Shown: positions 1-64,000 of the stretch, piece by piece
Numbering within the stretch: position 1 is the stretch's first letter
Layout of the letters: each line of letters opens with the position of its first letter
Assembly: GCA_043821025.1 (NCBI GenBank)
Contig: JBDRDF010000032.1
Span: forward strand, 11,261-75,260
DNA length: 64,000 nt
Reading direction: 5' to 3'
Origin: Candidatus Omnitrophota bacterium
GTDB lineage: Bacteria > Omnitrophota > Gorgyraeia > Pluralincolimonadales > CAZUZR01
Notes under the pieces: model-generated
Database searches by the model: none
The model's input: only the letters and a program-made list of their open reading frames with translations
Told to the model about the DNA's origin: nothing
Translations under genes and position numbers: made by a program

Positions 1-628
1 AAGGTTAGCGATGGATTCTGCCGCGAGGTTCCTTTATCGCGAATATGGGCCTCTTTTACTTTATCCGGCTTTTTCAGAACCGAGTCAAAAAATAGGTTAT
101 ATCACCCGTTATGCACCCGGCGTAAGAGAAAACGGCGGTGTTTATACTCACGCCGCAACATGGGCGATTATGGCGGAGTGTATAAGAAAGAATCCAGAAA
201 AGGCATATGAGCTTTACTCCAAGATTTGCCCTATAAAAAGAGGAAACGAGCCTGATTTTTATAAAGCCGAGCCATACGTTACTCCGGGAAATACCGATGG
301 CATTGACTCGGCTAATTTTGGGATGGGTAGCTGGTCCTGGTATACTGGTTCGGCAGCTTGGTTGTACAGAGTTTCTACTAATTGGATTTTAGGGATCCGT
401 CCAACCCCGGAAGGACTTTTAATAGACCCCTGTATTCCAAAAGAATGGGATGGGTTTGAGATTACAAGGAAATTTAGAAAAGCAACTTATAAAATAATCG
501 TATCTAATAAAAGGCATGTATCCTATGGAGTGAAGGAAATAACCCTCGACGGTAGAAGATTGGATAGTAATCTAGTCCCAACCCCAAAGAACAACAGAAC
601 CCATCTTGTAAAAATCACTCTTGGTTGA
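1..628 (+). CDS. GH94-family glycoside phosphorylase (cellobiose/cellodextrin phosphorylase-like), C-terminal fragment; the 5' end lies outside the window
   Basis: The ORF is open to the window edge. The C-terminal region (KAEPYVTPGN...AWLYRVSTNWILG...LLIDPCIPKEW) aligns with the C-terminus of the 791-aa protein at 17221..19596 (KAEPYVWAEYVIGPGN...LLIDPCIPKHW). Confidence 0.6.
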   Translation, partial: RLAMDSAARFLYREYGPLLLYPAFSEPSQKIGYITRYAPGVRENGGVYTHAATWAIMAECIRKNPEKAYELYSKICPIKRGNEPDFYKAEPYVTPGNTDGIDSANFGMGSWSWYTGSAAWLYRVSTNWILGIRPTPEGLLIDPCIPKEWDGFEITRKFRKATYKIIVSNKRHVSYGVKEITLDGRRLDSNLVPTPKNNRTHLVKITLG

Positions 629-636
629 ATAATAAC

Positions 637-1767
637 ATGAAAAGAACAATTGCATTTATATTTTTATTTAACTTGTTACTTTTATTGGCGACCAGCGCTC
701 GCGCAGATACTATACATATGAAGAATAAACGTATTCTAACAGGCGTGATAAAAGAGGAAAGCGATACAGCCGTTGTCGTAGATATAGGTATAGGAAAAGT
801 CACAATTTTAAAGAGCGATATCGAATCTATCGAGAAGGCAGGCACTGAAGAACAGGAAGAATTGGTCACGGACTTCAAAAAAAGAGAGATTGAAAAAGGA
901 ACGTTCATACCTCCGGGCCTAGAAGATATAGCTAATAGGTACCAAGAATTGAAGCGCGATAAAAATAAGGTTGATGTCGAAAGGAGCCAATTCACTTCGT
1001 TAAAAAAAGAGTTCAACGAAAAGAAAGAGAAATTTAACTCCTTGCTGTCGACCTTTAACGCAAAGAATCAGGAGCTTAGAAATTTGGACCCGAACCGCGA
1101 TGTTAAGTACTACAATAAGGTGGTAAGCGACGTAAATTCCCTGAACGCAAAGCTCGCTTTGCTGTCCGATGATCTTTTGAAGTTGAACGACAAATATCCT
1201 CTCTACAGTCAGGCGGTACAGAAAACCATAATAAAATATAAAGACAGTTTGGTGAGTTTCAAGATATATTTTGAGAAAGAGTCAAAAGCCGCTAAAGGAA
1301 AGGAACTTACAGGGGACGAAGTTTGCTTTTATGATACGATTGGCGAGGCGACTGCGAATCTAGAAAAGAGTCTAAGAAAAGATTCTATAGCCCTTGTTAA
1401 ATCTTCCGGAAACCTTGTAGTGGAAGTCAAGCTGAACGATACAGTAATGTGCCTAATGGCAGTAGATACTGGAGCAAGCCTAGTTACTATTTCGAGAAGC
1501 ATTGCCAGTCAGCTTGAGATAGATTTTGGCGGCGAACGAAACGAAATAGAGATGTTGCTTGCTGATGGAAGCAAAGCAAAAGCCAGAATGGTTAACTTAA
1601 AGAGCGTAGCGGTTGGCAATTCAAGAGCGGAGGACATATTAGCCGCGGTAATGGATAGGGCGCCTGGACCCGGAATCGACGGGCTTCTCGGAATGTCTTT
1701 TTTGGATAATTTCAGCGTAAAGATAGATTCTGTTAACAATGCCCTCATCTTAGAGACCATCGAATAA
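637..1767 (+). CDS. Secreted coiled-coil protein with a C-terminal retropepsin-like (clan AA) aspartic protease domain
   Basis: It has a signal peptide (MKRTIAFIFLFNLLLLLATSARA) and a long K/E-rich coiled-coil region. The C-terminus carries a DTGAS active-site motif (MAVDTGASLVTIS) and ends in GLLGMSFL. An ATG lies 9 nt after the upstream stop. Confidence 0.5.
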   Translation: MKRTIAFIFLFNLLLLLATSARADTIHMKNKRILTGVIKEESDTAVVVDIGIGKVTILKSDIESIEKAGTEEQEELVTDFKKREIEKGTFIPPGLEDIANRYQELKRDKNKVDVERSQFTSLKKEFNEKKEKFNSLLSTFNAKNQELRNLDPNRDVKYYNKVVSDVNSLNAKLALLSDDLLKLNDKYPLYSQAVQKTIIKYKDSLVSFKIYFEKESKAAKGKELTGDEVCFYDTIGEATANLEKSLRKDSIALVKSSGNLVVEVKLNDTVMCLMAVDTGASLVTISRSIASQLEIDFGGERNEIEMLLADGSKAKARMVNLKSVAVGNSRAEDILAAVMDRAPGPGIDGLLGMSFLDNFSVKIDSVNNALILETIE

Positions 1768-1848
1768 CGAGGGCTTATTTTTTGACTTGAAAACTTAAAT
1801 GGATCGGAGTAAAATAACTGCAAGACTAGGAAGGAGGGGATGGGTACT

Positions 1849-2433
1849 ATGATGAAAATTCTAATGTCAATAACTTTAGTGACAACATTTATCTTGTTAT
1901 TTATCACAACCGCTTTAGCAGCGACTTTAGTCGTAGCCGACTTCGACTTAGGAGATAAGCCCAACAATATAGGAGGCGACTTCGGCGCTTGGAATAAGGA
2001 CGAGTCCGATGACAGCCAAGGATGCAAAAATTCCTTCAACTCCGATATAAAGCACAGCACAAGGGGTTACTCAGTCCAACTCGACTACGACGTTGATTCC
2101 CCACGTCCCGCCTACAACGGCTTTTGGATGGAGCTCGAAGGTCAGAATATCTCTAAGTTCGACAAATTATCTTTATGGATAAAAGGAGATGATGTATCCG
2201 GTTTCTCCAAGAAGATAAAGTTGGAACTGAAAAACACCAAAGGCGAGGTCGGAAAGTATACCATAACCAACCTAACCAAGGACTGGCAACAGGTAAATAT
2301 CCCCCTTAAGGAATTCAAGGGCCTAAACGACCTTAAATCCATGACCGAATTCGTCATCGTCTTCGATGACATCACCTGTGCAGCCAAGAAGACGGGGACG
2401 ATATACATAGACGATATAGCGTTTGTGAAGTAA
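1849..2433 (+). CDS. Secreted CBM11/CIA30-like beta-sandwich domain protein (paralog family member)
   Basis: An SD sequence (AGGAGGGG) precedes the ATG, and a signal peptide is present. It carries the shared family signature (FWMELEG...LSLWIKGDD...KLELKNTKGE...DWQQVNIPLKEF...TGTIYIDDIAFVK). Confidence 0.5.
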   Translation: MMKILMSITLVTTFILLFITTALAATLVVADFDLGDKPNNIGGDFGAWNKDESDDSQGCKNSFNSDIKHSTRGYSVQLDYDVDSPRPAYNGFWMELEGQNISKFDKLSLWIKGDDVSGFSKKIKLELKNTKGEVGKYTITNLTKDWQQVNIPLKEFKGLNDLKSMTEFVIVFDDITCAAKKTGTIYIDDIAFVK

Positions 2434-2470
2434 CTTTTAGTTTTATAAGTTAGGTTTAAAGAGGGATAAA

Positions 2471-3187
2471 TTGAGAAGAAAGAAATATCGTATCATTTTT
2501 CTTTCTATTTTTATCCCTTTTTTGTTTTTGGGGATGAATAAAATTTTCGCAATTTCTAAAGGAGGAGAAAAGATGTTAGAAGGAATCGAATGGTTAGGCC
2601 ATGCGACGTTTAAATTGGCCAAGGGTGGCAAGGCAGTTTATATCGATCCGTGGAAGATAAGGTCGAAAGATACTGCCGATGTAATCTGTATCACCCATTC
2701 ACATTACGACCACCTGTCAGTTGAAGATATAAAGAAACTACAAGGAAAGGATACAGTTATAGTTGCCACCGCCGATTCAGCGAAGACGATCCCAGGAAAC
2801 GTAAAAATTGTAAAGCCCGGCGACAAGGTCGAGGTAAATGACATAAAAGTCGAGGCGGTTGCGGCGTATAATGTAAATAAACAATTTCACCCGAAGGCGA
2901 ATGGTTGGGTTGGGTATATAATAACGCTTCCGGACGGCACAAGATTTTATCATGCTGGCGATACAGATTACATTCCTGAAATGAAAGATGTAAAGACCGA
3001 TATCGCCGTATTTCCAGTTGGCGGGACTTATACTATGGATGCGCAAGAAGCCGCAAAAGCAGCCAATGCGATACGGCCGAAGTTAGCGATATCTATGCAT
3101 TGGGGAACGATAGTAGGAAGCGAAAGAGACGCCGAAACTTTTAAGAAAAACTGCCAAGTTGAGGTTGTGATTTTGGAACAGAGATAG
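2471..3187 (+). CDS. MBL-fold metallo-hydrolase (UlaG/beta-lactamase-fold family)
   Basis: It has the HxHxDH motif (ITHSHYDHL). An alternative start (ATG 2575) preceded by AAAGGAGGAG would give a 204-aa cytoplasmic form. The longer form would carry a signal peptide. Confidence 0.65.
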   Translation: MRRKKYRIIFLSIFIPFLFLGMNKIFAISKGGEKMLEGIEWLGHATFKLAKGGKAVYIDPWKIRSKDTADVICITHSHYDHLSVEDIKKLQGKDTVIVATADSAKTIPGNVKIVKPGDKVEVNDIKVEAVAAYNVNKQFHPKANGWVGYIITLPDGTRFYHAGDTDYIPEMKDVKTDIAVFPVGGTYTMDAQEAAKAANAIRPKLAISMHWGTIVGSERDAETFKKNCQVEVVILEQR

Positions 3188-3191
3188 GGCT

Positions 3192-3893
3192 ATGCCTAAA
3201 GAAAATATACACGAGGATAATATAGAAGAAAAAGCCAAATTAGAGGCAAGGGTTCGCCGTGAGGTGATGAACCTTTTTATTGAAGAAGCCAAATTAGAGG
3301 CAAGGGCGAAGGAGCAAAAGCAAAGGTTGCTTGAAGAGAAAGAGGAAAAATTAAAAAATAAGACGGCAAAATCAGAGGTCGCTTCTAAAAAAGAAGCGCA
3401 GATCATTAAGATCTCCCCAAAAGAAGAACAACTCGAATTGGATTTAGAAGCGCTTAAGGCTAAAGCGAAAATAGACGACAGGATAAAACGCGAAAAGCGA
3501 AAGGGAAAGAGGATAATTCAAGGGGCCTTCGTTTTGTGCGCTATAATTATTTTGACAACGATAGCGATTTTGAATTCCCCGAAGGAAGTGACTGCGCAAT
3601 ACGACTTAGTTAAAATAAAAGAGTGTCTGCAAAGATCGTCTTCCTATTACGGTCAATTTAAAGTTGAAGATGTAATATTATCTGGCGAGAATCCATCCGC
3701 GACTTTAAGCTTAGGATTTTCTCCAACGACAGAAAGCGATTTAAAAGATTTTGTCGAATCGCTAGTAAAAAGATATACCATGGCCCGTCCCGGAGAGAAG
3801 ATTGACCTTCTTTTAAAAAGAGACCAAAGGGTCTATGCAAAGGCAAGTTATATCCCCCGCACAAATACAATAGATATAGAACTTATGAAATAA
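3192..3893 (+). CDS. Hypothetical coiled-coil membrane protein
   Basis: It has an N-terminal K/E-rich coiled-coil that includes an internal DNA direct repeat (about 3232-3305). It has one TM helix (AFVLCAIIILTTIAIL) and a C-terminal globular part. Confidence 0.35.
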   Translation: MPKENIHEDNIEEKAKLEARVRREVMNLFIEEAKLEARAKEQKQRLLEEKEEKLKNKTAKSEVASKKEAQIIKISPKEEQLELDLEALKAKAKIDDRIKREKRKGKRIIQGAFVLCAIIILTTIAILNSPKEVTAQYDLVKIKECLQRSSSYYGQFKVEDVILSGENPSATLSLGFSPTTESDLKDFVESLVKRYTMARPGEKIDLLLKRDQRVYAKASYIPRTNTIDIELMK

Positions 3894-4936
3894 TGCCGCT
3901 CCTTATCGGATTAGTTTTCGATTTAAAGCCCGTAGTTAAATCGATTAAAAAGCCAAATGATTTCTTAGCGGAGTTCGATACCGAAGAGACGATATCCTCT
4001 ATAGAAAATGCTTTGGCTAGATGCGGTAGTAGCGTCCTTAAGATCGGCTCGGCTAAAAGTCTTCTTGAGGTACTGCCCCGACTTCAATGCGATATCATCT
4101 TCAATATAGCTGAAGGCGAAGATGGTAGGAATCGAGAGTCGCAGGTCCCCGCGATTTTAGAAGTGGTGGATATTCCATACGTCGGCTCGGATGCGTTAAC
4201 ATTGGCAATTTCGCTAGATAAGGTATTTGCTAAAAGGATATTCGCTTATCATAACATCCCCACCCCTCGTTACTTTGAATGCAAGGACGAACGTAATATA
4301 GTCGTGTCAAAAGGATTAAATTTCCCCCTCATCGTAAAACCGAGATATGAAGGTTCTGCAAAGGGAATTACGCCCGATTCTAAAGTTAGCAGTGATAGGG
4401 AGCTTAAAAGACAGGTCAAGCGTATCATTAAAATCTACGATCAACCTGCACTTGTTGAGGAGTTCATTAGCGACAGGGAATTTACCGTTGGGATAATCGG
4501 AAATGAAAATCCTTTGATCTTTCCAGTTGTGCAAAGGCATTTAGAAGCAAAGACAAATTTAAGCAGTCATATTTTTGAGAAGTGCGGATACGATAAGAGC
4601 CGTTTAAAGTATCAAGAGCTGTCCGAGATAGAATCGGATTTGGAGTTAGAGATTAAACGCTTGAGCCTTGAAGCATTCCGCGCCATTGAATGTAGGGATT
4701 TTGCAAGAGTCGATTTTCGGGTGGGCAGTTGTGCTTCGACGCAAGGAAATGAAAAAATTTATGTTTTAGAAATAAACCCTTTGCCATCTCTTGCAACGGA
4801 CGATTATTTCGCTTTATCTGCCGAATCCTTTGGCATGTCCTATGATGAGATGATAAATATGATTTTGGAGGCCGCCGTTAAGAGGTACGAATGTCTACAA
4901 AAGACGTATACTCATATCCAGAATATTGCGAGATAG
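3893..4936 (+). CDS. ATP-grasp ligase of the D-alanine--D-alanine ligase family
   Basis: The sequence resembles Ddl (GEDGRNRESQVPAILEVVDIPYVGSDALTLAISLDKVFAKRIF, LIVKP...GSAKGI, EEFISDREFTVGIIGN). Confidence 0.55.
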   Translation: MPLLIGLVFDLKPVVKSIKKPNDFLAEFDTEETISSIENALARCGSSVLKIGSAKSLLEVLPRLQCDIIFNIAEGEDGRNRESQVPAILEVVDIPYVGSDALTLAISLDKVFAKRIFAYHNIPTPRYFECKDERNIVVSKGLNFPLIVKPRYEGSAKGITPDSKVSSDRELKRQVKRIIKIYDQPALVEEFISDREFTVGIIGNENPLIFPVVQRHLEAKTNLSSHIFEKCGYDKSRLKYQELSEIESDLELEIKRLSLEAFRAIECRDFARVDFRVGSCASTQGNEKIYVLEINPLPSLATDDYFALSAESFGMSYDEMINMILEAAVKRYECLQKTYTHIQNIAR

Positions 4937-5679
4937 CGTATAACTGGGATAGGACCCCTGAATGCGATTTCATCGAGGAGTGCATCAGGCGATATTCATC
5001 AATTAGTGTCAATTCAATTCTGGACATCGCTTGTGGGACAGGCATCATCTTAAGGGAATTTGCAAGGCGAGGGTATAAAGCACTGGGTTTGGATAAATCC
5101 AGGGAGATGGTCGAATTCGTTAATAGAAAAGCAACGCTCGAAGGGCTCGACTTAAAATGCGTCCATTCGGATATGAGGAGTTTTCAGCTAGGCGATAAGT
5201 ACGGTTGTGTGATTTGCATGCTCGATTCATTTAGATATCTGTTGACCGACGATGATATATTATCACATTTTAGGTCGGTCGCCAAAGAGTTGAAAGTAGG
5301 CGGCCTTTATATATTAGATTTCTGGATGCCTAAAGATGAAAATGTAATTGAATGGGAAGAGGCACGTTGGGTTCAGCAAGATAAAGATATATCGATAGAT
5401 GCTACATATCGGCAGCTCGCCCATACGTTCAGTCCGAAAGATAAGATATTCAAGGATGAATTAATTTTTAGGATAAGGAGTCCAAAATTCAATTCCACGA
5501 TAAACGGGCGCACAAAGACAAGGCTTTTGTTTCTTAGCGAACTTAAGGAACTCGTCAGAAAATCGGAGCTTTTTAATTATATCGATAGATTTTATAATTT
5601 TGACTTTGACTTAAAAGAAGGTTATAATATTAAACCGATAAGGACGAACATAATATTGAGGAGAAAGGGGGAAGATTAA
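4891..5679 (+). CDS. Class I SAM-dependent methyltransferase
   Basis: It has the SAM motif (ILDIACGTGI) and an acidic loop (VICMLDSF). It overlaps the upstream ATP-grasp gene. Confidence 0.55.
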   Translation: MSTKDVYSYPEYCEIAYNWDRTPECDFIEECIRRYSSISVNSILDIACGTGIILREFARRGYKALGLDKSREMVEFVNRKATLEGLDLKCVHSDMRSFQLGDKYGCVICMLDSFRYLLTDDDILSHFRSVAKELKVGGLYILDFWMPKDENVIEWEEARWVQQDKDISIDATYRQLAHTFSPKDKIFKDELIFRIRSPKFNSTINGRTKTRLLFLSELKELVRKSELFNYIDRFYNFDFDLKEGYNIKPIRTNIILRRKGED

Positions 5680-5683
5680 AAAG

Positions 5684-6031
5684 ATGCGAACGAATATTTT
5701 AAAATACGGAGTAATTTCATACTTGTTCGCCATTTTAATTTATATCGTTGGTTGTGCTGGGATACAACCGCCTCCCCTTAAGGAAGTTTTAAAACATCCG
5801 TTTGGGACAACGGATTTAAGGATCGGGATGCCGAAGGACCAAATTTTGGCGGCTTGGGGTGAACCCGATGTTAAGGAATATGACGAGGCGGGTAAATGGG
5901 GCGTAGCGAAGGAGAAGTGGACGTATTACGGAAGGTATAAAAATTTGCCTGCCGACATGGGCTATCTCTCAAAGGCGAAATATCTCTATTTCGATGGAAA
6001 TATATTGGTTAAATTTGAAGGGGAAGAATAA
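5684..6031 (+). CDS. Small lipoprotein, function unknown
   Basis: It has a lipobox-type signal peptide (...ILIYIVGCAG). Confidence 0.4.
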   Translation: MRTNILKYGVISYLFAILIYIVGCAGIQPPPLKEVLKHPFGTTDLRIGMPKDQILAAWGEPDVKEYDEAGKWGVAKEKWTYYGRYKNLPADMGYLSKAKYLYFDGNILVKFEGEE

Positions 6032-6036
6032 AAATT

Positions 6037-6213
6037 ATGCTAACCGCATTTAATTGTTGCGTTCAATGCCAAAATTTTTTGGCCTGTAACACACGCACAG
6101 AGAATTACGAGAAAGAGTTATCGAGCGCCTGCTGTAATTCTTGTAGTAAATTAGACATATGCAAGATAGTCACCGAGAAGATAAAAACGGATACGAAAGG
6201 CATTATTCAGTAA
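6037..6213 (+). CDS. Unannotated 58-aa Cys-rich peptide with tandem CCxxCx5C motifs (speculative)
   Basis: Manual translation from an ATG 5 nt after the lipoprotein stop gives MLTAFNCCVQCQNFLACNTRTENYEKELSSACCNSCSKLDICKIVTEKIKTDTKGIIQ. It is below the 60-aa cutoff of the ORF track. Its 3' end overlaps the convergent pmbA-like gene by about 11 nt. Confidence 0.25.
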   Translation: MLTAFNCCVQCQNFLACNTRTENYEKELSSACCNSCSKLDICKIVTEKIKTDTKGIIQ

Positions 6214-7552
6214 TCCCTGTGAATGCGAAATCTTTTATCAAAAGTGCGGGCACGTATGATGTTTCCATCTGCTGAGTTGGGTCGCCTACCAATTTCCTTT
6301 CCTTTGAAACGCTTCTGATATTCGAAAACGCTCTTAAAATACTCTCCGTGAACCTTAAATTTTTTAAAGGTTTCTTAATTTTTCCGTCCTCGATTAGAAA
6401 TGTGCCATCACGGGTCAGCCCCGTCATCAATGCTTCCGTTGGTTTAAGCAGGCCGTTTATATAATGAAATCTTGTAATAGATATCCCTCTTTTGATAGAC
6501 CTTCGCATATCTTCTATCGATGAATTTCCCGCCCCCATTATTAAATTAAAGGGAAGGGGACCTTCCACCTCATCTGGTAAAAGCGCATGTCCAGTCGAAC
6601 CCTTTTTGTATAGGGTGCCATAATGGCTATCGTAGACAACTCCTTTTGCTGCGCCCTGTTCTATAAGCATTACCTTCTTCTTCGGCGTTCCTTCAAAATC
6701 AAACGGATATATAATGGTTTGAGGATTTAATCCTTCGTCGGATATCGTTACCTCATCAGACATTATCTTCTCATCCATCCTCCCCGATAAGAACGAGGTC
6801 TTCTCATAAAGTTGCTTTGCTCCAAAACCGATATACCCAAGCCATTGCAGGATATCTCCCACTGCCTCGGGTTCTAAGAGGCAGTCGTATCGTCCTAATT
6901 TTATCGGTTGTGGATTTTTTCCGTCCATGCATTTTTTAATCGCCTCGTCGAGAATATTCTGCCAATCTATTTTAGATATGTCCCTCGATATAGCGCTACA
7001 AAATCCCGATGCCCTTCCATCCATCGCAATCAGTTTGAGCGCAGATATGGTTGAAGCTTGATATTTTGCATCTTTATATGAATTTACGACAGCGATTTCC
7101 TCTTCGCCGGTTATAAAAGAACCAGCAAGTTGCAACCCATATTTTTTTGTGGCGGTAAAAATACATGTTAAATTACGTATTCTTTGTTCAAATGAAAAAC
7201 CTATAGTATCTGGAAAAAAGGTCACGACCGAAGGGGTTGCCTCACCAGATGGAAATTTAAATTTGACCTTAGGTTTAGGAGAGACCTTTGCGATTTGAAT
7301 CGCTTTTTTTAATGCCTCTTTTAAATCTTCGGGTTTAAGCGAATTTGTAGATGATACCCCTATCCTCCCGTTTATGTCGATTTTGAAATATATATCTATA
7401 TCCGATTCCTCTATGTCTTGATGTATTCTAAAATTGTGGAATCTGGTGACTCTATCCAAGGTGGCATAACAGCAAATTAGCGTCTGGTCTGCTTTCGACC
7501 ATTTAAGTGCCTGGTTTAATGAATCAAGTAATCTTTCCTTGCCGATCATCAT
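6203..7552 (-). CDS. pmbA: TldD/PmbA family metallopeptidase (PmbA-like, peptidase U62)
   Basis: The length and sequence are typical of PmbA. It overlaps the upstream tldD-like gene by 4 nt. Confidence 0.7.
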   Translation of the reverse strand: MMIGKERLLDSLNQALKWSKADQTLICCYATLDRVTRFHNFRIHQDIEESDIDIYFKIDINGRIGVSSTNSLKPEDLKEALKKAIQIAKVSPKPKVKFKFPSGEATPSVVTFFPDTIGFSFEQRIRNLTCIFTATKKYGLQLAGSFITGEEEIAVVNSYKDAKYQASTISALKLIAMDGRASGFCSAISRDISKIDWQNILDEAIKKCMDGKNPQPIKLGRYDCLLEPEAVGDILQWLGYIGFGAKQLYEKTSFLSGRMDEKIMSDEVTISDEGLNPQTIIYPFDFEGTPKKKVMLIEQGAAKGVVYDSHYGTLYKKGSTGHALLPDEVEGPLPFNLIMGAGNSSIEDMRRSIKRGISITRFHYINGLLKPTEALMTGLTRDGTFLIEDGKIKKPLKNLRFTESILRAFSNIRSVSKERKLVGDPTQQMETSYVPALLIKDFAFTGITE

Positions 7553-8988
7553 TTTTTTCTGCCGACTTGTACCTTTTCAAATTTGGCGGGCGAGACGCCG
7601 TGTCCGACGTGCATAGTCTGCCCTGGTTCTCCTTTGCCGCAATTCGGAACGCCATGCAATTTCCAATATTGCGAATTTGCGATCCCGCTACAACTTGCCC
7701 AAAACTTAGGCGTTATGCCCGTATAGCAAGGATTTTTTAGGACCTGGCCAATTTTGCCGTTTTTGATCTCCCAAGCGATTTCGGTGCCGAACTGAAAATT
7801 AAGACGTAAATCGTCAATCGACCAACTTTTATTGGTCGAAAGTAATATTCCATCTTTTGTATCCGAGACTAACTCTTCCAGCGTTGCATCACCCGGTTCC
7901 AAATTGATATTCGTCATCCTAATCAGAGGCAGGGCGCTGTAACTAGCAGCCCTCATCGCGCCAGTAGATTTCGTTCCTAATCTGTATGCGGTTTCCCTAG
8001 AACTTAAATATCCGATGAACAAACCATCTTTTATAATCGGAACTTTTTGCGCAGGCACACCTTCGTCGTCAAAGCCGAAACTTCCCACACCGCCTTCACA
8101 AGTGGCATCAGCGGTTATATTGACCAATTTTGAACCGTATCTAAATTTTCCTAATTTTTCCGGCGTTAAGAAACTTGCGCCGGCAAAACTTACTTCATCG
8201 CCAAACGCCCTATCCAATTCGACGGGATGTCCGCAGGATTCGTGAATTTGGAGAGCGAGTTGAGATGTGTCCAAAATCACCGTTGTGATCTTTACGGGGC
8301 ATTCCTTCGCTCGCAGTAGGCTTATTACCTCATTTTTTACTTTTTCCGCGCCTCCAACTAAATCGAGTTGTTTTGCATATTCATATCCTCTTTGCGCGAT
8401 GTTGCTATGTGGAAGCGGATAGGACCTGCGTTGGACCTCACCATCTAATACAGCGATTGCTTCGACATAACCGCCGCTTTCTATAAATTCCTGCTCTAAC
8501 TCAGAACCTTCTGTTGATACGAAAAATTTATATGTCCTAAAGAAGTCGAGCGATGCTAAAGCCGTCTTTATATTCGGATGGGATTTTAAAACTTGGCATG
8601 CCCACATTATGTAATCCAATTTTTTCTGCATAGGGACTTCAAGGGGGTCTATTTCGTATTTAGATTTGAAAGAGGATTTAATCGGTTCATTTCCCGCCAA
8701 ATATACCCTGCTTTTATTAATAGAAGCGGTTGCCCCGGCGATGGCGATTGCACGTTCGGCGGTCCTTTTTACGTTCTCTTTTGAAATCTCCGCGCACGAC
8801 GAGAAGCCCCAACTGCCCCATTTTAAGACACGGACGGAGAATCCTTCGTCGGTCATAGTGGATATATTTTCGACTTGCAGATTTTTGACGATTAAGGATT
8901 CGTGGGTATGTCTTACAAGACGGACGTCGGCGTAATCAACGCCTTTCCGCTTTAAGTATTTTATGCCGTCTTTTAATATCTCTTTCAT
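7549..8988 (-). CDS. tldD: TldD family metallopeptidase
   Basis: It has the HExxxH-type motif (IHESCGHPVELD), a glycine-rich C-terminus and a TldD-like N-terminus. Confidence 0.75.
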   Translation of the reverse strand: MKEILKDGIKYLKRKGVDYADVRLVRHTHESLIVKNLQVENISTMTDEGFSVRVLKWGSWGFSSCAEISKENVKRTAERAIAIAGATASINKSRVYLAGNEPIKSSFKSKYEIDPLEVPMQKKLDYIMWACQVLKSHPNIKTALASLDFFRTYKFFVSTEGSELEQEFIESGGYVEAIAVLDGEVQRRSYPLPHSNIAQRGYEYAKQLDLVGGAEKVKNEVISLLRAKECPVKITTVILDTSQLALQIHESCGHPVELDRAFGDEVSFAGASFLTPEKLGKFRYGSKLVNITADATCEGGVGSFGFDDEGVPAQKVPIIKDGLFIGYLSSRETAYRLGTKSTGAMRAASYSALPLIRMTNINLEPGDATLEELVSDTKDGILLSTNKSWSIDDLRLNFQFGTEIAWEIKNGKIGQVLKNPCYTGITPKFWASCSGIANSQYWKLHGVPNCGKGEPGQTMHVGHGVSPAKFEKVQVGRKK

Positions 8989-9120
8989 AGTTAGTGCGAA
9001 TTCGCTTCGAGTTAAATATTATATCATCAATTTTACGTTTTGCAAATTTTATAGTCCGACGTAACTTAAGTAGAACGTTCGCTTTACTTGAAATATTTTA
9101 TCTGGTATAATTTGCGTAAA

Positions 9121-10557
9121 ATGAAACGGGATATAAAAGCGATACAAGAGAGATTAAACGAAGTACTCTTAAAGCTTCCGAAACCGGTAGTAAGGCAACT
9201 TTTCGATAAATTGAAGGAAGAGTCCTTAAAGCGTGGCATGGTGGTTTATAACGAGAAGGGAGAGCCCCGTATCGTAAATGTTCGCGTTCGCCCGTGGTTA
9301 ATAACAAAAGAACAAAAAAGGTTCTTCCATAGAGTTTGCTTGGATATGAAGGACGCACTTCAGAGGGTAGCGAACATATATTATAACGAGCCGAAGTCAA
9401 GAGAGATCCTTACCTTGACACCGCGGGAAGAGGAGTGGTTCTTCGATATATACAGAAGCGGCACTCAGGATCCTCAAACGGTATTTGACAGAATAGACGC
9501 CAACGCCATATTCTCCGGTTCTGACTGGAAAGACTCATTTACATTTATTGAGACGAATTCCGTCGGCGTCGGTGGGGTTTATTATATTCCTGCGGGGGCC
9601 AATATTATAGAAGATATCATACTTCCAGTTTTTCGCAACCGGGTCCGCGACATAGAGTTCGTAATGCAGGATGATATTCGCGAACTATTGTTTGAAACCA
9701 TAACCGAACACGCCCAGAAGATAGATCGGCTTCGCGCCAACGTGGCTTTTATCGAAGACCAACGCTGTCTCGACGGGACGGACGAATACGCCTTCGTCGC
9801 AAATTATTTGAGAAGCAAAGGCCTTTTGGCATTTGCAACTGACCCGAGGGAGCTTTCGCTTAGAAATGGCGAGGTTTATTTTAGGGATGCACCCATAGAT
9901 ATAATTTATAGGGACTGCTCAATAGATGAATTACACGAGATGGAAGACCAGGGGACGAAGGTGGACGTATTGAAAGAGGCATTTGCGAGAAATCAGGTCG
10001 TCTCTTCCATTGCGGGTGAATTCGACCATAAAAGTACATTGGAGATTTTTACCGATGATGAATATGCAAAATATTTTACTCCCGCACAAAATAGATTGTT
10101 CAAGAAACATGTAGTTTGGACGCGTTTAATCTGGGATAGAAAGACCAAGGGACCGAAGGGCGAAGATGTAGAACTCGCTAAATTCATCGAAAAGCACAAG
10201 GATAGCTTGGTTATAAAACCAAATCGAATGTATGGTGGTGAAGGGGTTATCTTAGGAAGATTTGCAAAGACCAGCGAGTGGAGAAGGGCAGCGGAAGAGG
10301 CGTTTTCCGCCAAAGGCGAATCTGCTTCAGGCGAGAAAGAAGGACCTACGCACGTTGTTCAGGAATATGCCGAGATAAGGGAGGAGAAATTTCCAGTTTT
10401 TTACGAAGACGGAACGGTTGCGATGGAAAAGAATTACGAGGTCTCTGGTTTTACATCATCCGATTCTGGGATTGCTTTCTTGGGCAGGTGTTCGATTGAG
10501 CCGGTGGTAAACATCTCCAGGAAAGGTGGTCTCATTCCTGTCGTAATGATAGAGTAA
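9121..10557 (+). CDS. Hypothetical protein, possibly a circularly permuted ATP-grasp (type 2)-like enzyme
   Basis: It is about 480 aa and has an SLVIKPNRMYGGEGVILG motif. TATAAT lies at 9106-9111 with no SD, so the transcript may be leaderless. The ORF-track start at 9088 (TTG) lies inside that promoter. Confidence 0.35.
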   Translation: MKRDIKAIQERLNEVLLKLPKPVVRQLFDKLKEESLKRGMVVYNEKGEPRIVNVRVRPWLITKEQKRFFHRVCLDMKDALQRVANIYYNEPKSREILTLTPREEEWFFDIYRSGTQDPQTVFDRIDANAIFSGSDWKDSFTFIETNSVGVGGVYYIPAGANIIEDIILPVFRNRVRDIEFVMQDDIRELLFETITEHAQKIDRLRANVAFIEDQRCLDGTDEYAFVANYLRSKGLLAFATDPRELSLRNGEVYFRDAPIDIIYRDCSIDELHEMEDQGTKVDVLKEAFARNQVVSSIAGEFDHKSTLEIFTDDEYAKYFTPAQNRLFKKHVVWTRLIWDRKTKGPKGEDVELAKFIEKHKDSLVIKPNRMYGGEGVILGRFAKTSEWRRAAEEAFSAKGESASGEKEGPTHVVQEYAEIREEKFPVFYEDGTVAMEKNYEVSGFTSSDSGIAFLGRCSIEPVVNISRKGGLIPVVMIE

Positions 10558-10574
10558 ATAGACAAAGAAAAAAT

Positions 10575-10589
10575 AGGGGCGGCACCCCT
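10575..10589 (+). terminator. Hairpin AGGGG-cggca-CCCCT followed by an A/T-rich tract; putative terminator
   Basis: It lies 18 nt after the stop of the 9121..10557 gene. The U-tract is imperfect (TTAAAATT). Confidence 0.3.
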
Positions 10590-10635
10590 TAAAATTCTCC
10601 GCAAAAAAATCCCTAAAAAAAGCATAAAAATTCTC

Positions 10636-10663
10636 TTGACATTTTCTTAGAATTGGGTATAAT
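10636..10663 (+). promoter_or_regulatory. Near-consensus sigma70 promoter, TTGACA-16-TATAAT
   Basis: TTGACA is at 10636-10641 and TATAAT at 10658-10663. It is followed by a roughly 100-nt leader ahead of the GTG start at 10767. Confidence 0.55.
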
Positions 10664-10734
10664 TAGTTTCATACAGAAACAAAGTATAGGAGTGCTTATA
10701 TTTTTTGCAAACTTTGTTTCTTTATGAAACAAAG
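10663..10734 (+). promoter_or_regulatory. Two palindromic sites of type TTTGTTTC-N5-GAAACAAA in the leader (candidate operator or RNA hairpins)
   Basis: Site 1 (10663-10683, TTAGTTTCatacaGAAACAAA) overlaps the predicted +1. Site 2 (10712-10734, CTTTGTTTCtttatGAAACAAAG) is a perfect 9-5-9 inverted repeat. A third copy lies at 12691-12713. Confidence 0.4.
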
Positions 10735-10766
10735 GGAGTGAAGAATTAAATTCGTAAAGGAGGGAG

Positions 10767-11474
10767 GTGAAACTAGTGAGAAAAATTGCATTACTAATTG
10801 GGTTGGTAAGTCTTGTATTCTTAGGTCTAACGGCAACAGCGCAAGCTACTATTTGGACGGACAACTTTGATGATGGAGTAGCAGATGGTTGGACCGTAAG
10901 AAAAGGTACCTGGCTTGTCGATGCTGGACAGTATAAGTCTAACGCAGGAGAGAACTATTGGACCGCCTCAACGTTTGACGCAGCGGGTTCGTCCTTCACA
11001 ACAGGGTATGGAAAAACAGACTTTAAGAGGGACTATATCGGGACTGAAACATTAGAGGGAATCCACTTTGGATATGTTCCTAACTCAACCATGTGGTTTG
11101 CAGGCGTATATGAATACGCTCCTGAAAATGCACATGTGATCTTCATCAGGCCGTACACATGGACTGGAACTGACTGGTCACCATCGGCTTCTGGGACCAA
11201 TTTGCCAATCCCTGCTCTTACTGCCGGTAGTTGGTACAACTTATTGTTGGAGGTTTCGGATACGGAAGCGAAATTGACGCTTGGAGGTAATTCCGTTACT
11301 CGTACATTAGCAGGCGTACCAGCTGGGAACATTGGGCTTGGTTCAAGCGTCGGTTGGACATCCTTTGATAATTGGGAAGCAGGGAACCAGCCAATACCAG
11401 AACCGACAAGCCTTCTTTTGTTGGGCTCCGGTTTAATTGGTTTGTTAGCTTTTAGAAAGAAAAGCAAAAGTTAA
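10767..11474 (+). CDS. PEP-CTERM-anchored secreted protein with a concanavalin/LamG-like (DUF1080-like) domain
   Basis: A GTG start is preceded by AAAGGAGGGAGG, and a signal peptide is present. It has FDDGVADGWTVRKGTWLVDAG. The C-terminus is a canonical PEP-CTERM signal (PIPEPTSLLLLGSGLIGLLAFRKKSKS*). Confidence 0.65.
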   Translation: MKLVRKIALLIGLVSLVFLGLTATAQATIWTDNFDDGVADGWTVRKGTWLVDAGQYKSNAGENYWTASTFDAAGSSFTTGYGKTDFKRDYIGTETLEGIHFGYVPNSTMWFAGVYEYAPENAHVIFIRPYTWTGTDWSPSASGTNLPIPALTAGSWYNLLLEVSDTEAKLTLGGNSVTRTLAGVPAGNIGLGSSVGWTSFDNWEAGNQPIPEPTSLLLLGSGLIGLLAFRKKSKS

Positions 11475-11593
11475 AAAGTCGTTTTTGGTAACAAACAAGG
11501 GTTAAAAATAATCGGGAGATAGAGTTAATGGAGAAGCTCTTGCTGATTATAACGATGATTAACTTTATCTCCCGTTCCCTAAAGATGTAAGAA

Positions 11594-12658
11594 ATGCATA
11601 GTTTTAAATGTTATATATTTAATTTCATTTTTTTTATTATAACGCTGTCAGTAAGTTCAAACCCACTTGCGCAAGCCGATGGCTACGATAGAGCTATGTG
11701 GGTCTGGGAGCAAAGCACGCGAGACGCCCTCTATAGTCCTTCTCAAAATCAAGAGCTTCTTAATTTTTCTCAGACAAAAGACATCAAAACCTTATACCTT
11801 TACAGCGATTCATATCTGGGTATAAATGACATAATTGAACGCCCCGATTATTATCGTTACTTTATAAGTGAAGCTCATAGTCGGGGTATGCAGGTTCATG
11901 CGCTTCTCGGCTCTATGTATCTTCAGACCTGGGAATATATACTGCCGGAAAAAAGAGAAGATGCTCTTTCGATGGTGAGAAATGTCCTAGAATACAACCA
12001 AAATTCTTCGGCCTCAGAGAAATTTGATGGTTTTAATGTGGATATCGAACCCTATCTTTTGTCCGATTGGGGGGATAACCAACCTTATTATTCCGAACAG
12101 TATCTCGATGCCCTTTCAGCTCAAAAACAGCTCGTCATTAACTCTGGGCAAAATATCGAATATGGACCATGCATTCCGCGTTGGTATGATGAGGTCTCTT
12201 TAATCCAGAATATAACCTGGAACGGTGAAGTTAAGCCATTGTATCAACATTTGCAGGATATAGGTAGCTACGTAACCATAATGGATTATGTAAATGATGC
12301 GGATGGGATTGTAAATAACGCTTCAGATGAGCTTCAATACGCCGATAGTATAAATCGCAAGGTAGTCATAGGTGTAGAAACGCAAGACGTTATACCTTCT
12401 TGGACAACCTTCTACGGATTTAGCGAAGAAGAGATGGAGGCAGTGTTAAATGCTGCCGAAGGTAACTTGAAAAATTATACCTCGTACGATGGATTTGCAA
12501 TACACAGCTACGATTCTTATGCAAAGATGGCTGTAATCCCAGAACCCGGTAACATCATTTTGCTGGGATTAGGGTTAATTGGTTTGTTCGCTTTTAGAAG
12601 GAAAAGAAAAAGCATTAGTTACATTGACAAATTATATTTTTGTGGTATCTTAATATAA
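11594..12658 (+). CDS. PEP-CTERM-anchored secreted GH-A-clan-like TIM-barrel protein (GHL family paralog)
   Basis: A signal peptide is present. It has RAMWVWEQ... and a GFNVDIEPY (D-x-EP) motif. The C-terminus is VIPEPGNIILLGLGLIGLFAFRRKRKS. Confidence 0.6.
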   Translation: MHSFKCYIFNFIFFIITLSVSSNPLAQADGYDRAMWVWEQSTRDALYSPSQNQELLNFSQTKDIKTLYLYSDSYLGINDIIERPDYYRYFISEAHSRGMQVHALLGSMYLQTWEYILPEKREDALSMVRNVLEYNQNSSASEKFDGFNVDIEPYLLSDWGDNQPYYSEQYLDALSAQKQLVINSGQNIEYGPCIPRWYDEVSLIQNITWNGEVKPLYQHLQDIGSYVTIMDYVNDADGIVNNASDELQYADSINRKVVIGVETQDVIPSWTTFYGFSEEEMEAVLNAAEGNLKNYTSYDGFAIHSYDSYAKMAVIPEPGNIILLGLGLIGLFAFRRKRKSISYIDKLYFCGILI

Positions 12659-12690
12659 TAAGAGGAGGTAATAGAAATTTTTTTTGGCCA

Positions 12691-12713
12691 CTTTGTTTCA
12701 GATAGAAACGAAA
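12691..12713 (+). promoter_or_regulatory. Third copy of the TTTGTTTC-N5-GAAAC palindrome, immediately 5' of ATG 12714
   Basis: The sequence is CTTTGTTTCagataGAAACgAAA. Confidence 0.35.
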
Positions 12714-14984
12714 ATGAAGAAGACCTCTAAAACAATAGCATTATTAGTTGTTTTTATATTTATTTTATTCAATAGTTTACCCGCCTGTTTTGCAAGAGAG
12801 AAACAAATTACCCTGACCTTTTGGCAATTAAGCGCAAAAGAAGATTTTATGCGCTTAATTTTGGATGATTTTGAAAAAGAGAATCCCAATATAAAAGTTA
12901 ATATGCAAATTCTCACCTGGGATTATGGTTTTGATAAAATCGTAACTTCGATAGCAGCTGGAAATGCCCCTGATGTATGCGAATTGGGATCTACTTGGGT
13001 GCCAACGTTTTCTACCAGCGGGATATTGGTCGACTTGACCGACGATTTTAAAGATATAAAAGATAAATACTTATTCTGGGAATCTGTGAGTTATGAGGGC
13101 AAGCTATTCGGGGCTCCGTGGCTGGTAGGAACAAGGGCGTTATTTTATAACAAAGATTTATTTAAGCGTGCGGGCTTAGATCCGAATAAGCCCCCAAAGA
13201 CATGGCTTGATTTGTTGGATTATTCCAAAAAAATACACCAACCCGACAAAGGGATTTATGGATTTGGAATTTATGTTGGTGAGCCGTATGCTCCCTGGCA
13301 ACTCTTTCTCCCCTTCGCTTGGTCAAACGGTGCGGATGTCTTAAGCCCAGATTTTAAGACCTCCCTCATTACTTCGCCAGAATTTCAAGAGACGTTGGAA
13401 TTTTACAACATATTAAAGGCGTATTCAATTCATGATAGGCAGGCCCAAATAAATCAGGCATTTGCCGAAGGAAAGGTTGGCATACAAATCTCCGGCGCTT
13501 GGAACCTAATCCTCATTTCCCAAAATAACCCGGAGTTAAATTACGGCGTCGCAATAGTTCCTCGACCCGACCTAGATATAGGAAGACCCGTTTCATTTGC
13601 TGGCGGTGAAGTTTTTGTGATATTTAAACAGACCAGACAAAAGGAAGCAGCCGTTAAGCTAATGAAATTTTTATTAAGGGAAGAGAATATTATGAAGGTG
13701 GTTAAATCCCAGAAGAACGTCTTGCCATCCAGTAAGGAGAGCATCCGCCACCCCTATTTTAAAGAGCAGCCCAATCAAAGAATTTTCTTCGAACAGATGA
13801 TGAGCTCGGTGGCGGCTCCAGAACATCCAAGTTGGCCAAAGATAGAAGAGCATTTAACGAGGGCAATAGAGGAAGTCGTCCTTTTAGATGTGTCTCCAAA
13901 GGAAGCTCTGCAAAAAGCGGATTTAAAAATCAATGACATTTTGAAAAGCAAAAAGATAAAAGCGGGTCTTAGCGATAAAATCTTATCTTGGATTTTCATT
14001 GTATTTATCTTTTCAGCCGGGTTAATAATTTATTTATGGCAAAGGTTCAAGAAGAGAGAAATGGTGCCAGCAACTAAGTTAAGATTTAAGAAAATTGCCA
14101 CAGGTTATCTGTTCATCTTTCCCTGGCTTCTGCTGTTTTTTATTTTTTCGCTTTTTCCATTAATCCATTCGATAATAATCAGTTTTTCCGACTATAATCT
14201 TCTTGAGGCCAGGTTTTCTTTTATAGGTTTTAAAAATTATTTGGATGTTATGTTCGATCCTCATTTTCATAAAGCCCTTTGGCATACCATTTTCTTCGCC
14301 GTAGGGACCGTACCCTTTACGACGACTATCGCTTTATTCTGCGCTCTGTTAATAAATCGAAAATTACCTTTTAAACAACTATATCAGGCAGGCCTATTTT
14401 TGCCGGTTGTTACCTCGGTGATTGTAATTGCCAGTATATTTAGTTATGTCTATTCTCCCGATGGCTTATTGAACATCATCATCGATAGGACAGGGACATT
14501 CTTAAGTAAGTTTGGTATCCATGGCATACAGAGTCCAAAACCGAGCTGGTTATTAAATACGAAGTTAGCCTTGCCCAGCATAATGGCTATGTGCGTCTGG
14601 TCGAGCTTCGGCTATTACACCATTTTGTTTTTGGCCGGGCTTCAAGCCATTTCTCAGGAGATGTACGAAGCAAGTGCTATAGACGGCGCTAATTGGTGGG
14701 GCCAGTTTCGCTGGGTTATTTTGCCACAACTTAAGCCCATAATGTTATTTATCATCGTAATTAATAGCATCCGCTCCTTTCAGGTATTCCCGGAGATATT
14801 TGCAATGACCCAAGGAGGGCCGTTGGGCTCGACGACCACCGTCGTCTATCATCTTTATGAGATGGGGTTCCATAGATTTGAAATGGGAATGGCTTCGGCC
14901 GTTGGCTATATTTTATTTATTGTCATAATGTGCCTTACATTAGCCCAGCTTAAGATATTTAAATTTGGGGAAAGCGTAGGATAA
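12714..14984 (+). CDS. Fusion of an ABC sugar-transporter substrate-binding protein (family 1) with a MalF/UgpA-type permease
   Basis: The N-terminal roughly 430 aa form an extracellular solute-binding domain with a signal peptide. An extra TM helix follows (SWIFIVFIFSAGLIIYLW), then a 6-TM permease with an EAA loop (LAGLQAISQEMYEASAIDGANWWGQFRWVILPQ). It is a single uninterrupted ORF. The track's longer TTG start is at 12684. Confidence 0.65.
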   Translation: MKKTSKTIALLVVFIFILFNSLPACFAREKQITLTFWQLSAKEDFMRLILDDFEKENPNIKVNMQILTWDYGFDKIVTSIAAGNAPDVCELGSTWVPTFSTSGILVDLTDDFKDIKDKYLFWESVSYEGKLFGAPWLVGTRALFYNKDLFKRAGLDPNKPPKTWLDLLDYSKKIHQPDKGIYGFGIYVGEPYAPWQLFLPFAWSNGADVLSPDFKTSLITSPEFQETLEFYNILKAYSIHDRQAQINQAFAEGKVGIQISGAWNLILISQNNPELNYGVAIVPRPDLDIGRPVSFAGGEVFVIFKQTRQKEAAVKLMKFLLREENIMKVVKSQKNVLPSSKESIRHPYFKEQPNQRIFFEQMMSSVAAPEHPSWPKIEEHLTRAIEEVVLLDVSPKEALQKADLKINDILKSKKIKAGLSDKILSWIFIVFIFSAGLIIYLWQRFKKREMVPATKLRFKKIATGYLFIFPWLLLFFIFSLFPLIHSIIISFSDYNLLEARFSFIGFKNYLDVMFDPHFHKALWHTIFFAVGTVPFTTTIALFCALLINRKLPFKQLYQAGLFLPVVTSVIVIASIFSYVYSPDGLLNIIIDRTGTFLSKFGIHGIQSPKPSWLLNTKLALPSIMAMCVWSSFGYYTILFLAGLQAISQEMYEASAIDGANWWGQFRWVILPQLKPIMLFIIVINSIRSFQVFPEIFAMTQGGPLGSTTTVVYHLYEMGFHRFEMGMASAVGYILFIVIMCLTLAQLKIFKFGESVG

Positions 14985-15001
14985 TCTAAAGGGATATTTT
15001 T

Positions 15002-16192
15002 ATGAGAGAAAAGAGAAAGCTTAATATCGCAATAACCATTTTATTATTGATCATCGTGGTTTTTACTTTATTCCCACTTTTTTTAATGTTCAGCACCTCT
15101 TTAAAAGCCACAGGCACATTGGCCAAGAAAGTAACTCAAATTGTTATCGCGGATTTTAATAGGGAAGAAAATGGATATAAAAAGATAGAATTCACCGCAG
15201 ATGAGTCAGGCGATTTTATATGGAACGCGCATATCGACCAAGATATACGAAAGTTCAGTAAATTAGAATTCCTTTATAAGGCGGAAGGGGATTATAAATT
15301 TAAAATAGGTTTAATAGATACGCTGGGAAAAAGCAGTTTTTTAGAGATATCTAAATACGCGATAGAAAAAGAAACCGAGTGGCAGAAGGTAACGATACCC
15401 ATAAACGACTTTGATTTAAAAACTATTGACCCAAGGATGGTGGAAGGACTTGCTATCGTCTCCGATGCGCCCCGTTCTGGCACTATTTATCTGGACGAAA
15501 TTGTTTTGTGTATTAAAAAGGTCACTCTTATAAATTACGTCGATGTTTTAGTCAGCGGGCCATTCGGCCGTTATTTCTTTAATAGTTTTTTGATTTCTAT
15601 TTTGGTTACGTTTGGGAATATTTTGTTCTGTTCAATGGTGGCCTATTCCTTCGCAAGAAAGGAATTTCCAGGGAAGCACGCATTATTTCTTTTGATAATC
15701 GGCAGCATAATGATCCCACCTCAAGTCTTAATGGTCCCGATGTTTATACTGATGAAAAACATCCATTGGTTAAATACTTATTGGGCACTCATCATTCCAG
15801 CCTTAACTGAGCCCTTTAATATATTTTTGTTGCGTCAATATATTAGCGGCCTGCCAAAAGATTTGGAAGATGCGGCTATAATAGATGGCGCAAATGATTG
15901 GCAGGTGCTTTTCAAGGTTATTATGCCTTTGTCAAGGCCAGCGTTGGCAATAGTGGGCATTAATACTTTTATGGGAAGCTGGAATACATTTTTGTATCCA
16001 TTTTTGTTGACCAATACGACCGAGATGCGGACATTGCCGGTTGGCCTCGCTCTCTATAAGAGTTTATACAGCGTTGACTGGACTCATTTGATGGCGGCTT
16101 CCAGCATAACGGCCATACCTGTTATTATTGTATTTTTGTGCTTTCAACGACATATCATCGCTGGTCTTACCGCAGGAGCTCTTAAAGGATAG
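15002..16192 (+). CDS. MalG/UgpE-type ABC permease with a CBM11/CIA30-like domain inserted in the first extracytoplasmic loop
   Basis: After TM1, about 130 aa match the CBM-like family (EFLYKAEGDYKFKIGLIDT...EWQKVTIPINDF...GTIYLDEIVL). A permease core follows with an EAA loop (LLRQYISGLPKDLEDAAIIDGANDWQVLFKVIMPL). Confidence 0.65.
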   Translation: MREKRKLNIAITILLLIIVVFTLFPLFLMFSTSLKATGTLAKKVTQIVIADFNREENGYKKIEFTADESGDFIWNAHIDQDIRKFSKLEFLYKAEGDYKFKIGLIDTLGKSSFLEISKYAIEKETEWQKVTIPINDFDLKTIDPRMVEGLAIVSDAPRSGTIYLDEIVLCIKKVTLINYVDVLVSGPFGRYFFNSFLISILVTFGNILFCSMVAYSFARKEFPGKHALFLLIIGSIMIPPQVLMVPMFILMKNIHWLNTYWALIIPALTEPFNIFLLRQYISGLPKDLEDAAIIDGANDWQVLFKVIMPLSRPALAIVGINTFMGSWNTFLYPFLLTNTTEMRTLPVGLALYKSLYSVDWTHLMAASSITAIPVIIVFLCFQRHIIAGLTAGALKG

Positions 16193-16202
16193 CGCAATTA
16201 AA

Positions 16203-17216
16203 ATGGAAACTGGGGTAAGTTATTTCGCAAACAGGGATTTAAGGCACGTAAAAAGCGATTTAGTTGCAATGAGAAAAAATCATTGCAGTTACGTCGTACA
16301 TACATTTTCGGAAATAGACCTTCAATATTATAAAGAGAACATGCGTCAAATTGTAGCTGCAAGCGTTGAGGTTGGTTTGGAAGTGAGGATTGACCCGTGG
16401 GGAGTGGCAGGGCTATTTGGAGGGGAGGCCTATTCATATTTCGTTGCAGAGAAATTAGAGACAAGACAGATCGTATCCGATGGCAGAAGTGTGCCGCTTG
16501 CGTGCCCAAACAATCCTCAAGCTCGTCTTTTTTTGAGGCGTTGGATGGACGAAGTCATTGATTTAGGCGCCAAAATTATTTTCTGGGATGAGCCGCACTT
16601 TTATGAACCCCATTGGGTAGGCGATAAGGATGAGGAGCTTTGGGGATGTAAATGCGGTTGCTGTCAGAATTCTTTTAAAGAACGTTTCAATCACAAGATG
16701 CCCGATACTTTAACCGACGAAATAGAAGATTTTAAACAGCAGAGTTTAATCCTTTTCTTAAAGGAGTTATGTGACTATTCGAGTTCAAAGGGATTGAAAA
16801 ATAGCGTTTGTCTGTTGCCGAATGCGAAACATTTAGAGAGCGGTTTTTGGGATGAAATAGCGGAGATAAAGTCGCTCGATAATATTGGGACCGATCCTTA
16901 CTGGGTTGAGATTAAAAAAACCGAAAGGAATTTTAATCTGAACGCTTATATTAGAAAATTTTGTAAGAAAATAAATCAACTGTCGAAATCCCATAAGAAA
17001 GAAGGGCATATCTGGATTCAGAATTTTTCTATTCCATCTGGATGGGAAGGCGATATTAAGACCGTTGCGGACATCGCTTATGAGGAAGGCATTAGAGATA
17101 TAGCTGCTTGGAGCTATTACGGTACAAGTGGTATGTCAAGCAAGGCATGCGATAATCCCGAATTAGTTTGGGATGTTTTAGGAAAATCTTATAAGGAGCT
17201 ATTGCGTAAAGAGTAG
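16203..17216 (+). CDS. Cytoplasmic GH-A-clan-like TIM-barrel protein (putative glycosidase, paralog of the GHL family)
   Basis: It has no signal peptide. It has IIFWDEPHFYEP (D-EP) and an RIDPWG motif. The start is taken at ATG 16203, 10 nt after the permease stop. Confidence 0.35.
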   Translation: METGVSYFANRDLRHVKSDLVAMRKNHCSYVVHTFSEIDLQYYKENMRQIVAASVEVGLEVRIDPWGVAGLFGGEAYSYFVAEKLETRQIVSDGRSVPLACPNNPQARLFLRRWMDEVIDLGAKIIFWDEPHFYEPHWVGDKDEELWGCKCGCCQNSFKERFNHKMPDTLTDEIEDFKQQSLILFLKELCDYSSSKGLKNSVCLLPNAKHLESGFWDEIAEIKSLDNIGTDPYWVEIKKTERNFNLNAYIRKFCKKINQLSKSHKKEGHIWIQNFSIPSGWEGDIKTVADIAYEEGIRDIAAWSYYGTSGMSSKACDNPELVWDVLGKSYKELLRKE

Positions 17217-17220
17217 GGCA

Positions 17221-19596
17221 ATGAAATACGGATATTTCAGCGAAGACGGTAAGGAATATATCATCGACAGTCCGCTTACCCCGCGGCCGTGGTTTAACTA
17301 CCTTTTTAATAAAAAATATCACGCCCTTGTATCGCAAACAGGCGGCGGATTTAGTTATTATAAGGACCCCAAGGTTAACAGGATATTGCGCTACGATCAC
17401 ATCCATACCGACCGTCCGGGTAGATATCTATTTCTGCGCGATGAAACTACGAACGAATTCTGGTCAGCAAATTGGCAGCCGTTGAAATCCAAATTGGATT
17501 TTTGGCAATGCCGTCACGGTTTAGGCTATAGCGTAATCGCCTCTAAATATAAAGGAATAGGGACGGAACTGACCTATTTTGTGAATTTACAAGAGCCAGT
17601 CGAATTCTGGCTCATCAAAGTAAAAAATGATTCTAAGCGCAAGAAGATCTTAAAGATTTTTCCATTTGCGGAATTGGTTTGCGGTAATATCGAATTAGAG
17701 AATAATTATAGGAATATACTTTGTTTATATAATGAGGGGTATTTCGATAAGAAATTAAACGGCATAGTTTCTTTTAAACACCCGTTTAAAAAAGAACATA
17801 AGGTAACTTATACCTTTTTTGGTATGGATGAAAAGATAGATGCTTTCGATTGCCACAAAGGAAAGTACTTCGGCCGTTACAACGATAATCAAAATTCCGA
17901 AACCTTAAAGCGTGGCAAGTTGGGTAATAACAATGTTCGCGGCGAAGATATGGTAGCTGTCTTGGAGAAAAAATTAATTTTAAAGCCAGGTCAAAAAAAA
18001 GAGATCGTGGTTATTTTGGGCGTTGCCGAAAGCGAGCGCGATTTAAAAAGAATAGCGAAATTTAAAAATTTGAAATTTGCTAAAAATTCTTTAAAGGCAA
18101 ATAAGCTATATTGGGAAAAGGCATTGGATAAGATCATAGTTAAGACGCCGGATCCAGATTTCGATCTAATGGTGAATATCTGGGGCAGATATCAACTATA
18201 TGCCATTACTTGCTGGCGCGGCACTTCCCAATATCACGGCGGAGAAGGTGGATTGGGCTATCGCGATACCGCTCAGGACATTGAGGGGCTTTTGGCTTTG
18301 GATTTAGATTTGGCAAGAGAAAAATTAGACAAGATACTTTATTATCAATATAACTCTGGCCATGCTGTCTCCGGTTTTTCGGATGTAGAGGGTTCTTGGG
18401 ATAAGCACACAGGCAGTATTGTAATAGGAAAGGCGGATGTGGCTATTTGGTTGGTTTTTACAGTGATCTCATATCTTAAAGAGACAGGGGATTTCAAGTT
18501 CTTAAAAAAGGAATATGGCTTTCACGATGGCGGAAAAACCACTGTATATGAACATATACTAAGAGCGATAAGATATTTATATAGTCAGCGCGGAAGACAC
18601 GGCCTTCCGTTTATTAAAAAGGCTGATTGGAATGACGCTTATGACTCGGTCGGAATAAAAGGAAAAGGAGAAAGCGTCTGGCTTGGGATGGCGTTGGTTA
18701 GAGCCTGTCGGCAAATAGAATCGTTGGCTAATTTTATTGGCGATAGAAAAATAGCCGAGGAGATGAAAGAGAAATCCCGTCTCTTAACCAAAATCATTAA
18801 TAGAGCGGGATGGGATGGAAATTGGTACTTAGCAGCTTTTAACGACGAAGGATTTAAGATAGGGTCAAATAAAAACAAAGAGGGCAAAGTGCCTCTTAAT
18901 AGCCAAACCTGGGCGATTTTGAGCGAACTAGTTCCGCGGGAGAGACTTAAAAAAATCCTAAATAAGATCGACAATTATTTAAATACCGAATATGGCCCGG
19001 TATTATTTTTGCCGTCCTATACAAAATTTAATCCCGGAATCGGAAGGGTTACTGCATTCGCCGCCGGAACGAAGGAAAATGCAGCTGTCTTTTCTCATGC
19101 CTGCGCTTTTAAAATTGTGGCGGATTGTATATTAGGTCGGGGCGATAAAGCCCACGAGACATTTAAAAAATTATGTCCTATGAGTAAAGCTAAGAGCGAT
19201 CACGATAAATATAAAGCCGAGCCATACGTATGGGCAGAATATGTTATCGGGCCAGGAAATAAGGACAATTTCGGCGAAGGTGCATTTACATGGAATACCG
19301 GCACAGCACCATGGATGTTTATGGCTGCCTGCGAATGGATATTAGGGGCGAGGAGGGATTTCGGAGGGCTGCTAATCGACCCGTGCATACCAAAGCACTG
19401 GAGGAGATGTTCTATAAAAAGGCCTTTTAGAGGAGCGACCTATTTGGTCGAAATCGAGAACCCTAAAGGGGTGGAGCATGGGGTTGATAAGCTTATAGTC
19501 GACGGCGTCGAAGTAAAAGGAAATTTAATCAAGCCTCACGGCGACGGAAGAACTCATAACGTTAAGGTGATAATGGGCAATGGTAGGGATAGGTAA
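17221..19596 (+). CDS. GH94-family glycoside phosphorylase (cellobiose/cellodextrin/beta-glucan phosphorylase-like)
   Basis: It is 791 aa with an (alpha/alpha)6-barrel-type sequence (GGEGGLGYRDTAQDIEG...KAEPYVWAEYVIGPGN...LLIDPCIPKHW). The domain order is typical of cellobiose phosphorylases. Confidence 0.65.
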   Translation: MKYGYFSEDGKEYIIDSPLTPRPWFNYLFNKKYHALVSQTGGGFSYYKDPKVNRILRYDHIHTDRPGRYLFLRDETTNEFWSANWQPLKSKLDFWQCRHGLGYSVIASKYKGIGTELTYFVNLQEPVEFWLIKVKNDSKRKKILKIFPFAELVCGNIELENNYRNILCLYNEGYFDKKLNGIVSFKHPFKKEHKVTYTFFGMDEKIDAFDCHKGKYFGRYNDNQNSETLKRGKLGNNNVRGEDMVAVLEKKLILKPGQKKEIVVILGVAESERDLKRIAKFKNLKFAKNSLKANKLYWEKALDKIIVKTPDPDFDLMVNIWGRYQLYAITCWRGTSQYHGGEGGLGYRDTAQDIEGLLALDLDLAREKLDKILYYQYNSGHAVSGFSDVEGSWDKHTGSIVIGKADVAIWLVFTVISYLKETGDFKFLKKEYGFHDGGKTTVYEHILRAIRYLYSQRGRHGLPFIKKADWNDAYDSVGIKGKGESVWLGMALVRACRQIESLANFIGDRKIAEEMKEKSRLLTKIINRAGWDGNWYLAAFNDEGFKIGSNKNKEGKVPLNSQTWAILSELVPRERLKKILNKIDNYLNTEYGPVLFLPSYTKFNPGIGRVTAFAAGTKENAAVFSHACAFKIVADCILGRGDKAHETFKKLCPMSKAKSDHDKYKAEPYVWAEYVIGPGNKDNFGEGAFTWNTGTAPWMFMAACEWILGARRDFGGLLIDPCIPKHWRRCSIKRPFRGATYLVEIENPKGVEHGVDKLIVDGVEVKGNLIKPHGDGRTHNVKVIMGNGRDR

Positions 19597-20698
19597 AAAT
19601 TTTTTAAAGGAAAGTAATCGAAGACTTATCTTAAAGGTCATCTATGAGAATTCACCTATATCGAGGACTCAGATAGTCAGGCATACGAATTTGAGTAAGG
19701 TAACCGTAACGAGGATCGTCAACGAATTGATTAAAAGCGGCCTTGTATTTGAAGGCGAGCAAACCGCTTCCAGCGGAGGCAGGCCTCAGGTTCTTATAAG
19801 GTTGATTCCCGACGCAAGGTATGCTATCGGTGCTGATATTGGAATTTCAGATGTTAAAATCGGTGTGTGCGATTTAAGGTGCAATGTACTTTTTAAGTTA
19901 GAAAAAAAGATCACGCCAAAGATCGAAAGTAACAAATTGGCCGAACTTTTATTTAATTCAGTAAAAGAACTGATAAGATCATCAAATGTTCATGCCGATA
20001 AGGTACTGGGAGTGGGAATCTCTATGCCCGGGGTTATAGACGCTGATAAAGGTATAGTCAAATCATCATTTATTTTAAGCGAACGAAATGTACCATTGGA
20101 GGGAATTTTGGAAAATAAACTTAAGTTGAACGTCGTTGTCGATAGAGACGCTAACGCAGGATTATTTTACGAAAGATTTATGGGTAAAGGCAAGGATATC
20201 GATGATATACTATATATTTATACCCGTAAGAATGAAGCGGGAGAAATGGGAGTCGGCTGCAGTTTCCTTCTTGATAGTCAGATATATCGCGGGGCGGATT
20301 ATTGCGCGGGAGAGATCGGTTTAGCCCACAGCGACGATGAAAAAGAAGCGATTTTTGAGCCATTTTCTTCTTATGAATCAATCCCGTTTCGCAACGCTAT
20401 GCAAGCCGCAAAAAATGGAGATGAACAAGCAAATAAAATTTTATTCGAGGTAGGTGAAAAGATCGGACAGGGAATTTCATTTTTGGTCAATTTGCTAAAT
20501 CCGAAATTGGTGATCGTAGGCGGAGATTTTTCCATGGCGGGAGAGCCGTTTTTTAAATCGCTGGCAAATTCTCTTGAGAGGCATATTTTTGATTTTTCAA
20601 CTAAAGATATAAAGCTCGAATCCTCTTCAGCCGACGAATATTCCGGTATAAAAGCAGCTGCCTTTATGGTCATAGCTAAAACAGTGGGATATAAATGA
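19580..20698 (+). CDS. ROK-family transcriptional regulator (N-terminal wHTH plus sugar-kinase-like domain)
   Basis: It has an N-terminal HTH (ISRTQIVRHTNLSKVTVTRIVNELIKSGLV) and ROK motifs (GVGISMPGVID, GCSFLLDSQIYRGADYCAGEIG). Confidence 0.7.
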   Translation: MVGIGKNFLKESNRRLILKVIYENSPISRTQIVRHTNLSKVTVTRIVNELIKSGLVFEGEQTASSGGRPQVLIRLIPDARYAIGADIGISDVKIGVCDLRCNVLFKLEKKITPKIESNKLAELLFNSVKELIRSSNVHADKVLGVGISMPGVIDADKGIVKSSFILSERNVPLEGILENKLKLNVVVDRDANAGLFYERFMGKGKDIDDILYIYTRKNEAGEMGVGCSFLLDSQIYRGADYCAGEIGLAHSDDEKEAIFEPFSSYESIPFRNAMQAAKNGDEQANKILFEVGEKIGQGISFLVNLLNPKLVIVGGDFSMAGEPFFKSLANSLERHIFDFSTKDIKLESSSADEYSGIKAAAFMVIAKTVGYK

Positions 20699-20714
20699 GA
20701 AAGGAGGAGATGTA

Positions 20715-21335
20715 ATGAAAAGGAATATTAAATTTTGTTGTGCGCTATTAGTCTGCATGTTTTTTGTATTTAGCGCTTTTAAAACAGCTGAAGCAGAGGT
20801 AAAGTTGATAGATGATTTTAAAGGACAGGAAAACCTTTTAGGTGGGAAAAGCAATGTGTACCAGCAGGAACCTTCCAGAGCCTACCTTAGTAGAAAGGCA
20901 GTAGAACGAGATGGAAAGAGCGAGATGGTGCTTATGATCAAATACGATAAGAAGAACAAGGGTGGCTCTTATGACTCCGGAGGCTGGTGCGGCTATTATA
21001 CCTTGCTCAAGACAGATAGCACATATTTTGACATTTCAAAGTATAAAAATCTTACATTGTGGGTTAAAGGCGCCCAAGGAGATGAAAATTTTAAAGTGGG
21101 ATTAGCGGATAGGCATTGGGAGCAAGCAGATGATTCAGTCAAATCCGACCAGATAGGCGCCTATCTTAAAGCAGGGAAAATAACCACTGATTGGCAGAAG
21201 GCGACCATACCCCTAAATCTATTCTTAATCGATTTTACCGAAATGTCTTCGCTCGCTATATGTTTTGAAAGCGAGTGTTTTCCTGACGGCAGTGGCATGG
21301 GCACAGTTTATATTGACGATATAGCCTTAGAGTAA
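20715..21335 (+). CDS. Secreted CBM11/CIA30-like domain protein (paralog)
   Basis: An SD sequence (AAAGGAGGAG) and a signal peptide are present. It has GGWCGYYTLLK, LTLWVKGAQGDENFKVGLADRHW, DWQKATIPLNLF and GTVYIDDIALE. Confidence 0.55.
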   Translation: MKRNIKFCCALLVCMFFVFSAFKTAEAEVKLIDDFKGQENLLGGKSNVYQQEPSRAYLSRKAVERDGKSEMVLMIKYDKKNKGGSYDSGGWCGYYTLLKTDSTYFDISKYKNLTLWVKGAQGDENFKVGLADRHWEQADDSVKSDQIGAYLKAGKITTDWQKATIPLNLFLIDFTEMSSLAICFESECFPDGSGMGTVYIDDIALE

Positions 21336-21339
21336 ACAG

Positions 21340-23610
21340 ATGGGACTTAATTTTAAAGGGAATAAAAAAGTATTCTTCATAATAGCGATTGTAGTTATTA
21401 TTTTGTTTATAGCGGCGACATCTATATTTTTCGTTACAGAGATACAGGAATTCAAAGAGAAAATCTTTGAAATAGTAGAAAAGCCTAAAGGGGAATTATT
21501 AAAGCCAATTCTAATCGACGATTTTAACAAAGGTTTTACCAGCGGCCTATTTTATGAACGGATTAATTCCCTCGGGGGCTACCAAGGTACTTGGGCGAAG
21601 AGACCATCCTATAGCCTTATAAATAAGAGCTCAGAAGATAGAATCGGAGAAAAAGGCAAAGCATTAGTTATAGAGTTTAAGAAGGAAGCCGGTTGGTGCG
21701 GCTGGTATACATTATTAAATGGGCTTGATGCCAGCAGATATAATACGTTAAGTTTCTGGGTTAAAGGTGCCGAAGGAGGAGAAAAGTTTGATATAGGCAT
21801 TGCGGATAGCGAAATGCAAGAATTGGAGATAGATGCTGTTTATATTGGAAGTATAAATGCCTTTCTGCGGAAAGGAGTTACCAAGCGTTGGCAGGAGGTA
21901 AAGATTCCATTGTCTAGGATAGCCGGTGAGGTCAATTTTTCATCGTTAGGATCGGTTGTTTTCTGGTTTAAATATGCGGGAGCAGGCAAGATTTATGTGG
22001 ACGATATGATGTTCAGAGATGACCCGGAGATCGCAAGGATTGAAAGGTATAATACCCCAAAGGCAAGATATGCCCGCAGACATCCCCGAGCGATGTGGGT
22101 TTGGAAGACAGACCCGATAATCAATTTGATTGCGAGAGAAAAACTGTTTGAATTTTGCAGGACAGCAGCTATTAAGACCATCTATCTTTATCTTGGGGAT
22201 TTACCAGAAGACACCGAAAAGTTGAGCCAATTCTTAACGGAAGCCCATAACAAGAAAATTTTGGTAGAGGCCTTGACGGGTAACCCCGTATGGTGCCTTA
22301 GTGAAAATCACCAGCTGACCTTGAATTGGATTAAGTCGTTCCTGGAATATAATAAATTCAGGATTTCACGAGAACGGATCGATGGAATCTCTTTGGACGT
22401 CGAGCCATATTTGACATCTGAGTGGGTGCAGGATAGGGAGTCCGTTAAGCGGCAGTATATTGAAATGCTAAGGAAGTGTAGACAACTCATCGATTCCTAT
22501 GAACAGGATTTTCGCTTTGGAGTGGCAATTCCGATATTTTTCGACAAAGAGGAAGATGGACTTTTTGAACAGAGAACGTTAGAGTTAGTCGATTATTGCG
22601 CTTTAATGGATTATTATGATGACGCTCCAAATTTAATCAAAAATGCAAAAAACCATATCGCATTAGCCAAAAAGGCTGGCAAGAAGATGGTCGTGGGAGT
22701 GGAGACACAAGACCTTATCAGTATGCACCAGGGTTTAAGGCGCAATACATTTTTTGAAGAAGGTTGGGAAGCAATGGAGAAGGCGTTGTTGAAACTTATA
22801 AAGAAATATAAGAATAGCCCCGCTTTTGAAGGTGTTGCAATTCATTGTTACGAAAGCTACAGGCTTCTTCCAAAAGGAAGGAACGTCCCGACAAAGGAGA
22901 GGCCAAAAGACGTCCGTTCGTTTGCTTCCATTGGGAGAAGAGGCCGGATAATAATCGATGGACGGTTAGACGATTGGGATACCTCGCTACCTTTCCTTCT
23001 CGATAAGAAGGAAGATATAGTGTTTGGAAGCGGCGGTTGGAAAGGCAAGGAGGATTTTAGCGTCGAAGTTTTTAGCCAGTGGGATGCAGAAAATCTATAT
23101 TTCGCTTTTAAGATAAAAGATGATAAGTTAGTTCAGGAGAAAAGCGAAGGCGATATGTGGGAAGGAGATCACGTAGAGCTTTGGTTAGATGTCGACCTTC
23201 TTGGGGATTATAATGAAGCGATCAATAGCAGTGACGATTTTCAATTTGGATTTAGCCCGGGTAATTTTTCAACGCTACCCGCAGAGGTATACATTTGGAC
23301 TCCCCCCTTAGAAGATATGAATTACAAAGACTACATAGCGATAGGGTCGGCGAAGGTCGACAATGGATATATTATAGAAGCGAAAATTCCTAAAGGAGTC
23401 CTATTTTCCAAGCTGAATGAAGATAGGAAAGTTGAGGCGGAGCCGCTTAATGAATTGCCGAAGCGTTTTTCTAAGGGCATGAAGATGGGAATCGGCATAG
23501 ACCCCAGCGAGTGCGATGGCTTAAATGAACCGCAGAAACTTATGATGTCGTCGGCTAAAGAGAGGATTTGGGGCGATCCGACAACATTTATCATATTGGA
23601 GTTAAAATGA
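21340..23610 (+). CDS. Membrane-anchored multidomain protein: CBM11/CIA30-like domain + GH-A-like TIM barrel + C-terminal CBM9/DOMON-like domain
   Basis: It has an N-terminal TM helix. The CBM-like domain reads AGWCGWYTLLNG...LSFWVKGAEGGEKFDIGIADS...RWQEVKIPL...GKIYVDDMMF. The TIM barrel has RAMWVWKTD and GISLDVEPY. The C-terminus has DGRLDDWDT...SQWDAENLYFAFKIKDD...GDHVELWLD. Confidence 0.5.
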   Translation: MGLNFKGNKKVFFIIAIVVIILFIAATSIFFVTEIQEFKEKIFEIVEKPKGELLKPILIDDFNKGFTSGLFYERINSLGGYQGTWAKRPSYSLINKSSEDRIGEKGKALVIEFKKEAGWCGWYTLLNGLDASRYNTLSFWVKGAEGGEKFDIGIADSEMQELEIDAVYIGSINAFLRKGVTKRWQEVKIPLSRIAGEVNFSSLGSVVFWFKYAGAGKIYVDDMMFRDDPEIARIERYNTPKARYARRHPRAMWVWKTDPIINLIAREKLFEFCRTAAIKTIYLYLGDLPEDTEKLSQFLTEAHNKKILVEALTGNPVWCLSENHQLTLNWIKSFLEYNKFRISRERIDGISLDVEPYLTSEWVQDRESVKRQYIEMLRKCRQLIDSYEQDFRFGVAIPIFFDKEEDGLFEQRTLELVDYCALMDYYDDAPNLIKNAKNHIALAKKAGKKMVVGVETQDLISMHQGLRRNTFFEEGWEAMEKALLKLIKKYKNSPAFEGVAIHCYESYRLLPKGRNVPTKERPKDVRSFASIGRRGRIIIDGRLDDWDTSLPFLLDKKEDIVFGSGGWKGKEDFSVEVFSQWDAENLYFAFKIKDDKLVQEKSEGDMWEGDHVELWLDVDLLGDYNEAINSSDDFQFGFSPGNFSTLPAEVYIWTPPLEDMNYKDYIAIGSAKVDNGYIIEAKIPKGVLFSKLNEDRKVEAEPLNELPKRFSKGMKMGIGIDPSECDGLNEPQKLMMSSAKERIWGDPTTFIILELK

Positions 23611-24866
23611 TTAGAAAGATTACGCTGGCAGGGATATTTATTATTTTATTGTGCAGGAATAACCTCGCTTATCCGGATGGGGTGCTCCTCCAAGACATGC
23701 CGCAGCTTCCTAAAGATGCTGCTCTCGACGAAAGGGAAGATATGTTCGGATATCGAGGCAGGGTGGGCGCATTTGTTCTACCCCCTTCTAGGGTAGGGGT
23801 CTATTTTGATGATTCGGAAAATTATGTCCCTGCCGGTAAGGAGGTAAAAGAACCGACCGAAGCACCTAAGGTAGATACTGGCGTAAAAGGTGGCGTGAAA
23901 GAATTTATGCGAGAAGATGAGTCGATCAAGATAACATATGAAAAGGCAGTAGGAGATAAGACTTTTTGCGGGGCATATATTGTAATCAAAGGCGACCTGT
24001 CCAAATATAAAACTATGACTTTTATGATTAAGGGAAAAACAGGCGAGGAAACATTTGAAATCGGAATGAACGATGTCATATCCAATCGCAGAGAGGATGC
24101 GGTTATGATTGGCTCCGTCCATCGTTTTTTGTCAGACGGCATAACGAACGATTGGCAGGAAGTGAAAATTCCACTTTCGGATTTTTATGGGCCGGATTTA
24201 TCGAAAGTTTATAGTATAATTTTTCATTTTAACGAAGAGGGAAAAGGAACTTTCTGGATCGATGACATCCGTTTCCACGAAGAACTCTTGGTCGATAGAG
24301 AAAAGGAGATTCGAAAGAAGGGATACCTTCTTTTAGACGATTTCGATCACGCAACCACGGTGAACCTTTTGGCTCGGAAAACGAACACGTATAAGAAATT
24401 GCCGTCGGTTTGTCGTATGGCGTGGGATAAAAATGTCCGTTACGGAGATAAAGGGCGGTCACTAAAATTAATTTATGATAAGAAATCGGCGGGTTGGTGC
24501 GGGTATTATACCCTGCTTAACCAAATTGACGGAGAATATTACGATTTATCCGGCTATGACAGGGTATCTTTTATGGTCAGGGGAGAGAAAGGCGGTGAAT
24601 CCTTCGAGTTGGGTATGGCTGACAAAAATTGGCTTATCATCGGAGATTCTTTAAAGGCAGGGCAAATCGAGAAATATCTTCCTTCCGGAGTTACTACCGA
24701 ATGGCAAGAGGCGGTAATTCCATTGAAGGATTTTGGGATGTTGGATTTTTCGGAGATGGGTTCCTTCGTCATCAATTTTAATAAAAAACAGAGCAGCGTC
24801 GTTTATATCGATGATATTAAGTTTCATTTAACCAAATCAGAAAGAAAAGAAGGAGGGGGCCAATGA
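23606..24866 (+). CDS. Secreted protein with two tandem CBM11/CIA30-like domains
   Basis: The ATG overlaps the upstream TGA (ATGA). Domain 1 has FCGAYIVIKGD...MTFMIKGKTGEETFEIGMND...DWQEVKIPLSDF...GTFWIDDIRF. Domain 2 has AGWCGYYTLLNQ...VSFMVRGEKGGESFELGMAD...EWQEAVIPLKDF...VVYIDDIKF. Confidence 0.55.
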
Positions 24867-25528
24867 GGATTTCATTTTTCTTATTGTTTGCGATTATATG
24901 CGTAACGAGCTTTATTTTCGAAGCTTATGCTGAAGAGACTGAAGCTGAAGGATATTCTGTGGCAAAAGTCCCGGAGATGAAATTCAAAATCGATGATTTT
25001 GAAAGAAACGAGATGCTAAATTATTTGAACGGCAAGGCGAATGTGTATGTTATGGCACCTTCTCGAATTATGGTCTCTGTAAGAGAAGATGTATATCAGG
25101 GAGAGAAGACCAATGTTTTAATGCTTAAATACGATAAGAAGAACGAAGGCGGCCCTTATGAAACCGGCGGTTGGTGTGGGTATTACTCCCTTTTAAAGAA
25201 CGAGAAGAAAGGGGAATATTTCAATGCCAGCAGGTTCAAATATCTGACCTTTTTAGTTAAAGGCACCAAGGGAGACGAGAATTTTAAAGTAGGCGTAGCG
25301 GACAGACATTGGGATAAAATCGGAGATTCCCTTAAATCGGAACCGATAGGAAAATATCTGTCTGCAGGAAAACTTACTACCGATTGGCAAATTGCCAGAA
25401 TTCCTTTGGATGTCTATTTTCTCGATTACACAAGATTATCCTCGATTGCAATATGTTTTGAGGGCGATTGTTTTCCCAACGGAGCGGGAAGCGGCACCGT
25501 TTATTTCGATAATGTCGCTTTTGAATAA
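24863..25528 (+). CDS. Secreted CBM11/CIA30-like domain protein (paralog; closest to 20715..21335)
   Basis: It has GGWCGYYSLLKNE, LTFLVKGTKGDENFKVGVADRHW, DWQIARIPLDVY and GTVYFDNVAFE. Confidence 0.55.
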   Translation: MRISFFLLFAIICVTSFIFEAYAEETEAEGYSVAKVPEMKFKIDDFERNEMLNYLNGKANVYVMAPSRIMVSVREDVYQGEKTNVLMLKYDKKNEGGPYETGGWCGYYSLLKNEKKGEYFNASRFKYLTFLVKGTKGDENFKVGVADRHWDKIGDSLKSEPIGKYLSAGKLTTDWQIARIPLDVYFLDYTRLSSIAICFEGDCFPNGAGSGTVYFDNVAFE

Positions 25529-25535
25529 AAGGCAA

Positions 25536-26882
25536 ATGTTTAAAAGAATAAATATATACTTTCTTGTCCTTTTAATCACGGCAGGTTTTATATGCCAGGT
25601 ACAGGCGCAACCTGCTCATAAGACTAATCGTGCGATGTGGGTGTGGCATTCTTTGGGCCCTCAGCTCAAAGAAGAAGAAAGAAAAGAGCTCTTTTCTTTC
25701 TGCGAAAAATACGGAATAAACGAACTCTTTTTTCAACTCCAATATGTTTTTTTGGAAGACCAGCCAGAGATAAAATGTCAGATAGGATATGAGAACTTCC
25801 TGCGTTCTTTTCTAAAAGAAGCCCATAAAAGAAAAATAAAGATTCACGCATTAGATGGATATGCAGAATTTGTCCTGCGCCAAAATCATCCCCGCGTACT
25901 GGCTCAAGTAAAGGCGATACTCGAATTTAATGCACGAGGCAAACCGGATGAGAGATATGATGGCATCCATTTGGACAACGAGCCTTATCTTTTATTCGGT
26001 TTCGACGGTCCGCTTAAAGAGGAGATATTAAAACAATTTTTGGAATTAAATCAAAAATGTATGAATTTAGTTCGTGCTTCTGGACAACAAATCGTTTACG
26101 GCGTAGACATACCTTATTGGTTTGAAGAGTTAGATGAAAGGGGCGAGGTCAATTGTCCGGTAACTTTTAAGGGTTCAACCAAAGCAACAAGTTACCATAT
26201 AATAGATATAGTGGATAATGTGGGTATAATGGATTACAGGAATTTTGCGGAAGGGCCTGACGGAATAATCGGTCACGGCATAGACGAGATTAAATACGCC
26301 AGCAAGGTCGGGAAAAAGGTCTATGTAGGCGTTGAGACGTTTAGCGAAGAGCCGGTAAAGTTAATTTTTGTTTATGGATACCCCAAATACGAATTCAATA
26401 AAAGGCTTACGAGCATCGGAGGACAATTCGCTACTCGATTTAAATATAAAGGCCTACATATAGCAAAATTAAGCGACGGCGAGAATATCCACGCTGGCCT
26501 TGCAGTACCTTCGGATTTGAGCCGTCATCCGAACTTTAAAGATATTTTTTTGGAGGTTTGTAGAGTGCTCGGAAAAGATGTTTATGTTTTGGATAAGAAG
26601 GCAGTCGACGAGATGTTATTTAATACTGAAATTGCTGTTTCAAACAATATTGAATATGAAGGATTTAACGCCAAGATGATTCCATCCGATCGAGCAAATA
26701 GGGCATATCTTACTTTTGAGACATATAGGGTTACAATCCCCAAGACGACATTTGCTGGCATGGCCAAATCCGAATTGGAAAAAAATCTTGCGAAGGCGGA
26801 AGAAACATTTAAGGACTATCCTGGGTTTTATGGTTTTGCAATTCATTATTACGAGCCGTATAAGGCAATGAGAGAAGAGTAA
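25536..26882 (+). CDS. Secreted GH-A-clan-like TIM-barrel protein (GHL family paralog)
   Basis: A signal peptide is present (MFKRINIYFLVLLITAGFICQVQAQP). It has NRAMWVWHS and GIHLDNEPY. Confidence 0.5.
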   Translation: MFKRINIYFLVLLITAGFICQVQAQPAHKTNRAMWVWHSLGPQLKEEERKELFSFCEKYGINELFFQLQYVFLEDQPEIKCQIGYENFLRSFLKEAHKRKIKIHALDGYAEFVLRQNHPRVLAQVKAILEFNARGKPDERYDGIHLDNEPYLLFGFDGPLKEEILKQFLELNQKCMNLVRASGQQIVYGVDIPYWFEELDERGEVNCPVTFKGSTKATSYHIIDIVDNVGIMDYRNFAEGPDGIIGHGIDEIKYASKVGKKVYVGVETFSEEPVKLIFVYGYPKYEFNKRLTSIGGQFATRFKYKGLHIAKLSDGENIHAGLAVPSDLSRHPNFKDIFLEVCRVLGKDVYVLDKKAVDEMLFNTEIAVSNNIEYEGFNAKMIPSDRANRAYLTFETYRVTIPKTTFAGMAKSELEKNLAKAEETFKDYPGFYGFAIHYYEPYKAMREE

Positions 26883-26892
26883 AAGGAAAATT

Positions 26893-28239
26893 ATGCGGCC
26901 ACTTAAAATTGATATATCTGGAGTAAGGGGTGTAATCGGCGAGACCTTAACGCCGGAAGTGATAATAAATTTTTCCTGCACCTTTGGTACATACCTTAAT
27001 TCTGGAGAAGTTGGGGTAGGGTGCGATACGCGCGCATCCAGAGAAATGGTGAAATCCGGCGTTTTGTCGGGCTTGATATCAACAGGTTGTGACATAGTCG
27101 ATTTCGGCATCTGTCCTACGCCGATAATTCAATATATGACCAAATACTTAGGTTTAAGGGGAGCGGTGGCAATTACCGCCAGTCACAATGACAGCAATTG
27201 GAACGCATTGAAATTTATCAAGGCGGATGGAACTTTCTTAAATTTTTATGAAGGAGAAGAATTACTCGATATTTATCACCAAGGCGAATTCTTTAGAGCG
27301 GAGTGGAATAAGTTGGGAAAAATCAATAAATACGATTCCGCCATAGAAATATATGTGAATAAGTTGTGTAAGTATTTGGACACGAATAAAATTCGAAAAA
27401 GAAAATTGAAAGTGGTCGTAGATAATTGTAACGGCGCCGGCGGGGTCGTTGCCAAATTACTTTTAGAAAAACTTGGCTGTGAACTTGTTATGATAAACGA
27501 TGAGATTACAGGCGAATTTTCGCACGACCCCGAACCTAATCCAACTAATATGAAGGAGGTCGCATCTATAATCAAACCGGTCAAGGCGGATATCGGATTT
27601 ATGCTTGATGCCGATGTCGACAGAATCTCAATTTGCACTGAGGAGGGTAAGGCACTAAGTGAGGAATATACATTTGCCATTTTGGTCGATTATATGCTGT
27701 CCAAAAAACGGAGGACGGTTGTAACCAATCTTTCGACTACAAAGACGATAGATGATTTGGCTAAGAAGTACGCGGTTGCTCTAATTAGGGCTAAGACAGG
27801 CCAAGCCTATGTTATTGAGCGGATGATAGAGGAAGGGGGTATTATTTCAGGAGAAGGCAGTGGCGGAGTAGCAGTCGGTGATTTTCAATATGCATTCGAT
27901 GGATTTTTAGCAATGGGATTGATTTTGCAGATGTTAGCCGAAAAGAAGAAAAAGATTTCCGAATTAGCGGACAGCCTTCCTAAGTATTTTATGGTGAAGA
28001 AGAAAATAGAGTGTTCAACCGAAGTCATATATTCAGTGATCGATAAAGTAAAGGAGTCCTATAAGATAGCTAATATGGATTTGACCGATGGGGTTAAAGT
28101 TGAATGGAAAGATAGTTGGCTACACATCAGGGCATCTAATACCGAGCCATTAATTCGAGTTATCACTGAAAGCTGTTCAAAAGATAAGGCTGAGGAATTA
28201 TGCGTTACAGCTGTTGATAAAATCAAGGCGGTCATTTGA
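26893..28239 (+). CDS. Alpha-D-phosphohexomutase (phosphoglucomutase/phosphomannomutase, COG1109 type)
   Basis: The active-site serine loop is a TASHNDSNWNALKF variant. It has a metal-binding DADVDR and a sugar-binding GEGSGG. Confidence 0.65.
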   Translation: MRPLKIDISGVRGVIGETLTPEVIINFSCTFGTYLNSGEVGVGCDTRASREMVKSGVLSGLISTGCDIVDFGICPTPIIQYMTKYLGLRGAVAITASHNDSNWNALKFIKADGTFLNFYEGEELLDIYHQGEFFRAEWNKLGKINKYDSAIEIYVNKLCKYLDTNKIRKRKLKVVVDNCNGAGGVVAKLLLEKLGCELVMINDEITGEFSHDPEPNPTNMKEVASIIKPVKADIGFMLDADVDRISICTEEGKALSEEYTFAILVDYMLSKKRRTVVTNLSTTKTIDDLAKKYAVALIRAKTGQAYVIERMIEEGGIISGEGSGGVAVGDFQYAFDGFLAMGLILQMLAEKKKKISELADSLPKYFMVKKKIECSTEVIYSVIDKVKESYKIANMDLTDGVKVEWKDSWLHIRASNTEPLIRVITESCSKDKAEELCVTAVDKIKAVI

Positions 28240-28240
28240 A

Positions 28241-29617
28241 ATGGAAAGGGTTTTAAACCAAGAGCGTTCGTTGAAGATAGGGGTTTCCGGCGTAAGGGGC
28301 ATAGTTGGGGAGACGTTAACTCCTCAGCTTTTGGCTTCCTTTGCGGAGGCGTTTGGTTCGTATGTGGGAAGGGGAAAGGTTTTAGTCGGCTCAGATACAA
28401 GGACGTCAAAGGATATGGTAAAATATGCCGTTTTTTCTGGACTTTTATCCAGCGGATGTGAGCCAGTGGATTTGGGGATATGTCCCATCCCGACATTATT
28501 AATAAGGACAAAATATTCCAAAGCCGCGGGAGGCATAGCGATTACCGCAAGCCATAATCCGGTTCAATGGAATGCCCTGAAATTCATCAACAAAGATGGC
28601 CTATTACTAAACGCTAATCAGGCAGAGGAACTCCTAGATGTTTACCATCAGGGAGAATTTTTTAAATGCAATAATTCGGAAATTAAAAATATCAAAGTTG
28701 ATGATGGAGCTATCCCTTATCATTTAGAGAAGATATTCAATTATATAGATGTGGATGCAATACGTAGAAGGAAGTTTAGGGTGGCAATTGATTGCTGTAA
28801 TGGTGCAGGCTCGCTTATTACGCCGATTTTATTAAAGAAGTTTGGATGTGAGGTAATTTCGATTAACGTTGAACCAAATGGGTTGTTTCCTCATGACCCC
28901 GAGCCAATTTCTAAAAATATAGTTCAGATCTGTTCTTTGGTTAAATCTAAGAAGGCCGATATCGGCTTTGTCCAAGATGCCGATGCCGATCGCTTAGCCA
29001 TAGTGGATGAAAACGGAAACCCCATAGGTGAGGATTATACTTTAGTTTTAGTCGTCGACTATATCTTAAGTAAGAAGCGCGGTTCCGTAGTGACAAATCT
29101 TTCAGCAACAAAAGCTGTCGATGACGTTGCTTCCAAATATGGTTGTAGAGTAATTAGGGCTAAGGTCGGCGAGATAAACGTAGTCGAAAAGGTAGCAAGT
29201 GAAAAAGCGATTGTAGGAGGGGAGGGCAATGGCGGCGTGATAATTCCTGCCATCCATCCGTGTAGAGATAGCCTTGCTGGCATCGGAATAATATTGGAAT
29301 ATTTGGCGAAGTCGAAGCTTAAACTTTCAGAGAACGTCAAAAAGTTGCCGCGTTATTATATGATTAAGGGTAAAGTGTACTGCGAGACCGCAAAGGCACA
29401 TTCGGTTGTAAGAAGGTTGCAAAATATTTACAAGAAGGCAAAACTGACATTGTTGAATGGGATTAAGGTGGAAGCCGAAGACCATTGGATTCATATTCGT
29501 CCTTCAAATACGGAGCCCATAATTCGCGTCATAGTTGAGGCGAGGACTAAAAAGGCCGCCGACCAACTTTATAATCAAAGTATAAAAGACATTGCGGCAT
29601 TATTGAATAAGGCATGA
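28241..29617 (+). CDS. Alpha-D-phosphohexomutase (phosphoglucomutase/phosphomannomutase), tandem paralog
   Basis: It has the canonical TASHNPVQWNALKF, DADADR and GGEGNGG motifs. The start is taken at ATG 28241, 2 nt after the upstream stop. Confidence 0.7.
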   Translation: MERVLNQERSLKIGVSGVRGIVGETLTPQLLASFAEAFGSYVGRGKVLVGSDTRTSKDMVKYAVFSGLLSSGCEPVDLGICPIPTLLIRTKYSKAAGGIAITASHNPVQWNALKFINKDGLLLNANQAEELLDVYHQGEFFKCNNSEIKNIKVDDGAIPYHLEKIFNYIDVDAIRRRKFRVAIDCCNGAGSLITPILLKKFGCEVISINVEPNGLFPHDPEPISKNIVQICSLVKSKKADIGFVQDADADRLAIVDENGNPIGEDYTLVLVVDYILSKKRGSVVTNLSATKAVDDVASKYGCRVIRAKVGEINVVEKVASEKAIVGGEGNGGVIIPAIHPCRDSLAGIGIILEYLAKSKLKLSENVKKLPRYYMIKGKVYCETAKAHSVVRRLQNIYKKAKLTLLNGIKVEAEDHWIHIRPSNTEPIIRVIVEARTKKAADQLYNQSIKDIAALLNKA

Positions 29618-30588
29618 CTTTTTTTGTTATTTTGATAGCGTTATTTTTGGCTATGAATGTCGGCGCCAACAATACAGCCGCTGAGATGGAAGCGGCTTAT
29701 AGGGCTGGCGTTCGCACCAAAAAAGAGGCGCTAGTATTAATCGCTGTATTCGTTATTTTGGGCGCTATAATAGTCGGCTTGCCCGTCGTAAAAACTTTGG
29801 GCGGAGGGCTTGTTCCGCAAAGGACATTCAAAGCGTATTTTTATATCGTCTTTGTGGTAATGGCTGTTGCTGCAGTTTTCGATTTTATATCGAATATATT
29901 TAAGATATCCATTCCTACTTCATACGCGATAGTCTCTTCGATAGCTGCTGTAGGTTTATATTATAAAAGTTTATCCGTTGACAAATCTTTGATGATCTTA
30001 AAGTGGTGGATTGTTTCGCCCATAGTTGTCTTTATTGTTGTTTTTCTTGTTGGAAAATTTTTGAACCTCAAATTTATAAAATCATTAGGCAAGTTGAAAA
30101 CCAGAGGGAAGGTTAAAGCTTTATTGGGCGCTATGCTGTCTTTCTCTGGGTGTTACGTCGCCTTTGCGGGAGGGGCTAACGGTGCTGCTAAAGCAATGGG
30201 CCCGGTAGTTGCCGCAGGCATGATAGACAATCGTTGGGGTGTTTTGCTTGGTGGAGTAGGGATCGCAGCCGGTGCGCTCATCTTCGGTAAAATTGCGTTA
30301 GAGGCCGGCGATAGAGAAATTGCTGAAATCGGTTTCGTAAGAGCAATATTGATTGAGGTAATTTGCGCGACAGTTTTATTGTTGGCTTCTTTAGACGGCA
30401 TTCCTCTCTCTGTCTCTGTGACAGTGAGTTCAAGCCTTATAGGTTTAGGTTGCGCTGACTTAGGATTTCGGCAGAGCCTAAGAAGGCACCACGCCATAAG
30501 GGCAGGCTTTATATGGTTTGTTGTACCGCTAGTTTCCGTTGGGCTTACCTATTTCTTTTTGCATACCCTTGGCCATATATTTAAATAG
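29614..30588 (+). CDS. PiT-family anion permease (short form); by context possibly a CysP-like sulfate permease
   Basis: It has two PiT signature repeats (NVGANNTAAEM and FAGGANGAAKAMGPV) and about 10 TM helices. Confidence 0.55.
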   Translation: MTFFVILIALFLAMNVGANNTAAEMEAAYRAGVRTKKEALVLIAVFVILGAIIVGLPVVKTLGGGLVPQRTFKAYFYIVFVVMAVAAVFDFISNIFKISIPTSYAIVSSIAAVGLYYKSLSVDKSLMILKWWIVSPIVVFIVVFLVGKFLNLKFIKSLGKLKTRGKVKALLGAMLSFSGCYVAFAGGANGAAKAMGPVVAAGMIDNRWGVLLGGVGIAAGALIFGKIALEAGDREIAEIGFVRAILIEVICATVLLLASLDGIPLSVSVTVSSSLIGLGCADLGFRQSLRRHHAIRAGFIWFVVPLVSVGLTYFFLHTLGHIFK

Positions 30589-30600
30589 AAAATTTTTTAC

Positions 30601-30628
30601 TTGACAAAGTTTAATTTTTATGTATACT
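30601..30628 (+). promoter_or_regulatory. Sigma70-like promoter TTGACA-16-TATACT upstream of the Rrf2 gene, with an overlapping imperfect palindrome
   Basis: TTGACA is at 30601-30606 and TATACT at 30623-30628. ACTCTA-N11-TAGAGT lies at 30626-30648. Confidence 0.4.
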
Positions 30629-30657
30629 CTACTATGTTGATAGAGTTAATATAGAAA

Positions 30658-31098
30658 ATGCGAATAACTTATAAGGGAGATTACGCTTTAAAGACAATAT
30701 TGGATTTAGCACTACATTATGACGCTGGGTTGGTAACTATCCATGATTTGGCTAAACGTGCTGACATCCCTGTCAAATTCCTAGAACAGGTGCTCTTAGA
30801 TTTGAAAAGCGGGGGATTTGTAGAAAGCAGACGTGGAAAGATAGGGGGATATTATTTAGCCAAGTCCCCTTCGCAGATAAAATTGGGCGATGTTATTAGA
30901 TTTATTGATGGACCAACTGAACCTATAGCCTGCGTTAAAAGTCGATATAAGGGTTGCGAGGACATCTATAAATGCGTCTTTAGAAATATATGGCAGGAAG
31001 TAGCCCAAGCAATTTCTAATATAATTGATAATATAACTTTTGAGGACCTGGCTAATAAGGTAAAGGTTGCGCAAAAAGAGAGTATCTATTCTATTTAG
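30658..31098 (+). CDS. Rrf2-family transcriptional regulator (IscR/CymR-like) with three Cys for a possible Fe-S cluster
   Basis: It has an N-terminal wHTH (YALKTILDLALHYDAGLVTIHDLAKRADIPVKFLEQVL). Cys residues lie in IACVKSRYKGCEDIYKC. Confidence 0.7.
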   Translation: MRITYKGDYALKTILDLALHYDAGLVTIHDLAKRADIPVKFLEQVLLDLKSGGFVESRRGKIGGYYLAKSPSQIKLGDVIRFIDGPTEPIACVKSRYKGCEDIYKCVFRNIWQEVAQAISNIIDNITFEDLANKVKVAQKESIYSI

Positions 31099-31114
31099 AA
31101 AGGAGAGATAAGCA

Positions 31115-31840
31115 GTGGGTTTATTAGAGAAAAAAGAGGACATAAGAGAACTGGTAGATACTCTAAATTTTAAACAGAAAGTGGACAGGTCCTTAGCCCT
31201 GATAAAAGAGGCTTATGAGAAATACGGCGAAGGCCTGGTGGTAGCCAATAGTTTGGGCAAGGATTCGATGGCGGTTTGGGATTTAGCCAAAAAGGTTAGC
31301 CCTAATATACGGGGATTTATTGTTACGACGCGTTTTAAGCCTAAAGAGACTATTCAGTTTATGTATGAGACTGTCGCGCGTTACCCCGAGCTTAAAATTT
31401 ATAAAAGTGATGTAGAAATACCAGATAAACTTTATGAAACCGACCCAGATAGATGCTGCGATTTATTAAAAGTAGAGCCGACGCGTCGGGCGATTGAAGA
31501 AATGAAGGTAAAATGCTGGGTTACGGGCTTACGTTGCACTGAAGGAAGAACACGCACAGATTTTAAGGAAGTTGAGGAGCGCGACAAGGGCCTGATTAAA
31601 CTAAATCCTATTCTTATTTGGAAAGAAAGAGAGGTCTGGCAATATCTGGCTCTCAACGGTGTGAAAGTAAACCCCCTATATGCCCAAGGTTACAGGTCTT
31701 TGGGCTGTGCGCCCTGCACAAATATTACGAGTGAAGAAGATGAGCGTGCTGGGCGTTGGATTGGCACCAGCAAATGTGGCGGAGAATGCGGGATTCATAC
31801 CAGGCCTTTAAAAATAAATGTAGAAGGAGACGGGATTTGA
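31115..31840 (+). CDS. cysH: Assimilatory adenylyl-sulfate/phosphoadenylyl-sulfate reductase (CysH family; the Fe-S Cys pairs suggest the APS-reductase type)
   Basis: A GTG start is preceded by AAAGGAGAG. It has the PAPS-reductase fold, a CC...CxxC signature (DRCCDLLK, LGCAPC) and a C-terminal KCGGECGIH motif. Confidence 0.7.
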   Translation: MGLLEKKEDIRELVDTLNFKQKVDRSLALIKEAYEKYGEGLVVANSLGKDSMAVWDLAKKVSPNIRGFIVTTRFKPKETIQFMYETVARYPELKIYKSDVEIPDKLYETDPDRCCDLLKVEPTRRAIEEMKVKCWVTGLRCTEGRTRTDFKEVEERDKGLIKLNPILIWKEREVWQYLALNGVKVNPLYAQGYRSLGCAPCTNITSEEDERAGRWIGTSKCGGECGIHTRPLKINVEGDGI

Positions 31841-32808
31841 TTAAAAACATCTTCTTAATAATATTGGTGATCTTCTTTGCTTTTAATATGGGCGCAAGCG
31901 GCATTGCTCCTTCTTTTGCTTCCACTTACGGCGGAAAGTTAATAAAGAAGAAGAATGCCTTAATCCTGTTCGGGCTTTTTGTAATCTTAGGTGCTGTGTT
32001 TTTAGGAAGGAATGTAACTCTGACTCTGGGTAAAAATTTACTTGCCCAAGAATTAATAAGTTTTAATGTTGCTTTAATAATCTTAGGCTCAGCAGCCTTA
32101 GGTTTGTTTGTAGCTAATATTTTAAAGATTCCCCAGTCTACAAGCCAGGTTACTGTAGGCGCAATTGTGGGTGCAGGATTATATTTTCAGCATTTAAATC
32201 TTAAGACCTTATTTTTTAAGATACTTCCTATGTGGGTTATTTTGCCTTTATTATCTTATATTTTAACCCTATTGATTTATAAGACGATATATCCGCCGCA
32301 TCATAATAACCTGCATATTTACCAAAAAATATTTACCAATGAAAAGAAATTAAAGCTGTCAGCTTTAATAGTAAGTTGCTAGGTTGCTTTTGCTATCGGC
32401 ACAAACAATGTAGCAAATGCAGTGGGGCCTCTATCCGCAGCAGGGATTTTAGGGATAGGCTCAGGGCTCTTTTTAATTGCTCCTCTCTTTGGAGTAGGGG
32501 CTTGGGTTATGGGCAAAGGGCCCCTTGAGACCGCGGGAAAAGAAATAGTCCCCCTGGGATTGGTTTCCAGCGCTCTGGTTTCTTTTGTAACCGCGAGCTT
32601 ATTAATCTTTGCCTCAACTTTAGGTATCCCCCAATCATTGGTGCAGCTTAACCTCGCTTCCATATTTGCCATAAGTTCGGTAAAAAATGGCCATAAGTAT
32701 ACCTTAAACCAGCATATCACCAGAAAGACATTTTTTGTCTGGATAATTACGCCTTTGATTTCATTGGGTATATCGTATTTATTATTGTCTTTATTTTTAA
32801 GAATATAA
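31837..32808 (+). pseudogene. Second PiT-family (CysP-like) permease interrupted by an in-frame TAG (32380-32382); a pseudogene, split gene or sequencing error
   Basis: A TTG start overlaps the cysH stop (TTGA) and is preceded by GAAGGAGA. The first half ends ...LIVSC*. The same frame continues VAFAIGTNNVANAVGPLSAAG, which is the second PiT signature. No frameshift is involved. Confidence 0.45.
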
Positions 32809-32809
32809 T

Positions 32810-33208
32810 ATGCTTATCTTAGAAAAAGATTTATTAGAAAAGATGTTGCAGCAAATTAAAGAAGAATTTCCTAATGAGGCATGCGGAATTCTGGCAGGCC
32901 GAGAGGGAAGGGTCGAAAAGGTTTACAAAATGAGCAATACAGATAAAAGCCCTTCTACGTATTTTATGGATGCAAAAGAGCAACTTTTGGTAATGAAACA
33001 GATACGTAATTTAGGACTGGATATGGTCGGCATATATCATTCGCACGTCGCCAGTACTGCATACCCCTCTCTACATGATGTGGAATTGGCTTTTTATCCT
33101 GAGGTTTCGTATGTTATTGTGTCGTATAAAGACAAAGATAATTCCACTGTTAAATCATTTAAAATAAAAGAAGGAAAGATAATGGAAGAAGAGATAAAAA
33201 TAGAATGA
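32810..33208 (+). CDS. JAMM/MPN+ metalloprotease (Mec+/CysO-cleaving type deubiquitinase-like)
   Basis: It has the JAMM motif E(ACGILAG)...HSHVASTAYPSLHD. It is 132 aa. Confidence 0.7.
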   Translation: MLILEKDLLEKMLQQIKEEFPNEACGILAGREGRVEKVYKMSNTDKSPSTYFMDAKEQLLVMKQIRNLGLDMVGIYHSHVASTAYPSLHDVELAFYPEVSYVIVSYKDKDNSTVKSFKIKEGKIMEEEIKIE

Positions 33209-34236
33209 GCCTTATACTAGTTGGCACAAATCACAAATTTAGTCCGATTGAAATGAGGGAGAAAATCGCCTTTTCTAAAAAGATGCTTAATAATGCCTTG
33301 GCTGAATTGACGAGCTTTAAGTGGATTAAAGCAGCGGTTATACTTTCTACCTGTAATAGAGTAGAGTTGTACGCAGATACGTCGGACATTTATATGGGAG
33401 TTAGAGCATTGAAAGATTTTCTGTCAAGTTATCATCGCTTGGAATTGAATAAGATAGAGCCATATCTTTATACATATATAGATAAAGAAGCAATCCTACA
33501 TTTATTTAGTGTATCTAGTGGGATCGATTCTCAAATTATAGGCGAACACCAAATTCTAGAGCAAGTAAGAGTTGCCTATAAACAAGCAAGGGCAGCTAAC
33601 CTTACAAATCCATTTTTAGATACGATATTTAAAGAAGCGGAAAGGATTTCCTTAAAAATAAGACAAGAGACCGAAATCTCAAAAGATAAGACCTCCATAG
33701 CGAGAATAGTAATGGAACTTATAAGAACAAAAAGTGATTTTATCAAGGTTAAAAAGATATTGATTATCGGTGTAGGTAAGATATCCGAGTTAGTAGTTAG
33801 GCATTTAAAAAAAGAAGAGATAGATGTAGTCTTTATCGCCAACAGAACTTATGAAAGAGCGTGCCAATTGGCGAGATGCATTAATGCGAAAGCGATAGGT
33901 TTTGATAGGCTTAAAGAGAAATTAAAGGAGGTTGATATAGTCATCAGCGCAACCTCCAGTCCGCATTTGATATTAAAAAAGGAAGATCTGGTGGACGTTA
34001 AAAAGCCATTGCTGATTATCGATTTGGCTGTGCCACGGGATGTGGAGTCGGAAGCAAGATATATGGAGGGTATCGACCTTTTTTGTTTAGATGACTTGAA
34101 TTTTATAATAGAAAAAAATTTAAATGGAAGAAGACAACAGATTCCCAATGCTTTAAGGATTATAGAAAAAGAGGTAGAAAATCTGTGCTTAACAGAATAT
34201 TTAGAGTTGGAACTCGAACCAGTCCGCTTGCCCTAA
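33205..34236 (+). CDS. hemA: Glutamyl-tRNA reductase (HemA), short form
   Basis: It has the LSTCNRVELY catalytic-Cys motif and an NADPH-binding segment (LIIGVGKISELVVRHL). It overlaps the JAMM gene by 4 nt. Confidence 0.7.
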   Translation: MSLILVGTNHKFSPIEMREKIAFSKKMLNNALAELTSFKWIKAAVILSTCNRVELYADTSDIYMGVRALKDFLSSYHRLELNKIEPYLYTYIDKEAILHLFSVSSGIDSQIIGEHQILEQVRVAYKQARAANLTNPFLDTIFKEAERISLKIRQETEISKDKTSIARIVMELIRTKSDFIKVKKILIIGVGKISELVVRHLKKEEIDVVFIANRTYERACQLARCINAKAIGFDRLKEKLKEVDIVISATSSPHLILKKEDLVDVKKPLLIIDLAVPRDVESEARYMEGIDLFCLDDLNFIIEKNLNGRRQQIPNALRIIEKEVENLCLTEYLELELEPVRLP

Positions 34237-35243
34237 AGCAAGTCAATGAGGTCGTAACTTCTTTAAAGAGATTCTATCCAGAGTTCCAATTTGAGATAGT
34301 AGGCATAGATACATATGGCGATAAGGATAAGATTACTCCTATATCAGAAGTAGAAGGCAGCGATTTCTTTACCAAAGAGATAGATGAAGCCCTTTTAAAA
34401 GGGGAGATCGATTTCGCTATCCACAGCGCTAAGGATTTGCCTGATAATTTAGCGCCCGGCTCTTTTATCGCCGCTATTACTAAGTCCGTTGACCCATCTG
34501 ATGTGTTGATAGCAAGGGATAATTTGAAAATTGACGAACTCAAAACTGGGGCCAAGATAGGGACAAGTAGCCTAAGGCGCAAGGCCCAACTTAAAAACTA
34601 TCGTAAGGACCTTCAGATTATAGATATTCGGGGAAATGTTGAAGAAAGGTTGAAGTTACTAGATGAGACCGACTTAGATGGTATCGTCGTTGCTGCTGCG
34701 GGGCTTATTCGGTTGGGCTTAGAAGACCGTATAACCCAAAGGATTCCTTTTGATATTTTAAGACCTCACCCATTACAGGGCTCTTTGGCAATAGCAGTTC
34801 GTCAGGCTGACGAGGAAATAATATCTTTAATGGAGAAGATCGATTCCCGAAGGAAGATAATATTTATCTGTGTAGAAAACGCCTCTCGCAGCCAGATAGC
34901 CGAAGGATTCCTAAGACATTTTGGTTGGCAAAGATTCGTAGCCAGAAGCGGCGGAATTAAACCAGCGGATAAAATCGACCCATTAGCTATCGAAGTAATG
35001 AAGGAAGTGGAAATAGATATTTCCAAACAGAAGCCAAAACTAATTTCTAAAGATTTATTATCCGAGCAGTTGGTCACAGTTATTAGTATGGGTTGTTTAG
35101 AAAGCTGTCCTGCAATTAAGATCGATCAAAATTGGCAGATTGAAGACCCTAAAGGTAAGTCCATAGAAAGATTTCGCCGGGTTAGAGATATGATAAAAGA
35201 AAAAATAAAGAAGCTTACAGAAAAAGGATGCCATGGTTCATAA
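34185..35243 (+). CDS. Porphobilinogen-deaminase-like (HemC domains 1-2) fused to a LMW-PTP/ArsC-like domain; the HemC cofactor domain 3 appears absent
   Basis: The N-terminal 215 aa align to HemC (RVGTRTSPLALKQ...GTSSLRRKAQL...GNVEERLKLLD...AAAGLIRLGL). The C-terminus has a CX5R P-loop (IIFICVENASRSQIAEGF) and an MGCLESCP motif, in place of the dipyrromethane-binding domain. Confidence 0.5.
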   Translation: MLNRIFRVGTRTSPLALKQVNEVVTSLKRFYPEFQFEIVGIDTYGDKDKITPISEVEGSDFFTKEIDEALLKGEIDFAIHSAKDLPDNLAPGSFIAAITKSVDPSDVLIARDNLKIDELKTGAKIGTSSLRRKAQLKNYRKDLQIIDIRGNVEERLKLLDETDLDGIVVAAAGLIRLGLEDRITQRIPFDILRPHPLQGSLAIAVRQADEEIISLMEKIDSRRKIIFICVENASRSQIAEGFLRHFGWQRFVARSGGIKPADKIDPLAIEVMKEVEIDISKQKPKLISKDLLSEQLVTVISMGCLESCPAIKIDQNWQIEDPKGKSIERFRRVRDMIKEKIKKLTEKGCHGS

Positions 35244-35493
35244 ATTTCGTTGCCCAGGAAATATCTCTTTGAACTTAAAGGCAGAAATTCTTAGATGTCC
35301 AAAATGTGGCTACGAAGTAGAGATATTTTCTGATGAGCTTAGAAGAGTATGCCCCAAATGTACTACTGAAGTATATCGCAAGAGACTACCTTCCTGTATT
35401 GACTGGTGTCCTGCAGCAAGAGAATGTATTGGTGATAAAAAATGGAAGGAGTTAAAGATAGGGGGTAGAAATGAAAAAGAGAAAAATTATTAA
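35233..35493 (+). CDS. Small Cys-rich zinc-ribbon protein (hypothetical)
   Basis: It has CPKCGYEV...CPKCTTEV plus CIDWCPAAREC. It overlaps its neighbours. Confidence 0.3.
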   Translation: MVHKFRCPGNISLNLKAEILRCPKCGYEVEIFSDELRRVCPKCTTEVYRKRLPSCIDWCPAARECIGDKKWKELKIGGRNEKEKNY

Positions 35494-36265
35494 AATCGAT
35501 GAAGAAAAATGTAATGGTTGCGGAAATTGTATACCTGCTTGCCCAGAACAGGCCATACAGATCGTAGAGACTCCAAAAGGCAAAAAGGCAAGGCTGGTGA
35601 AAGAGTTTTACTGTGATGGGTTAGGCGCCTGCCTTGGAAGCTGTCCAGTAGGGGCGTTGACCATCAAAGAAAGAGAGGTTTTGCCCTACGATGAGGAGGC
35701 AACGATTGCCCATATAAAAGAAGTTGCTCCTGAGATGCTGAAAACACATTTAGAACACCTTAGAGACCATGCTCAAGAACTTCCCAGACATCATTCACAT
35801 AAGATGCCCAAGGGAATGACTGCTTGTCCTTCGGCTCAAATAATACACTGGGGAAGGGAAGAAGAAAAACCCATCACCCAGAAGGAAGTTAGCACTTCCT
35901 CCGAGCTTCGTCAATGGCCAATACAATTGCATCTTGTGAACCCAGATGCCCCTTATTTTAAAAATGCAGATTTAATCATTGTAGCTGACTGCGTTCCATT
36001 TGCCTATGCCGATTTTCATCAACATTTTTTAAGGAATAAAGCTGTAGCTATCGGTTGTCCAAAGTTAGATGACGTTGATGCCTATATTGAAAAATTGACC
36101 CAGATATTTAAGACCGCTAATCCCAGAAGCATAAAAGTTATTCATATGGAGGTACCTTGTTGCTTTGGTTTGCGCCATATAGTTGAGGAAGCGATAAAAT
36201 TGTCAGGCAAGAAGATACCACTGGAAAATGTTATTGTGGGGATAAAAGGCGAAATTAAAATATGA
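35471..36265 (+). CDS. 4Fe-4S dicluster ferredoxin-domain protein with a C-terminal domain of unknown function
   Basis: It has CNGCGNCIPACP and CDGLGACLGSCP, with additional Cys residues at the C-terminus (VPCCFGL). Confidence 0.45.
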   Translation: MKKRKIIKIDEEKCNGCGNCIPACPEQAIQIVETPKGKKARLVKEFYCDGLGACLGSCPVGALTIKEREVLPYDEEATIAHIKEVAPEMLKTHLEHLRDHAQELPRHHSHKMPKGMTACPSAQIIHWGREEEKPITQKEVSTSSELRQWPIQLHLVNPDAPYFKNADLIIVADCVPFAYADFHQHFLRNKAVAIGCPKLDDVDAYIEKLTQIFKTANPRSIKVIHMEVPCCFGLRHIVEEAIKLSGKKIPLENVIVGIKGEIKI

Positions 36266-37665
36266 ATAAAGTTAAGGTTTATTTAGTTGGAGCAGGCCCG
36301 GGAGGAAATGATCTAATAACTGTAAGGGGATTAAATACCTTAAGAGAGGCGGATGTGGTTATTTATGATTATCTTGTAGATAGAAAACTCTTACAGGAAG
36401 CAAAGGAAGGCGCAGAGTTAATCTGTTGCGATAAATTGAGAAAAAATAGATATTCAGACGGTTTTCTGATTCATCAAGAAAAGATAAATAAGCTTTTGGT
36501 TAAGAAGGCAAGGGAAGGCAAAAAGGTAGTCCGACTTAAAAATGGGGATCCTGTAATTTTTGGCAGGTTATCACAAGAGTTGGAAGCGCTCCTTAAAAAC
36601 AGAATAGAATTTGAGGTTATCCCAGGGGTGACAGCGGCAAGCGTTGCCGCTGGCTTAAGCGGCATTCCCTTGACTGACCGAAGATTCGCTTCTAGTTGTG
36701 TTTTTGTTACAGGGCACGAAGATCCAAGTAAAAGAACCAGTCTTTTAGATTGGAATAGCATAAGCAAGGTCGGCACAATAGTTTTGTATATGGCGGTTGA
36801 GAATGTTAACAAGATAGTTAAAAAGCTCATTAATGCTGGCAAGAACGAAGACGCCCCTGTAGCTATAGTTAAAGATGCCGGGCTACTTACCCAGAAGGTT
36901 TTGACAGGCACCTTAGGAAATATCGTTACAAGGGCTAAGGAACAAAATATAAAACCTCCAGCAATTATTATTATTGGCGAAGTGGTAAAATTAGAAAAAG
37001 AGTTTAACTGGCTTAAGAAGAATAAAAGGATACTTTTTACAGGGATATCGCCACAGAGATTTTTTGAGAAAGGAACTATTTTTCATCAACCACTTATTAA
37101 AATGGAGCCGCTCAATGATTACAAAGAATTTGATAAGGAGATTAGAAGCATCGATGGTTACGACTGGATAATCTTTTCAAGTCGATATGGCGTCCAATAT
37201 TTCTTTCAAAGGTTATATAAGATAGGTTATGACACAAGACGACTGAGTGAAGTGAAAATTGCAGCCATCGGTAATTCCACTCGAAACTGGCTTTTGGATT
37301 TCGGTGTTATTGCAGACGTCGTTCCGAAAGAGGAGTCTTCAAAAGGGCTGATAAATGAATTCAAGAAGATAGACATTAGAAATAGAAGGATATTTTTACC
37401 ACGCTCAGATATTTCTGATAAAGGACTTGCACAAGGGCTTTCATCATTAGGGGCCAAGGTTACTTCTTGTGTGGCTTATAAGAACGTAATGCCTGATAAC
37501 CTACCGGACTTAGACTTAAGATTTTTTGATGAGGTTATGTTTACCAGTCCCTCAGGTGTACGCAACTTTGTAAAAAGATATGGAACTCTGCCTAAAAGCG
37601 TTAAAGTAAGATGTATTGGAGACGTTACTTTTAAGGAAGCAAGAAGATGGCATTTATTAGGTTAA
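36262..37665 (+). CDS. cobA-hemD: Uroporphyrinogen-III C-methyltransferase (CobA/SUMT) fused to uroporphyrinogen-III synthase (HemD)
   Basis: The SUMT N-terminus reads VYLVGAGPGGNDLITVRGLNTLREADVVIYD. The C-terminal roughly 220 aa are HemD-like. Confidence 0.7.
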   Translation: MNKVKVYLVGAGPGGNDLITVRGLNTLREADVVIYDYLVDRKLLQEAKEGAELICCDKLRKNRYSDGFLIHQEKINKLLVKKAREGKKVVRLKNGDPVIFGRLSQELEALLKNRIEFEVIPGVTAASVAAGLSGIPLTDRRFASSCVFVTGHEDPSKRTSLLDWNSISKVGTIVLYMAVENVNKIVKKLINAGKNEDAPVAIVKDAGLLTQKVLTGTLGNIVTRAKEQNIKPPAIIIIGEVVKLEKEFNWLKKNKRILFTGISPQRFFEKGTIFHQPLIKMEPLNDYKEFDKEIRSIDGYDWIIFSSRYGVQYFFQRLYKIGYDTRRLSEVKIAAIGNSTRNWLLDFGVIADVVPKEESSKGLINEFKKIDIRNRRIFLPRSDISDKGLAQGLSSLGAKVTSCVAYKNVMPDNLPDLDLRFFDEVMFTSPSGVRNFVKRYGTLPKSVKVRCIGDVTFKEARRWHLLG

Positions 37666-38618
37666 AACGTTTAAGGAGGAATAACCAGATAAGGGAATTG
37701 TTCAGCCAAACTCAACTTCTGGCGAAAGATTTGATTATGCCTTATTTTGTAATGGAGGGTAGTAAAAAGAAAGTGCCCATTAAATCTATGCCTGGAATTT
37801 ACCGCTTATCCGTTGATAATTTAATTAAGGATATAAAGGAGGCCAAAAGTTTAGGTATAAAGGCAATCCTTCTTTTTGGGATATGTCGCAAGAAGGATGA
37901 AATTGGTTCAGAAGCTTATTCTTCAGATAGTATCGTTCAAAGAGCGATAAAAGCGGTAAAGAAAAATATAGAGGATATGGTTATCGTTACGGACGTTTGT
38001 TTATGTGGGTATACTTCCCACGGCCATTGCGGGGTTGTAAAGAACTCTTGTATAGATAATGATGAGACGTTGAAAGTTTTGTCTAAGATCGCTTTGTCTC
38101 ATGCTGAAGCTGGAGCGGATTTCGTGGCTCCATCTGCGATGATGGATGGACAGGTAAGAACCATAAGAGAAACTTTAGATAGAAACGGCTTTTCCGATAC
38201 AGGGATATTGGCTTATTCAGCTAAATATGCCTCAAGCTTCTATGTGCCCTTTAGAGAAGCCTTGGGCTCCGCTCCACAATTTGGAGATAGAAAGACATAC
38301 CAGATGGACTATAGAAATTCTGATGAGGCATTGAGAGAGATAGAACAGGATATCGAAGAGGGTGCGGATATAATTATGGCTAAACCAGCATTAGCATATT
38401 TAGATATTATCTCCAAAGCAAAACAAAATTTCAACATACCCATCGCTGCTTATAATGTCAGCGGAGAATATTCTTTAGTTAAGTTAGGAGCCAAAGCAGG
38501 CATAATAAATGAGCAAGAAATAACCTTAGAAATTTTAACTGCCATAAAAAGGGCAGGGGCAGATTTGATTATAACCTATCATGCAAAGGAAGTGGCTGGA
38601 TGGTTGAGGAATAAATAA
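37647..38618 (+). CDS. hemB: Porphobilinogen synthase (delta-aminolevulinate dehydratase, HemB)
   Basis: It has the zinc-site VTDVCLCGYTSHGHCG and an active-site Lys region. Confidence 0.8.
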   Translation: MAFIRLKRLRRNNQIRELFSQTQLLAKDLIMPYFVMEGSKKKVPIKSMPGIYRLSVDNLIKDIKEAKSLGIKAILLFGICRKKDEIGSEAYSSDSIVQRAIKAVKKNIEDMVIVTDVCLCGYTSHGHCGVVKNSCIDNDETLKVLSKIALSHAEAGADFVAPSAMMDGQVRTIRETLDRNGFSDTGILAYSAKYASSFYVPFREALGSAPQFGDRKTYQMDYRNSDEALREIEQDIEEGADIIMAKPALAYLDIISKAKQNFNIPIAAYNVSGEYSLVKLGAKAGIINEQEITLEILTAIKRAGADLIITYHAKEVAGWLRNK

Positions 38619-38619
38619 T

Positions 38620-39519
38620 ATGTTTCTGGTAGAAATCGGATATCAGATACTAAAAGAATTCTTTTCGCTAACATTCAAGGTTATTCCTTACTTTATGTTA
38701 GGAATTGCCTTTGGTGCGCTTCTGGAAGCGTATTTTAAACCAGAGTTCGTCTTTAGATACTTAAAGAAAGGAATTTCCTCGGTGGTTAATGCAAGTATTT
38801 TAGGAGCTGCTCTGCCGGGTTGCGCTTGTGTTACTATGCCAATGGCAGAGGGTTTAAAGAGAAAAGGCTCAAGATTAGGGACATTATCAGCGTTTATTAT
38901 GGTTTCACCACTTTTGAGTCCTCATACAGTTGTATTGACTTATGCGATGCTGGGTTGGAAATTTACTTTTGCCAGAATTATTTTCTCATTTTCAGGTGCG
39001 ATCCTTTTAGGAATTTTATTCAATTATTTTGAAAAGCGGCACGTAAAAGGTTTTGCTTTACCTGCTGAATCTGGGACCGAATGTAAATCTTGTCCTGACT
39101 TCGAGCAGGGCAAGAAATTAAGTTTTTTAAAAAGTTTTATCCTTATTGCCAAGAGCCTCGGTAAATATTTTTTCCTGGGCATGTTTATTGCCAGTCTCTT
39201 GACCGTTCTTATTCCTGAAGAGGCTATACCAAAATATATTGGCTCATCCGGCATATTCGCTTATCTGGCTGCAGCATTGGTAGGGATTCCGGTATATATT
39301 TGTGAAGGAGAAGAGATACCTATTACCTTAGCCCTATTAAAACTTGGTTTAGGCAAAGGTCCTTCTTTTACCTTTCTTTTAGGTTCGATAGGAACATGTA
39401 TTCCCACTATGCTTATGGCACAAAAGATAATTGGTAAGCGGCCAGTCATTTTTTATATTATTGGATGGTTTGTGTTTGCAATCAGTTCAGGGCTATTATT
39501 TAGTCTATTTTTCCATTAA
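38620..39519 (+). CDS. Putative permease (DUF318/YraQ-like) with a GCAC motif
   Basis: It has about 8 TM helices and an LPGCACVTMP motif. Confidence 0.4.
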   Translation: MFLVEIGYQILKEFFSLTFKVIPYFMLGIAFGALLEAYFKPEFVFRYLKKGISSVVNASILGAALPGCACVTMPMAEGLKRKGSRLGTLSAFIMVSPLLSPHTVVLTYAMLGWKFTFARIIFSFSGAILLGILFNYFEKRHVKGFALPAESGTECKSCPDFEQGKKLSFLKSFILIAKSLGKYFFLGMFIASLLTVLIPEEAIPKYIGSSGIFAYLAAALVGIPVYICEGEEIPITLALLKLGLGKGPSFTFLLGSIGTCIPTMLMAQKIIGKRPVIFYIIGWFVFAISSGLLFSLFFH

Positions 39520-39544
39520 AAAGATTGTAAATAGCGGTGTGTAA

Positions 39545-40798
39545 ATGAAAGTAATCTATTCTGGTAATCTTTTCCATGAAGCACAGAAGTATATCCCGGG
39601 TGGAGTAAATAGTCCTGTCCGGTCTTTCAGGGCTGTAGGTGGGTATCCAATATTTGTAAATCATGGGAAGGGTTCAAAGGTTTATAATGAATGTGGCAGG
39701 GAATTTATTGATTATTGCCAAAGTTTCGGTGCATTAATTTTAGGCCACGCTCACCCAAAAGTTGTACGAGAGTTAAGAAAGGTAGTTAACAAAGGTACCA
39801 CTTTTGGAACTCCAACAAAATTAGAGACAGAGTTAGCTAAAATTATCATCGAAGACGTTCCTTCGATACAAAAGATTAGGTTTACTAACTCAGGCACAGA
39901 GGCGGTAATGGGCGCGATCAGACTTGCCAGGGCTTATACAAAAAGAGATAAGATTATAAAATTCGAGGGCTCGTACCATGGTCATGCGGATTATTTATTG
40001 GATTGCGAAGGGGTTCCGAGGGATTTTACAAGGCACACATTAATTACCCCTTATAATAATATAAAGGTAGTTAAAGATTTAATAGAGAAGCATGAAGAGG
40101 ATGTAGCCGCAATAATCGTTGAGCCGATAGCAGCAAATATGGGGGTAGTTTTACCAAAAGATGATTTTCTAAGCGAGTTAAGAAAAATTGCTAGTAAATA
40201 TAATATAATTTTAATTTTCGATGAAGTTATTACTGGTTTTAGACTGATTTTTGGAGGCGCTCAGAAAATATTTGATATTAAACCGGATTTGACGTGTCTA
40301 GGAAAAATAATCGGCGGGGGATTACCGATAGGCGCTTTTGGAGGCAGAAGAGAAATTATGCAACTTTTGGCACCTGAAGGACCTGTCTATCAAGCAGGGA
40401 CTTTCTCAGGCAACCCTGTTTCTATGAGCGCAGGCATAAGTACGTTGAGGATTTTGCACGAATGTAATCCATATAGGAAGGTGGAAGGAATGACTAAATA
40501 TCTTTGTGGGAAAATTAAAGAGTACGCGAATAAACATAAGATCGGGATAGGAATAAATTCTTTTGGTTCCATGTTTAGTATTTTCTTTACAAATAAACAG
40601 ATAACGGATTATAGTATAGCTAAAGCCCAAGATACATCTTTGTTTAAAAAATTCTATCACGGTTTATTAAAAAACGGTGTTTATTTTTCGCCCTCAGGTC
40701 TTGAAGCAGATTTTATTTCGTTAGCACACACGCAAGAAGATATGCAGAAGACCTTACGGGCAGTTGATAAAACATTTAGAAATTTGAGGAGGAGTTAA
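39545..40798 (+). CDS. hemL: Glutamate-1-semialdehyde 2,1-aminomutase (HemL)
   Basis: It has the [18 protein letters not shown] signature. It is a class III aminotransferase. Confidence 0.8.
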
Positions 40799-40799
40799 A

Positions 40800-41939
40800 A
40801 TGGGCATAACCATTTATTTAAACGGCAAAAAAGAAACGGTCGAAGAAAATTTAAACATTTCGAAGCTCCTTGAGGTCAAGAAGATTAGGCCGGAAGTTGT
40901 AACGGTGGAATTAAATGGGCAGATTATCGAAAAGCCAAAATACGCAGATGCGTTTATAAAAGATAAAGATAAAGTCGAAGTCGTATATTACATGGGAGGC
41001 GGTATGCCTTTTAGCGACAGAATTGCAGAAAACGTTTTGGAACTAATCGGTCGAACGCCGATCGTTAGGCTAAATAAAATCATAGAATCAGATATGGCGG
41101 AGATATTAGCCAAACTAGAGCAATTTAACCCAGGAGGAAGCGTAAAGGATAGGATTTGTATCTCCATGTTCGAAGACGCAGAAAAGAAAGGCTTACTTAA
41201 AAAGGGCTCGACCATTATTGAGCCGACAAGCGGGAATACGGGAATTGGTTTAGCTATGGTTGCCGCAGTTAAGGATTATAGATGTATCCTTACTATGCCA
41301 GAAACGATGAGTTTAGAAAGAATATATATCCTTAAATCTTATGGCGCAGAGGTTGTGCTTACCCCAGGTGTCGAAGGCATGCAAGGAGCGATTAAAAAAG
41401 CAGAAGAATTGCTAAAAAAGACACCTAATAGTTTTATGCCCCAGCAGTTTAAAAATCCTGCAAATCCTCAAATTCACCGTTTAACTACTGCTAAAGAGAT
41501 ATTGGAAGCAACCAATGGAAACCTAGATGCCTTTGTTGCTGGTGTAGGAACTGGTGGTACAATTACAGGGGTAGGGGAGGTTTTAAAAAAACATAATGCC
41601 TCGATTAAGGTAATTGCAGTTGAGCCCAAAAAGAGCGCTGTTTTATCTGGAGGACAGGTTGGCCCACATAAAATCCAAGGCATCGGTGCCGGTTTTGTTC
41701 CAGAAGTTTTAAATCGTTCGATCATAGATCAAATAATCCAGGTTGATGACGACGATGCCTTTAGGACTTCAAGGAGGCTTGCAAAAGAGGAGGGTCTGTT
41801 TGTAGGTATTTCAGCAGGGGCTGCAGCTTGGGCAGCATTAAACGTCGCTAAGGATTCAGGCAAGGGCAAGAGGGTAGTCGTAGTTTTGCCAGATACGGGT
41901 GAAAGATATTTTTCTATGCATCAATATTTTGAGGCATAA
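40800..41939 (+). CDS. ThiS/MoaD-like sulfur-carrier domain (ending GGG) fused in-frame to cysteine synthase (CysK/CysM family); an internal SD+ATG at 41004 could also give free CysK
   Basis: The N-terminal 68 aa ([26 protein letters not shown]...[33 protein letters not shown]) fit the ThiS pattern. The cysteine synthase part follows ([24 protein letters not shown]). GGGAGG at 40994-40999 precedes ATG 41004. Confidence 0.65.
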
Positions 41940-41957
41940 CGTAAACGGCGAGATTAA

Positions 41958-42852
41958 GATGAAAACAAAAGATGCAAAAATAACCTTAGATTTGGACGAG
42001 TTTAGGAAGGGCGGAATTTTAAAACAAAGGCAGAAAAACTATTTTATCCTTCGAACTCGCATACCCGGTGGATATCTAAGGGCCGATATGTTGTCAAAAT
42101 TTATTCGAATCGCCAAAAAATATGGCAGAGGATATGTTCATCTCTCAACGAGGCAGGCTATAGAAATCGCCTGGATTAAAATAGAAAAAATAGATAACCT
42201 CATAAAGGACCTTAAAAGAGTGGGTATCTTAAGAGGTGCTTGCGGTCCGCGTTCTCGCAACATAGTGGCGTGTCCTGGCTCAACCGTTTGCAGGTACGGT
42301 TTTGCGGATACAGAAAAATTGGCTGCCAAATTCGATAAGTACTTTTTTGGCAAAGATGTTCCAAAGAAATTTAAGATAGGACTGACGGGTTGTCTTAATT
42401 CTTGTGCTAAACCCCAGGAAAACGATATTGGGTTTTTGGCTGTTGGTGAGCCCGAATGCGATTTAGACAAATGCACTGGTTGTATGCTATGTGCCAAGGT
42501 TTGTGAGAAGGTTTGCGCTCGAGGCAAAAGGGAACCTGCGATCGTCATGGATGAGAATAAGGAACCTGTATATAGAAGGGAGTTTTGCTTCTTTGAGGGT
42601 GATTGTGTAAGGATATGCCCAGTTAATGCCTGGAAAATAAAACGAGTAGGATATACGGTATTTTTAGGAGGGAGGGTCGGCCGTTTCCCTACGTTTGGGT
42701 TTAAAATAAAGGAATTTGCTACCGAACAAGAAATTTTTAAAATAACCAAAAGAGCAATAGCCTGTTATAACAGAATTGCCGAAAAAGGCGAGCGCTTCGG
42801 AGAAACTATAGAAAGGATAGGAATAGAAGGGGTAAAAAAACAGGTGCTATGA
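41958..42852 (+). CDS. Small siroheme-[4Fe-4S] sulfite reductase (AsrC/DsrA-like, with an inserted ferredoxin domain)
   Basis: The siroheme-FeS Cys motif is Cx5C...Cx3C (ACGPRSRNIVACPGSTVC, GCLNSCAKP). The ferredoxin insert reads CTGCMLCAKVCEKVC...CVRICP. Confidence 0.6.
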
Positions 42853-43091
42853 CAAAAATAAAAGTCGATCTAGTTTTAGATTTGAAAAATACACCTTGCC
42901 CAATAAATTTTGTTAAGACAAAACTAAAGCTCGAACAAATGAATAAAGGGGAGGTTTTAGAAGTCCTTTTAGATGACGGTGATCCCATCACTAATGTTAC
43001 CGTAAGCGTAAAAGAAGATGGGCATCAGATTTTGAAGGTCGAGAAAATAAATGACCATTGGAAATTGGTCGTTAAAAAAGTTGGAGAATAA
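42849..43091 (+). CDS. TusA-like sulfurtransferase / sulfur carrier (SirA/YedF/YeeD family)
   Basis: It is 80 aa. It has LDLKNTPCPINFVKTKL (CPxP-type motif). Confidence 0.55.
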   Translation: MTKIKVDLVLDLKNTPCPINFVKTKLKLEQMNKGEVLEVLLDDGDPITNVTVSVKEDGHQILKVEKINDHWKLVVKKVGE

Positions 43092-43096
43092 ATTAA

Positions 43097-43909
43097 ATGC
43101 GATTAAGGGAAGATCAAATTGAGAGGTATTCAAGGCAAATTATTCTACCTAATGTTGGTGGGAAAGGTCAGGAGAAGCTTTTGAGTGCCAAAGTTTTAAT
43201 CATTGGCGCAGGAGGCTTGGGTTCTCCTTGTGCTTTATATTTGGCCGCGGCAGGCATAGGGAAAATTAGCATAGTAGACTCAGACGAAGTCGAGCTTAAT
43301 AATTTACAGAGACAAATCTTGCATTCAACCAAGGATGTAGGTAGGTCGAAAACAGAATCAGCAAAAGACAGGCTCAATGCCATTAATCCAGATTTAGAGG
43401 TCATAACTTATAAAATCAGGCTCAAGTCGGAGAATATCTTAGATATCATAAAGGATTATGATATAATTGTTGATGGCTCAGATAACTTTCCTACAAGGTA
43501 TTTAGTCAATGATGCCTGTGTTCTTTCGAAAAAGCCTTTATCTCATGGGGGCATATTTAGATACGATGGGCAGGCGATTACAATTCTTCCAGGTGAAAGT
43601 GCTTGTTATAGATGCCTATTTCCTACTCCCCCTCCGCCTGGACTTGTGCCAAGTTGCCAGGAAGCCGGGATTTTAGGCGTAGTTGCCGGAGTCATTGGCA
43701 CTATTCAGGCAAACGAAGTTTTAAAATATATATTAGGAATCGGAGACCTTTTAGCCGGAAAGCTGTTGGTATTTAACGCCTTAGATTCAAGCTTTAGACA
43801 AGTGAAGGTTCCAAAAGATCCTAAATGTCCAGTTTGTGGAGAAAATCCCACGATAACAAAATTAATAGATTATGAACAGTTCTGTAGCTTACAAATAAGG
43901 AAGGTGTAA
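43097..43909 (+). CDS. ThiF/MoeB/MoeZ-type E1-like adenylyltransferase (no rhodanese domain)
   Basis: It has the nucleotide loop VLIIGAGGLGSPCALYLAAAGIGKISIVDSD. The zinc motif is CYRC...CPVC. Confidence 0.7.
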   Translation: MRLREDQIERYSRQIILPNVGGKGQEKLLSAKVLIIGAGGLGSPCALYLAAAGIGKISIVDSDEVELNNLQRQILHSTKDVGRSKTESAKDRLNAINPDLEVITYKIRLKSENILDIIKDYDIIVDGSDNFPTRYLVNDACVLSKKPLSHGGIFRYDGQAITILPGESACYRCLFPTPPPPGLVPSCQEAGILGVVAGVIGTIQANEVLKYILGIGDLLAGKLLVFNALDSSFRQVKVPKDPKCPVCGENPTITKLIDYEQFCSLQIRKV

Positions 43910-43911
43910 AG

Positions 43912-45147
43912 TTGAGCTACGTAAGAGGCTTAAAATGTAGGGAATGCGGAAGGGAATATCCGAAAGAAGCGCTCTTCGTTTGCGAATATTGCTTCGGCTC
44001 TTTGGAGGTGGACTACGACTACTCTGCGATAAAGAAGAAACTGACACGCGAGGTAATTGCATCTCGTTCGAAAGATCTGTGGAGATACCAAGAGCTGTTG
44101 CCGCTCGATTCAAAGCCGCAGGATGGTTTATATTCGGGTTTCACGCCGCTTATAAGGTCAACGAATTTGGCGAAGGTATTGAAAGTAGACGAACTTTACA
44201 TAAAAGATGATTCCGTCTGCCATCCGACGCTTTCATTTAAGGATAGGGTTGTATCGGTTGCAATTTCAAAGGCAAAGGAGTTTGATTTCTCTGTTGTTGC
44301 ATGTGCTTCAACCGGAAATTTGGCGAATTCGGTCTCCGCATTAGGCGCTATCGCCAGATTAAAGCGTTATATATTTATCCCTGCCGATTTGGAATTGGGA
44401 AAGGTAGTCGGCTCTTTAATTTACTCCCCGAATTTAGTTGCAGTCGAAGGAAATTACGACGAGGTGAACCGACTCTGCGCCGAAATTGCGTCGAGATATA
44501 GATGGGCATTCGTCAATATAAATATCAGGCCATATTATGCTGAGGGTTCAAAGACCTACGGATACGAGATTGTAGAACAATTGGGTTGGAGGACGCCAAA
44601 ACATATCATAGTTCCGGTTGCGGGCGGTTCCTTAATCTCAAAGATTTGGAAAAGCTTTAAAGAATTTCAAAAATTAGAGTTGATCAACAAGATTGATACA
44701 AAAGTTTATGCGGCGCAACCAACAGGATGTTCGCCAGTCGTAACAGCGATAAAGGAAAATTCCGATATAATCAAACCTGTTAAGCCGAAGACGATAGCGA
44801 AATCACTCGCCATAGGAAATCCGGCGGACGGATATTATGCGGTCCAGACCGTAAAGGATTCAGGCGGATGGGCAGAAGATGTAACCGATGAGGAAGTAAT
44901 CGAAGGGATAAAATTGCTTGCCGAGACCGAAGGAATATTTACCGAAACTGCAGGAGGAGTTACAGTAGCAGTTGCAAAGAAATTAATCGAACAAGGTCGA
45001 ATCCCTCGGGATGAATCCATTGTAATTTCAATTACGGGCAATGGCTTAAAAACGCAGGAGGCAGTCCAGGAACATATAGGAAGGGCCGTTAAGATAAAAC
45101 CTACCCTTGCATCTTTTGAAGAACAGGTAATGGTGAAAGGGAAATAA
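43912..45147 (+). CDS. Threonine-synthase-like fold-type II PLP enzyme with an N-terminal zinc ribbon (candidate sulfur-carrier-dependent homocysteine or cysteine synthase)
   Basis: A TTG start is preceded by AAGGAAGGTG. It has CRECG...CEYC and the PLP-lysine motif HPTLSFKDRVVS. The overall sequence is ThrC-like. Confidence 0.55.
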   Translation: MSYVRGLKCRECGREYPKEALFVCEYCFGSLEVDYDYSAIKKKLTREVIASRSKDLWRYQELLPLDSKPQDGLYSGFTPLIRSTNLAKVLKVDELYIKDDSVCHPTLSFKDRVVSVAISKAKEFDFSVVACASTGNLANSVSALGAIARLKRYIFIPADLELGKVVGSLIYSPNLVAVEGNYDEVNRLCAEIASRYRWAFVNINIRPYYAEGSKTYGYEIVEQLGWRTPKHIIVPVAGGSLISKIWKSFKEFQKLELINKIDTKVYAAQPTGCSPVVTAIKENSDIIKPVKPKTIAKSLAIGNPADGYYAVQTVKDSGGWAEDVTDEEVIEGIKLLAETEGIFTETAGGVTVAVAKKLIEQGRIPRDESIVISITGNGLKTQEAVQEHIGRAVKIKPTLASFEEQVMVKGK

Positions 45148-45165
45148 AAATAAAGGAGCGTGCAT

Positions 45166-45441
45166 ATGGCGATTAAAGTAAGAATACCACAACCACTACA
45201 AGGTTTGACGAACCACCAACCTGAGGTTGAAGCTACCGGAACGACCGTGAAAGAATTAATTGATGATTTAGAGCACAAATACCCCGGCATCAAAGACAGA
45301 ATCTGCGATGAATCAGGCAAAGTGCGAAGGTTCGTTAATTTCTATGTCAACGAAGAAGACATAAGGTTTTTGGAGCGGGAACAAACGAAGTTGAAAGACG
45401 GCGATGAAGTTTCAATAATTCCGGCAATCGCCGGGGGATGA
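45166..45441 (+). CDS. CysO/MoaD/ThiS-like ubiquitin-fold sulfur carrier protein with a free C-terminal GG
   Basis: It is 91 aa and ends ...VSIIPAIAGG*. SD sequence AGGAG lies 8 nt upstream of the ATG. Confidence 0.6.
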   Translation: MAIKVRIPQPLQGLTNHQPEVEATGTTVKELIDDLEHKYPGIKDRICDESGKVRRFVNFYVNEEDIRFLEREQTKLKDGDEVSIIPAIAGG

Positions 45442-46193
45442 AAATGATGGAAGTAGAGCTCACCGCAAAAGACAGAGAAAGATATAACAGACAGATGTTT
45501 ATCGAGGACTGGGGCGAAGCGGGACAGAAAAAGCTAAAGAATGCCGAGGTTTTTATCTCAGGCGTAGGCGGTTTAGGAAGCCCCGTCGCTATATATCTTG
45601 CAGTCGCAGGGGTAGGCAAGATAAGGGTATGCGATTTTGATGTACCAGAACTTTCTAATCTAAATAGGCAGATATTGCACCACGATGCTCGCATAGGCCT
45701 TAATAAAGCACTTTCTGCAAAAAAGACGTTAGAAGTTTTAAATCCTACGGTGGAAATTAAAGAATTCCCTGAAAGGATAGAAGCTGATAATGTCGATAAA
45801 TTAGTTGGCACAAGTCAGATAATCATCGATTGTATGGATAATTTTGATACGCGTTTAATCCTAAATGAATGCGCCATACGAAAAAAGATACCTTTGGTAT
45901 TTGCGAGTGTTTGGGGCTTGACCGGTTATTTAAGTTTTTTTCATGTGCCTGAAACTCCCTGTCTTGCATGTATATTTAGAGAACCACCCCCTAGAGAGAA
46001 ATTTCCTGTAGTAGGAGCGACCCCTGGGGTAATCGGTTGCTTGGAGGCGCTCGAAGTATTAAAGTATATTACCGGCATTGGTCAGAATTTAAAAAATAAA
46101 CTTTTAATTTGGGACGGGACTACTGTGGATTTTAGAAAAGTCTCCATTAAATATGATAAAGATTGTCCCGTATGCGGCACTTTACACCGTTAA
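45438..46193 (+). CDS. Second ThiF/MoeB-type E1-like adenylyltransferase
   Basis: It has VFISGVGGLGSPVAIYLAVAGVGKIRVCDFD. The zinc motif is CLAC...CPVC. It overlaps the carrier gene by 4 nt. Confidence 0.7.
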   Translation: MKMMEVELTAKDRERYNRQMFIEDWGEAGQKKLKNAEVFISGVGGLGSPVAIYLAVAGVGKIRVCDFDVPELSNLNRQILHHDARIGLNKALSAKKTLEVLNPTVEIKEFPERIEADNVDKLVGTSQIIIDCMDNFDTRLILNECAIRKKIPLVFASVWGLTGYLSFFHVPETPCLACIFREPPPREKFPVVGATPGVIGCLEALEVLKYITGIGQNLKNKLLIWDGTTVDFRKVSIKYDKDCPVCGTLHR

Positions 46194-46208
46194 AGAGGAG
46201 GTAAAGAT

Positions 46209-46449
46209 AATGGCAAAGAAGATGGTGCATTTAATATTCCCCCAAAAGTTGATTAAGAAGGCAGTCATTTATACTATGGCAAAAAAATTTGACGTTATCC
46301 CCAATATCCGCCGCGCGAAGATTACCGAATCGGTTGGGGAGGTTGTATTAGAACTTGAGGCATCGAAGGATAATTTAGAGAAGGGTATAGCATATTTAAG
46401 GAAGTTGGGTGTTAAAGTAGAGCCTATTGTCGGGGATATCGTAGAGTAA
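46209..46449 (+). CDS. Small ACT/NIL-like domain protein (hypothetical)
   Basis: It is 80 aa (MAKKMVHLIFPQKLIKKAVIYTMAKKFDVIPNIRRAKITE...). SD sequence GAGGAGG is present. Confidence 0.3.
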
Positions 46450-46475
46450 ATTAAGAGTTTCCTTTTTAGATTTAA

Positions 46476-46514
46476 GAGCCAGCTCCATTAAAAGGGGCTG
46501 GCTCTTATTTTTTC
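46476..46514 (+). terminator. Rho-independent terminator of the sulfur operon
   Basis: The stem is AGAGCCAGC/GCTGGCTCT (46476-46484 and 46498-46506) with a 13-nt loop, followed by TATTTTTT. Confidence 0.65.
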
Positions 46515-46516
46515 CT

Positions 46517-46545
46517 TGACAAAAGATGTAGAGTCATATATACTC
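46517..46545 (+). promoter_or_regulatory. Sigma70 promoter TTGACA-17-TATACT for the csoR-cus operon; GGTAT-containing repeats downstream are a candidate CsoR operator
   Basis: TTGACA is at 46517-46522 and TATACT at 46540-46545. It is followed by ctatactGGTATtgGGTATaggtgag and ATG 46575. Confidence 0.5.
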
Positions 46546-46574
46546 TATACTGGTATTGGGTATAGGTGAGAAAA

Positions 46575-46844
46575 ATGATTAACGGCGCTACAAAACAAAA
46601 TGCTTTAGTAAGGCTTAAGAGAATCGAAGGCCAAATTAAGGGCGTACAGCGTATGATCGAAGAAGAGAAATACTGCGTTGATATCATCAATCAGATAAAC
46701 GCTGTGAGAAGGGCTCTTGAACAGGTGGCCTTGTGCGTTATGAAACGCCATGTCGATTCATGCGTTTCCGAAGCGATTAAGAAAGACAAGGCTGGCGGAA
46801 AAGTAGAAGAACTTATGGAAACCATCGATAGGTTCATAAGGTGA
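46575..46844 (+). CDS. csoR: CsoR/RcnR-family metal-sensing repressor (copper-sensing type)
   Basis: It has the DUF156 fold and C-H-C ligand positions (YCVDIINQI...H...C). Confidence 0.7.
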   Translation: MINGATKQNALVRLKRIEGQIKGVQRMIEEEKYCVDIINQINAVRRALEQVALCVMKRHVDSCVSEAIKKDKAGGKVEELMETIDRFIR

Positions 46845-46849
46845 AGTAA

Positions 46850-48124
46850 ATGCCTTTTAAAACGATGAAGAAATTTTTTATCTTATTTTTGGTTAATGCA
46901 TTTTTATTAAACTATAGTTTGTTGTACTCTTCTGAGGCGCTTCCTTTAGATTCCCTCATTAAAGAGGCAAAGGAAAAGAATCCAGGGATTTTAGCAGCAA
47001 AGAAAAACTGGGAGGCATCTTTAACAAGAGTGCCTCAGGCGAAGTCTCTTGAAAGTCCCACTATAGGTTTTACTTTTATGAAGATACCTAAAGGCACATT
47101 AAAATTAGACAAGACAATATCCGAGGACCGCATGTTATCAATTTCCCAGTTCTTACCTCTATTTGGCAAATTATCTTTAAAAGGCAAAATCGCATTGGTT
47201 GAATCACAGATGTTCGCCGCTGAATATAGAAACAAAGAACTAGAGATTATAAACGAAGTTAAAAACGCCTATTACGATTTATTTATGAATTATAAGGAAA
47301 TAGAATTAAACGAGCAGAGCCTTAAATTTTTAGTGGGCATCGCCAAAATTGCTGAAGCGAAATATATAGTGGGAGAAATTTCGCAGGAAGAGATTTTTAA
47401 AATAAATCTCGAAATAGCCAGTCTAAGCAATAATATTGCTAATCTGAGACAGGAACAGTTGGCGAAGATAACGCGGATAAATGCTTTGCTAAACCGAGAT
47501 CCCGAAAGCCCCTTAGTTATTGCAGAGTTACAAGAAGACGCATCTTTTAATATAGATATAACATATTTATACAAACTTACCTTAGTGAATCAACCAGAAT
47601 TGCTAATCTTTTCTTATGCGATAGAGAGAAATAAATACGCCAAGTCCTTGGCCGAAAGAAATTATTTGCCGGATTTAATGGCACAAATTGCACTTCGCGG
47701 TTTTACCGGAGGCATTGGCCCTTGGGATTTGATGTTAGGTTTTACTTTACCTTTTTGGTTCTGGACAAAACAGCGTTATGAAGTAAAGGAAGCGATTGCT
47801 AATATAGATGAGGCAAATGCAGCTTATCAGGCAATGAAGAATAGGTCATTATCCGAAACCAAGGATTTAGCCACAAAAGTAGAAATTGCCAAGAATAAGA
47901 TTAAACTATATAAAACTAATTTGATACCTATATTAGAAAGTTCTATTGAGTCTTCTTTAGCAGGTTTTCGTTCAGGAAGAGGTGATTTTATGATGATCTT
48001 AGACAACGAAAGGATGCTTATTGAGACGAAAATGGACTATTATAAATCATTGGTTGAATATAATACGAATTTAGCGGATTTAGAAAGGACTGTAGGTATA
48101 GATTTAAAAGGGGTGATAAAATGA
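46850..48124 (+). CDS. TolC-like outer-membrane efflux protein
   Basis: A signal peptide is present. It has two OEP repeats. Confidence 0.6.
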   Translation: MPFKTMKKFFILFLVNAFLLNYSLLYSSEALPLDSLIKEAKEKNPGILAAKKNWEASLTRVPQAKSLESPTIGFTFMKIPKGTLKLDKTISEDRMLSISQFLPLFGKLSLKGKIALVESQMFAAEYRNKELEIINEVKNAYYDLFMNYKEIELNEQSLKFLVGIAKIAEAKYIVGEISQEEIFKINLEIASLSNNIANLRQEQLAKITRINALLNRDPESPLVIAELQEDASFNIDITYLYKLTLVNQPELLIFSYAIERNKYAKSLAERNYLPDLMAQIALRGFTGGIGPWDLMLGFTLPFWFWTKQRYEVKEAIANIDEANAAYQAMKNRSLSETKDLATKVEIAKNKIKLYKTNLIPILESSIESSLAGFRSGRGDFMMILDNERMLIETKMDYYKSLVEYNTNLADLERTVGIDLKGVIK

Positions 48125-49272
48125 AAAAAATATTGTTACTTATAATTACTTTGGTAGTCCTTTTTAGCAACGTTTCATTGTATGCCCAGCATCAACATCA
48201 GGCACCGCCGATTAAAAAAGAAACCACAGTAAGTCAAAAGAAGATAAAATATTGGACTTGTGGTATGCATCCGCAGGTAAAACAGGACAAACCCGGAAAT
48301 TGCCCCATATGCAATATGAAATTAATTCCGATATACGAAGAAGAGACTGTTTCGCAAGCGGCACCTGAAGAAGCAATTATTAAATTAAGCAGCCGAGATA
48401 TCTCCTTGGCAGGAATAAAATCCGAACCGGTTACTCTTAGGCATCTTTTCAAAGAAATTCGCACCGTAGGAAGAATTGCCTATGACCCCGAGTCGTATAA
48501 AGCAGAGGAAGAATACATTCAGGCACTTAAAGCACAAGAGGATTTAAAAGCAAGCGAAATTCCAGAGATAAAAAAGCGTGCATCAAGCCTTGTAGAGGCA
48601 GCTGGCTTGAAATTGCGTCTATTAGGATTGGGAGAAGAACAGATCAAAGAATTAGCTACACAAAACAAGCCTGACAGCAGTCTAATTATATCAAATGAAG
48701 AGAATCCTTTTGTTTGGGTCTATGCGGATATCTATGAATATGAGTTAAGTTGGATTAGGATAGGCCAACCCATGAAGATATATTCTGTAAGTTTCCCGGA
48801 CGAAGAATTTAGGGGTAAGATAGAGGCAGTCGATCCCGTGCTTAACCCTATGACCCGCTCAGTGCGCATAAGGGCAAAGATAGATAACCCCCAGCTTAAG
48901 TTAAAACCACAGATGTATGTGGATATCTTTATCGAATCATATCTTACCGATGAAAATGACCAGCATAAACTTGTTTTAGCGATACCCAAAGATGCCGTAT
49001 TAGATACAGGTCTGCGTAAGATCGTTTATTTAGATTTAGGAGGCGGTTCATATCTCGGCAAAGAGGTAAAAGTTGGGCCAGAGGCAATCTCCTATGTTGA
49101 TGGCGAAAAACAAAAGTTTTACCCTGTAGTTGGCGGCTTAAAAGAAAATGATTTGGTGGTTACCAAAGGTAATTTCTTAATTGATTCTCAAAGCCAGATA
49201 ACGGGGGTAGCTGCTGGTGTATATGGTGGCGCATTAGGCGTTAAAGAAGAAACAAAACCTCATATTCATTAA
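48121..49272 (+). CDS. cusB: CusB-like RND periplasmic adaptor (MFP) with an N-terminal heavy-metal-binding zinc-ribbon motif
   Basis: It has YWTCGMHPQVKQDKPGNCPICNMKL. MFP beta-barrel and lipoyl regions are present. Confidence 0.65.
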   Translation: MKKILLLIITLVVLFSNVSLYAQHQHQAPPIKKETTVSQKKIKYWTCGMHPQVKQDKPGNCPICNMKLIPIYEEETVSQAAPEEAIIKLSSRDISLAGIKSEPVTLRHLFKEIRTVGRIAYDPESYKAEEEYIQALKAQEDLKASEIPEIKKRASSLVEAAGLKLRLLGLGEEQIKELATQNKPDSSLIISNEENPFVWVYADIYEYELSWIRIGQPMKIYSVSFPDEEFRGKIEAVDPVLNPMTRSVRIRAKIDNPQLKLKPQMYVDIFIESYLTDENDQHKLVLAIPKDAVLDTGLRKIVYLDLGGGSYLGKEVKVGPEAISYVDGEKQKFYPVVGGLKENDLVVTKGNFLIDSQSQITGVAAGVYGGALGVKEETKPHIH

Positions 49273-49287
49273 CCTTAAAGAGGTAAT

Positions 49288-52200
49288 ATGATAGATAGGT
49301 TAATCGAAGTCTGTTTAAAAAATCGTTTTTTGGTTATTTCTGCATTTATTCTTATTATTGTATGGGGAATTTTTTCGATAAAGAATACAGCCATTGATGC
49401 AATTCCCGATATAGGTGAATTACAGGTTATTGTATTCGCAGACTGGCCAGGAAGAAGTCCCAAGGATGTGGAGGACCAGGTGGTTTATCCTTTAACTACA
49501 CGCCTATTAGGGACTCCCGGAGTAAAGGTTATTCGTTCAGCTTCAGGTTTTGGCATTGGCATGATTTATCTTATTTTTAAAGAAGGAGTTGATTATTACT
49601 GGGCTAGAACCCGTGTATTAGAGAGGCTTAATTTTGCCACCGCCGGATTACCTGAAGGGACAATGGTTTCTTTAGGTCCGGATGCTACTGCCTTAGGACA
49701 AATCTTCTGGTACACTGTAGAAAATGGTTATTATTGTCTAGACCATCCTCAAAATAGTTATGATAAACCTGGTAAATGTCCGATAGATGGTAAAAAATTA
49801 GTAGCATCGCATTATGATTTAAGCCAACTGCGTTCACTTCAAGATTGGTATGTGCGTTATCAATTAAATTCTGTTTCAGGCGTCTCAGAAGTTGGCTCTG
49901 TGGGTGGTTATGTTAAGCAATACCAGATAGATGTGGATCCTAACAAACTACTTGCCTATGATGTAAAGCTGATGGATGTCTTAACAGCGGTTAAACGGTC
50001 CAATATCGACGTGGGTGCGAAGGTGTTTGAAGAAGGTGGTGTTGAGTTTATTATCCGGGGAGTAGGTTTTATCAAAACGATTAAAGATATAGAGAATATA
50101 GTCATATCCAGTCACGCAGGTACACCTGTATATATAAAAAATATCGGCACAGTTACCTTAGGCCCTGATTTTAGAAGAGGCACCTTAGATAAAGAAGGCA
50201 AAGAGGTAACCGGCGGCGTTGTGCTTATGCGCTATGGTGAGAATCCCTTAAGGGTAATCCAAGGCATAAAAAACAAATTGGAGGAGCTAAAAATAGGATT
50301 GTCTCCAGGAGTAAGAATTGTTCCTTTCTATGACCGCACAGGCCTTATTCTCAGATCGATAAACACCTTACGCGATGCCCTGATTCAAGAAATCATCATT
50401 ACTATTTTTGTGATTGTGGTATTTCTATTACATTTCTGGGGAAGTGTGATTATTTCAATCGTATTACCTATAGGTGTATTAATTTCATTTATACTAATGC
50501 GCATAAGAGGCGTGGATGCTAATATTATGTCCTTGGGTGGTATTGCGATTGCCATTGGTGTGATGGTTGATTCAGGCTGTGTTTTGGTTGAGAATATTTA
50601 CCGCAAGCTCGCAGAACGCCGAGCAGAGAGAAATTTACCTAACTTACCTTCTGAAGAAAGATTACAGGTCTGTATTAAAGCTGCTCAAGAGGTAGGAAAA
50701 CCCGTATTATTTGCCCTTCTTACAACCATTATCGGATTTATTCCTGTATTTGTTTTGACTGGCCAAGCAGGAAAACTCTTTATACCATTAGCCTTTACCA
50801 AAACCTTTGCTATGGTGGGCGCAGCGATTATTGCCTTAACCTTAATACCAACCTTATCATATTATTTATTAAGAGGAAGATTAAGGTTGGCTGAAGATAA
50901 TGCCACTTCTAGATTCCTTCATAAGATCTATAAACCCGTTATTAGTTGGTCACTTAATCGTAAAAAGACAATTATACTAATTTCTTGCGTAATCCTACTT
51001 TTAGGCGGGATCTCTGCTGTATTGATGAAGCAGGAATTTATGCCACCGTTAAATGAAGGAGATTTGTTATTTATGCCAGTACTATTGCCCGGCGCATCCC
51101 TAACGCAGGTAATGGATGTGATGAAAAAGCAAGATATAATTATAAAGAACGATTTTCCTAATGAGGTAGAATGGGCAGTAGGAAAATTAGGCCGCGCTGA
51201 GACTGCCACAGACCCCGCACCAATAATAATGATTGAGACAATTATTCACTTAAGGCCACAAAAAGAGTGGCGAAAAGGTATGACACGAGAAAAATTAGTT
51301 GAGCAGATACAAGAAAAGACCAAAATCCCCGGAGTAAGTCCTATTATGACTCAGCCGATAAGAAATAGAATTGATATGCTTGCTACAGGAATTCAGACTC
51401 CTGTGGGGATAAAGGTTTTTGGCTTTGATTTGAACAAAATCGAAGAAATTGCTATCGAATTAGAGAGGATAGTGAGTCAAGTCAAAGGCGCGGTCTCGCC
51501 GTTTGCAGAGCGGTTTGGGAGTTTGCCTTATTTTGAAATTGAGATAGACAGAAATCAAGCAGCGCGCTACGGATTAAGAATAGACGATATTCAAGAGATT
51601 ATTATGACTGCTATTGGAGGAGAGAATTTGACTACTACCGTAGAAGGTAGAGAGCGTTATCCGGTAAGGGTAAGGTATATGCGAGAGCTAAGGGATAGCC
51701 CTGAGGCTTTAAACAGGATATTTGTTTCATCGATGATGGGTGAACAGATTCCTCTAAGTCAGGTAGCAAGATTAAAAAGAGTTACTGGACCATCTATGAT
51801 TCAGTCGGAAAATACGCTTCCCTATGCTCGAATATTTATAAATGTTAATCAAGATGTGATTGGTTTGGTTGATTTTGTAAAGCTGGCTCAAAAGACTGTA
51901 AACGAAGCAATAAAGAGCGGTAAAATAAACTTACCTGCTGGCTACTATATTAGCTGGTCAGGACAGTTTGAGTCAGAGATGGAATCACGCAGAAGACTCA
52001 TACCATCTTTGGCGATTTGCTCAGCTATAATTTTATTGCTTTTGTATATGGCATTTAAGTCTTTTAGCTCTCTGGCTGTTGTATCTACAGGCCTGCCGGT
52101 TTCTCTCATGGGAGGGATTATTCTATTATTTATATTGGGTTTTAAATTCTCAACTGCCGTTTGGGTGGGCTTTATTGCTCTCTTTGGTGTAGCTACAGAT

Positions 52201-52551
52201 AATGCGGTTGTGCTTGTATCCTGCTTGGACGATCTATTTAGACAGAAAAAGCCAAGTTCATTAAAAGAGATTAGAGATACAGTAATACAAGGAGGCCTCT
52301 TACGCGTAAGGCCAATAATGATGACTACGACGACCACAATCATTGCTCTTATGCCCCTTATGTTATCAACCGGTACAGGTTCAGAGATAATGAAACCTAT
52401 GGCTTCTCCTACCGTGGGTGGTTTAGTAACCGCAACCTTGTCTAATTTGATCTTAGTGCCTGTCCTCTATTGCTGGCTAAAAGAGAGGCAGTTTAAAAAA
52501 ATCAAAGTTTTAGGAAGTGAGGTGAAAGCAAATGGCAAGAGTAACCATTAA
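49288..52551 (+). CDS. cusA: CusA/CzcA-type heavy-metal efflux RND pump (HME family), with an inserted CxxHP...CP metal-binding-like motif
   Basis: It is 1087 aa with 12 TM helices. The insertion reads YYCLDHPQNSYDKPGKCPIDGKKLV, at about residues 150-175 of the periplasmic domain. Confidence 0.7.
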   Translation: MIDRLIEVCLKNRFLVISAFILIIVWGIFSIKNTAIDAIPDIGELQVIVFADWPGRSPKDVEDQVVYPLTTRLLGTPGVKVIRSASGFGIGMIYLIFKEGVDYYWARTRVLERLNFATAGLPEGTMVSLGPDATALGQIFWYTVENGYYCLDHPQNSYDKPGKCPIDGKKLVASHYDLSQLRSLQDWYVRYQLNSVSGVSEVGSVGGYVKQYQIDVDPNKLLAYDVKLMDVLTAVKRSNIDVGAKVFEEGGVEFIIRGVGFIKTIKDIENIVISSHAGTPVYIKNIGTVTLGPDFRRGTLDKEGKEVTGGVVLMRYGENPLRVIQGIKNKLEELKIGLSPGVRIVPFYDRTGLILRSINTLRDALIQEIIITIFVIVVFLLHFWGSVIISIVLPIGVLISFILMRIRGVDANIMSLGGIAIAIGVMVDSGCVLVENIYRKLAERRAERNLPNLPSEERLQVCIKAAQEVGKPVLFALLTTIIGFIPVFVLTGQAGKLFIPLAFTKTFAMVGAAIIALTLIPTLSYYLLRGRLRLAEDNATSRFLHKIYKPVISWSLNRKKTIILISCVILLLGGISAVLMKQEFMPPLNEGDLLFMPVLLPGASLTQVMDVMKKQDIIIKNDFPNEVEWAVGKLGRAETATDPAPIIMIETIIHLRPQKEWRKGMTREKLVEQIQEKTKIPGVSPIMTQPIRNRIDMLATGIQTPVGIKVFGFDLNKIEEIAIELERIVSQVKGAVSPFAERFGSLPYFEIEIDRNQAARYGLRIDDIQEIIMTAIGGENLTTTVEGRERYPVRVRYMRELRDSPEALNRIFVSSMMGEQIPLSQVARLKRVTGPSMIQSENTLPYARIFINVNQDVIGLVDFVKLAQKTVNEAIKSGKINLPAGYYISWSGQFESEMESRRRLIPSLAICSAIILLLLYMAFKSFSSLAVVSTGLPVSLMGGIILLFILGFKFSTAVWVGFIALFGVATDNAVVLVSCLDDLFRQKKPSSLKEIRDTVIQGGLLRVRPIMMTTTTTIIALMPLMLSTGTGSEIMKPMASPTVGGLVTATLSNLILVPVLYCWLKERQFKKIKVLGSEVKANGKSNH

Positions 52552-52645
52552 GTGGCTTATAAGACCCATTGCCCATTGCAAGGAAGGACATTAGGATAAA
52601 ACCACCGGTGATTATATTTGCTTGTAGGAGAAAAAATGGTATAAA

Positions 52646-53002
52646 ATGAAAAAAATTTTCATTTTGGTAGTTAGTATATTATTTGTTCTGAGCTTAATTA
52701 GGACAACATTTGCTACCATGTGCGGTGGCATAACCAGCAGTAAAATGACGTCAACTAGAACTACACAGGTGCAAGATTTGGAGACAGAGCCCGAAGCCAT
52801 AAATGTCGGTAATGAAATCTGTCCGGTTTTGGACGAAAAGATCGATGAGAAGACCAAAGTGACCTATGAGTATAAAAGCAAGATCTACAATCTCTGTTGT
52901 CCGGGATGTAAATCGGAATTTGAGGCGAACCCTGAAAAATATATCGGTGAAAAATCAGAGGAGGGAAAAGAAACATACGAACACAAACATATGATGCATT
53001 AA
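52646..53002 (+). CDS. Secreted YHS-domain metal-binding protein
   Basis: A signal peptide is present. It has ICPVLDEKIDEKTKVTYEYKSKIYNLCCPGCKSEFEANPEKYI. Confidence 0.6.
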   Translation: MKKIFILVVSILFVLSLIRTTFATMCGGITSSKMTSTRTTQVQDLETEPEAINVGNEICPVLDEKIDEKTKVTYEYKSKIYNLCCPGCKSEFEANPEKYIGEKSEEGKETYEHKHMMH

Positions 53003-53022
53003 GTTAAAAAGGAGTTACTTAA

Positions 53023-54045
53023 ATGCCAGAACTAAGACAAAACCTCGCCACAAAAGAGTGGGTTATTATCGCTACCGAACGCGCCAAAAGGCCGGAAGAG
53101 TTTGCGAAGAAAAAAGAGCTCCTTGTAACTTCGCCGTCTTATGATGCTAATTGTCCGTTTTGTGAGGGAAACGAATCTAAAACGCCGAACGAGATATTAG
53201 GATATCGCAAAGAAGGGACGAAATCAGGCGAGAAGGGATGGCATGTCAGGGTTGTGCCAAATAAATTTCCTGCACTGATTCCTTCTGCAACCTCTGTAGT
53301 TGTAGAAAGGTCAAAATCCGGGATTTATCTTCGGATGAACGGCATGGGTAAGCACGAGGTAATAATAGAGAACCCAGACCACGGCAAGACCTTGGGCACG
53401 ATGAGCGTAGCCGAAGTCGAAAATGTAATCCGCGGATACCACGATAGGTATTTAGTTTTGGATTGGGATCCCTCCTACAAATTGATTATAATATTCCGCA
53501 ACCAAGGAACTTTGGCAGGCGCATCGCTTCTTCATCCGCATTCGCAGTTAGTAGCTACTGCAATAGTTCCGTCTCATATCAGAAATCGACTTTACGAAGC
53601 GCAGAGATATTATGATGAATTAGGAAGGTGCGTATTCTGCGATATAATAGAGAATGAGCTAAAAGAGAATGAGAGGGTTATATTGCAAAATGATAGGTTC
53701 ATTGCATTCGTGCCCTACGCCGCTTCAGTTCCGCATGAGATTTGGATTTTACCGTTAAGACATGAAACGTCATTTGCTGATTTACAGCCGGACGACATAA
53801 ACCCTCTGGCTCAGATATTACAGAACATCCTTGCGAAGATGTATCATTCTTTAAACAATCCCGACTATAATTACTGCATAAATACGGTGCCACACTATTC
53901 CTCTGACGAGCCATATTATCATTGGCACATTCAGATATTACCCCGTCTTTCAACCCAAGCCGGATTTGAAATCGGCTCCGGGATTCACATTAACGTCGCT
54001 CTTCCTGAAGAGTCAGCGAAATTCTTAAGAGAATTTAAAATTTAA
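53023..54045 (+). CDS. galT: Galactose-1-phosphate uridylyltransferase family (GalT/HIT-like nucleotidyltransferase)
   Basis: It has the N-terminal zinc motif CPFCEGNE, the active site HPHSQL, and an N-terminus matching the GalT pattern (R.RPEEF). Confidence 0.6.
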
Positions 54046-54049
54046 TAGC

Positions 54050-56254
54050 ATGGTCAATATGGAAAAAGTCACAATTCCAATAGAAGGCATATCCTGTTCA
54101 TCCTGCGTTGCGAAGATAGAGCACGCCTTAAAAAGGCAGCAGGGGGTTATTACCGCAAACGTCAATTTTGCGACTAAGAAGGCGACGATAGAATATAATC
54201 CGTCAGAAATAAATTTAGCCGGTTTAAAAAAGGTTATCGAAAACATCGGATATAAACCCTTGGAGGCAGAAGAAACCACTGATGTTGAGGAGAAAATCCG
54301 CGCAAGAGAATACAGCAATTTAAAGCTCAAGTTTACGATAAGTGCGATTCTAACCACTTTTATTTTAATTTTTAGTTTTCGTGCGACGTCGTTCATAATT
54401 CTCTTTATTTTAACCACGCCTGTCCAATTCTGGGGCGGATGGCAGTTCTTCAAAGCTACATATGTCGCGGCCAAACATAAGACAACGGATATGAACACAT
54501 TGATTGCAATGGGCACCTTCGCCGCATATTTCTACAGCGTCGTCGCTACGTTTTATCCGGAATTTTTTACCAAAGGCGGTTTTAAGGTAGAGGTTTATTA
54601 CGATACAGCGGCAGTTATCATTACCCTCATTCTGTTAGGCAGGCTTCTGGAAGAAAAGGCTAAAGGTAGGACATCCGAGGCAATAAAAAAACTCATTGGT
54701 TTAAAGCCGAAGACAGCAAGGGTTATAAGGGACGGAGATGAAATAGACGTTCCAATAGAAGAGGTCAAAAAAGGTGACTTAATATTAGTCAGGCCCGGGG
54801 AGAAGATACCGGTTGATGGGATTATAAAAGAAGGTTCGTCTTTTGTGGACGAATCTATGTTAACCGGCGAATCTATGCCTGTCGAGAAAAACGTTGGAGA
54901 TGAAATAATAGGTGCTACGATAAATAAATCAGGCGCTTTTAAGTTTGTAGCGACGAAGGTTGGTAAAGATACAGCGTTAGCGCAGATTATAAAATTGGTA
55001 CAAGATGCACAGGGTTCGAAAGCGCCGATTCAACGGTTAGCTGATAGAATTTCAGGTTTTTTTGTCCCCATTGTTATTACTATTGCGATAGCAACGTTTA
55101 TAATATGGTATCTTATCGGACCACAACCACAGCTTACATACGCATTGTTGAATTTTGTTGCGGTGTTGATTATTGCTTGTCCTTGCGCTTTAGGTTTAGC
55201 AACGCCCACAGCGATTATGGTAGGAACAGGCAAAGGTGCTGAGTATGGCGTGCTGATTAAAGGAGGCGAGGCGCTTGAAGTGGTGCACAAGGTAGATTCC
55301 GTTATATTTGATAAGACGGGGACTTTGACGAAAGGCAAACCAGCAGTTACCGATATTGTTGTAAGCGAAGGTAGTTCTAAAGATGATGTGCTTTTACTTG
55401 CCGCCTCCGTCGAAAAAAACTCCGAACACCCATTGGCAGAAGCGATCGTGAATATGGCACGCGAAAGAAATTTAAAATTAGAGCAGCCCTCGCAATTCAA
55501 CGCTATCGCGGGTCAGGGAGTAAGGGCAAAGGTTGAAGATAGAGAGGTTGTTTTAGGAAATCTAAAATTTATGAAGGATAATAATATCAATGTTGAAGGT
55601 TTAGGATCCAAAGCAGAGGAATTTTCTAACGAAGGCAAGACGCCGATATTTTTAGCGGTTAATGACAAAGCAATGGGTTTGTTTGCTGTAGCGGATACTC
55701 TAAAAGACAAGTCCAAGGAGGCAGTCGATGCGTTGCACAAAATGGGACTCGAAGTAATCATGATCACCGGAGATAATAAACGTACGGCAGAAACGATCGC
55801 GAAAAGATTAAATTTAGATGAGACCTTAGCAGAAGTTCTGCCAAAAGATAAGGCAAATGAGATTAAGAAATTGCAAGGACAAGGCAAAAGGGTCGCGATG
55901 GTAGGCGACGGAATAAATGACGCTCCCGCATTAGCACAGGCCGATATTGGAATTGCTATCGGAAGCGGCACGGATGTTGCGATGGAATCTTCGGACATTA
56001 CCTTAATTAAGGAAGATTTACGAGCTGTCATAACAGCGATTCAGCTTTCTAAACGGACTATGCGCACGATAAAGCAGAATCTATTTTGGGCGTTTTTCTA
56101 CAATGTTGCCGCAATCCCAATTGCCGCTGGTGTCCTATACCCTTTTTTTGGGATTTTACTGAGCCCAATTTTTGCGTCTTTTGCCATGGCATTTAGTTCG
56201 GTCTCGGTTGTAACAAATTCCTTGCGTTTGCGTAACTTCCACCCTAAAATATAA
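54050..56254 (+). CDS. copA: Copper-translocating P1B-type ATPase (CopA)
   Basis: It has the HMA domain [15 protein letters not shown], the TM6 motif CPC ([12 protein letters not shown]), and DKTGTLT and GDGINDAP. Confidence 0.85.
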
Positions 56255-56281
56255 AATATCTTTTAAAATTCGGAGGTGATT

Positions 56282-57694
56282 ATGCAAAAGTTTAATGGGA
56301 AAATAGCATTAAAAATATTTTTTCTGGGCGTTATTGTATCTTTTGCTATTTTTACTTCAAGCGAAACAGAAGGCGAACTAAGGTCCGGCGTTCACGCTAA
56401 CATTTCAGGATGGTATTTAATCTGGCAAGACGAATTTGAAGTGGATAAGCTTGATTTGTCCAAATGGAGAATCGAAGATGCCGCGTTAATAAAGAACAAC
56501 GAACTGCAATATTATACCCCTGAGGAGGTATACGTCCATGACGGTGTATTAACGCTTAGAAGTCAAAAGAGGCAAATGGGCGGTCGTGAGTATACCTCTG
56601 GTCTCGTTGAGACAAGGGGAAAGTTCTTTTTTCAGTATGGACGTGTGGAGGTCCGCGCGAAACTTCCTGGGACCAAAGGGTTGTGGCCAGCTCACTGGTT
56701 GTTGCCCAATAGCGGGAAATGGCCGCCTGAAATCGATATCATGGAATTGGTCGGGCACAGGCCTAATAGAGTTCACATGACAAATCATTATGGCATCTGG
56801 CCACATAACAGATACGAATCCTCCACCTATTCCGGCCCGGATTTCACAAAGGATTTTCATACCTTTGCCGTTGAATGGGAGCCGAACGAAATCCGTTGGT
56901 ACGTGGATGGCACGCAGCGTTTTTCTACCAAAAAGCACGTTCCGCAGGAACCGTTTTTCATTATTCTTAATACAGCGGTGGGGGGGAATATGCCCGGAAA
57001 TCCGGATGACACGACGGTATTCCCTCAGCATCACAATATAGATTACGTTCGCGTATATGGCAAAGAAATTCCAGGGACTTATTTTTTGGCAACATCAGCC
57101 AATAATGGGTATATAATAACCGAACCCAAACAGGACAGATATAAAAAGAGGTCAAGGGTAAAGCTTACGGCAGTGCCGAATATAGGGTATAAGTTTAGCC
57201 ACTGGAGCGGAGATGTCTTAGCCGAGGGGAATCCAGCCACTATCGTTATGAATAGACATAAAAAAATTACAGCACACTTTGTTATCGATCCAAATGCCCC
57301 AAAACTGCTTTCACAAGGTAAAACCGCTTATGCCTCTTCATTGGAAAATCAGTCATATCCCGCATCAAATGTTGTAGATGGCAATCTAAATACTCGCTGG
57401 TCGTCGGAGTTTTATGATCCCCAGTGGATTTATATTGACCTTGGGGAAGTCCATTCCATGGAAGCGGTAAGATTACAATGGGAGAGCGCCTACGGCAGAG
57501 AGTATAAGATTCAGGTATCAGATGATGCTAAAAGTTGGAGGACTGTATATTCAACGGAAAACGGCATCGGCAAAATGGAAGAGATAACTAATTTAAACGC
57601 TTCGGGAAGATACGTTCGTATTTATGGAACTGCTCGCGGTAAAGAATGGGGTTACTCCCTATGGGAATTTGAGGTCTTTGGCCGGGTTCAATAG
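56282..57694 (+). CDS. GH16-family beta-glucanase (laminarinase-like) with a C-terminal F5/8 type C (discoidin/CBM32-like) domain
   Basis: SD sequence GGAGGTGA is present. The catalytic motif is ExDxxE (EIDIME). The C-terminus has NVVDGNLNTRWSSE...QWIYIDLG. Confidence 0.7.
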   Translation: MQKFNGKIALKIFFLGVIVSFAIFTSSETEGELRSGVHANISGWYLIWQDEFEVDKLDLSKWRIEDAALIKNNELQYYTPEEVYVHDGVLTLRSQKRQMGGREYTSGLVETRGKFFFQYGRVEVRAKLPGTKGLWPAHWLLPNSGKWPPEIDIMELVGHRPNRVHMTNHYGIWPHNRYESSTYSGPDFTKDFHTFAVEWEPNEIRWYVDGTQRFSTKKHVPQEPFFIILNTAVGGNMPGNPDDTTVFPQHHNIDYVRVYGKEIPGTYFLATSANNGYIITEPKQDRYKKRSRVKLTAVPNIGYKFSHWSGDVLAEGNPATIVMNRHKKITAHFVIDPNAPKLLSQGKTAYASSLENQSYPASNVVDGNLNTRWSSEFYDPQWIYIDLGEVHSMEAVRLQWESAYGREYKIQVSDDAKSWRTVYSTENGIGKMEEITNLNASGRYVRIYGTARGKEWGYSLWEFEVFGRVQ

Positions 57695-57695
57695 A

Positions 57696-57727
57696 TTGTA
57701 AACCAAAATCTTAATTTTGGTTGACAA
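57696..57727 (+). promoter_or_regulatory. BirA-type biotin operator (bioO): TTGTAAACC-N14-GGTTGACAA, overlapping the -35 box
   Basis: The half-sites at 57696-57704 and 57719-57727 match E. coli bioO (TTGTAAACC...GGTTTACAA) with one mismatch. Confidence 0.55.
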
Positions 57728-57749
57728 TTAGCCCTCCTTAAATTATAAT
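57721..57749 (+). promoter_or_regulatory. Consensus sigma70 promoter TTGACA-17-TATAAT of the bio operon
   Basis: TTGACA is at 57721-57726 and TATAAT at 57744-57749. An inverted repeat GCCCTCCTT/AAGGAGGGC (57731-57739 and 57758-57766) flanks the -10 box, and its downstream arm is the SD. Confidence 0.6.
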
Positions 57750-57773
57750 CTTAATAAAAGGAGGGCGTTATTT

Positions 57774-58760
57774 TTGTGTTTCATAGAAAAATTAAGAGAT
57801 AAAGTTCTCTCCGGCGAAGATATTTCATTCGGCGAAGCAGAGGAATTATTAAATACATCCGAACGCGAATTTTATTCACTTCTTAGTACCGCAAATTCCA
57901 TCCGCGGGAAATATCGAAGCAATATCGTAAACTTATGTTCCATCACAAACGCGAAATCCGGAAACTGCCCTGAGGATTGCGCATTTTGTTCTCAGTCCAG
58001 CTATCATAATGCTGATGTCCCGGAATATCCCTTACTTTCTGCCGATGAGATATTGAATAGAGCCAGAGAAGCTGCTAAAGTAAAGACGAACAGGTTTTGT
58101 ATCGTTATAAGCGGCAGAGGGGTAGATGAACTAGATGAACTTGATACCATTTGCGATGTGATTAGAAAAGTAAGGGTTGAATTCCCGAAACTTAAAATCG
58201 ATGCCTCCCTCGGATTTATTTCTAAAGAAGGGATTTATAGATTAAAGGAGGCAGGCCTTACAAGGTATAACCATAATTTAGAGACGGCAAAAAGCTATTT
58301 TTCCAGCGTATGCACAACTCACCGTTACGAAGATAGGGTCGCAACCATCAAGGATTTAAAGGAAGCAGAATTGGAGGTCTGTTGCGGCGGGATTTTCGGA
58401 TTGGGCGAGACGCAAAATCAGAGATTGGAGCTTGCATTCGCGTTAAGGGAATTAGATGTTGATTGTGTTCCGATCAATTTTTTAAATCCAATAGCCGGAA
58501 CGCAATTTGAAAATAACCCGCCTTTAAAACCATTGGAATTGCTTAAGATGATTGCTATCTATAGATTTATCCTGCCGAAAAAAGAGATAAGGATCTGCGG
58601 TGGCAGGCAAGTAAATTTACGAAGCCTTCAACCATTGATTTTTACTGCTGGAGCAGATGCGATTATTATCGGAAATTACCTAACGACCAAAGGCAGTACT
58701 CCTGAAGAAGATTTAAAGATGATAGAAGATATGGGATTAAAAGTCGATGGAGCCTCTTAG
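57774..58760 (+). CDS. bioB: Biotin synthase (radical SAM)
   Basis: A TTG start lies 7 nt after AGGAGGG. It has Cx3Cx2C (GNCPEDCAFC) and YNHNLET. Confidence 0.85.
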   Translation: MCFIEKLRDKVLSGEDISFGEAEELLNTSEREFYSLLSTANSIRGKYRSNIVNLCSITNAKSGNCPEDCAFCSQSSYHNADVPEYPLLSADEILNRAREAAKVKTNRFCIVISGRGVDELDELDTICDVIRKVRVEFPKLKIDASLGFISKEGIYRLKEAGLTRYNHNLETAKSYFSSVCTTHRYEDRVATIKDLKEAELEVCCGGIFGLGETQNQRLELAFALRELDVDCVPINFLNPIAGTQFENNPPLKPLELLKMIAIYRFILPKKEIRICGGRQVNLRSLQPLIFTAGADAIIIGNYLTTKGSTPEEDLKMIEDMGLKVDGAS

Positions 58761-59913
58761 GAAGGAATTGGACGAATTAGAGGAGAGGGGACTGCGTCGT
58801 GTTTTGCGCCTTTTGGAAGGCGAGCAGAGAGAAAAGGTCGTAGTTGATGGGAAGGAAGTTCTAAATTTTTGTTCGAACAATTATTTGGGGCTTGCTAATG
58901 ATGAGCGCTTGAAAAACGCAGCGAAAGAAGCGTTAGATAGATACGGATTGGGTTCGGGTGCATCGAGGCTCGTCGTCGGAAATATGAGCCTTCATAGAAG
59001 ATTGGAAGAGAAGATAGCCGCCTTCAAGGGTTACGAGGCGGCTTTATTATTTAATTCTGGCTACACTGCAAACTTGGGTGCAATTTCAGCATTGTGCGGG
59101 AAGAACGATATCGTATTCTCCGATAAATTAAATCATGCCTCCATAGTCGACGGTATTCTCTTAAGCCGAGCAGAATTTAAGCGTTATCCGCATAAGGATA
59201 TGGACGCCCTTGAGGATATGCTTAAAAATTCAGATGGATTTAGGCGCAAGATAATTATAACCGATACGATTTTTAGTATGGACGGAGACATAACGCCGTT
59301 GCCAAAGATCGTTGAGTTAGCAGAGAAATACGGTACATGGGTTTACATAGACGAAGCGCATGCAACAGGCGTCTTAGGTAAAAAAGGCAAGGGAGCGGTT
59401 GAGCATTTTGGTTTAGACGGAAAGGTCCGGGTTCAGATGGGGACTTTAAGTAAAGCAGTTGGTTCGTTCGGCGCATTTATCTGCGGCTCTAAAACGTTAA
59501 TCGATTATTTGATAAATAAGTCGAGAGGTTTTATCTATACGACATCTCTTCCGCCTTCAATTTGTGCGGCATCTATTGTAGCTTTGGAAATAATCGAGAG
59601 GGAATCCGAGTTACGTAAGAAATTATGGGAAAACGTCGCATTTTTAAAAGAGGGCTTGAAGGAGCTTGGGTTCGATACATTGGAAAGCCAGACGCCTATA
59701 ATTCCGATTTTGACGAAAGAGCCAAAGATCACAATGGAATTTAGTAAAAGGTGTTACGAGTATGGAATTTTTGTGCAGGGCATTCGCCCGCCGACGGTGC
59801 CGGAGGGAAAAGCGCGGCTTAGGGTTACAGTTATGGCAACACATAAGAGAGGCGATTTGGAAAAGGCACTCGATTTGTTTAAAAAGGTCGGCAGAGAGTT
59901 GTGGATAATATAA
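58747..59913 (+). CDS. bioF: 8-amino-7-oxononanoate synthase
   Basis: It is a fold-type I PLP enzyme with the lysine motif GTLSKAVGSFG. It sits in the bio operon. Confidence 0.8.
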   Translation: MEPLRKELDELEERGLRRVLRLLEGEQREKVVVDGKEVLNFCSNNYLGLANDERLKNAAKEALDRYGLGSGASRLVVGNMSLHRRLEEKIAAFKGYEAALLFNSGYTANLGAISALCGKNDIVFSDKLNHASIVDGILLSRAEFKRYPHKDMDALEDMLKNSDGFRRKIIITDTIFSMDGDITPLPKIVELAEKYGTWVYIDEAHATGVLGKKGKGAVEHFGLDGKVRVQMGTLSKAVGSFGAFICGSKTLIDYLINKSRGFIYTTSLPPSICAASIVALEIIERESELRKKLWENVAFLKEGLKELGFDTLESQTPIIPILTKEPKITMEFSKRCYEYGIFVQGIRPPTVPEGKARLRVTVMATHKRGDLEKALDLFKKVGRELWII

Positions 59914-60647
59914 TGAATTACCAAATAAGAGGAAAGGGAAGGAATCTCTTTTTCATTCACGGTTGGGGATGCGATTCTCGAGTTTGGGCAAAACTGGTAG
60001 AATCGCTATCGAAAAAATTCTGTGTAATAACGATAGACTTAAGGGGATATGGCAAGTCGGAATGGAGAAGCGAGAATGATTTGCTCGATGCTTTTGCGAC
60101 TGATATTTTGATGCTTTGCAAGGAATTGAATTTAAAGGAGATAAATTTTATAGGTTGGTCTTTAGGTTGCTATGTAATTTTTGAGCTACTTGGGAACGCG
60201 CCTGAAATTATAAACTCAATTGTTTTAGTCGGTGGCACCCCAAAATTTTTAAAGGGCGATGGATTTGAGTTCGGATTCGAAGGGTCAAATTTAAGGCTTA
60301 TGAGGCGTAGGTTAAATCGGGACTTCAATGGTGCGCTTTTAGATTTTTGTCGTTCGATATTTTTTGAAAACAACGAAGGACCGCAACCAAATAAAGATGC
60401 GTTGATTTCGAGCTTAAATATATTGGAGCACGCCGATTTCCGGCAAGATATAAAACGGATTGATACGCCAACGCTGATTGTCTGTGGCGAAGGCGATTCG
60501 ATAACTCCAAAAGCTGCATCCGAATACTTGCACAAGGAGATTAAAGGTTCAAAATTGGTAATCATAAAGGATGCCGGCCATGTTCCCTTTTTGACCCGCC
60601 CAAAAGAATTCAATCGGATTTTAGAAAAATGGATAAACGGAAGATAA
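59901..60647 (+). CDS. bioH: Pimeloyl-ACP methyl ester esterase (alpha/beta hydrolase)
   Basis: It has the GWSLGC nucleophile elbow. The N-terminus is colinear with E. coli BioH (LFFIHGWGCDSRVW...DLRGYGKS). Confidence 0.7.
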   Translation: MDNIMNYQIRGKGRNLFFIHGWGCDSRVWAKLVESLSKKFCVITIDLRGYGKSEWRSENDLLDAFATDILMLCKELNLKEINFIGWSLGCYVIFELLGNAPEIINSIVLVGGTPKFLKGDGFEFGFEGSNLRLMRRRLNRDFNGALLDFCRSIFFENNEGPQPNKDALISSLNILEHADFRQDIKRIDTPTLIVCGEGDSITPKAASEYLHKEIKGSKLVIIKDAGHVPFLTRPKEFNRILEKWINGR

Positions 60648-61435
60648 CCGCTTTTTCAAGAGCTGCCAAAACATACGATGAAAATGCTTGGCTTCAGCGC
60701 GAGATGTGGGGTGAGCTTTTTCAGCGCCTTAAGCCTCTAAGTTTAAATTATAACCATATAGTAGATATAGGAATGGGAACCGGAAGGCATACATATGAAT
60801 TGGCTGTCCTTTATCCGGATGCTTTTGTAGTCGGGTTTGATATAGCATCGGGCATGGTTAAATATGCAGCGGACAAAAGATCGTTCCCATCGAATAGGCC
60901 GTTTGTATTACAGGCAGATTTAAATGAGATGCCGTTTAAAGAAGAATCATTTGATATTGCCGTATCTAATGTCGTATATCAAAGTATTCCGGAACTTTTC
61001 GAAGCTTTTTTAGATGTCGAAAGAATTTTAAAACCCAAAGGATTTTTCTGTCTCTCTTTGTTGACAAAAAATACACTATATGAATTACATCTTTCTTTTG
61101 AGAGGGCTTATAAAAATATAAATGGCCTGATACCGCCAACAATTCACGATCATCCTACGGATTCAGCCGTGCTTAGCGCTTTAAAAAAAGCTGGGTTTTC
61201 TATTGTTAAGGTTATGAGATTTAAAAGGCGCCCTGCTTATAAATCAACGTACGAAATCCTCGAGTGGTTAAAAAACATCGGCGCAAATCATCATTATGAT
61301 AATTGGATTCAAGGTATAGGAGGTAGGGCGGTCTTGAAAGAGATAGATGAGATTTACAAAGAAAGATATTCTTCAAACGGCACAATTTTCGCTACCCTTG
61401 AAGGTTTAATAATAAGCGCGAAGAGGAAAGATTGA
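60629..61435 (+). CDS. bioC: Malonyl-ACP O-methyltransferase
   Basis: It has the BioC N-terminus (FSRAAKTYDENAWLQREM) and the SAM motif DIGMGTG. Confidence 0.7.
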   Translation: MDKRKITAFSRAAKTYDENAWLQREMWGELFQRLKPLSLNYNHIVDIGMGTGRHTYELAVLYPDAFVVGFDIASGMVKYAADKRSFPSNRPFVLQADLNEMPFKEESFDIAVSNVVYQSIPELFEAFLDVERILKPKGFFCLSLLTKNTLYELHLSFERAYKNINGLIPPTIHDHPTDSAVLSALKKAGFSIVKVMRFKRRPAYKSTYEILEWLKNIGANHHYDNWIQGIGGRAVLKEIDEIYKERYSSNGTIFATLEGLIISAKRKD

Positions 61436-63549
61436 GGAAGGGAATTTTTATAACAGGGACTGATACCGAGATCGGAAAGACATTTATCGGCGCCGCAATC
61501 GCTTACGGCTTAAAGAAGAAAGGCATCGACTGCGGCGTTATGAAGCCCATTCAATCTGGGGCGATAAAAAAGGATGGTAAGTTAATTTCGCAGGACGCTG
61601 AATTTTTAGTTCGAGCAAGCGACGCAAGGGATGAACTTTCTTTAATCAATCCATATTGTTTTAAAGTTCCGCTTGCCCCAAGCGTGGCTGCAAAAATAGA
61701 AAGAAGAATTATATCGCCGAAAAAGATAATCAACGCATTTAACGTCTTAAGCGCTAGACATCAATTTATGATTGTAGAAGGTGCGGGCGGACTTTTAGTG
61801 CCTATAAGCGATGGATATTTGATGAAGGACCTTGTCTTAGATTTAAATTTACCGATTTTGATAATCTCCCGTTTAGGGTTGGGCACAATAAATCACACGC
61901 TTTTGACAATCGAGGCCGCCCGTAATTTAGGGATTAAGAACGTTGGGATTATATTTAATCAGATCGAAGATAAACCCTTAACGATATGCGAAAAGACAAA
62001 TCCAAAGATAATCTCGAATTTGACAGGAGTTCCGATATTAGGAGCAATCTCACACATTCCTAAGATCGATGCGAAGCGGATTAGGTTAAATATATTAGAA
62101 GATGTTGTGAAGAAAATAGATCTGTCTTCAATTTTGAATGAGAATGGCACAGCTGATAAGAATTATCTAAAAGTTTGGGACAGAAAATATATTTGGCACC
62201 CATTTACGCAAATGAAGGACTACGAAAAAGCAGAGCCTTTGGTTATCGAGGAAGGAAAGGGCTCGTATTTAAAAGATATCGATGGCAGATGGTATTTAGA
62301 CGGCGTATCTTCTTTATGGGTAAATGTCCATGGGCATAGAAACGAAAGATTAAACAGGGTTGTTCGAGAGCAATTGAATAAGATTGCACATTCAACTTTG
62401 CTAGGCGTAGGTAATGAACCCTCAATTGAATTGGCGAAGCGATTGATAGGAATTGCACCTCGTGGCTTGACGAAGGTATTTTATTCAGACAATGGTTCTA
62501 CGGCGGTTGAGATAGCGTTGAAGATGGCGTTTCAGTATTGGCAGCAGAAAGGAAAAAAGGAAAAGGTAAAGTTTATCACTTTTGTAAATGCATACCATGG
62601 AGACACAATAGGCTCGGTTAGCGTCGGTGGCATAGATTTATTTCACAAGATTTATAAGCCGCTTTTGTTTAAATCAATTAAGGTCAATGCCCCATATTGT
62701 TATAGGTGCCACCTAAGTCTGACTTATCCAAAGTGTAAGATAAGATGCCTTAGAGAAATAGAGAGGACAATGAGACGATATCATAACCACGTTGCAGCAC
62801 TTATAATCGAGCCCTTAATTCAAGCGGCAGCGGGAATGATTACACAGCCCAAGGGATTTATTAGAAGATTGCGTAAGTTGTGCGATAGATATGGAATTTT
62901 ATTGATTTTAGATGAGGTTGCCACCGGTTTCGGAAGGACTGGTAGGATGTTCGCATGCGAGCATGAAAATGTCACGCCGGATTTTTTATGCCTTGCTAAA
63001 TCTATCACAGGAGGATATTTGCCATTGGCGGCAACGCTTACTACGGACGAGGTCTATTCAGGATTTCTCGGGGATTACTCTGAGAAAAAGACATTTTTTC
63101 ACGGACATACCTATTCGGGAAATCCATTGGCATGCAAAGTAGCAATCGCTAATTTGGAAATTTTTAAGAAAGAGAAAACATTAAGGAAACTGCAGCCAAA
63201 AATAGAATTTTTAAAGAATAATTTAAGGAGATTTTACGATTTAGACCACGTAGGCGACATAAGGCAACAGGGGATGATGACTGGGATTGAGTTGGTAAAG
63301 AATGAGTCAACAAAAGAACCATATAAATGGGAAGATAGGACAGGGTGGAAGGTGATAGAGGAATTAAGAAAACATGGAATTATCTTAAGGCCGCTTGGGC
63401 CAGTCATCGTCCTTATGCCGCCGCTCAATATCTCCATAAAAGACCTTCGTTTTCTGTTGCGCACCACTTATAATGCCATAGGGACGGTTCTGATGCCAAA
63501 GCTAAAAGTGTCCCCTTATCCACAAGGAAAGGGACACTTCCCTGATTAG
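61432..63549 (+). CDS. bioDA: Bifunctional dethiobiotin synthetase (BioD) / adenosylmethionine-8-amino-7-oxononanoate aminotransferase (BioA) fusion
   Basis: The N-terminal P-loop reads ITGTDTEIGKT (BioD). From about residue 255, the BioA part reads YIWHPFTQM, with class III aminotransferase motifs. Confidence 0.75.
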   Translation: MRKGIFITGTDTEIGKTFIGAAIAYGLKKKGIDCGVMKPIQSGAIKKDGKLISQDAEFLVRASDARDELSLINPYCFKVPLAPSVAAKIERRIISPKKIINAFNVLSARHQFMIVEGAGGLLVPISDGYLMKDLVLDLNLPILIISRLGLGTINHTLLTIEAARNLGIKNVGIIFNQIEDKPLTICEKTNPKIISNLTGVPILGAISHIPKIDAKRIRLNILEDVVKKIDLSSILNENGTADKNYLKVWDRKYIWHPFTQMKDYEKAEPLVIEEGKGSYLKDIDGRWYLDGVSSLWVNVHGHRNERLNRVVREQLNKIAHSTLLGVGNEPSIELAKRLIGIAPRGLTKVFYSDNGSTAVEIALKMAFQYWQQKGKKEKVKFITFVNAYHGDTIGSVSVGGIDLFHKIYKPLLFKSIKVNAPYCYRCHLSLTYPKCKIRCLREIERTMRRYHNHVAALIIEPLIQAAAGMITQPKGFIRRLRKLCDRYGILLILDEVATGFGRTGRMFACEHENVTPDFLCLAKSITGGYLPLAATLTTDEVYSGFLGDYSEKKTFFHGHTYSGNPLACKVAIANLEIFKKEKTLRKLQPKIEFLKNNLRRFYDLDHVGDIRQQGMMTGIELVKNESTKEPYKWEDRTGWKVIEELRKHGIILRPLGPVIVLMPPLNISIKDLRFLLRTTYNAIGTVLMPKLKVSPYPQGKGHFPD

Positions 63550-63571
63550 CACAAGAACCGTCCCTTTTTTC

Positions 63572-63599
63572 TTGACAATGTTCAAATTTTTATTATACT
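63572..63599 (+). promoter_or_regulatory. Sigma70 promoter TTGACA-16-TATACT of the TetR gene
   Basis: TTGACA is at 63572-63577 and TATACT at 63594-63599. Confidence 0.5.
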
Positions 63600-63600
63600 A

Positions 63601-63624
63601 TATTGAGTGAGCACTCACTCAATA
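63601..63624 (+). promoter_or_regulatory. Perfect 11-2-11 palindrome TATTGAGTGAG-ca-CTCACTCAATA (candidate TetR autoregulatory operator)
   Basis: It lies directly between the -10 box and the SD/ATG (63635). Confidence 0.55.
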
Positions 63625-63634
63625 AGGAAAGGAT

Positions 63635-64000
63635 ATGGGCACAGTAGACATTTCAGAGTTAAATACTCGTCAAAAGATAATTAACGCGGCACTTTTGGTT
63701 GCAGCGAAAGAGGGCTTTATAAGGGCCACCACAGACCAGATAGCCAAAAGAGCCGGTGTCTCCGAAGGCATAATCTATCACTATTTTAAGAGCAAATACG
63801 ACCTTTGCTGCAATATGATAAAGGAGTATGCCGAAGAGTTCAGACAAAAACTTGTTGATGAAATCGAGAAAAGCCGCACCGCAAAAGATAAATTAGGCAA
63901 ATTGATAGATTTCCATTTTGAGTATTTTACCGGGAAGGATAATATCTTTCAGGCAATCTATGGAAAGTCAGGCGATACAACGGTAATGATGGGTCATATC
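63635..64000 (+). CDS. TetR/AcrR-family transcriptional regulator (3' end lies outside the window)
   Basis: It has an N-terminal HTH (RQKIINAALLVAAKEGFIRATTDQIAKRAGVSEGIIYHYFKSKYDL). The ORF is open to the window end. It is absent from the ORF track. Confidence 0.65.
   Translation, partial: MGTVDISELNTRQKIINAALLVAAKEGFIRATTDQIAKRAGVSEGIIYHYFKSKYDLCCNMIKEYAEEFRQKLVDEIEKSRTAKDKLGKLIDFHFEYFTGKDNIFQAIYGKSGDTTVMMGHI

Follow-up and report, generated by a model that had tools for sequence, protein, structure and literature searches.

A gene named threonine synthase in every database, carried by a 64,000-nucleotide stretch of DNA (the window) from an uncultured Omnitrophota bacterium, very probably encodes a homocysteine synthase of the MetM/MetO type, that is, a ThrC-like PLP enzyme that depends on the thiocarboxylate of the small Gly-Gly sulfur carrier encoded next to it. 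Family membership, gene context and analogy underlie this assignment, and we make it because the clade of the enzyme, SAM riboswitches, carrier linkage, paralogy and active-site motifs point the same way. If it is true, a gene annotated everywhere as a threonine synthase makes homocysteine, the precursor of methionine. A carrier-dependent route to homocysteine has been known since 2024 from Streptomyces; the Omnitrophota version adds a partner protein resembling a methionine sensor. An earlier sequence-only reading of this DNA had proposed that a ThrC paralogue uses a protein thiocarboxylate on O-phosphohomoserine to yield homocysteine, and had pointed to an actinomycete precedent. The proposal now has comparative support from clade, riboswitch, linkage and paralogy, and the precedent does exist, as MetM/MetO of Streptomyces albulus, for which a SAM riboswitch followed by a ThrC-like gene and a gene for a carrier ending in Gly-Gly is reported (Hasebe et al. 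2024, AEM).

Positions 42849-46449 of the window hold six genes, all on the + strand, with the content given by the sequence-only reading and with Pfam assignments whose E-values are far beyond chance. They encode an 80-aa sulfur-relay protein of TusA/SirA type that bears a Cys17-Pro motif (42849-43091; Pfam TusA, E 5e-21), the ThiF/MoeB-type adenylyltransferase E1a of 270 aa (43097-43909; ThiF, E 8e-88), the ThrC-like, putatively MetM-type, PLP enzyme of 411 aa (43912-45147; PALP, E 1e-66, plus NCBIfam matches), a CysO/MetO-type sulfur carrier of 91 aa ending AIAGG (45166-45441; ThiS, E 1e-19), a second ThiF/MoeB-type adenylyltransferase, E1b, of 251 aa (45438-46193; ThiF, E 3e-71) and, as the final gene of the operon, a stand-alone NIL-domain protein of 79 aa (46210-46449; NIL, E 9e-16). 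Both E1s lack a rhodanese domain and, as had been noted, they flank the ThrC-like/carrier pair. An intrinsic terminator on the + strand (46473-46507), a 14-bp stem and then a T-run, closes the operon directly after the NIL gene.

The module is embedded in a sulfite-assimilation and siroheme operon of ~16 kb, likewise on the + strand. At its head stand a promoter-like site (30601-30628, 11 of 12 consensus positions matched) and the gene of an Rrf2-family regulator (30658-31098; Pfam Rrf2), along with that of a CysH-type APS/PAPS reductase (31115-31840; PAPS_reduct). There follow a Prok-JAB (JAMM) metalloprotease with the motif HSHx7Sx2D (32810-33208; Prok-JAB, E 9e-23), the tetrapyrrole/siroheme proteins HemA, HemC, a CysG-type methylase fused to HemD, HemB and HemL (33205-40798; Pfam) with a Fer4 protein and an ArsP-type permease scattered among them, a ThiS::CysK fusion (40800-41939; ThiS and PALP; TIGR01139 cysK, 468 bits) and a siroheme-type small sulfite-reductase-like protein with a ferredoxin insert (41959-42852; NIR_SIR_ferr, NIR_SIR and Fer4). 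The tetrapyrrole/siroheme genes are the source of the sulfite-reductase cofactor, and their order ahead of the module is the same in three related loci (L001, L002 and L086). Having the E1, TusA, JAMM protease, CysH, sulfite reductase and siroheme genes in one operon follows the published carrier/E1/SirA/JAB sulfur-assimilation operons.

While the six-gene content stands, the boundaries first drawn around it do not, because synteny and sequence identity tie TusA and E1a to the upstream ThiS::CysK/sulfite-reductase block. The ATG of TusA overlaps the sulfite-reductase stop codon (ATGA); this gene order is kept in L001 and L002, and L086 has both proteins as one fusion. In each of these three loci the single E1 shares 83-87% identity with E1a, which is itself 41% identical to E1b and is missing from SM23_29, the closest relative. 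E1b, which has GxGxxG and CxxC...CxxC motifs, shares 90% identity with the sole E1 of the SM23_29 module, and no other sampled E1 exceeds 44%. On these sequence comparisons we take the resident unit to be the ThrC-like enzyme, carrier, E1b and NIL protein, with E1b as the predicted resident activator of the carrier.

Our sample of 80 GTDB loci spans more than 10 phyla; the carrier was scored in 75 and NIL in 72. In 69 of the 75 (92%), the ThrC-like gene has a carrier gene after it. Of 21 relatives tested, 17 have a SAM-I riboswitch immediately ahead of the ThrC-like gene, and they belong to Verrucomicrobiota, Planctomycetota, Chloroflexota, Kiritimatiellae and others; none was found in the window itself. 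Riboswitch control together with carrier linkage argues for methionine, not threonine. At a Nonomuraea locus, a SAM riboswitch (RF00162, 68.7 bits) precedes a zinc-ribbon ThrC-like gene and then the gene of a 91-aa carrier ending AVAGG, the enzyme being 49% and the carrier 51% identical to those of the window. This actinomycete proxy, defined by riboswitch and synteny, provides the tie to the characterised S. albulus MetM; a NIL gene is absent from its locus.

The same linkage bears on the alternative that survives best, although we consider it unlikely: that the enzyme is an O-phosphohomoserine sulfhydrylase working on free sulfide, with carriers and E1s serving only cysteine synthesis or other thiolations. 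A sulfite reductase is encoded in the same operon, SM23_29 has one carrier and one E1, with the carrier shared by CysK-like and ThrC-like enzymes, and a study of a Microcystis MetM homologue gave it Na2S as sulfur donor, with an ambiguous outcome. However, the tightest and most widespread linkage is that of the ThrC-like gene with the carrier directly after it, often in riboswitch-controlled operons of just two or three genes without CysK, and S. albulus MetM is reported to use the MetO thiocarboxylate.

It is also quite improbable that the enzyme is an ordinary threonine synthase, a long form with a zinc ribbon whose place beside a sulfur carrier is functionally irrelevant, even though the database name and a score of 285.7 bits against the NCBI thrC equivalog TIGR00260 (cut-off 167.1) would suggest as much. 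MetM is often misannotated as threonine synthase (GapMind). The AlphaFold2 model (pLDDT 82) matches ThrC structures, and with canonical threonine synthase (TIGR00260; PDB 6cgq, 1uim, 2zsj and 2d1f) the protein has in common the fold, the SFKDR PLP lysine motif and probably O-phosphohomoserine as substrate, at 33-37% identity. Haloarchaeal zinc-ribbon ThrC homologues occur without a carrier neighbour, and the cyanobacterial (Microcystis) homologue, ~52% identical to MetM, is reported to have both threonine synthase and threonine deaminase activity when assayed in vitro, while in vivo it gave no clear sign of a MetM function. Within the 64-kb window we find no second thrC, and no hom, thrB or metE/metH.

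Against an ordinary threonine synthase, partners and regulation differ: the riboswitches of relatives respond to SAM and are not threonine-related control, the carrier gene comes next in the great majority of loci, and neither hom nor thrB was found near any of ~85 loci. The sequence-only reading had named among its checks a phylogeny against bona fide ThrC and a search for a canonical thrC elsewhere; the phylogeny and, in relatives, the search support its proposal. A neighbour-joining tree built from 27 ThrC-family sequences (200 bootstraps) places the window protein with 19 others at 200/200, among them five SAM-riboswitch-linked genes and the riboswitch-controlled, carrier-paired Nonomuraea gene. 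Canonical ThrC forms its own 200/200 clade, comprising the B. subtilis and T. thermophilus proteins, that of the Priestia hom-thrC-thrB operon and second copies in the Thermodesulfovibrionia loci L012 and L015. The search, as run in relatives, uncovered canonical ThrC elsewhere in the Nonomuraea genome (61.6% identical to T. thermophilus ThrC) and adjoining the module in L012 and L015 (59% identical to Priestia ThrC).

The ThrC-like gene has a TTG start with an AGGAAGG ribosome-binding site. Its product carries, as an addition to the canonical enzyme, an N-terminal zinc ribbon (residues 1-55; CxxC...CxxC, C9/C12 and C24/C27) and the motif HPTLSFKDRV at residues 104-113, in which K110, within SFKDR, is the PLP lysine. 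Across the clade, PTGSFKDRGM of canonical ThrC is replaced by PT[LFYH]SFKDRVV, STGNT by STGNL, VN-SVNPYRLEGQ by VNINIRPYYAEGS, GNAGN by A[GS]GSL and TIATAIRIGNP by TIAKSLAIGNP. With several canonical motifs near the cofactor replaced throughout, the active site of the clade is, as judged from sequence, remodelled. In T. thermophilus ThrC we take T88, S155 and R160 to be the phosphate-binding residues.

We regard O-phosphoserine as a very unlikely substrate, be it for a CysM-like cysteine synthase working with the carrier or for a cysteate synthase working with sulfite. Cysteate synthases are ThrC-derived and have an N-terminal region in common with the window protein (TIGR03844, residues 7-195), sulfite metabolism adjoins, and the fold agrees well with the CapA2 structure over the full length. 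Yet the TIGR03844 score is 64 bits against a cut-off of 325, SAM riboswitch control argues for methionine and not for cysteine or sulfonates, and a dedicated CysK is already there. This CysK is part of the ThiS::CysK fusion, also present in L001 and L002, in which ThiS, with ...YYMGGG as its last residues, passes directly into cysteine synthase; it would be a parallel cysteine arm. Separate cysteine and homocysteine arms, as proposed earlier, are plausible: the paired architecture recurs in Nitrospirota (ThiS/CysK-E1, then ThrC-like-carrier-NIL-E1-JAB), but SM23_29 has just one carrier and one E1, so carriers may be cross-used.

The carrier ORF opens at a GTG (45160), and the ATG at 45166 is favoured by its ribosome-binding site and by homologues. 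A stop codon directly follows AIAGG, and no C-terminal trimming is required. The carrier had been called MoaD/CysO-like, of which the CysO part holds and the MoaD part does not: its best solved relatives are CysO (4n6e_B, 1.4e-21; 3dwg_C, 2.9e-20) as against ~1e-7 for MoaD, and it scores 29 bits with the moaD equivalog (cut-off 66). The least probable alternative of all is that the carrier, E1 and JAB set serves molybdopterin synthesis, tRNA thiolation or ubiquitin-like protein conjugation instead of amino-acid synthesis. In its favour, the carrier at 56.7 bits falls just short of the SAMP1 cut-off (60 bits) and passes that of an archaeal MoaD-family subfamily, and both E1s match MoeB/UbaA models. 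Against it speak the moaD score and CysO relatives, a neighbourhood in which neither MoaE nor Moco genes were found, and conserved partners that are PLP enzymes.

For the MetM/MetO-type reading the reaction would begin with adenylation of the C-terminal glycine of the carrier by E1b, possibly also E1a, as their ThiF/MoeB family membership suggests. Sulfide from CysH and the small siroheme sulfite reductase of the same operon would turn the acyl-adenylate into a thiocarboxylate, perhaps by relay through a persulfide on TusA Cys17, as context and the logic of type-4e operons suggest. The small sulfite reductase, AsrC-like by NCBIfam though below the family cut-off, is the presumed sulfide source for the carriers. 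The ThrC-like enzyme would then bind O-phosphohomoserine and eliminate phosphate as ThrC does, but would capture the carrier thiocarboxylate at the gamma carbon, where ThrC adds water to the beta carbon; S. albulus MetM/MetO and M. tuberculosis CysM/CysO are the analogues for this step. The adduct would undergo an S-to-N acyl shift, and hydrolysis of the carrier-homocysteine amide by the JAMM protease, by analogy with Mec, would free homocysteine and recycle the carrier. Kept at the cluster head in L002, L085 and L086, this protease is a candidate Mec/HcyD equivalent that may liberate the amino acid, homocysteine or cysteine, from its carrier adduct and separate ThiS from CysK.

Set beside S. 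albulus MetM/MetO as reported, the window has the same ThrC-homologous PLP enzyme directly upstream of a small Gly-Gly carrier, the need for an E1 and a JAMM hydrolase, the threonine synthase annotation and, in relatives, the SAM riboswitch control. It differs in lacking a riboswitch, in lying in a sulfite-assimilation/siroheme operon headed by an Rrf2-family regulator gene, in having dedicated rhodanese-less E1s and TusA instead of MoeZ, in its NIL partner and in a carrier free of C-terminal trimming. The combination of rhodanese-less E1s and TusA in a MetM/MetO-type module was not found in the literature searched. With M. tuberculosis CysM/CysO/Mec/MoeZR the window has in common the carrier family, an E1-made thiocarboxylate, a PLP enzyme working on an O-phospho amino acid and JAMM release; there, however, a CysK/CysM-fold enzyme uses O-phosphoserine and MoeZR has a rhodanese domain, whereas the window has a ThrC-fold enzyme, presumably using O-phosphohomoserine, and E1s without that domain. 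Type-4e operons have SirA together with a rhodanese-less E1 (Iyer et al. 2006). Like these and the Wolinella succinogenes HcyS/HcyF/HcyD/MetY system, the window has a sulfate/sulfite-assimilation operon for homocysteine with a ThiS/MoaD-like carrier, rhodanese-less E1, SirA/TusA, JAB, PAPS reductase and sulfite reductase. The ThiS-type carriers of the HcyS/type-4e family have C-terminal extensions and require trimming. The C-S enzyme of Wolinella is the O-acetylhomoserine sulfhydrylase MetY (fold type I), that of the window ThrC-type (fold type II).

The least certain step concerns the NIL protein, which probably senses methionine or homocysteine, or else may dock the carrier. Its model (pLDDT 88) matches the C2 methionine-binding domain of the importer MetN (TM 0.84-0.86), a likeness of fold. 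In a different homocysteine pathway (DUF39), a NIL-ferredoxin protein is genetically required; unlike both, the NIL domain here stands alone at 79 aa or is fused to the carrier, without an ABC ATPase or ferredoxin domain. In the literature searched we found no paper tying NIL to MetM/MetO, nor a NIL partner following or fused to the carrier in modules of that type. Among relatives, 48 of 72 loci have a NIL gene after the carrier gene, and in nine NIL is the C-terminal part of a fusion with the carrier. In the window the NIL ORF opens at 46153, and the real start is the ATG at 46210: it is served by a GAGGAGG ribosome-binding site, and a protein begun there has the same 79 aa as the homologues.

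The stretch from 42849 to 46449 of the window holds six tightly packed genes, all read in the forward direction. ORFs, together with Pfam and NCBIfam domain assignments, bear out the gene content that the sequence-only reading had given to this module: TusA (42849–43091), a ThiF/MoeB-type E1 of 270 aa (E1a, 43097–43909), a ThrC-like PLP enzyme of 411 aa with an N-terminal CxxC...CxxC and the motif HPTLSFKDRV (43912–45147), a ThiS/MoaD-fold carrier of 91 aa ending AIAGG and then a stop codon (45166–45441), a second E1 of 251 aa (E1b, 45438–46193) and, last of the six, a NIL-domain protein of 79 aa. Ribosome-binding sites and homologue lengths were used to refine the starts to TTG 43912 for the enzyme, ATG 45166 for the carrier and ATG 46210 for the NIL protein. 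As had been noticed, the enzyme gene lies directly 5' of the free carrier, with a gap of 18 bases. A strong terminator (46473–46507) follows the NIL gene.

Upstream, on the same strand, are an intact PiT-type transporter gene (29614–30588), an Rrf2-family regulator (30658–31098), a CysH-type APS/PAPS reductase, a second PiT gene on two ORFs (31756–32382 and 32422–32808), a Prok-JAB/JAMM protease with an intact HSHx7Sx2D motif (32810–33208), genes for HemA, HemC, a Fer4 protein, a CysG-type methylase::HemD fusion, HemB, an ArsP-type permease and HemL, a ThiS::CysK fusion (40800–41939) and a small siroheme-type sulfite reductase (about 41959–42852). The gaps between these genes are minimal, which makes the module the final part of a sulfur-assimilation operon of about 16 kb. 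There are two intergenic promoter-like sites with an 11-of-12 match in the region, one of them just 5' of the Rrf2 gene; over the whole region such sites are not above chance (39 found versus 45 expected). Several of the upstream genes have peculiarities of their own. The two ORFs of the second PiT gene carry the N- and C-terminal halves of a PiT/PHO4-family transporter, a candidate sulfate permease; the split may stem from a frameshift or an assembly error, or mark a pseudogene. HemC (34185–35243) is apparently fused to an LMWPc (low-molecular-weight phosphatase/arsenate-reductase-like) domain that is missing from HemC of the Omnitrophota loci L001 and L002. The siroheme genes also include one for a 264-aa protein (35471–36265) that is a 2x[4Fe-4S] ferredoxin domain at its N-terminus and has no domain assignment over the rest of its length. 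The ArsP/SO_0444-like permease (38620–39519) sits between hemB and hemL.

Is the ThrC-like enzyme a threonine synthase? It has the ThrC fold: it matches Pfam PALP with an E-value of 1e-66, its SFKDR motif carries the Schiff-base lysine, and its model superimposes on ThrC structures with target-normalised TM scores of 0.82–0.85. It also scores 285.7 bits against the thrC equivalog TIGR00260 (cut-off 167.1). Riboswitch-linked metM-like proteins likewise exceed this cut-off, so the model cannot tell ThrC from the MetM type; NCBIfam has no dedicated MetM model, and both paralogue types match TIGR00260. Threonine synthase as well as deaminase activity has been reported for a cyanobacterial (Microcystis) MetM homologue. 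Identity to structurally characterised ThrCs is 33–37%, and the alignments begin only at residue 56. We compared the enzyme with bona fide ThrCs, chosen by a solved structure or a hom-thrC-thrB operon, in a distance tree of 27 sequences with 200 bootstraps. It does not group with them: it falls into a clade (200/200) with an actinomycete metM-like gene from Nonomuraea and five riboswitch-linked genes, while the canonical ThrCs form a separate 200/200 clade and none of them lies inside that of the window enzyme.

All five canonical ThrC motifs (PTGSFKDRG, STGNT, SVNPYR, GNAGN and ATAIRIGNP) are changed in the window enzyme and across its clade. PT[LFYH]SFKDRVV stands in place of canonical PTGSFKDRGM, STGNL in place of STGNT, VNINIRPYYAEGS in place of VN-SVNPYRLEGQ, A[GS]GSL in place of GNAGN and TIAKSLAIGNP in place of TIATAIRIGNP. 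In Thermus thermophilus ThrC, residues T88, S155 and R160 presumably help to hold the substrate or product phosphate used for water addition at the beta carbon. Loss of their equivalents would fit a switch to gamma-replacement. BLAST with Priestia Hom and ThrB as queries gave no match, either in the window or around the related loci, and neither metE/H nor a second thrC is present in the 64-kb window. Cysteate synthase (TIGR03844) was rejected at 64.4 bits against a cut-off of 324.9. We also dropped the zinc ribbon as a diagnostic of MetM, since it is common to haloarchaeal thrC genes that lack a carrier neighbour. Such zinc-ribbon 'thrC' genes, about 36% identical to the window enzyme, are found on the Haloterrigena turkmenica plasmid pHTUR01 (3995–5254) and other haloarchaeal megaplasmids; their branches fall between canonical ThrC and the MetM-like clade, and their motifs are intermediate (PTGCFKDR, STGNA).

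To follow the family further, we scanned GTDB species genomes with the clade-specific peptides PYYAEGSK and EI[AV]EQ[LM]GW, which matched at least 600 stretches in more than 10 phyla. The best 80 loci among these matches encode enzymes 56–73% identical to that of the window and come from Planctomycetota, Omnitrophota, Desulfobacterota, Nitrospinota, Nitrospirota, Verrucomicrobiota, Methylomirabilota, Chloroflexota, Elusimicrobiota, Acidobacteriota and Actinomycetota. BLAST of the window proteins against all ORFs of these best 80 loci finds a carrier homologue just behind the ThrC-like gene in 69 of 75 loci, and in 48 of 72 a NIL gene lies downstream; among the 40 with enough flank, an E1 lies within 4.5 kb in 18, CysK in 18 and JAB in 13. 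Where the ThrC-like gene opens its operon, an Rfam SAM-I riboswitch is directly 5' of it in 17 of 21 loci searched. In two Thermodesulfovibrionia loci, the genes for the ThrC-like enzyme, carrier and NIL protein are followed at once by a gene for a canonical ThrC that shares 59% identity with that of Priestia. Taken together, the linkage to carrier and NIL genes, the SAM-I riboswitches and the adjacent canonical ThrC show, at the level of sequence and gene order, that the family should be placed in methionine, not threonine, biosynthesis, with the carrier as its predicted working partner. In one Acidobacteriota locus, a SAM-II (SAM_alpha) riboswitch (L056, 6737–6810) takes the place of a SAM-I riboswitch directly upstream; it is about 1.2 kb from the ThrC-like gene, on its 5' side, with a gene in between.

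A precedent in actinomycetes, which the sequence-only reading had mentioned, does exist. As summarised in two other papers, Streptomyces albulus MetM is a ThrC homologue that converts O-phosphohomoserine to homocysteine with the thiocarboxylate of the sulfur carrier MetO, with MoeZ and Mec as helpers and a SAM riboswitch upstream of metM, and MetM is frequently misannotated as threonine synthase (Hasebe et al. 2024). The best PLSDB match of the window enzyme is on the 11.8-Mb chromosome of Nonomuraea gerenzanensis (49% identity over 99% of the length). There, a SAM riboswitch (RF00162, 68.7 bits) is followed by the zinc-ribbon ThrC-like gene and a 91-aa carrier ending AVAGG, which is the published metM/metO layout; a canonical ThrC, 61.6% identical to that of T. 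thermophilus, is encoded elsewhere in the same genome. Apart from Nonomuraea, two tblastn searches of PLSDB gave canonical-type matches only, all below 40% identity, and no Streptomyces metM. Searched at the protein level, the Nonomuraea sequence matched proteins of Streptosporangiales only, every one of them named threonine synthase.

Placed through this actinomycete proxy for S. albulus MetM, the core of the module is, as judged from sequence, a member of the MetM/MetO kind. The earlier prediction that a ThrC paralogue uses a carrier thiocarboxylate to yield homocysteine is thus upheld by its clade and by the riboswitches and carrier linkage of its relatives. Like the S. albulus system with its Mec, the window has a candidate Mec-type JAMM protease, the Prok-JAB protein at 32810–33208, in the same predicted operon. 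Unlike it, the window module adds a NIL partner, has rhodanese-less E1s plus TusA where S. albulus uses MoeZ, and is embedded in a sulfite and siroheme operon. It also differs in lacking a riboswitch: Rfam gave no match in the window. The Microcystis MetM homologue lacks one too; with 17 of 21 relatives and Nonomuraea carrying it, the riboswitch is therefore common in this family and not obligatory. A whole clade labelled 'threonine synthase' probably consists of homocysteine synthases of a recently discovered methionine route. Metabolic reconstructions that score such genes as ThrC would wrongly call methionine auxotrophy, and possibly threonine prototrophy, in uncultured Omnitrophota, Nitrospirota, Nitrospinota, Verrucomicrobiota and other lineages.

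The carrier itself is closest, among solved structures, to CysO proteins (4n6e_B, 1.4e-21; Mycobacterium tuberculosis CysO 3dwg_C, 2.9e-20), with MoaD and SAMP relatives at about 1e-7. A MoaD serving molybdopterin synthesis was rejected: TIGR01682 gives 29 bits against a cut-off of 66, and no MoaE is seen in the annotated neighbourhood of the module. Among 76 carriers, 40 end exactly in Gly-Gly, 25 have 1–7 extra residues and 10 are fusions (nine to NIL, one to E1). Such extended and fused C-termini explain why a JAMM maturase is required, as has been reported for Mec and MetO; the window carrier, with Gly-Gly followed by the stop codon, is already mature. In the NIL fusions (L006, L007, L008, L009, L011, L013, L036, L040 and L042), the reading frame runs from AIAGG through a short linker into the NIL domain; the E1 fusion (L016, 9235–10299) is from one Actinomycetota MAG. 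The ThiS-type carrier of the operon is fused in-frame to CysK at the junction ...YYMGGG|MPFSDR, in the window as well as in L001 (7697–8854) and L002 (7753–8889), and stand-alone ThiS genes of relatives end in GGG plus one or two residues (L030, L033, L034, L046, L047, L075 and L008). The ThiS-type carrier is therefore always synthesised in a precursor form whose C-terminus has to be cleaved, with the JAB protease as the presumed enzyme, much like HcyS-Ala/HcyD and eukaryotic ubiquitin fusions.

We infer every chemical step of the following scheme from family membership and by analogy with CysM/CysO/Mec, HcyS/HcyD/MetY and MetM/MetO. CysH and the siroheme sulfite reductase would supply sulfide, one of the E1s would adenylate the carrier, and the thiocarboxylate would form from sulfide or a TusA persulfide. 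The ThrC-like enzyme would then eliminate phosphate from O-phosphohomoserine and, at the gamma carbon, capture the carrier thiocarboxylate; an acyl shift would follow, and homocysteine would be freed by the JAB protease. ThiS::CysK would form a parallel cysteine arm, in which JAB would be needed to free ThiS from CysK. One operon would thus hold a complete, self-contained carrier-based sulfur assimilation with cysteine and homocysteine arms, both fed by APS reductase, siroheme synthesis, sulfite reductase, TusA, the E1s and the JAMM protease.

The NIL protein (PF09383, 57.9 bits versus a cut-off of 24) is a member of a well-conserved family whose proteins are 79 aa long. Searching the PDB by sequence yielded no significant match; a fold search with its model (pLDDT 88) retrieved the methionine-binding C2 domain of E. 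coli MetN (3tui and 3dhw, TM 0.84–0.86, rmsd about 1 Å) and, as the next matches, ACT domains. In relatives, the gene lies inside SAM-riboswitch-controlled operons, and in nine loci it is fused to the C-terminus of the carrier. In the DUF39 homocysteine pathway, which is unrelated, genetics shows that another NIL protein is required; no paper linking NIL to MetM/MetO was found in the literature searched. From the modelled fold and this context we infer a sensor or escort role. Tentatively, and with somewhat more doubt than conviction, we propose that outside actinomycetes MetM/MetO is a three-component system with the NIL protein as its third member. The modelled fold of this third member is that of a methionine-binding C2 domain, and its gene would be co-transcribed under the same SAM riboswitches; some lineages would translate a carrier-GG-NIL polyprotein which, like a ubiquitin fusion, has to be cut by a JAMM protease; and NIL may gate carrier charging or MetM activity by methionine or homocysteine, or escort the carrier. 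If so, NIL would be a recurring homocysteine-synthesis module in two unrelated pathways, MetM/MetO and DUF39/NIL-ferredoxin. Regulation of the pathway and the processing of bacterial ubiquitin-like precursors can be approached through the recurrent NIL partner and through the three kinds of fusion, carrier-NIL, carrier-E1 and ThiS-CysK, which offer testable leads.

Neither E1a nor E1b has a rhodanese domain in Pfam, and both fall short of the MoeZ model NF005902 (352 and 193 bits versus a cut-off of 647). The combination with TusA is the rhodanese-less E1 plus SirA pattern described for sulfur-assimilation operons that combine carrier, E1, SirA and JAB (Iyer et al. 2006). The nearest recorded relative of this Omnitrophota bacterium, WOR_2 SM23_29, has a ThrC-like protein 94% identical to that of the window and a sole E1 90% identical to E1b; its compact locus runs PiT, Rrf2, JAB, CysK-like, ThrC-like, carrier, E1 and NIL. 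E1a is 83–87% identical to the single E1 of the Omnitrophota loci L001, L002 and L086, where it is accompanied by heme genes, ThiS::CysK, sulfite reductase and TusA. The window therefore brings together a resident unit (ThrC-like enzyme, carrier, E1b and NIL) and a second block of heme genes, ThiS::CysK, sulfite reductase, TusA and E1a that is missing from SM23_29. Nucleotide synteny with the SM23_29 contig (LJUB01000042.1) is at 66–82% identity; extra in the window are about 10.5–29.6 kb (carbohydrate-binding and PEP-CTERM proteins), CysH-PiT, the heme genes, sulfite reductase-TusA-E1a and the Cus/CopA genes. In appearance, the locus is a mosaic. A comparable layout with two E1s and two carriers is found in nine Nitrospirota loci among the matches listed.

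Directly 3' of the NIL gene lie CsoR, TolC, CusB and CusA, with CopA further on (46566–52551 and 54050–56254), and copper/metal-efflux genes thus both surround and interrupt the sulfur operon. An ArsP/OEP-CusB-CusA set also comes right after the NIL gene in L086 (12536–18971), so the adjacency recurs. Finally, a GalT/HIT-family protein with DUF4921/DUF4931 signatures, conceivably a nucleotidyl or sulfate-related transferase, is encoded near the module both in the window (53023–54045) and in SM23_29 (L085, 10027–11055).

What the first reader, a model, noticed from the sequence alone, without database searches (positions are those of the whole stretch)
57696..57766. E. coli-type BirA operator overlapping a perfect consensus promoter of the bio operon, plus an RBS-sequestering inverted repeat
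- **Operator.** TTGTAAACC-N14-GGTTGACAA matches bioO with one mismatch. Its right half-site contains the -35 TTGACA. The promoter is TTGACA-17-TATAAT.
- **Second repeat.** A 9-bp inverted repeat GCCCTCCTT/AAGGAGGGC places the SD in its 3' arm.
- **Implication.** This implies a group II BirA (with HTH) in this organism and classic biotin-dependent repression.
Basis: partly seen in the sequence, partly recalled or inferred. Interest (0 to 1): 0.5.

Follow-up and report, generated by a model that had tools for sequence, protein, structure and literature searches.

The report
Biotin-repressor operator, promoter and nested terminator
This is the ordinary biotin-repressor (BirA) binding site overlapping the promoter of a biotin-synthesis operon, here in an uncultured Omnitrophota bacterium. 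The second hairpin probably stops or silences transcripts running in from the upstream gene and does not regulate the operon's own mRNA.

Summary
**Observation: confirmed.**
- Window 57696-57727 is TTGTAAACC-N14-GGTTGACAA.
- The right half-site contains the -35 of a 12/12 promoter, TTGACA-17-TATAAT (57721-57749).
- A 9-bp GC-rich inverted repeat (57731-57739 / 57758-57766) has the Shine-Dalgarno (SD) sequence in its 3' arm.
- Downstream lies bioB-bioF-bioH-like-bioC-bioD/A.

**Conservation.**
- The module is conserved upstream of bioB in six further distinct relatives (BioB 71-92% identical), behind three different upstream genes.
- It is more conserved than synonymous sites.
- The same N14 motif precedes bioB in Firmicutes, Nitrospirota and Thermodesulfobacteriota, and matches the published BirA consensus. 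E. coli's own operator is N16.

**The hairpin.**
- It is real, with compensatory changes.
- Its 5' arm lies inside the promoter spacer and -10, upstream of the predicted start site. It therefore cannot mask the ribosome-binding site (RBS) in the bio promoter's own transcript.
- With its U-tract it looks like the upstream gene's intrinsic terminator, nested around the -10 and start site.

**Limit.** No birA could be retrieved for this lineage, so "group II BirA" remains inferred.

**Verdict.** A new member of a known kind, of low interest. The nested terminator geometry is a modest curiosity.

The parts
56276..57694 (+). Upstream co-directional gene (GH16 glycoside hydrolase with F5/8 type C domain). 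Its stop codon (57692-57694) is one base from the operator half-site at 57696.
   Evidence: ORF list; Pfam GH16 and F5_F8_type_C.
57695..57728 (.). BirA-type operator. Half-sites TTGTAAACC (57696-57704) and GGTTGACAA (57719-57727) are separated by 14 A/T-rich nt. It spans about -60 to -29 relative to the predicted start site.
   Evidence: Conserved in relatives. Consensus TTGTAAACC-[N14/15]-GGTTTACAA (PMC545781).
57721..57726 (+). -35 hexamer TTGACA, inside the right operator half-site.
   Evidence: Invariant in all relatives that carry the module.
57744..57749 (+). -10 hexamer TATAAT, 17 nt after the -35. The predicted transcription start is near 57756 (inferred from the usual 6-9 nt distance).
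   Evidence: TATAAT or TACAAT lies at 17-18 nt in every relative.
57731..57745 (+). 5' arm of the hairpin (anti-SD GCCCTCCTT plus ATTA). It lies in the promoter spacer and the first two bases of the -10, so it is transcribed only by polymerases arriving from upstream.
57752..57766 (+). 3' arm of the hairpin (TAAT...AAGGAGGGC). It contains the Shine-Dalgarno core GGAGG at 57760-57764.
57767..57781 (+). U-rich tract GTTATTTTTGTGTTT directly after the stem (7 U in the first 10 nt). It includes the TTG start codon of bioB. Predicted termination zone for read-through transcripts.
57774..58760 (+). bioB (biotin synthase). The TTG start is conserved in all relatives.
   Evidence: Pfam Radical_SAM and BATS. 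100% identical to an NCBI 'MAG: biotin synthase BioB [Candidatus Omnitrophota bacterium]'. TTG starts.
58747..59913 (+). bioF (8-amino-7-oxononanoate synthase type aminotransferase).
59901..60647 (+). bioH-like alpha/beta hydrolase.
60629..61435 (+). bioC-like methyltransferase.
61432..63549 (+). bioD-bioA fusion (dethiobiotin synthetase domain plus class III aminotransferase).
   Evidence: Pfam AAA_26 at residues 3-215 and Aminotran_3 at residues 268-675.
63531..63570 (+). Hairpin GGGAC...GTCCC plus T6 at the end of the operon, abutting the -35 of the next promoter (63572). Probable operon terminator.

Best explanation
The 57695-57781 stretch is a compact three-in-one control region for the bioB-F-H-C-D/A operon of an uncultured Omnitrophota bacterium.

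**1. Operator (inferred from sequence class and conservation)**
- A dimer of a bifunctional biotin ligase/repressor (group II BirA) binds when loaded with biotinyl-5'-AMP, that is, when biotin is plentiful.
- It binds the palindrome TTGTAAACC-N14-GGTTGACAA, which spans about -60 to -29.

**2. Promoter**
- The right half-site is itself the -35 (TTGACA) of a consensus sigma-70 promoter with TATAAT 17 nt downstream.
- Bound repressor therefore excludes RNA polymerase. This is classic promoter occlusion, as at other BirA-regulated bio promoters.

**3. Hairpin**
- The second inverted repeat is not a translational switch of the bio mRNA.
- Its 5' arm lies in the promoter spacer and -10, upstream of the start site. 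Transcripts initiated here begin inside the hairpin, carry only the 3' arm and have a free Shine-Dalgarno sequence.
- Only RNA made by polymerases reading in from the upstream gene, whose stop codon lies one base before the operator, contains both arms.
- That RNA forms a GC-rich stem of -15 to -18.5 kcal/mol, followed by a U-tract that ends at the bioB start codon.
- I take this to be the upstream gene's intrinsic terminator, with SD masking as a second safeguard.
- It insulates the operon, so that bio expression depends only on the BirA-controlled promoter.

**Shown versus inferred**
- Shown: the sequences, their conservation, the covariation and the geometry.
- Inferred: BirA binding, the start site, and termination.
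For: **Operon.** The gene set downstream is a complete bio operon.

**Motif.**
- 17 of 18 half-site positions match, with N14 spacing, as in the published BirA consensus and the delta-proteobacterial sites. An example is Geobacter bioB, TTGTcAACC-N14-aGTTgACAA (PMC545781).
- In about 1 Mb of fetched loci, the motif at >=16/18 occurs 27 times. Of these, 26 lie <=270 nt upstream of bioB, in Omnitrophota relatives, Moorella, Thermoanaerobacterium, Clostridium, Nitrospirota, Thermodesulfobacteriota and E. coli.
- In many of these the right half-site again supplies a TTGACA -35, with a -10-like hexamer (TAnnnT, often far from consensus) 16-18 nt on.

**Conservation.**
- The module is present in L042, L043/L044, L002, L095, L046, L047/L049 and L080.
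- It sits behind three different upstream genes: GH16, a nitroreductase and a 259-aa protein of unknown function.
- For the six relatives compared, the operator-to-(-10) stretch is 85-98% identical. Third codon positions of identical BioB residues are 52-85% identical.

**Promoter.**
- Five of the six >=11/12 sigma-70 matches in the window are intergenic, and all six are on the + strand.

**Hairpin.**
- z is -4.6.
- 8-17 pairs bridge the spacer/-10 and the SD region in all six distinct sequences folded (L095 read by eye).
- Clean double substitutions occur: U-A to C-G between the window and L002, and A-U to C-G between L047 and L080.
- The arms are rebuilt in L046.
- There are 6-7 U in the 10 nt after the stem in five of the six distinct sequences.

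**Genome context.**
- Other consensus promoters in the window lack such a hairpin.
- Instead, they have a terminator immediately upstream of their -35 (46473-46544 and 63531-63599). At the bio promoter the operator occupies that slot.

**RNA families.** No Rfam family matches.
Against: - No birA gene, and so no N-terminal helix-turn-helix, was found for this lineage. It is absent from the window and from the 95 loci searched, and the rest of the genome was out of reach.
- The start site is predicted, not mapped.
- In L046, L047 and L080 the 'loop' is 22-36 nt. L046 has only 4 U in 10 after the stem. Termination there would be weak, and SD masking may be the conserved function.
- L095 keeps the hairpin although about 120 nt of other sequence separates it from the upstream gene.
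- L045 and L097 (BioB 83% identical) show a different, GC-rich sequence upstream of bioB and no operator within the 162-254 nt available.
- The tool's simple terminator scan does not flag the hairpin, probably because of the 2x2 internal loop.
Confidence: 0.7

Rival explanations
1. The hairpin is part of the bio operon's own mRNA and masks the ribosome-binding site, adding translational control on top of BirA repression.
For: - The 3' arm does contain the SD, and the pairing is conserved with compensatory changes.
- A weaker alternative pairing of the SD with codons 12-14 exists in the promoter-derived transcript (dG -12.9, z -2.1).
Against: - The 5' arm (57731-57745) lies between the -35 and the -10 of the only good, conserved promoter. 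It is therefore not transcribed from that promoter.
- No alternative conserved promoter lies upstream, because the upstream sequences differ between relatives.
- The SD-to-coding-region pairing is not conserved in L002, L046 or L047.
Confidence: 0.08
2. The hairpin's selected function is only to mask the SD, giving translational silencing of bioB on read-through transcripts. There is no termination, and the U-richness is just the AT-rich SD-to-start spacer.
For: - The 3' arm always includes the SD.
- In L046, L047 and L080 the loop is long, and in L046 the U-tract is poor.
- L095 keeps the hairpin far from the upstream gene.
Against: - In the window, L042, L043 and L002 the element has every hallmark of an intrinsic terminator: a GC-rich stem, 7 U in the next 10 nt, and 6-18 unpaired nt at its tip.
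- No other terminator follows the upstream gene.
- The genome demonstrably uses hairpin plus T-tract terminators next to promoters.
Confidence: 0.17
3. The operator is bound by a regulator other than BirA, for example the TetR-family protein encoded just after the operon, by analogy with BioQ of actinobacteria.
For: A TetR gene follows bioD/A in both the window and L002.
Against: - The TetR gene has its own distinct perfect palindrome, TTGAGTGAGCACTCACTCAA, at its own promoter. That palindrome occurs nowhere else in the window.
- The bioB site matches the cross-phylum BirA consensus in both sequence and spacing.
- The TetR C-terminal domain resembles the YsiA/FadR type.
Confidence: 0.03
4. The second inverted repeat is a DNA binding site for a second dimeric regulator, not an RNA structure.
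For: It is a palindrome within a promoter. Concerted change of both arms is also expected for a symmetric protein site.
Against: - The arm sequences are not conserved, only their complementarity.
- The number of unpaired bases at the hairpin tip varies from 6 to 22 nt, with a structured 36-nt insert in L047. A fixed protein dimer would not tolerate this.
Confidence: 0.02

Closest known systems
E. coli bioO / BirA (bifunctional biotin ligase-repressor)
   Same: - The half-site sequences match: TTGTAAACC / GGTTTACAA, 17 of 18.
- It is a palindromic site overlapping the promoter directly upstream of bioB.
- The expected logic is repression by the biotinyl-5'-AMP-loaded dimer (PMC4016012).
   Different: - 14 nt separate the half-sites, against 16 in E. 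coli.
- There is one unidirectional promoter with the -35 inside the right half-site, instead of E. coli's divergent bioA/bioBFCD promoters (own knowledge).
- The repressor itself was not found here.
Predicted BirA sites of delta-proteobacteria, Firmicutes and other phyla (Rodionov et al. consensus TTGTAAACC-[N14/15]-GGTTTACAA)
   Same: - N14 spacing.
- The promoter-proximal half-site variant (G/A)GTTGACAA, which creates a TTGACA -35.
- A position 60-150 nt upstream of bioB.
   Different: - The phylum is different (Omnitrophota; NCBI label of the identical BioB).
- None of the other lineages I inspected has the anti-SD sequence in the promoter spacer.
Promoter-coupled terminators (Fletcher et al. 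2026 preprint, bioRxiv 10.64898/2026.08.19.745784)
   Same: The terminator of one transcription unit and the promoter of the next tandem unit share the same DNA. The window has two canonical examples, at 46473-46544 and 63531-63599.
   Different: - In the described class the termination site lies about 10 bp upstream of the start site, and the stem-loop sits at or upstream of the -35.
- At the bio promoter the order is reversed. The stem encloses the -10 and the start site, and the predicted termination point is about 15-20 nt downstream of the start site.
SD-sequestering hairpins (riboswitch expression platforms, RNA thermometers)
   Same: An anti-SD tract pairs with the ribosome-binding site.
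   Different: The anti-SD arm is not part of the regulated operon's own transcript. There is no aptamer and no known RNA family. The 5' UTR is only about 18 nt long.

Membership tests
BirA operator (bioO) / BirA regulon | Imperfect palindrome matching TTGTAAACC-[N14/15]-GGTTTACAA | tested here: met
   17 of 18 positions with N14 spacing. Consensus from PMC545781.
BirA operator (bioO) / BirA regulon | Located upstream of biotin synthesis or transport genes and overlapping their promoter | tested here: met
   The site lies 78 nt upstream of bioB of a bioBF(H)C-D/A operon. The right half-site contains the -35 of a 12/12 promoter. The promoter is predicted, not mapped.
BirA operator (bioO) / BirA regulon | Site conserved upstream of bio genes in related genomes | tested here: met
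   - Present in six further distinct relatives (seven sequences with the window), behind three different upstream genes.
- 85-98% identical, against 52-85% at synonymous positions (six relatives compared).
- Absent or not visible in L045 and L097 (contig ends), and in L050 and L051, where bioB is internal to another operon.
BirA operator (bioO) / BirA regulon | Genome encodes a group II biotin protein ligase with an N-terminal winged helix-turn-helix | not testable with these tools
   - No BPL gene is in the window or in the 95 loci searched. I used tblastn with E. coli and B. subtilis BirA, recalled from memory, plus a GRGRxGRxW motif scan.
- Protein searches list only the 120 best hits, so a phylum-specific BirA could not be reached without a seed sequence.
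BirA operator (bioO) / BirA regulon | Biotinyl-5'-AMP-dependent binding of BirA to the site | not testable with these tools
   This needs EMSA or footprinting.
Intrinsic (Rho-independent) terminator | GC-rich stem, short loop, and an immediately following U-tract, downstream of a co-directional gene | tested here: met
   - Window: a 9-bp stem with 6 G-C pairs plus a 4-bp extension, a 6-nt loop, dG -18.5, and 7 U in the next 10 nt. It begins 37 nt after the GH16 stop codon.
- L046 and the L047 type meet the feature less well, with long loops, and L046 has a weak U-tract.
- The tool's strict scan did not list it.
Intrinsic (Rho-independent) terminator | RNA 3' ends at the U-tract | not testable with these tools
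   This needs Term-seq or in-vitro transcription.
   The 5' arm (57731-57745) is upstream of the predicted start site (about 57756), inside the spacer and -10. This rests on promoter prediction plus conservation of the hexamers.
Promoter-coupled terminator (termination site <=35 bp upstream of the start site, stem at or upstream of the -35) | Termination site upstream of the coupled start site | tested here: not met
   - At the bio promoter the predicted termination zone (57768-57778) is downstream of the predicted start site.
- The canonical geometry is met at 46473-46544 and 63531-63599 (definition).

The most novel reading that the evidence does not exclude
The hairpin is a terminator deliberately built around the -10 and start site of a repressor-controlled promoter.
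- Polymerases arriving from upstream transcribe both arms. They are terminated, and any survivors carry a masked SD.
- Polymerases that initiate inside the hairpin are immune.
- This would be an inverse geometry of the recently described promoter-coupled terminators.
- It has been kept by compensatory evolution across an uncultured Omnitrophota clade, and it gives complete insulation of a vitamin-regulated operon within about 85 bp.
Probability: 0.45. Interest if true: 0.4.

Novelty: new member of a known kind. Interest (0 to 1): 0.25.

Why it matters
- It extends the very widely conserved BirA operator, with the same half-sites, the same N14 spacing and the same trick of using the half-site as the -35, to a candidate phylum known almost only from metagenomes.
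- It shows that near-consensus sigma-70 promoters and hairpin terminators can be read directly from these genomes.
- The one less ordinary point is architectural. An insulating hairpin nested around the promoter's -10 and start site would be a compact design principle, useful for annotating compact genomes and for synthetic insulators.
- That point is an inference from sequence and needs RNA-end mapping.

Tried and rejected
1. **Finding birA.**
   - tblastn with E. coli and B. subtilis BirA (both recalled from memory) and a GRGRxGRxW motif scan found nothing in the window or the 95 loci held at that point.
   - The identical NCBI contig is not indexed for look-up.
   - I judged a generic BirA protein search useless, because only the 120 best hits are listed, so I did not run one.
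   - Papers on Omnitrophota mention biotin genes but not BirA.
2. **Formal covariation count on one alignment.** MAFFT cannot keep the 3' arms in register across the indel-bearing lineages. I used per-sequence folds instead.
3. **Known RNA family in the leader.** None was found.
4. **A second operator copy at window 39654** (N16, 16/18). It lies inside a hemL-like coding frame, so I treat it as chance.
5. **TetR as the regulator.** Its palindrome is unique to its own promoter.
6. **SD pairing with codons 12-14 in the promoter-derived transcript.** It is weak (z -2.1) and not conserved.
7. **Rodionov et al. 2002** is not held in the library. The consensus was taken from the 2004 paper that cites it.

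Full report
**What is there**

Reading window 57400-58100 shows the following layout.
- The stop codon TAG of a 472-aa gene ends at 57694. The gene is a GH16 glycoside hydrolase with an F5/8 type C domain.
- It is followed at once by ATTGTAAACCAAAAT-CTTA-ATTTTGGTTGACAAT.
- The 9-mers TTGTAAACC (57696-57704) and GGTTGACAA (57719-57727) are 14 nt apart, and the palindrome really has 15-nt arms.
- TTGACA (57721-57726), inside the right half-site, is followed after 17 nt by TATAAT (57744-57749). This is the only 12/12 promoter match in the region.
- GCCCTCCTT (57731-57739) and AAGGAGGGC (57758-57766) form a perfect 9-bp inverted repeat. It extends by a 4-bp AT helix around a 6-nt loop.
- As RNA the repeat folds at -18.5 kcal/mol, with z -4.6.
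- The SD core GGAGG (57760-57764) lies 9 nt before a TTG start codon at 57774.

Chance does not explain any of this.
- 0.07 operator matches per window are expected even at three mismatches.
- None occurred at one mismatch in 200 random windows, and 0.05 perfect promoters are expected per window.

**Genes and organism**

- Downstream lie bioB (Radical_SAM and BATS), bioF, a bioH-like hydrolase, a bioC-like methyltransferase and a bioD-bioA fusion.
- The BioB protein is 100% identical to an NCBI entry named 'MAG: biotin synthase BioB [Candidatus Omnitrophota bacterium]' on an 83.6-kb contig. Most hits at 53-61% identity that carry an organism name are also labelled Omnitrophota or Omnitrophica.
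- The nearest species representatives in the genome collection are MAGs labelled 'uncultured Planctomycetia' (82% and 97%). I did not resolve this difference in labels.

**Conservation**

I recovered the bioB upstream region from six further distinct relatives (nine loci).

| Locus | BioB identity to window |
|---|---|
| L042 | 92% |
| L043 / L044 | 90% |
| L095 | 83% |
| L002 | 82% |
| L046 | 79% |
| L047 / L049 | 76-77% |
| L080 | 71% |

- All of them carry the same module: the N14 operator, TTGACA, a 17-18 nt spacer, TATAAT or TACAAT, a spacer-to-SD hairpin and a TTG start.
- The gene upstream differs: GH16, a nitroreductase, or a 259-aa protein of unknown function. The module therefore travels with bioB.
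- For the six relatives compared (L095 was not included), from the operator to the -10 the sequences are 85-98% identical to the window. Third positions of codons for identical BioB residues are only 52-85% identical. The region is under purifying selection.

**What the palindrome is**

- A paper by the group that defined the BirA signal gives the consensus TTGTAAACC-[N14/15]-GGTTTACAA. It lists predicted sites such as Geobacter bioB TTGTcAACC-[N14]-aGTTgACAA and Desulfuromonas bioB ...-[N14]-GGTTgACAA (PMC545781).
- I scanned the roughly 1 Mb of loci fetched around bioB homologues for this motif at >=16/18. There were 27 hits, and 26 of them lie within 270 nt upstream of bioB.
- Those hits come from the Omnitrophota clade, Moorella/Neomoorella, Thermoanaerobacterium, Clostridium, Nitrospirota, Thermodesulfobacteriota, a Nitrosopumilales-labelled MAG and E. 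coli. The 27th hit, window 39654, lies inside a coding frame.
- Nearly all have N14. E. coli's own operator lies between bioA and bioB and has N16.
- In many of these lineages the bioB-proximal half-site reads xGTTGACAA and supplies a TTGACA -35, with a -10-like hexamer (TAnnnT, often far from consensus) 16-18 nt on.
- The window's arrangement is therefore the standard cross-phylum BirA design and is not specifically E. coli-type.
- B. subtilis BirA binds such sites only with biotin plus ATP and as a dimer. Group II ligases carry the N-terminal helix-turn-helix (PMC4016012).
- With a start site near 57756, the operator covers about -60 to -29. Bound repressor would block the -35 and upstream contacts.

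**What the second repeat is**

The geometry is decisive.
- The 5' arm (57731-57745) occupies the promoter spacer and the first two bases of the -10. A transcript started 6-9 nt after the -10 therefore contains only the 3' arm.
- That transcript has an 18-nt leader and a free SD.
- Only RNA made by polymerases arriving from the upstream gene contains both arms.

The pairing is nevertheless clearly selected.
- In all six distinct sequences folded, 8-17 base pairs bridge the spacer/-10 and the SD region, at dG -15 to -18.5.
- There are clean double substitutions: U-A in the window becomes C-G in L002, and A-U in L047 becomes C-G in L080.
- The arms are rebuilt in L046.
- Arm sequence and arm distance vary, but complementarity does not. 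That favours an RNA structure over a protein-binding palindrome.

The context points to a terminator.
- The stem is followed by GUUAUUUUUG, and there are 6-7 U in the 10 nt after the stem in five of the six sequences folded.
- No other terminator follows the upstream gene, whose stop codon lies one base before the operator.
- Elsewhere in the window, terminators sit immediately upstream of the next promoter's -35 (46473-46507 then 46516; 63531-63570 then 63572). The other near-consensus promoters have no spacer-SD hairpin.
- That canonical arrangement matches the 'promoter-coupled terminators' of a 2026 preprint, in which termination sites lie about 10 bp upstream of start sites.
- At the bio promoter the operator occupies that slot, and the terminator-like hairpin is instead wrapped around the -10 and start site.

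My best reading is that it terminates read-through transcripts and masks the SD on any that survive. The operon then answers only to the BirA-controlled promoter.

Several points weaken this reading.
- In L046, L047 and L080 the loop is long, and in L046 the U-tract is poor.
- L095 keeps the hairpin at a distance from its upstream gene.
- SD masking alone is therefore a serious rival.

**What could not be shown**

- I could not find birA for this lineage. It is absent from the window and from the 95 loci held at that point.
- The claim of a group II BirA therefore rests on the site's class and its conservation.
- The start site and termination are predictions.

**Alternatives considered**

- A TetR gene follows the operon in both the window and L002. 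It has its own distinct, unique palindrome, so it is unlikely to act at the bioB site.
- No Rfam family matches the leader.

**Verdict**

- The operator and promoter are an ordinary BirA control region in a new phylum. This is a new member of a known kind, of low interest.
- The nested terminator/insulator reading is a modest novelty that would need RNA-end mapping.

Noticed in passing
L045:1-254 and L097:1-162: - Two relatives (BioB 83% identical, independent samples) have a conserved GC-rich element (my estimate about 60% GC, in an AT-rich lineage) directly upstream of the bioB SD, in place of the operator and promoter.
- An internal hairpin differs by compensatory changes.
- There is no Rfam hit and no copy in the window or the other loci.
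- Both contigs break inside the element. That suggests a repeated or mobile element, but a structured bioB leader is not excluded.
   Followed up: partly
window 63572-63640 (and L002:11995-12585): - A TetR-family gene (YsiA/FadR-like C-terminal domain) follows bioD/A in both genomes.
- It has its own near-consensus promoter (TTGACA-16-TATACT).
- A perfect 20-bp palindrome, TTGAGTGAGCACTCACTCAA (63603-63622), occurs nowhere else in the window. It is presumably the gene's own operator.
   Followed up: partly
window 46473-46544 and 63531-63599: Two hairpin plus T-tract terminators abut the -35 of the next near-consensus promoter. This is the canonical 'promoter-coupled terminator' geometry described in a 2026 preprint.
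   Followed up: partly
window 63481-63514 and 63531-63564; L042:3878-3911: - A 34-nt element, GGGAC...GTCCC, occurs as an inverted pair at the end of bioD/A. The first copy lies inside the coding 3' end.
- In L042 a copy lies between the GH16 stop codon and the operator.
- It looks like a small REP- or MITE-like repeat that can double as a terminator stem.
   Followed up: partly
window 10636-10663, 30601-30628, 46516-46544, 57721-57749, 63572-63599: Five of the six >=11/12 sigma-70 promoter matches in the window are intergenic, and all six are on the + strand. Near-consensus promoters therefore seem to be real and readable in this Omnitrophota genome.
   Followed up: partly
window 61432-63549: bioD and bioA are fused into one 705-aa protein. 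The fusion is also present in L002 and L042.
   Followed up: no
L080:9995 onward: In this relative bioB reads through only 173 codons. This could be a frameshift, a pseudogene or an assembly error.
   Followed up: no
L047:3960-4000 and L080: The 5' UTR holds a degenerate SD-like AAAGGACGA at the position of the window's SD. It is followed by an insertion of about 19 nt carrying the working SD, and the hairpin has shifted to the new SD.
   Followed up: partly
window 57756-57815: In the promoter-derived transcript, the SD can pair with codons 12-14 of bioB (GUUCUCUCC). The pairing has dG -12.9 and z -2.1, and is not conserved in the more distant relatives. It is probably fortuitous.
   Followed up: yes
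window 39654-39687: A weak operator-like match, TTGTAAATC-N16-GGTTTATAA (16/18), lies inside a hemL-like coding frame. I treat it as chance.
   Followed up: yes
The taxonomic labels conflict. The identical BioB is labelled Candidatus Omnitrophota, while the closest species-representative MAGs (82% and 97%) are labelled uncultured Planctomycetia.
   Followed up: no
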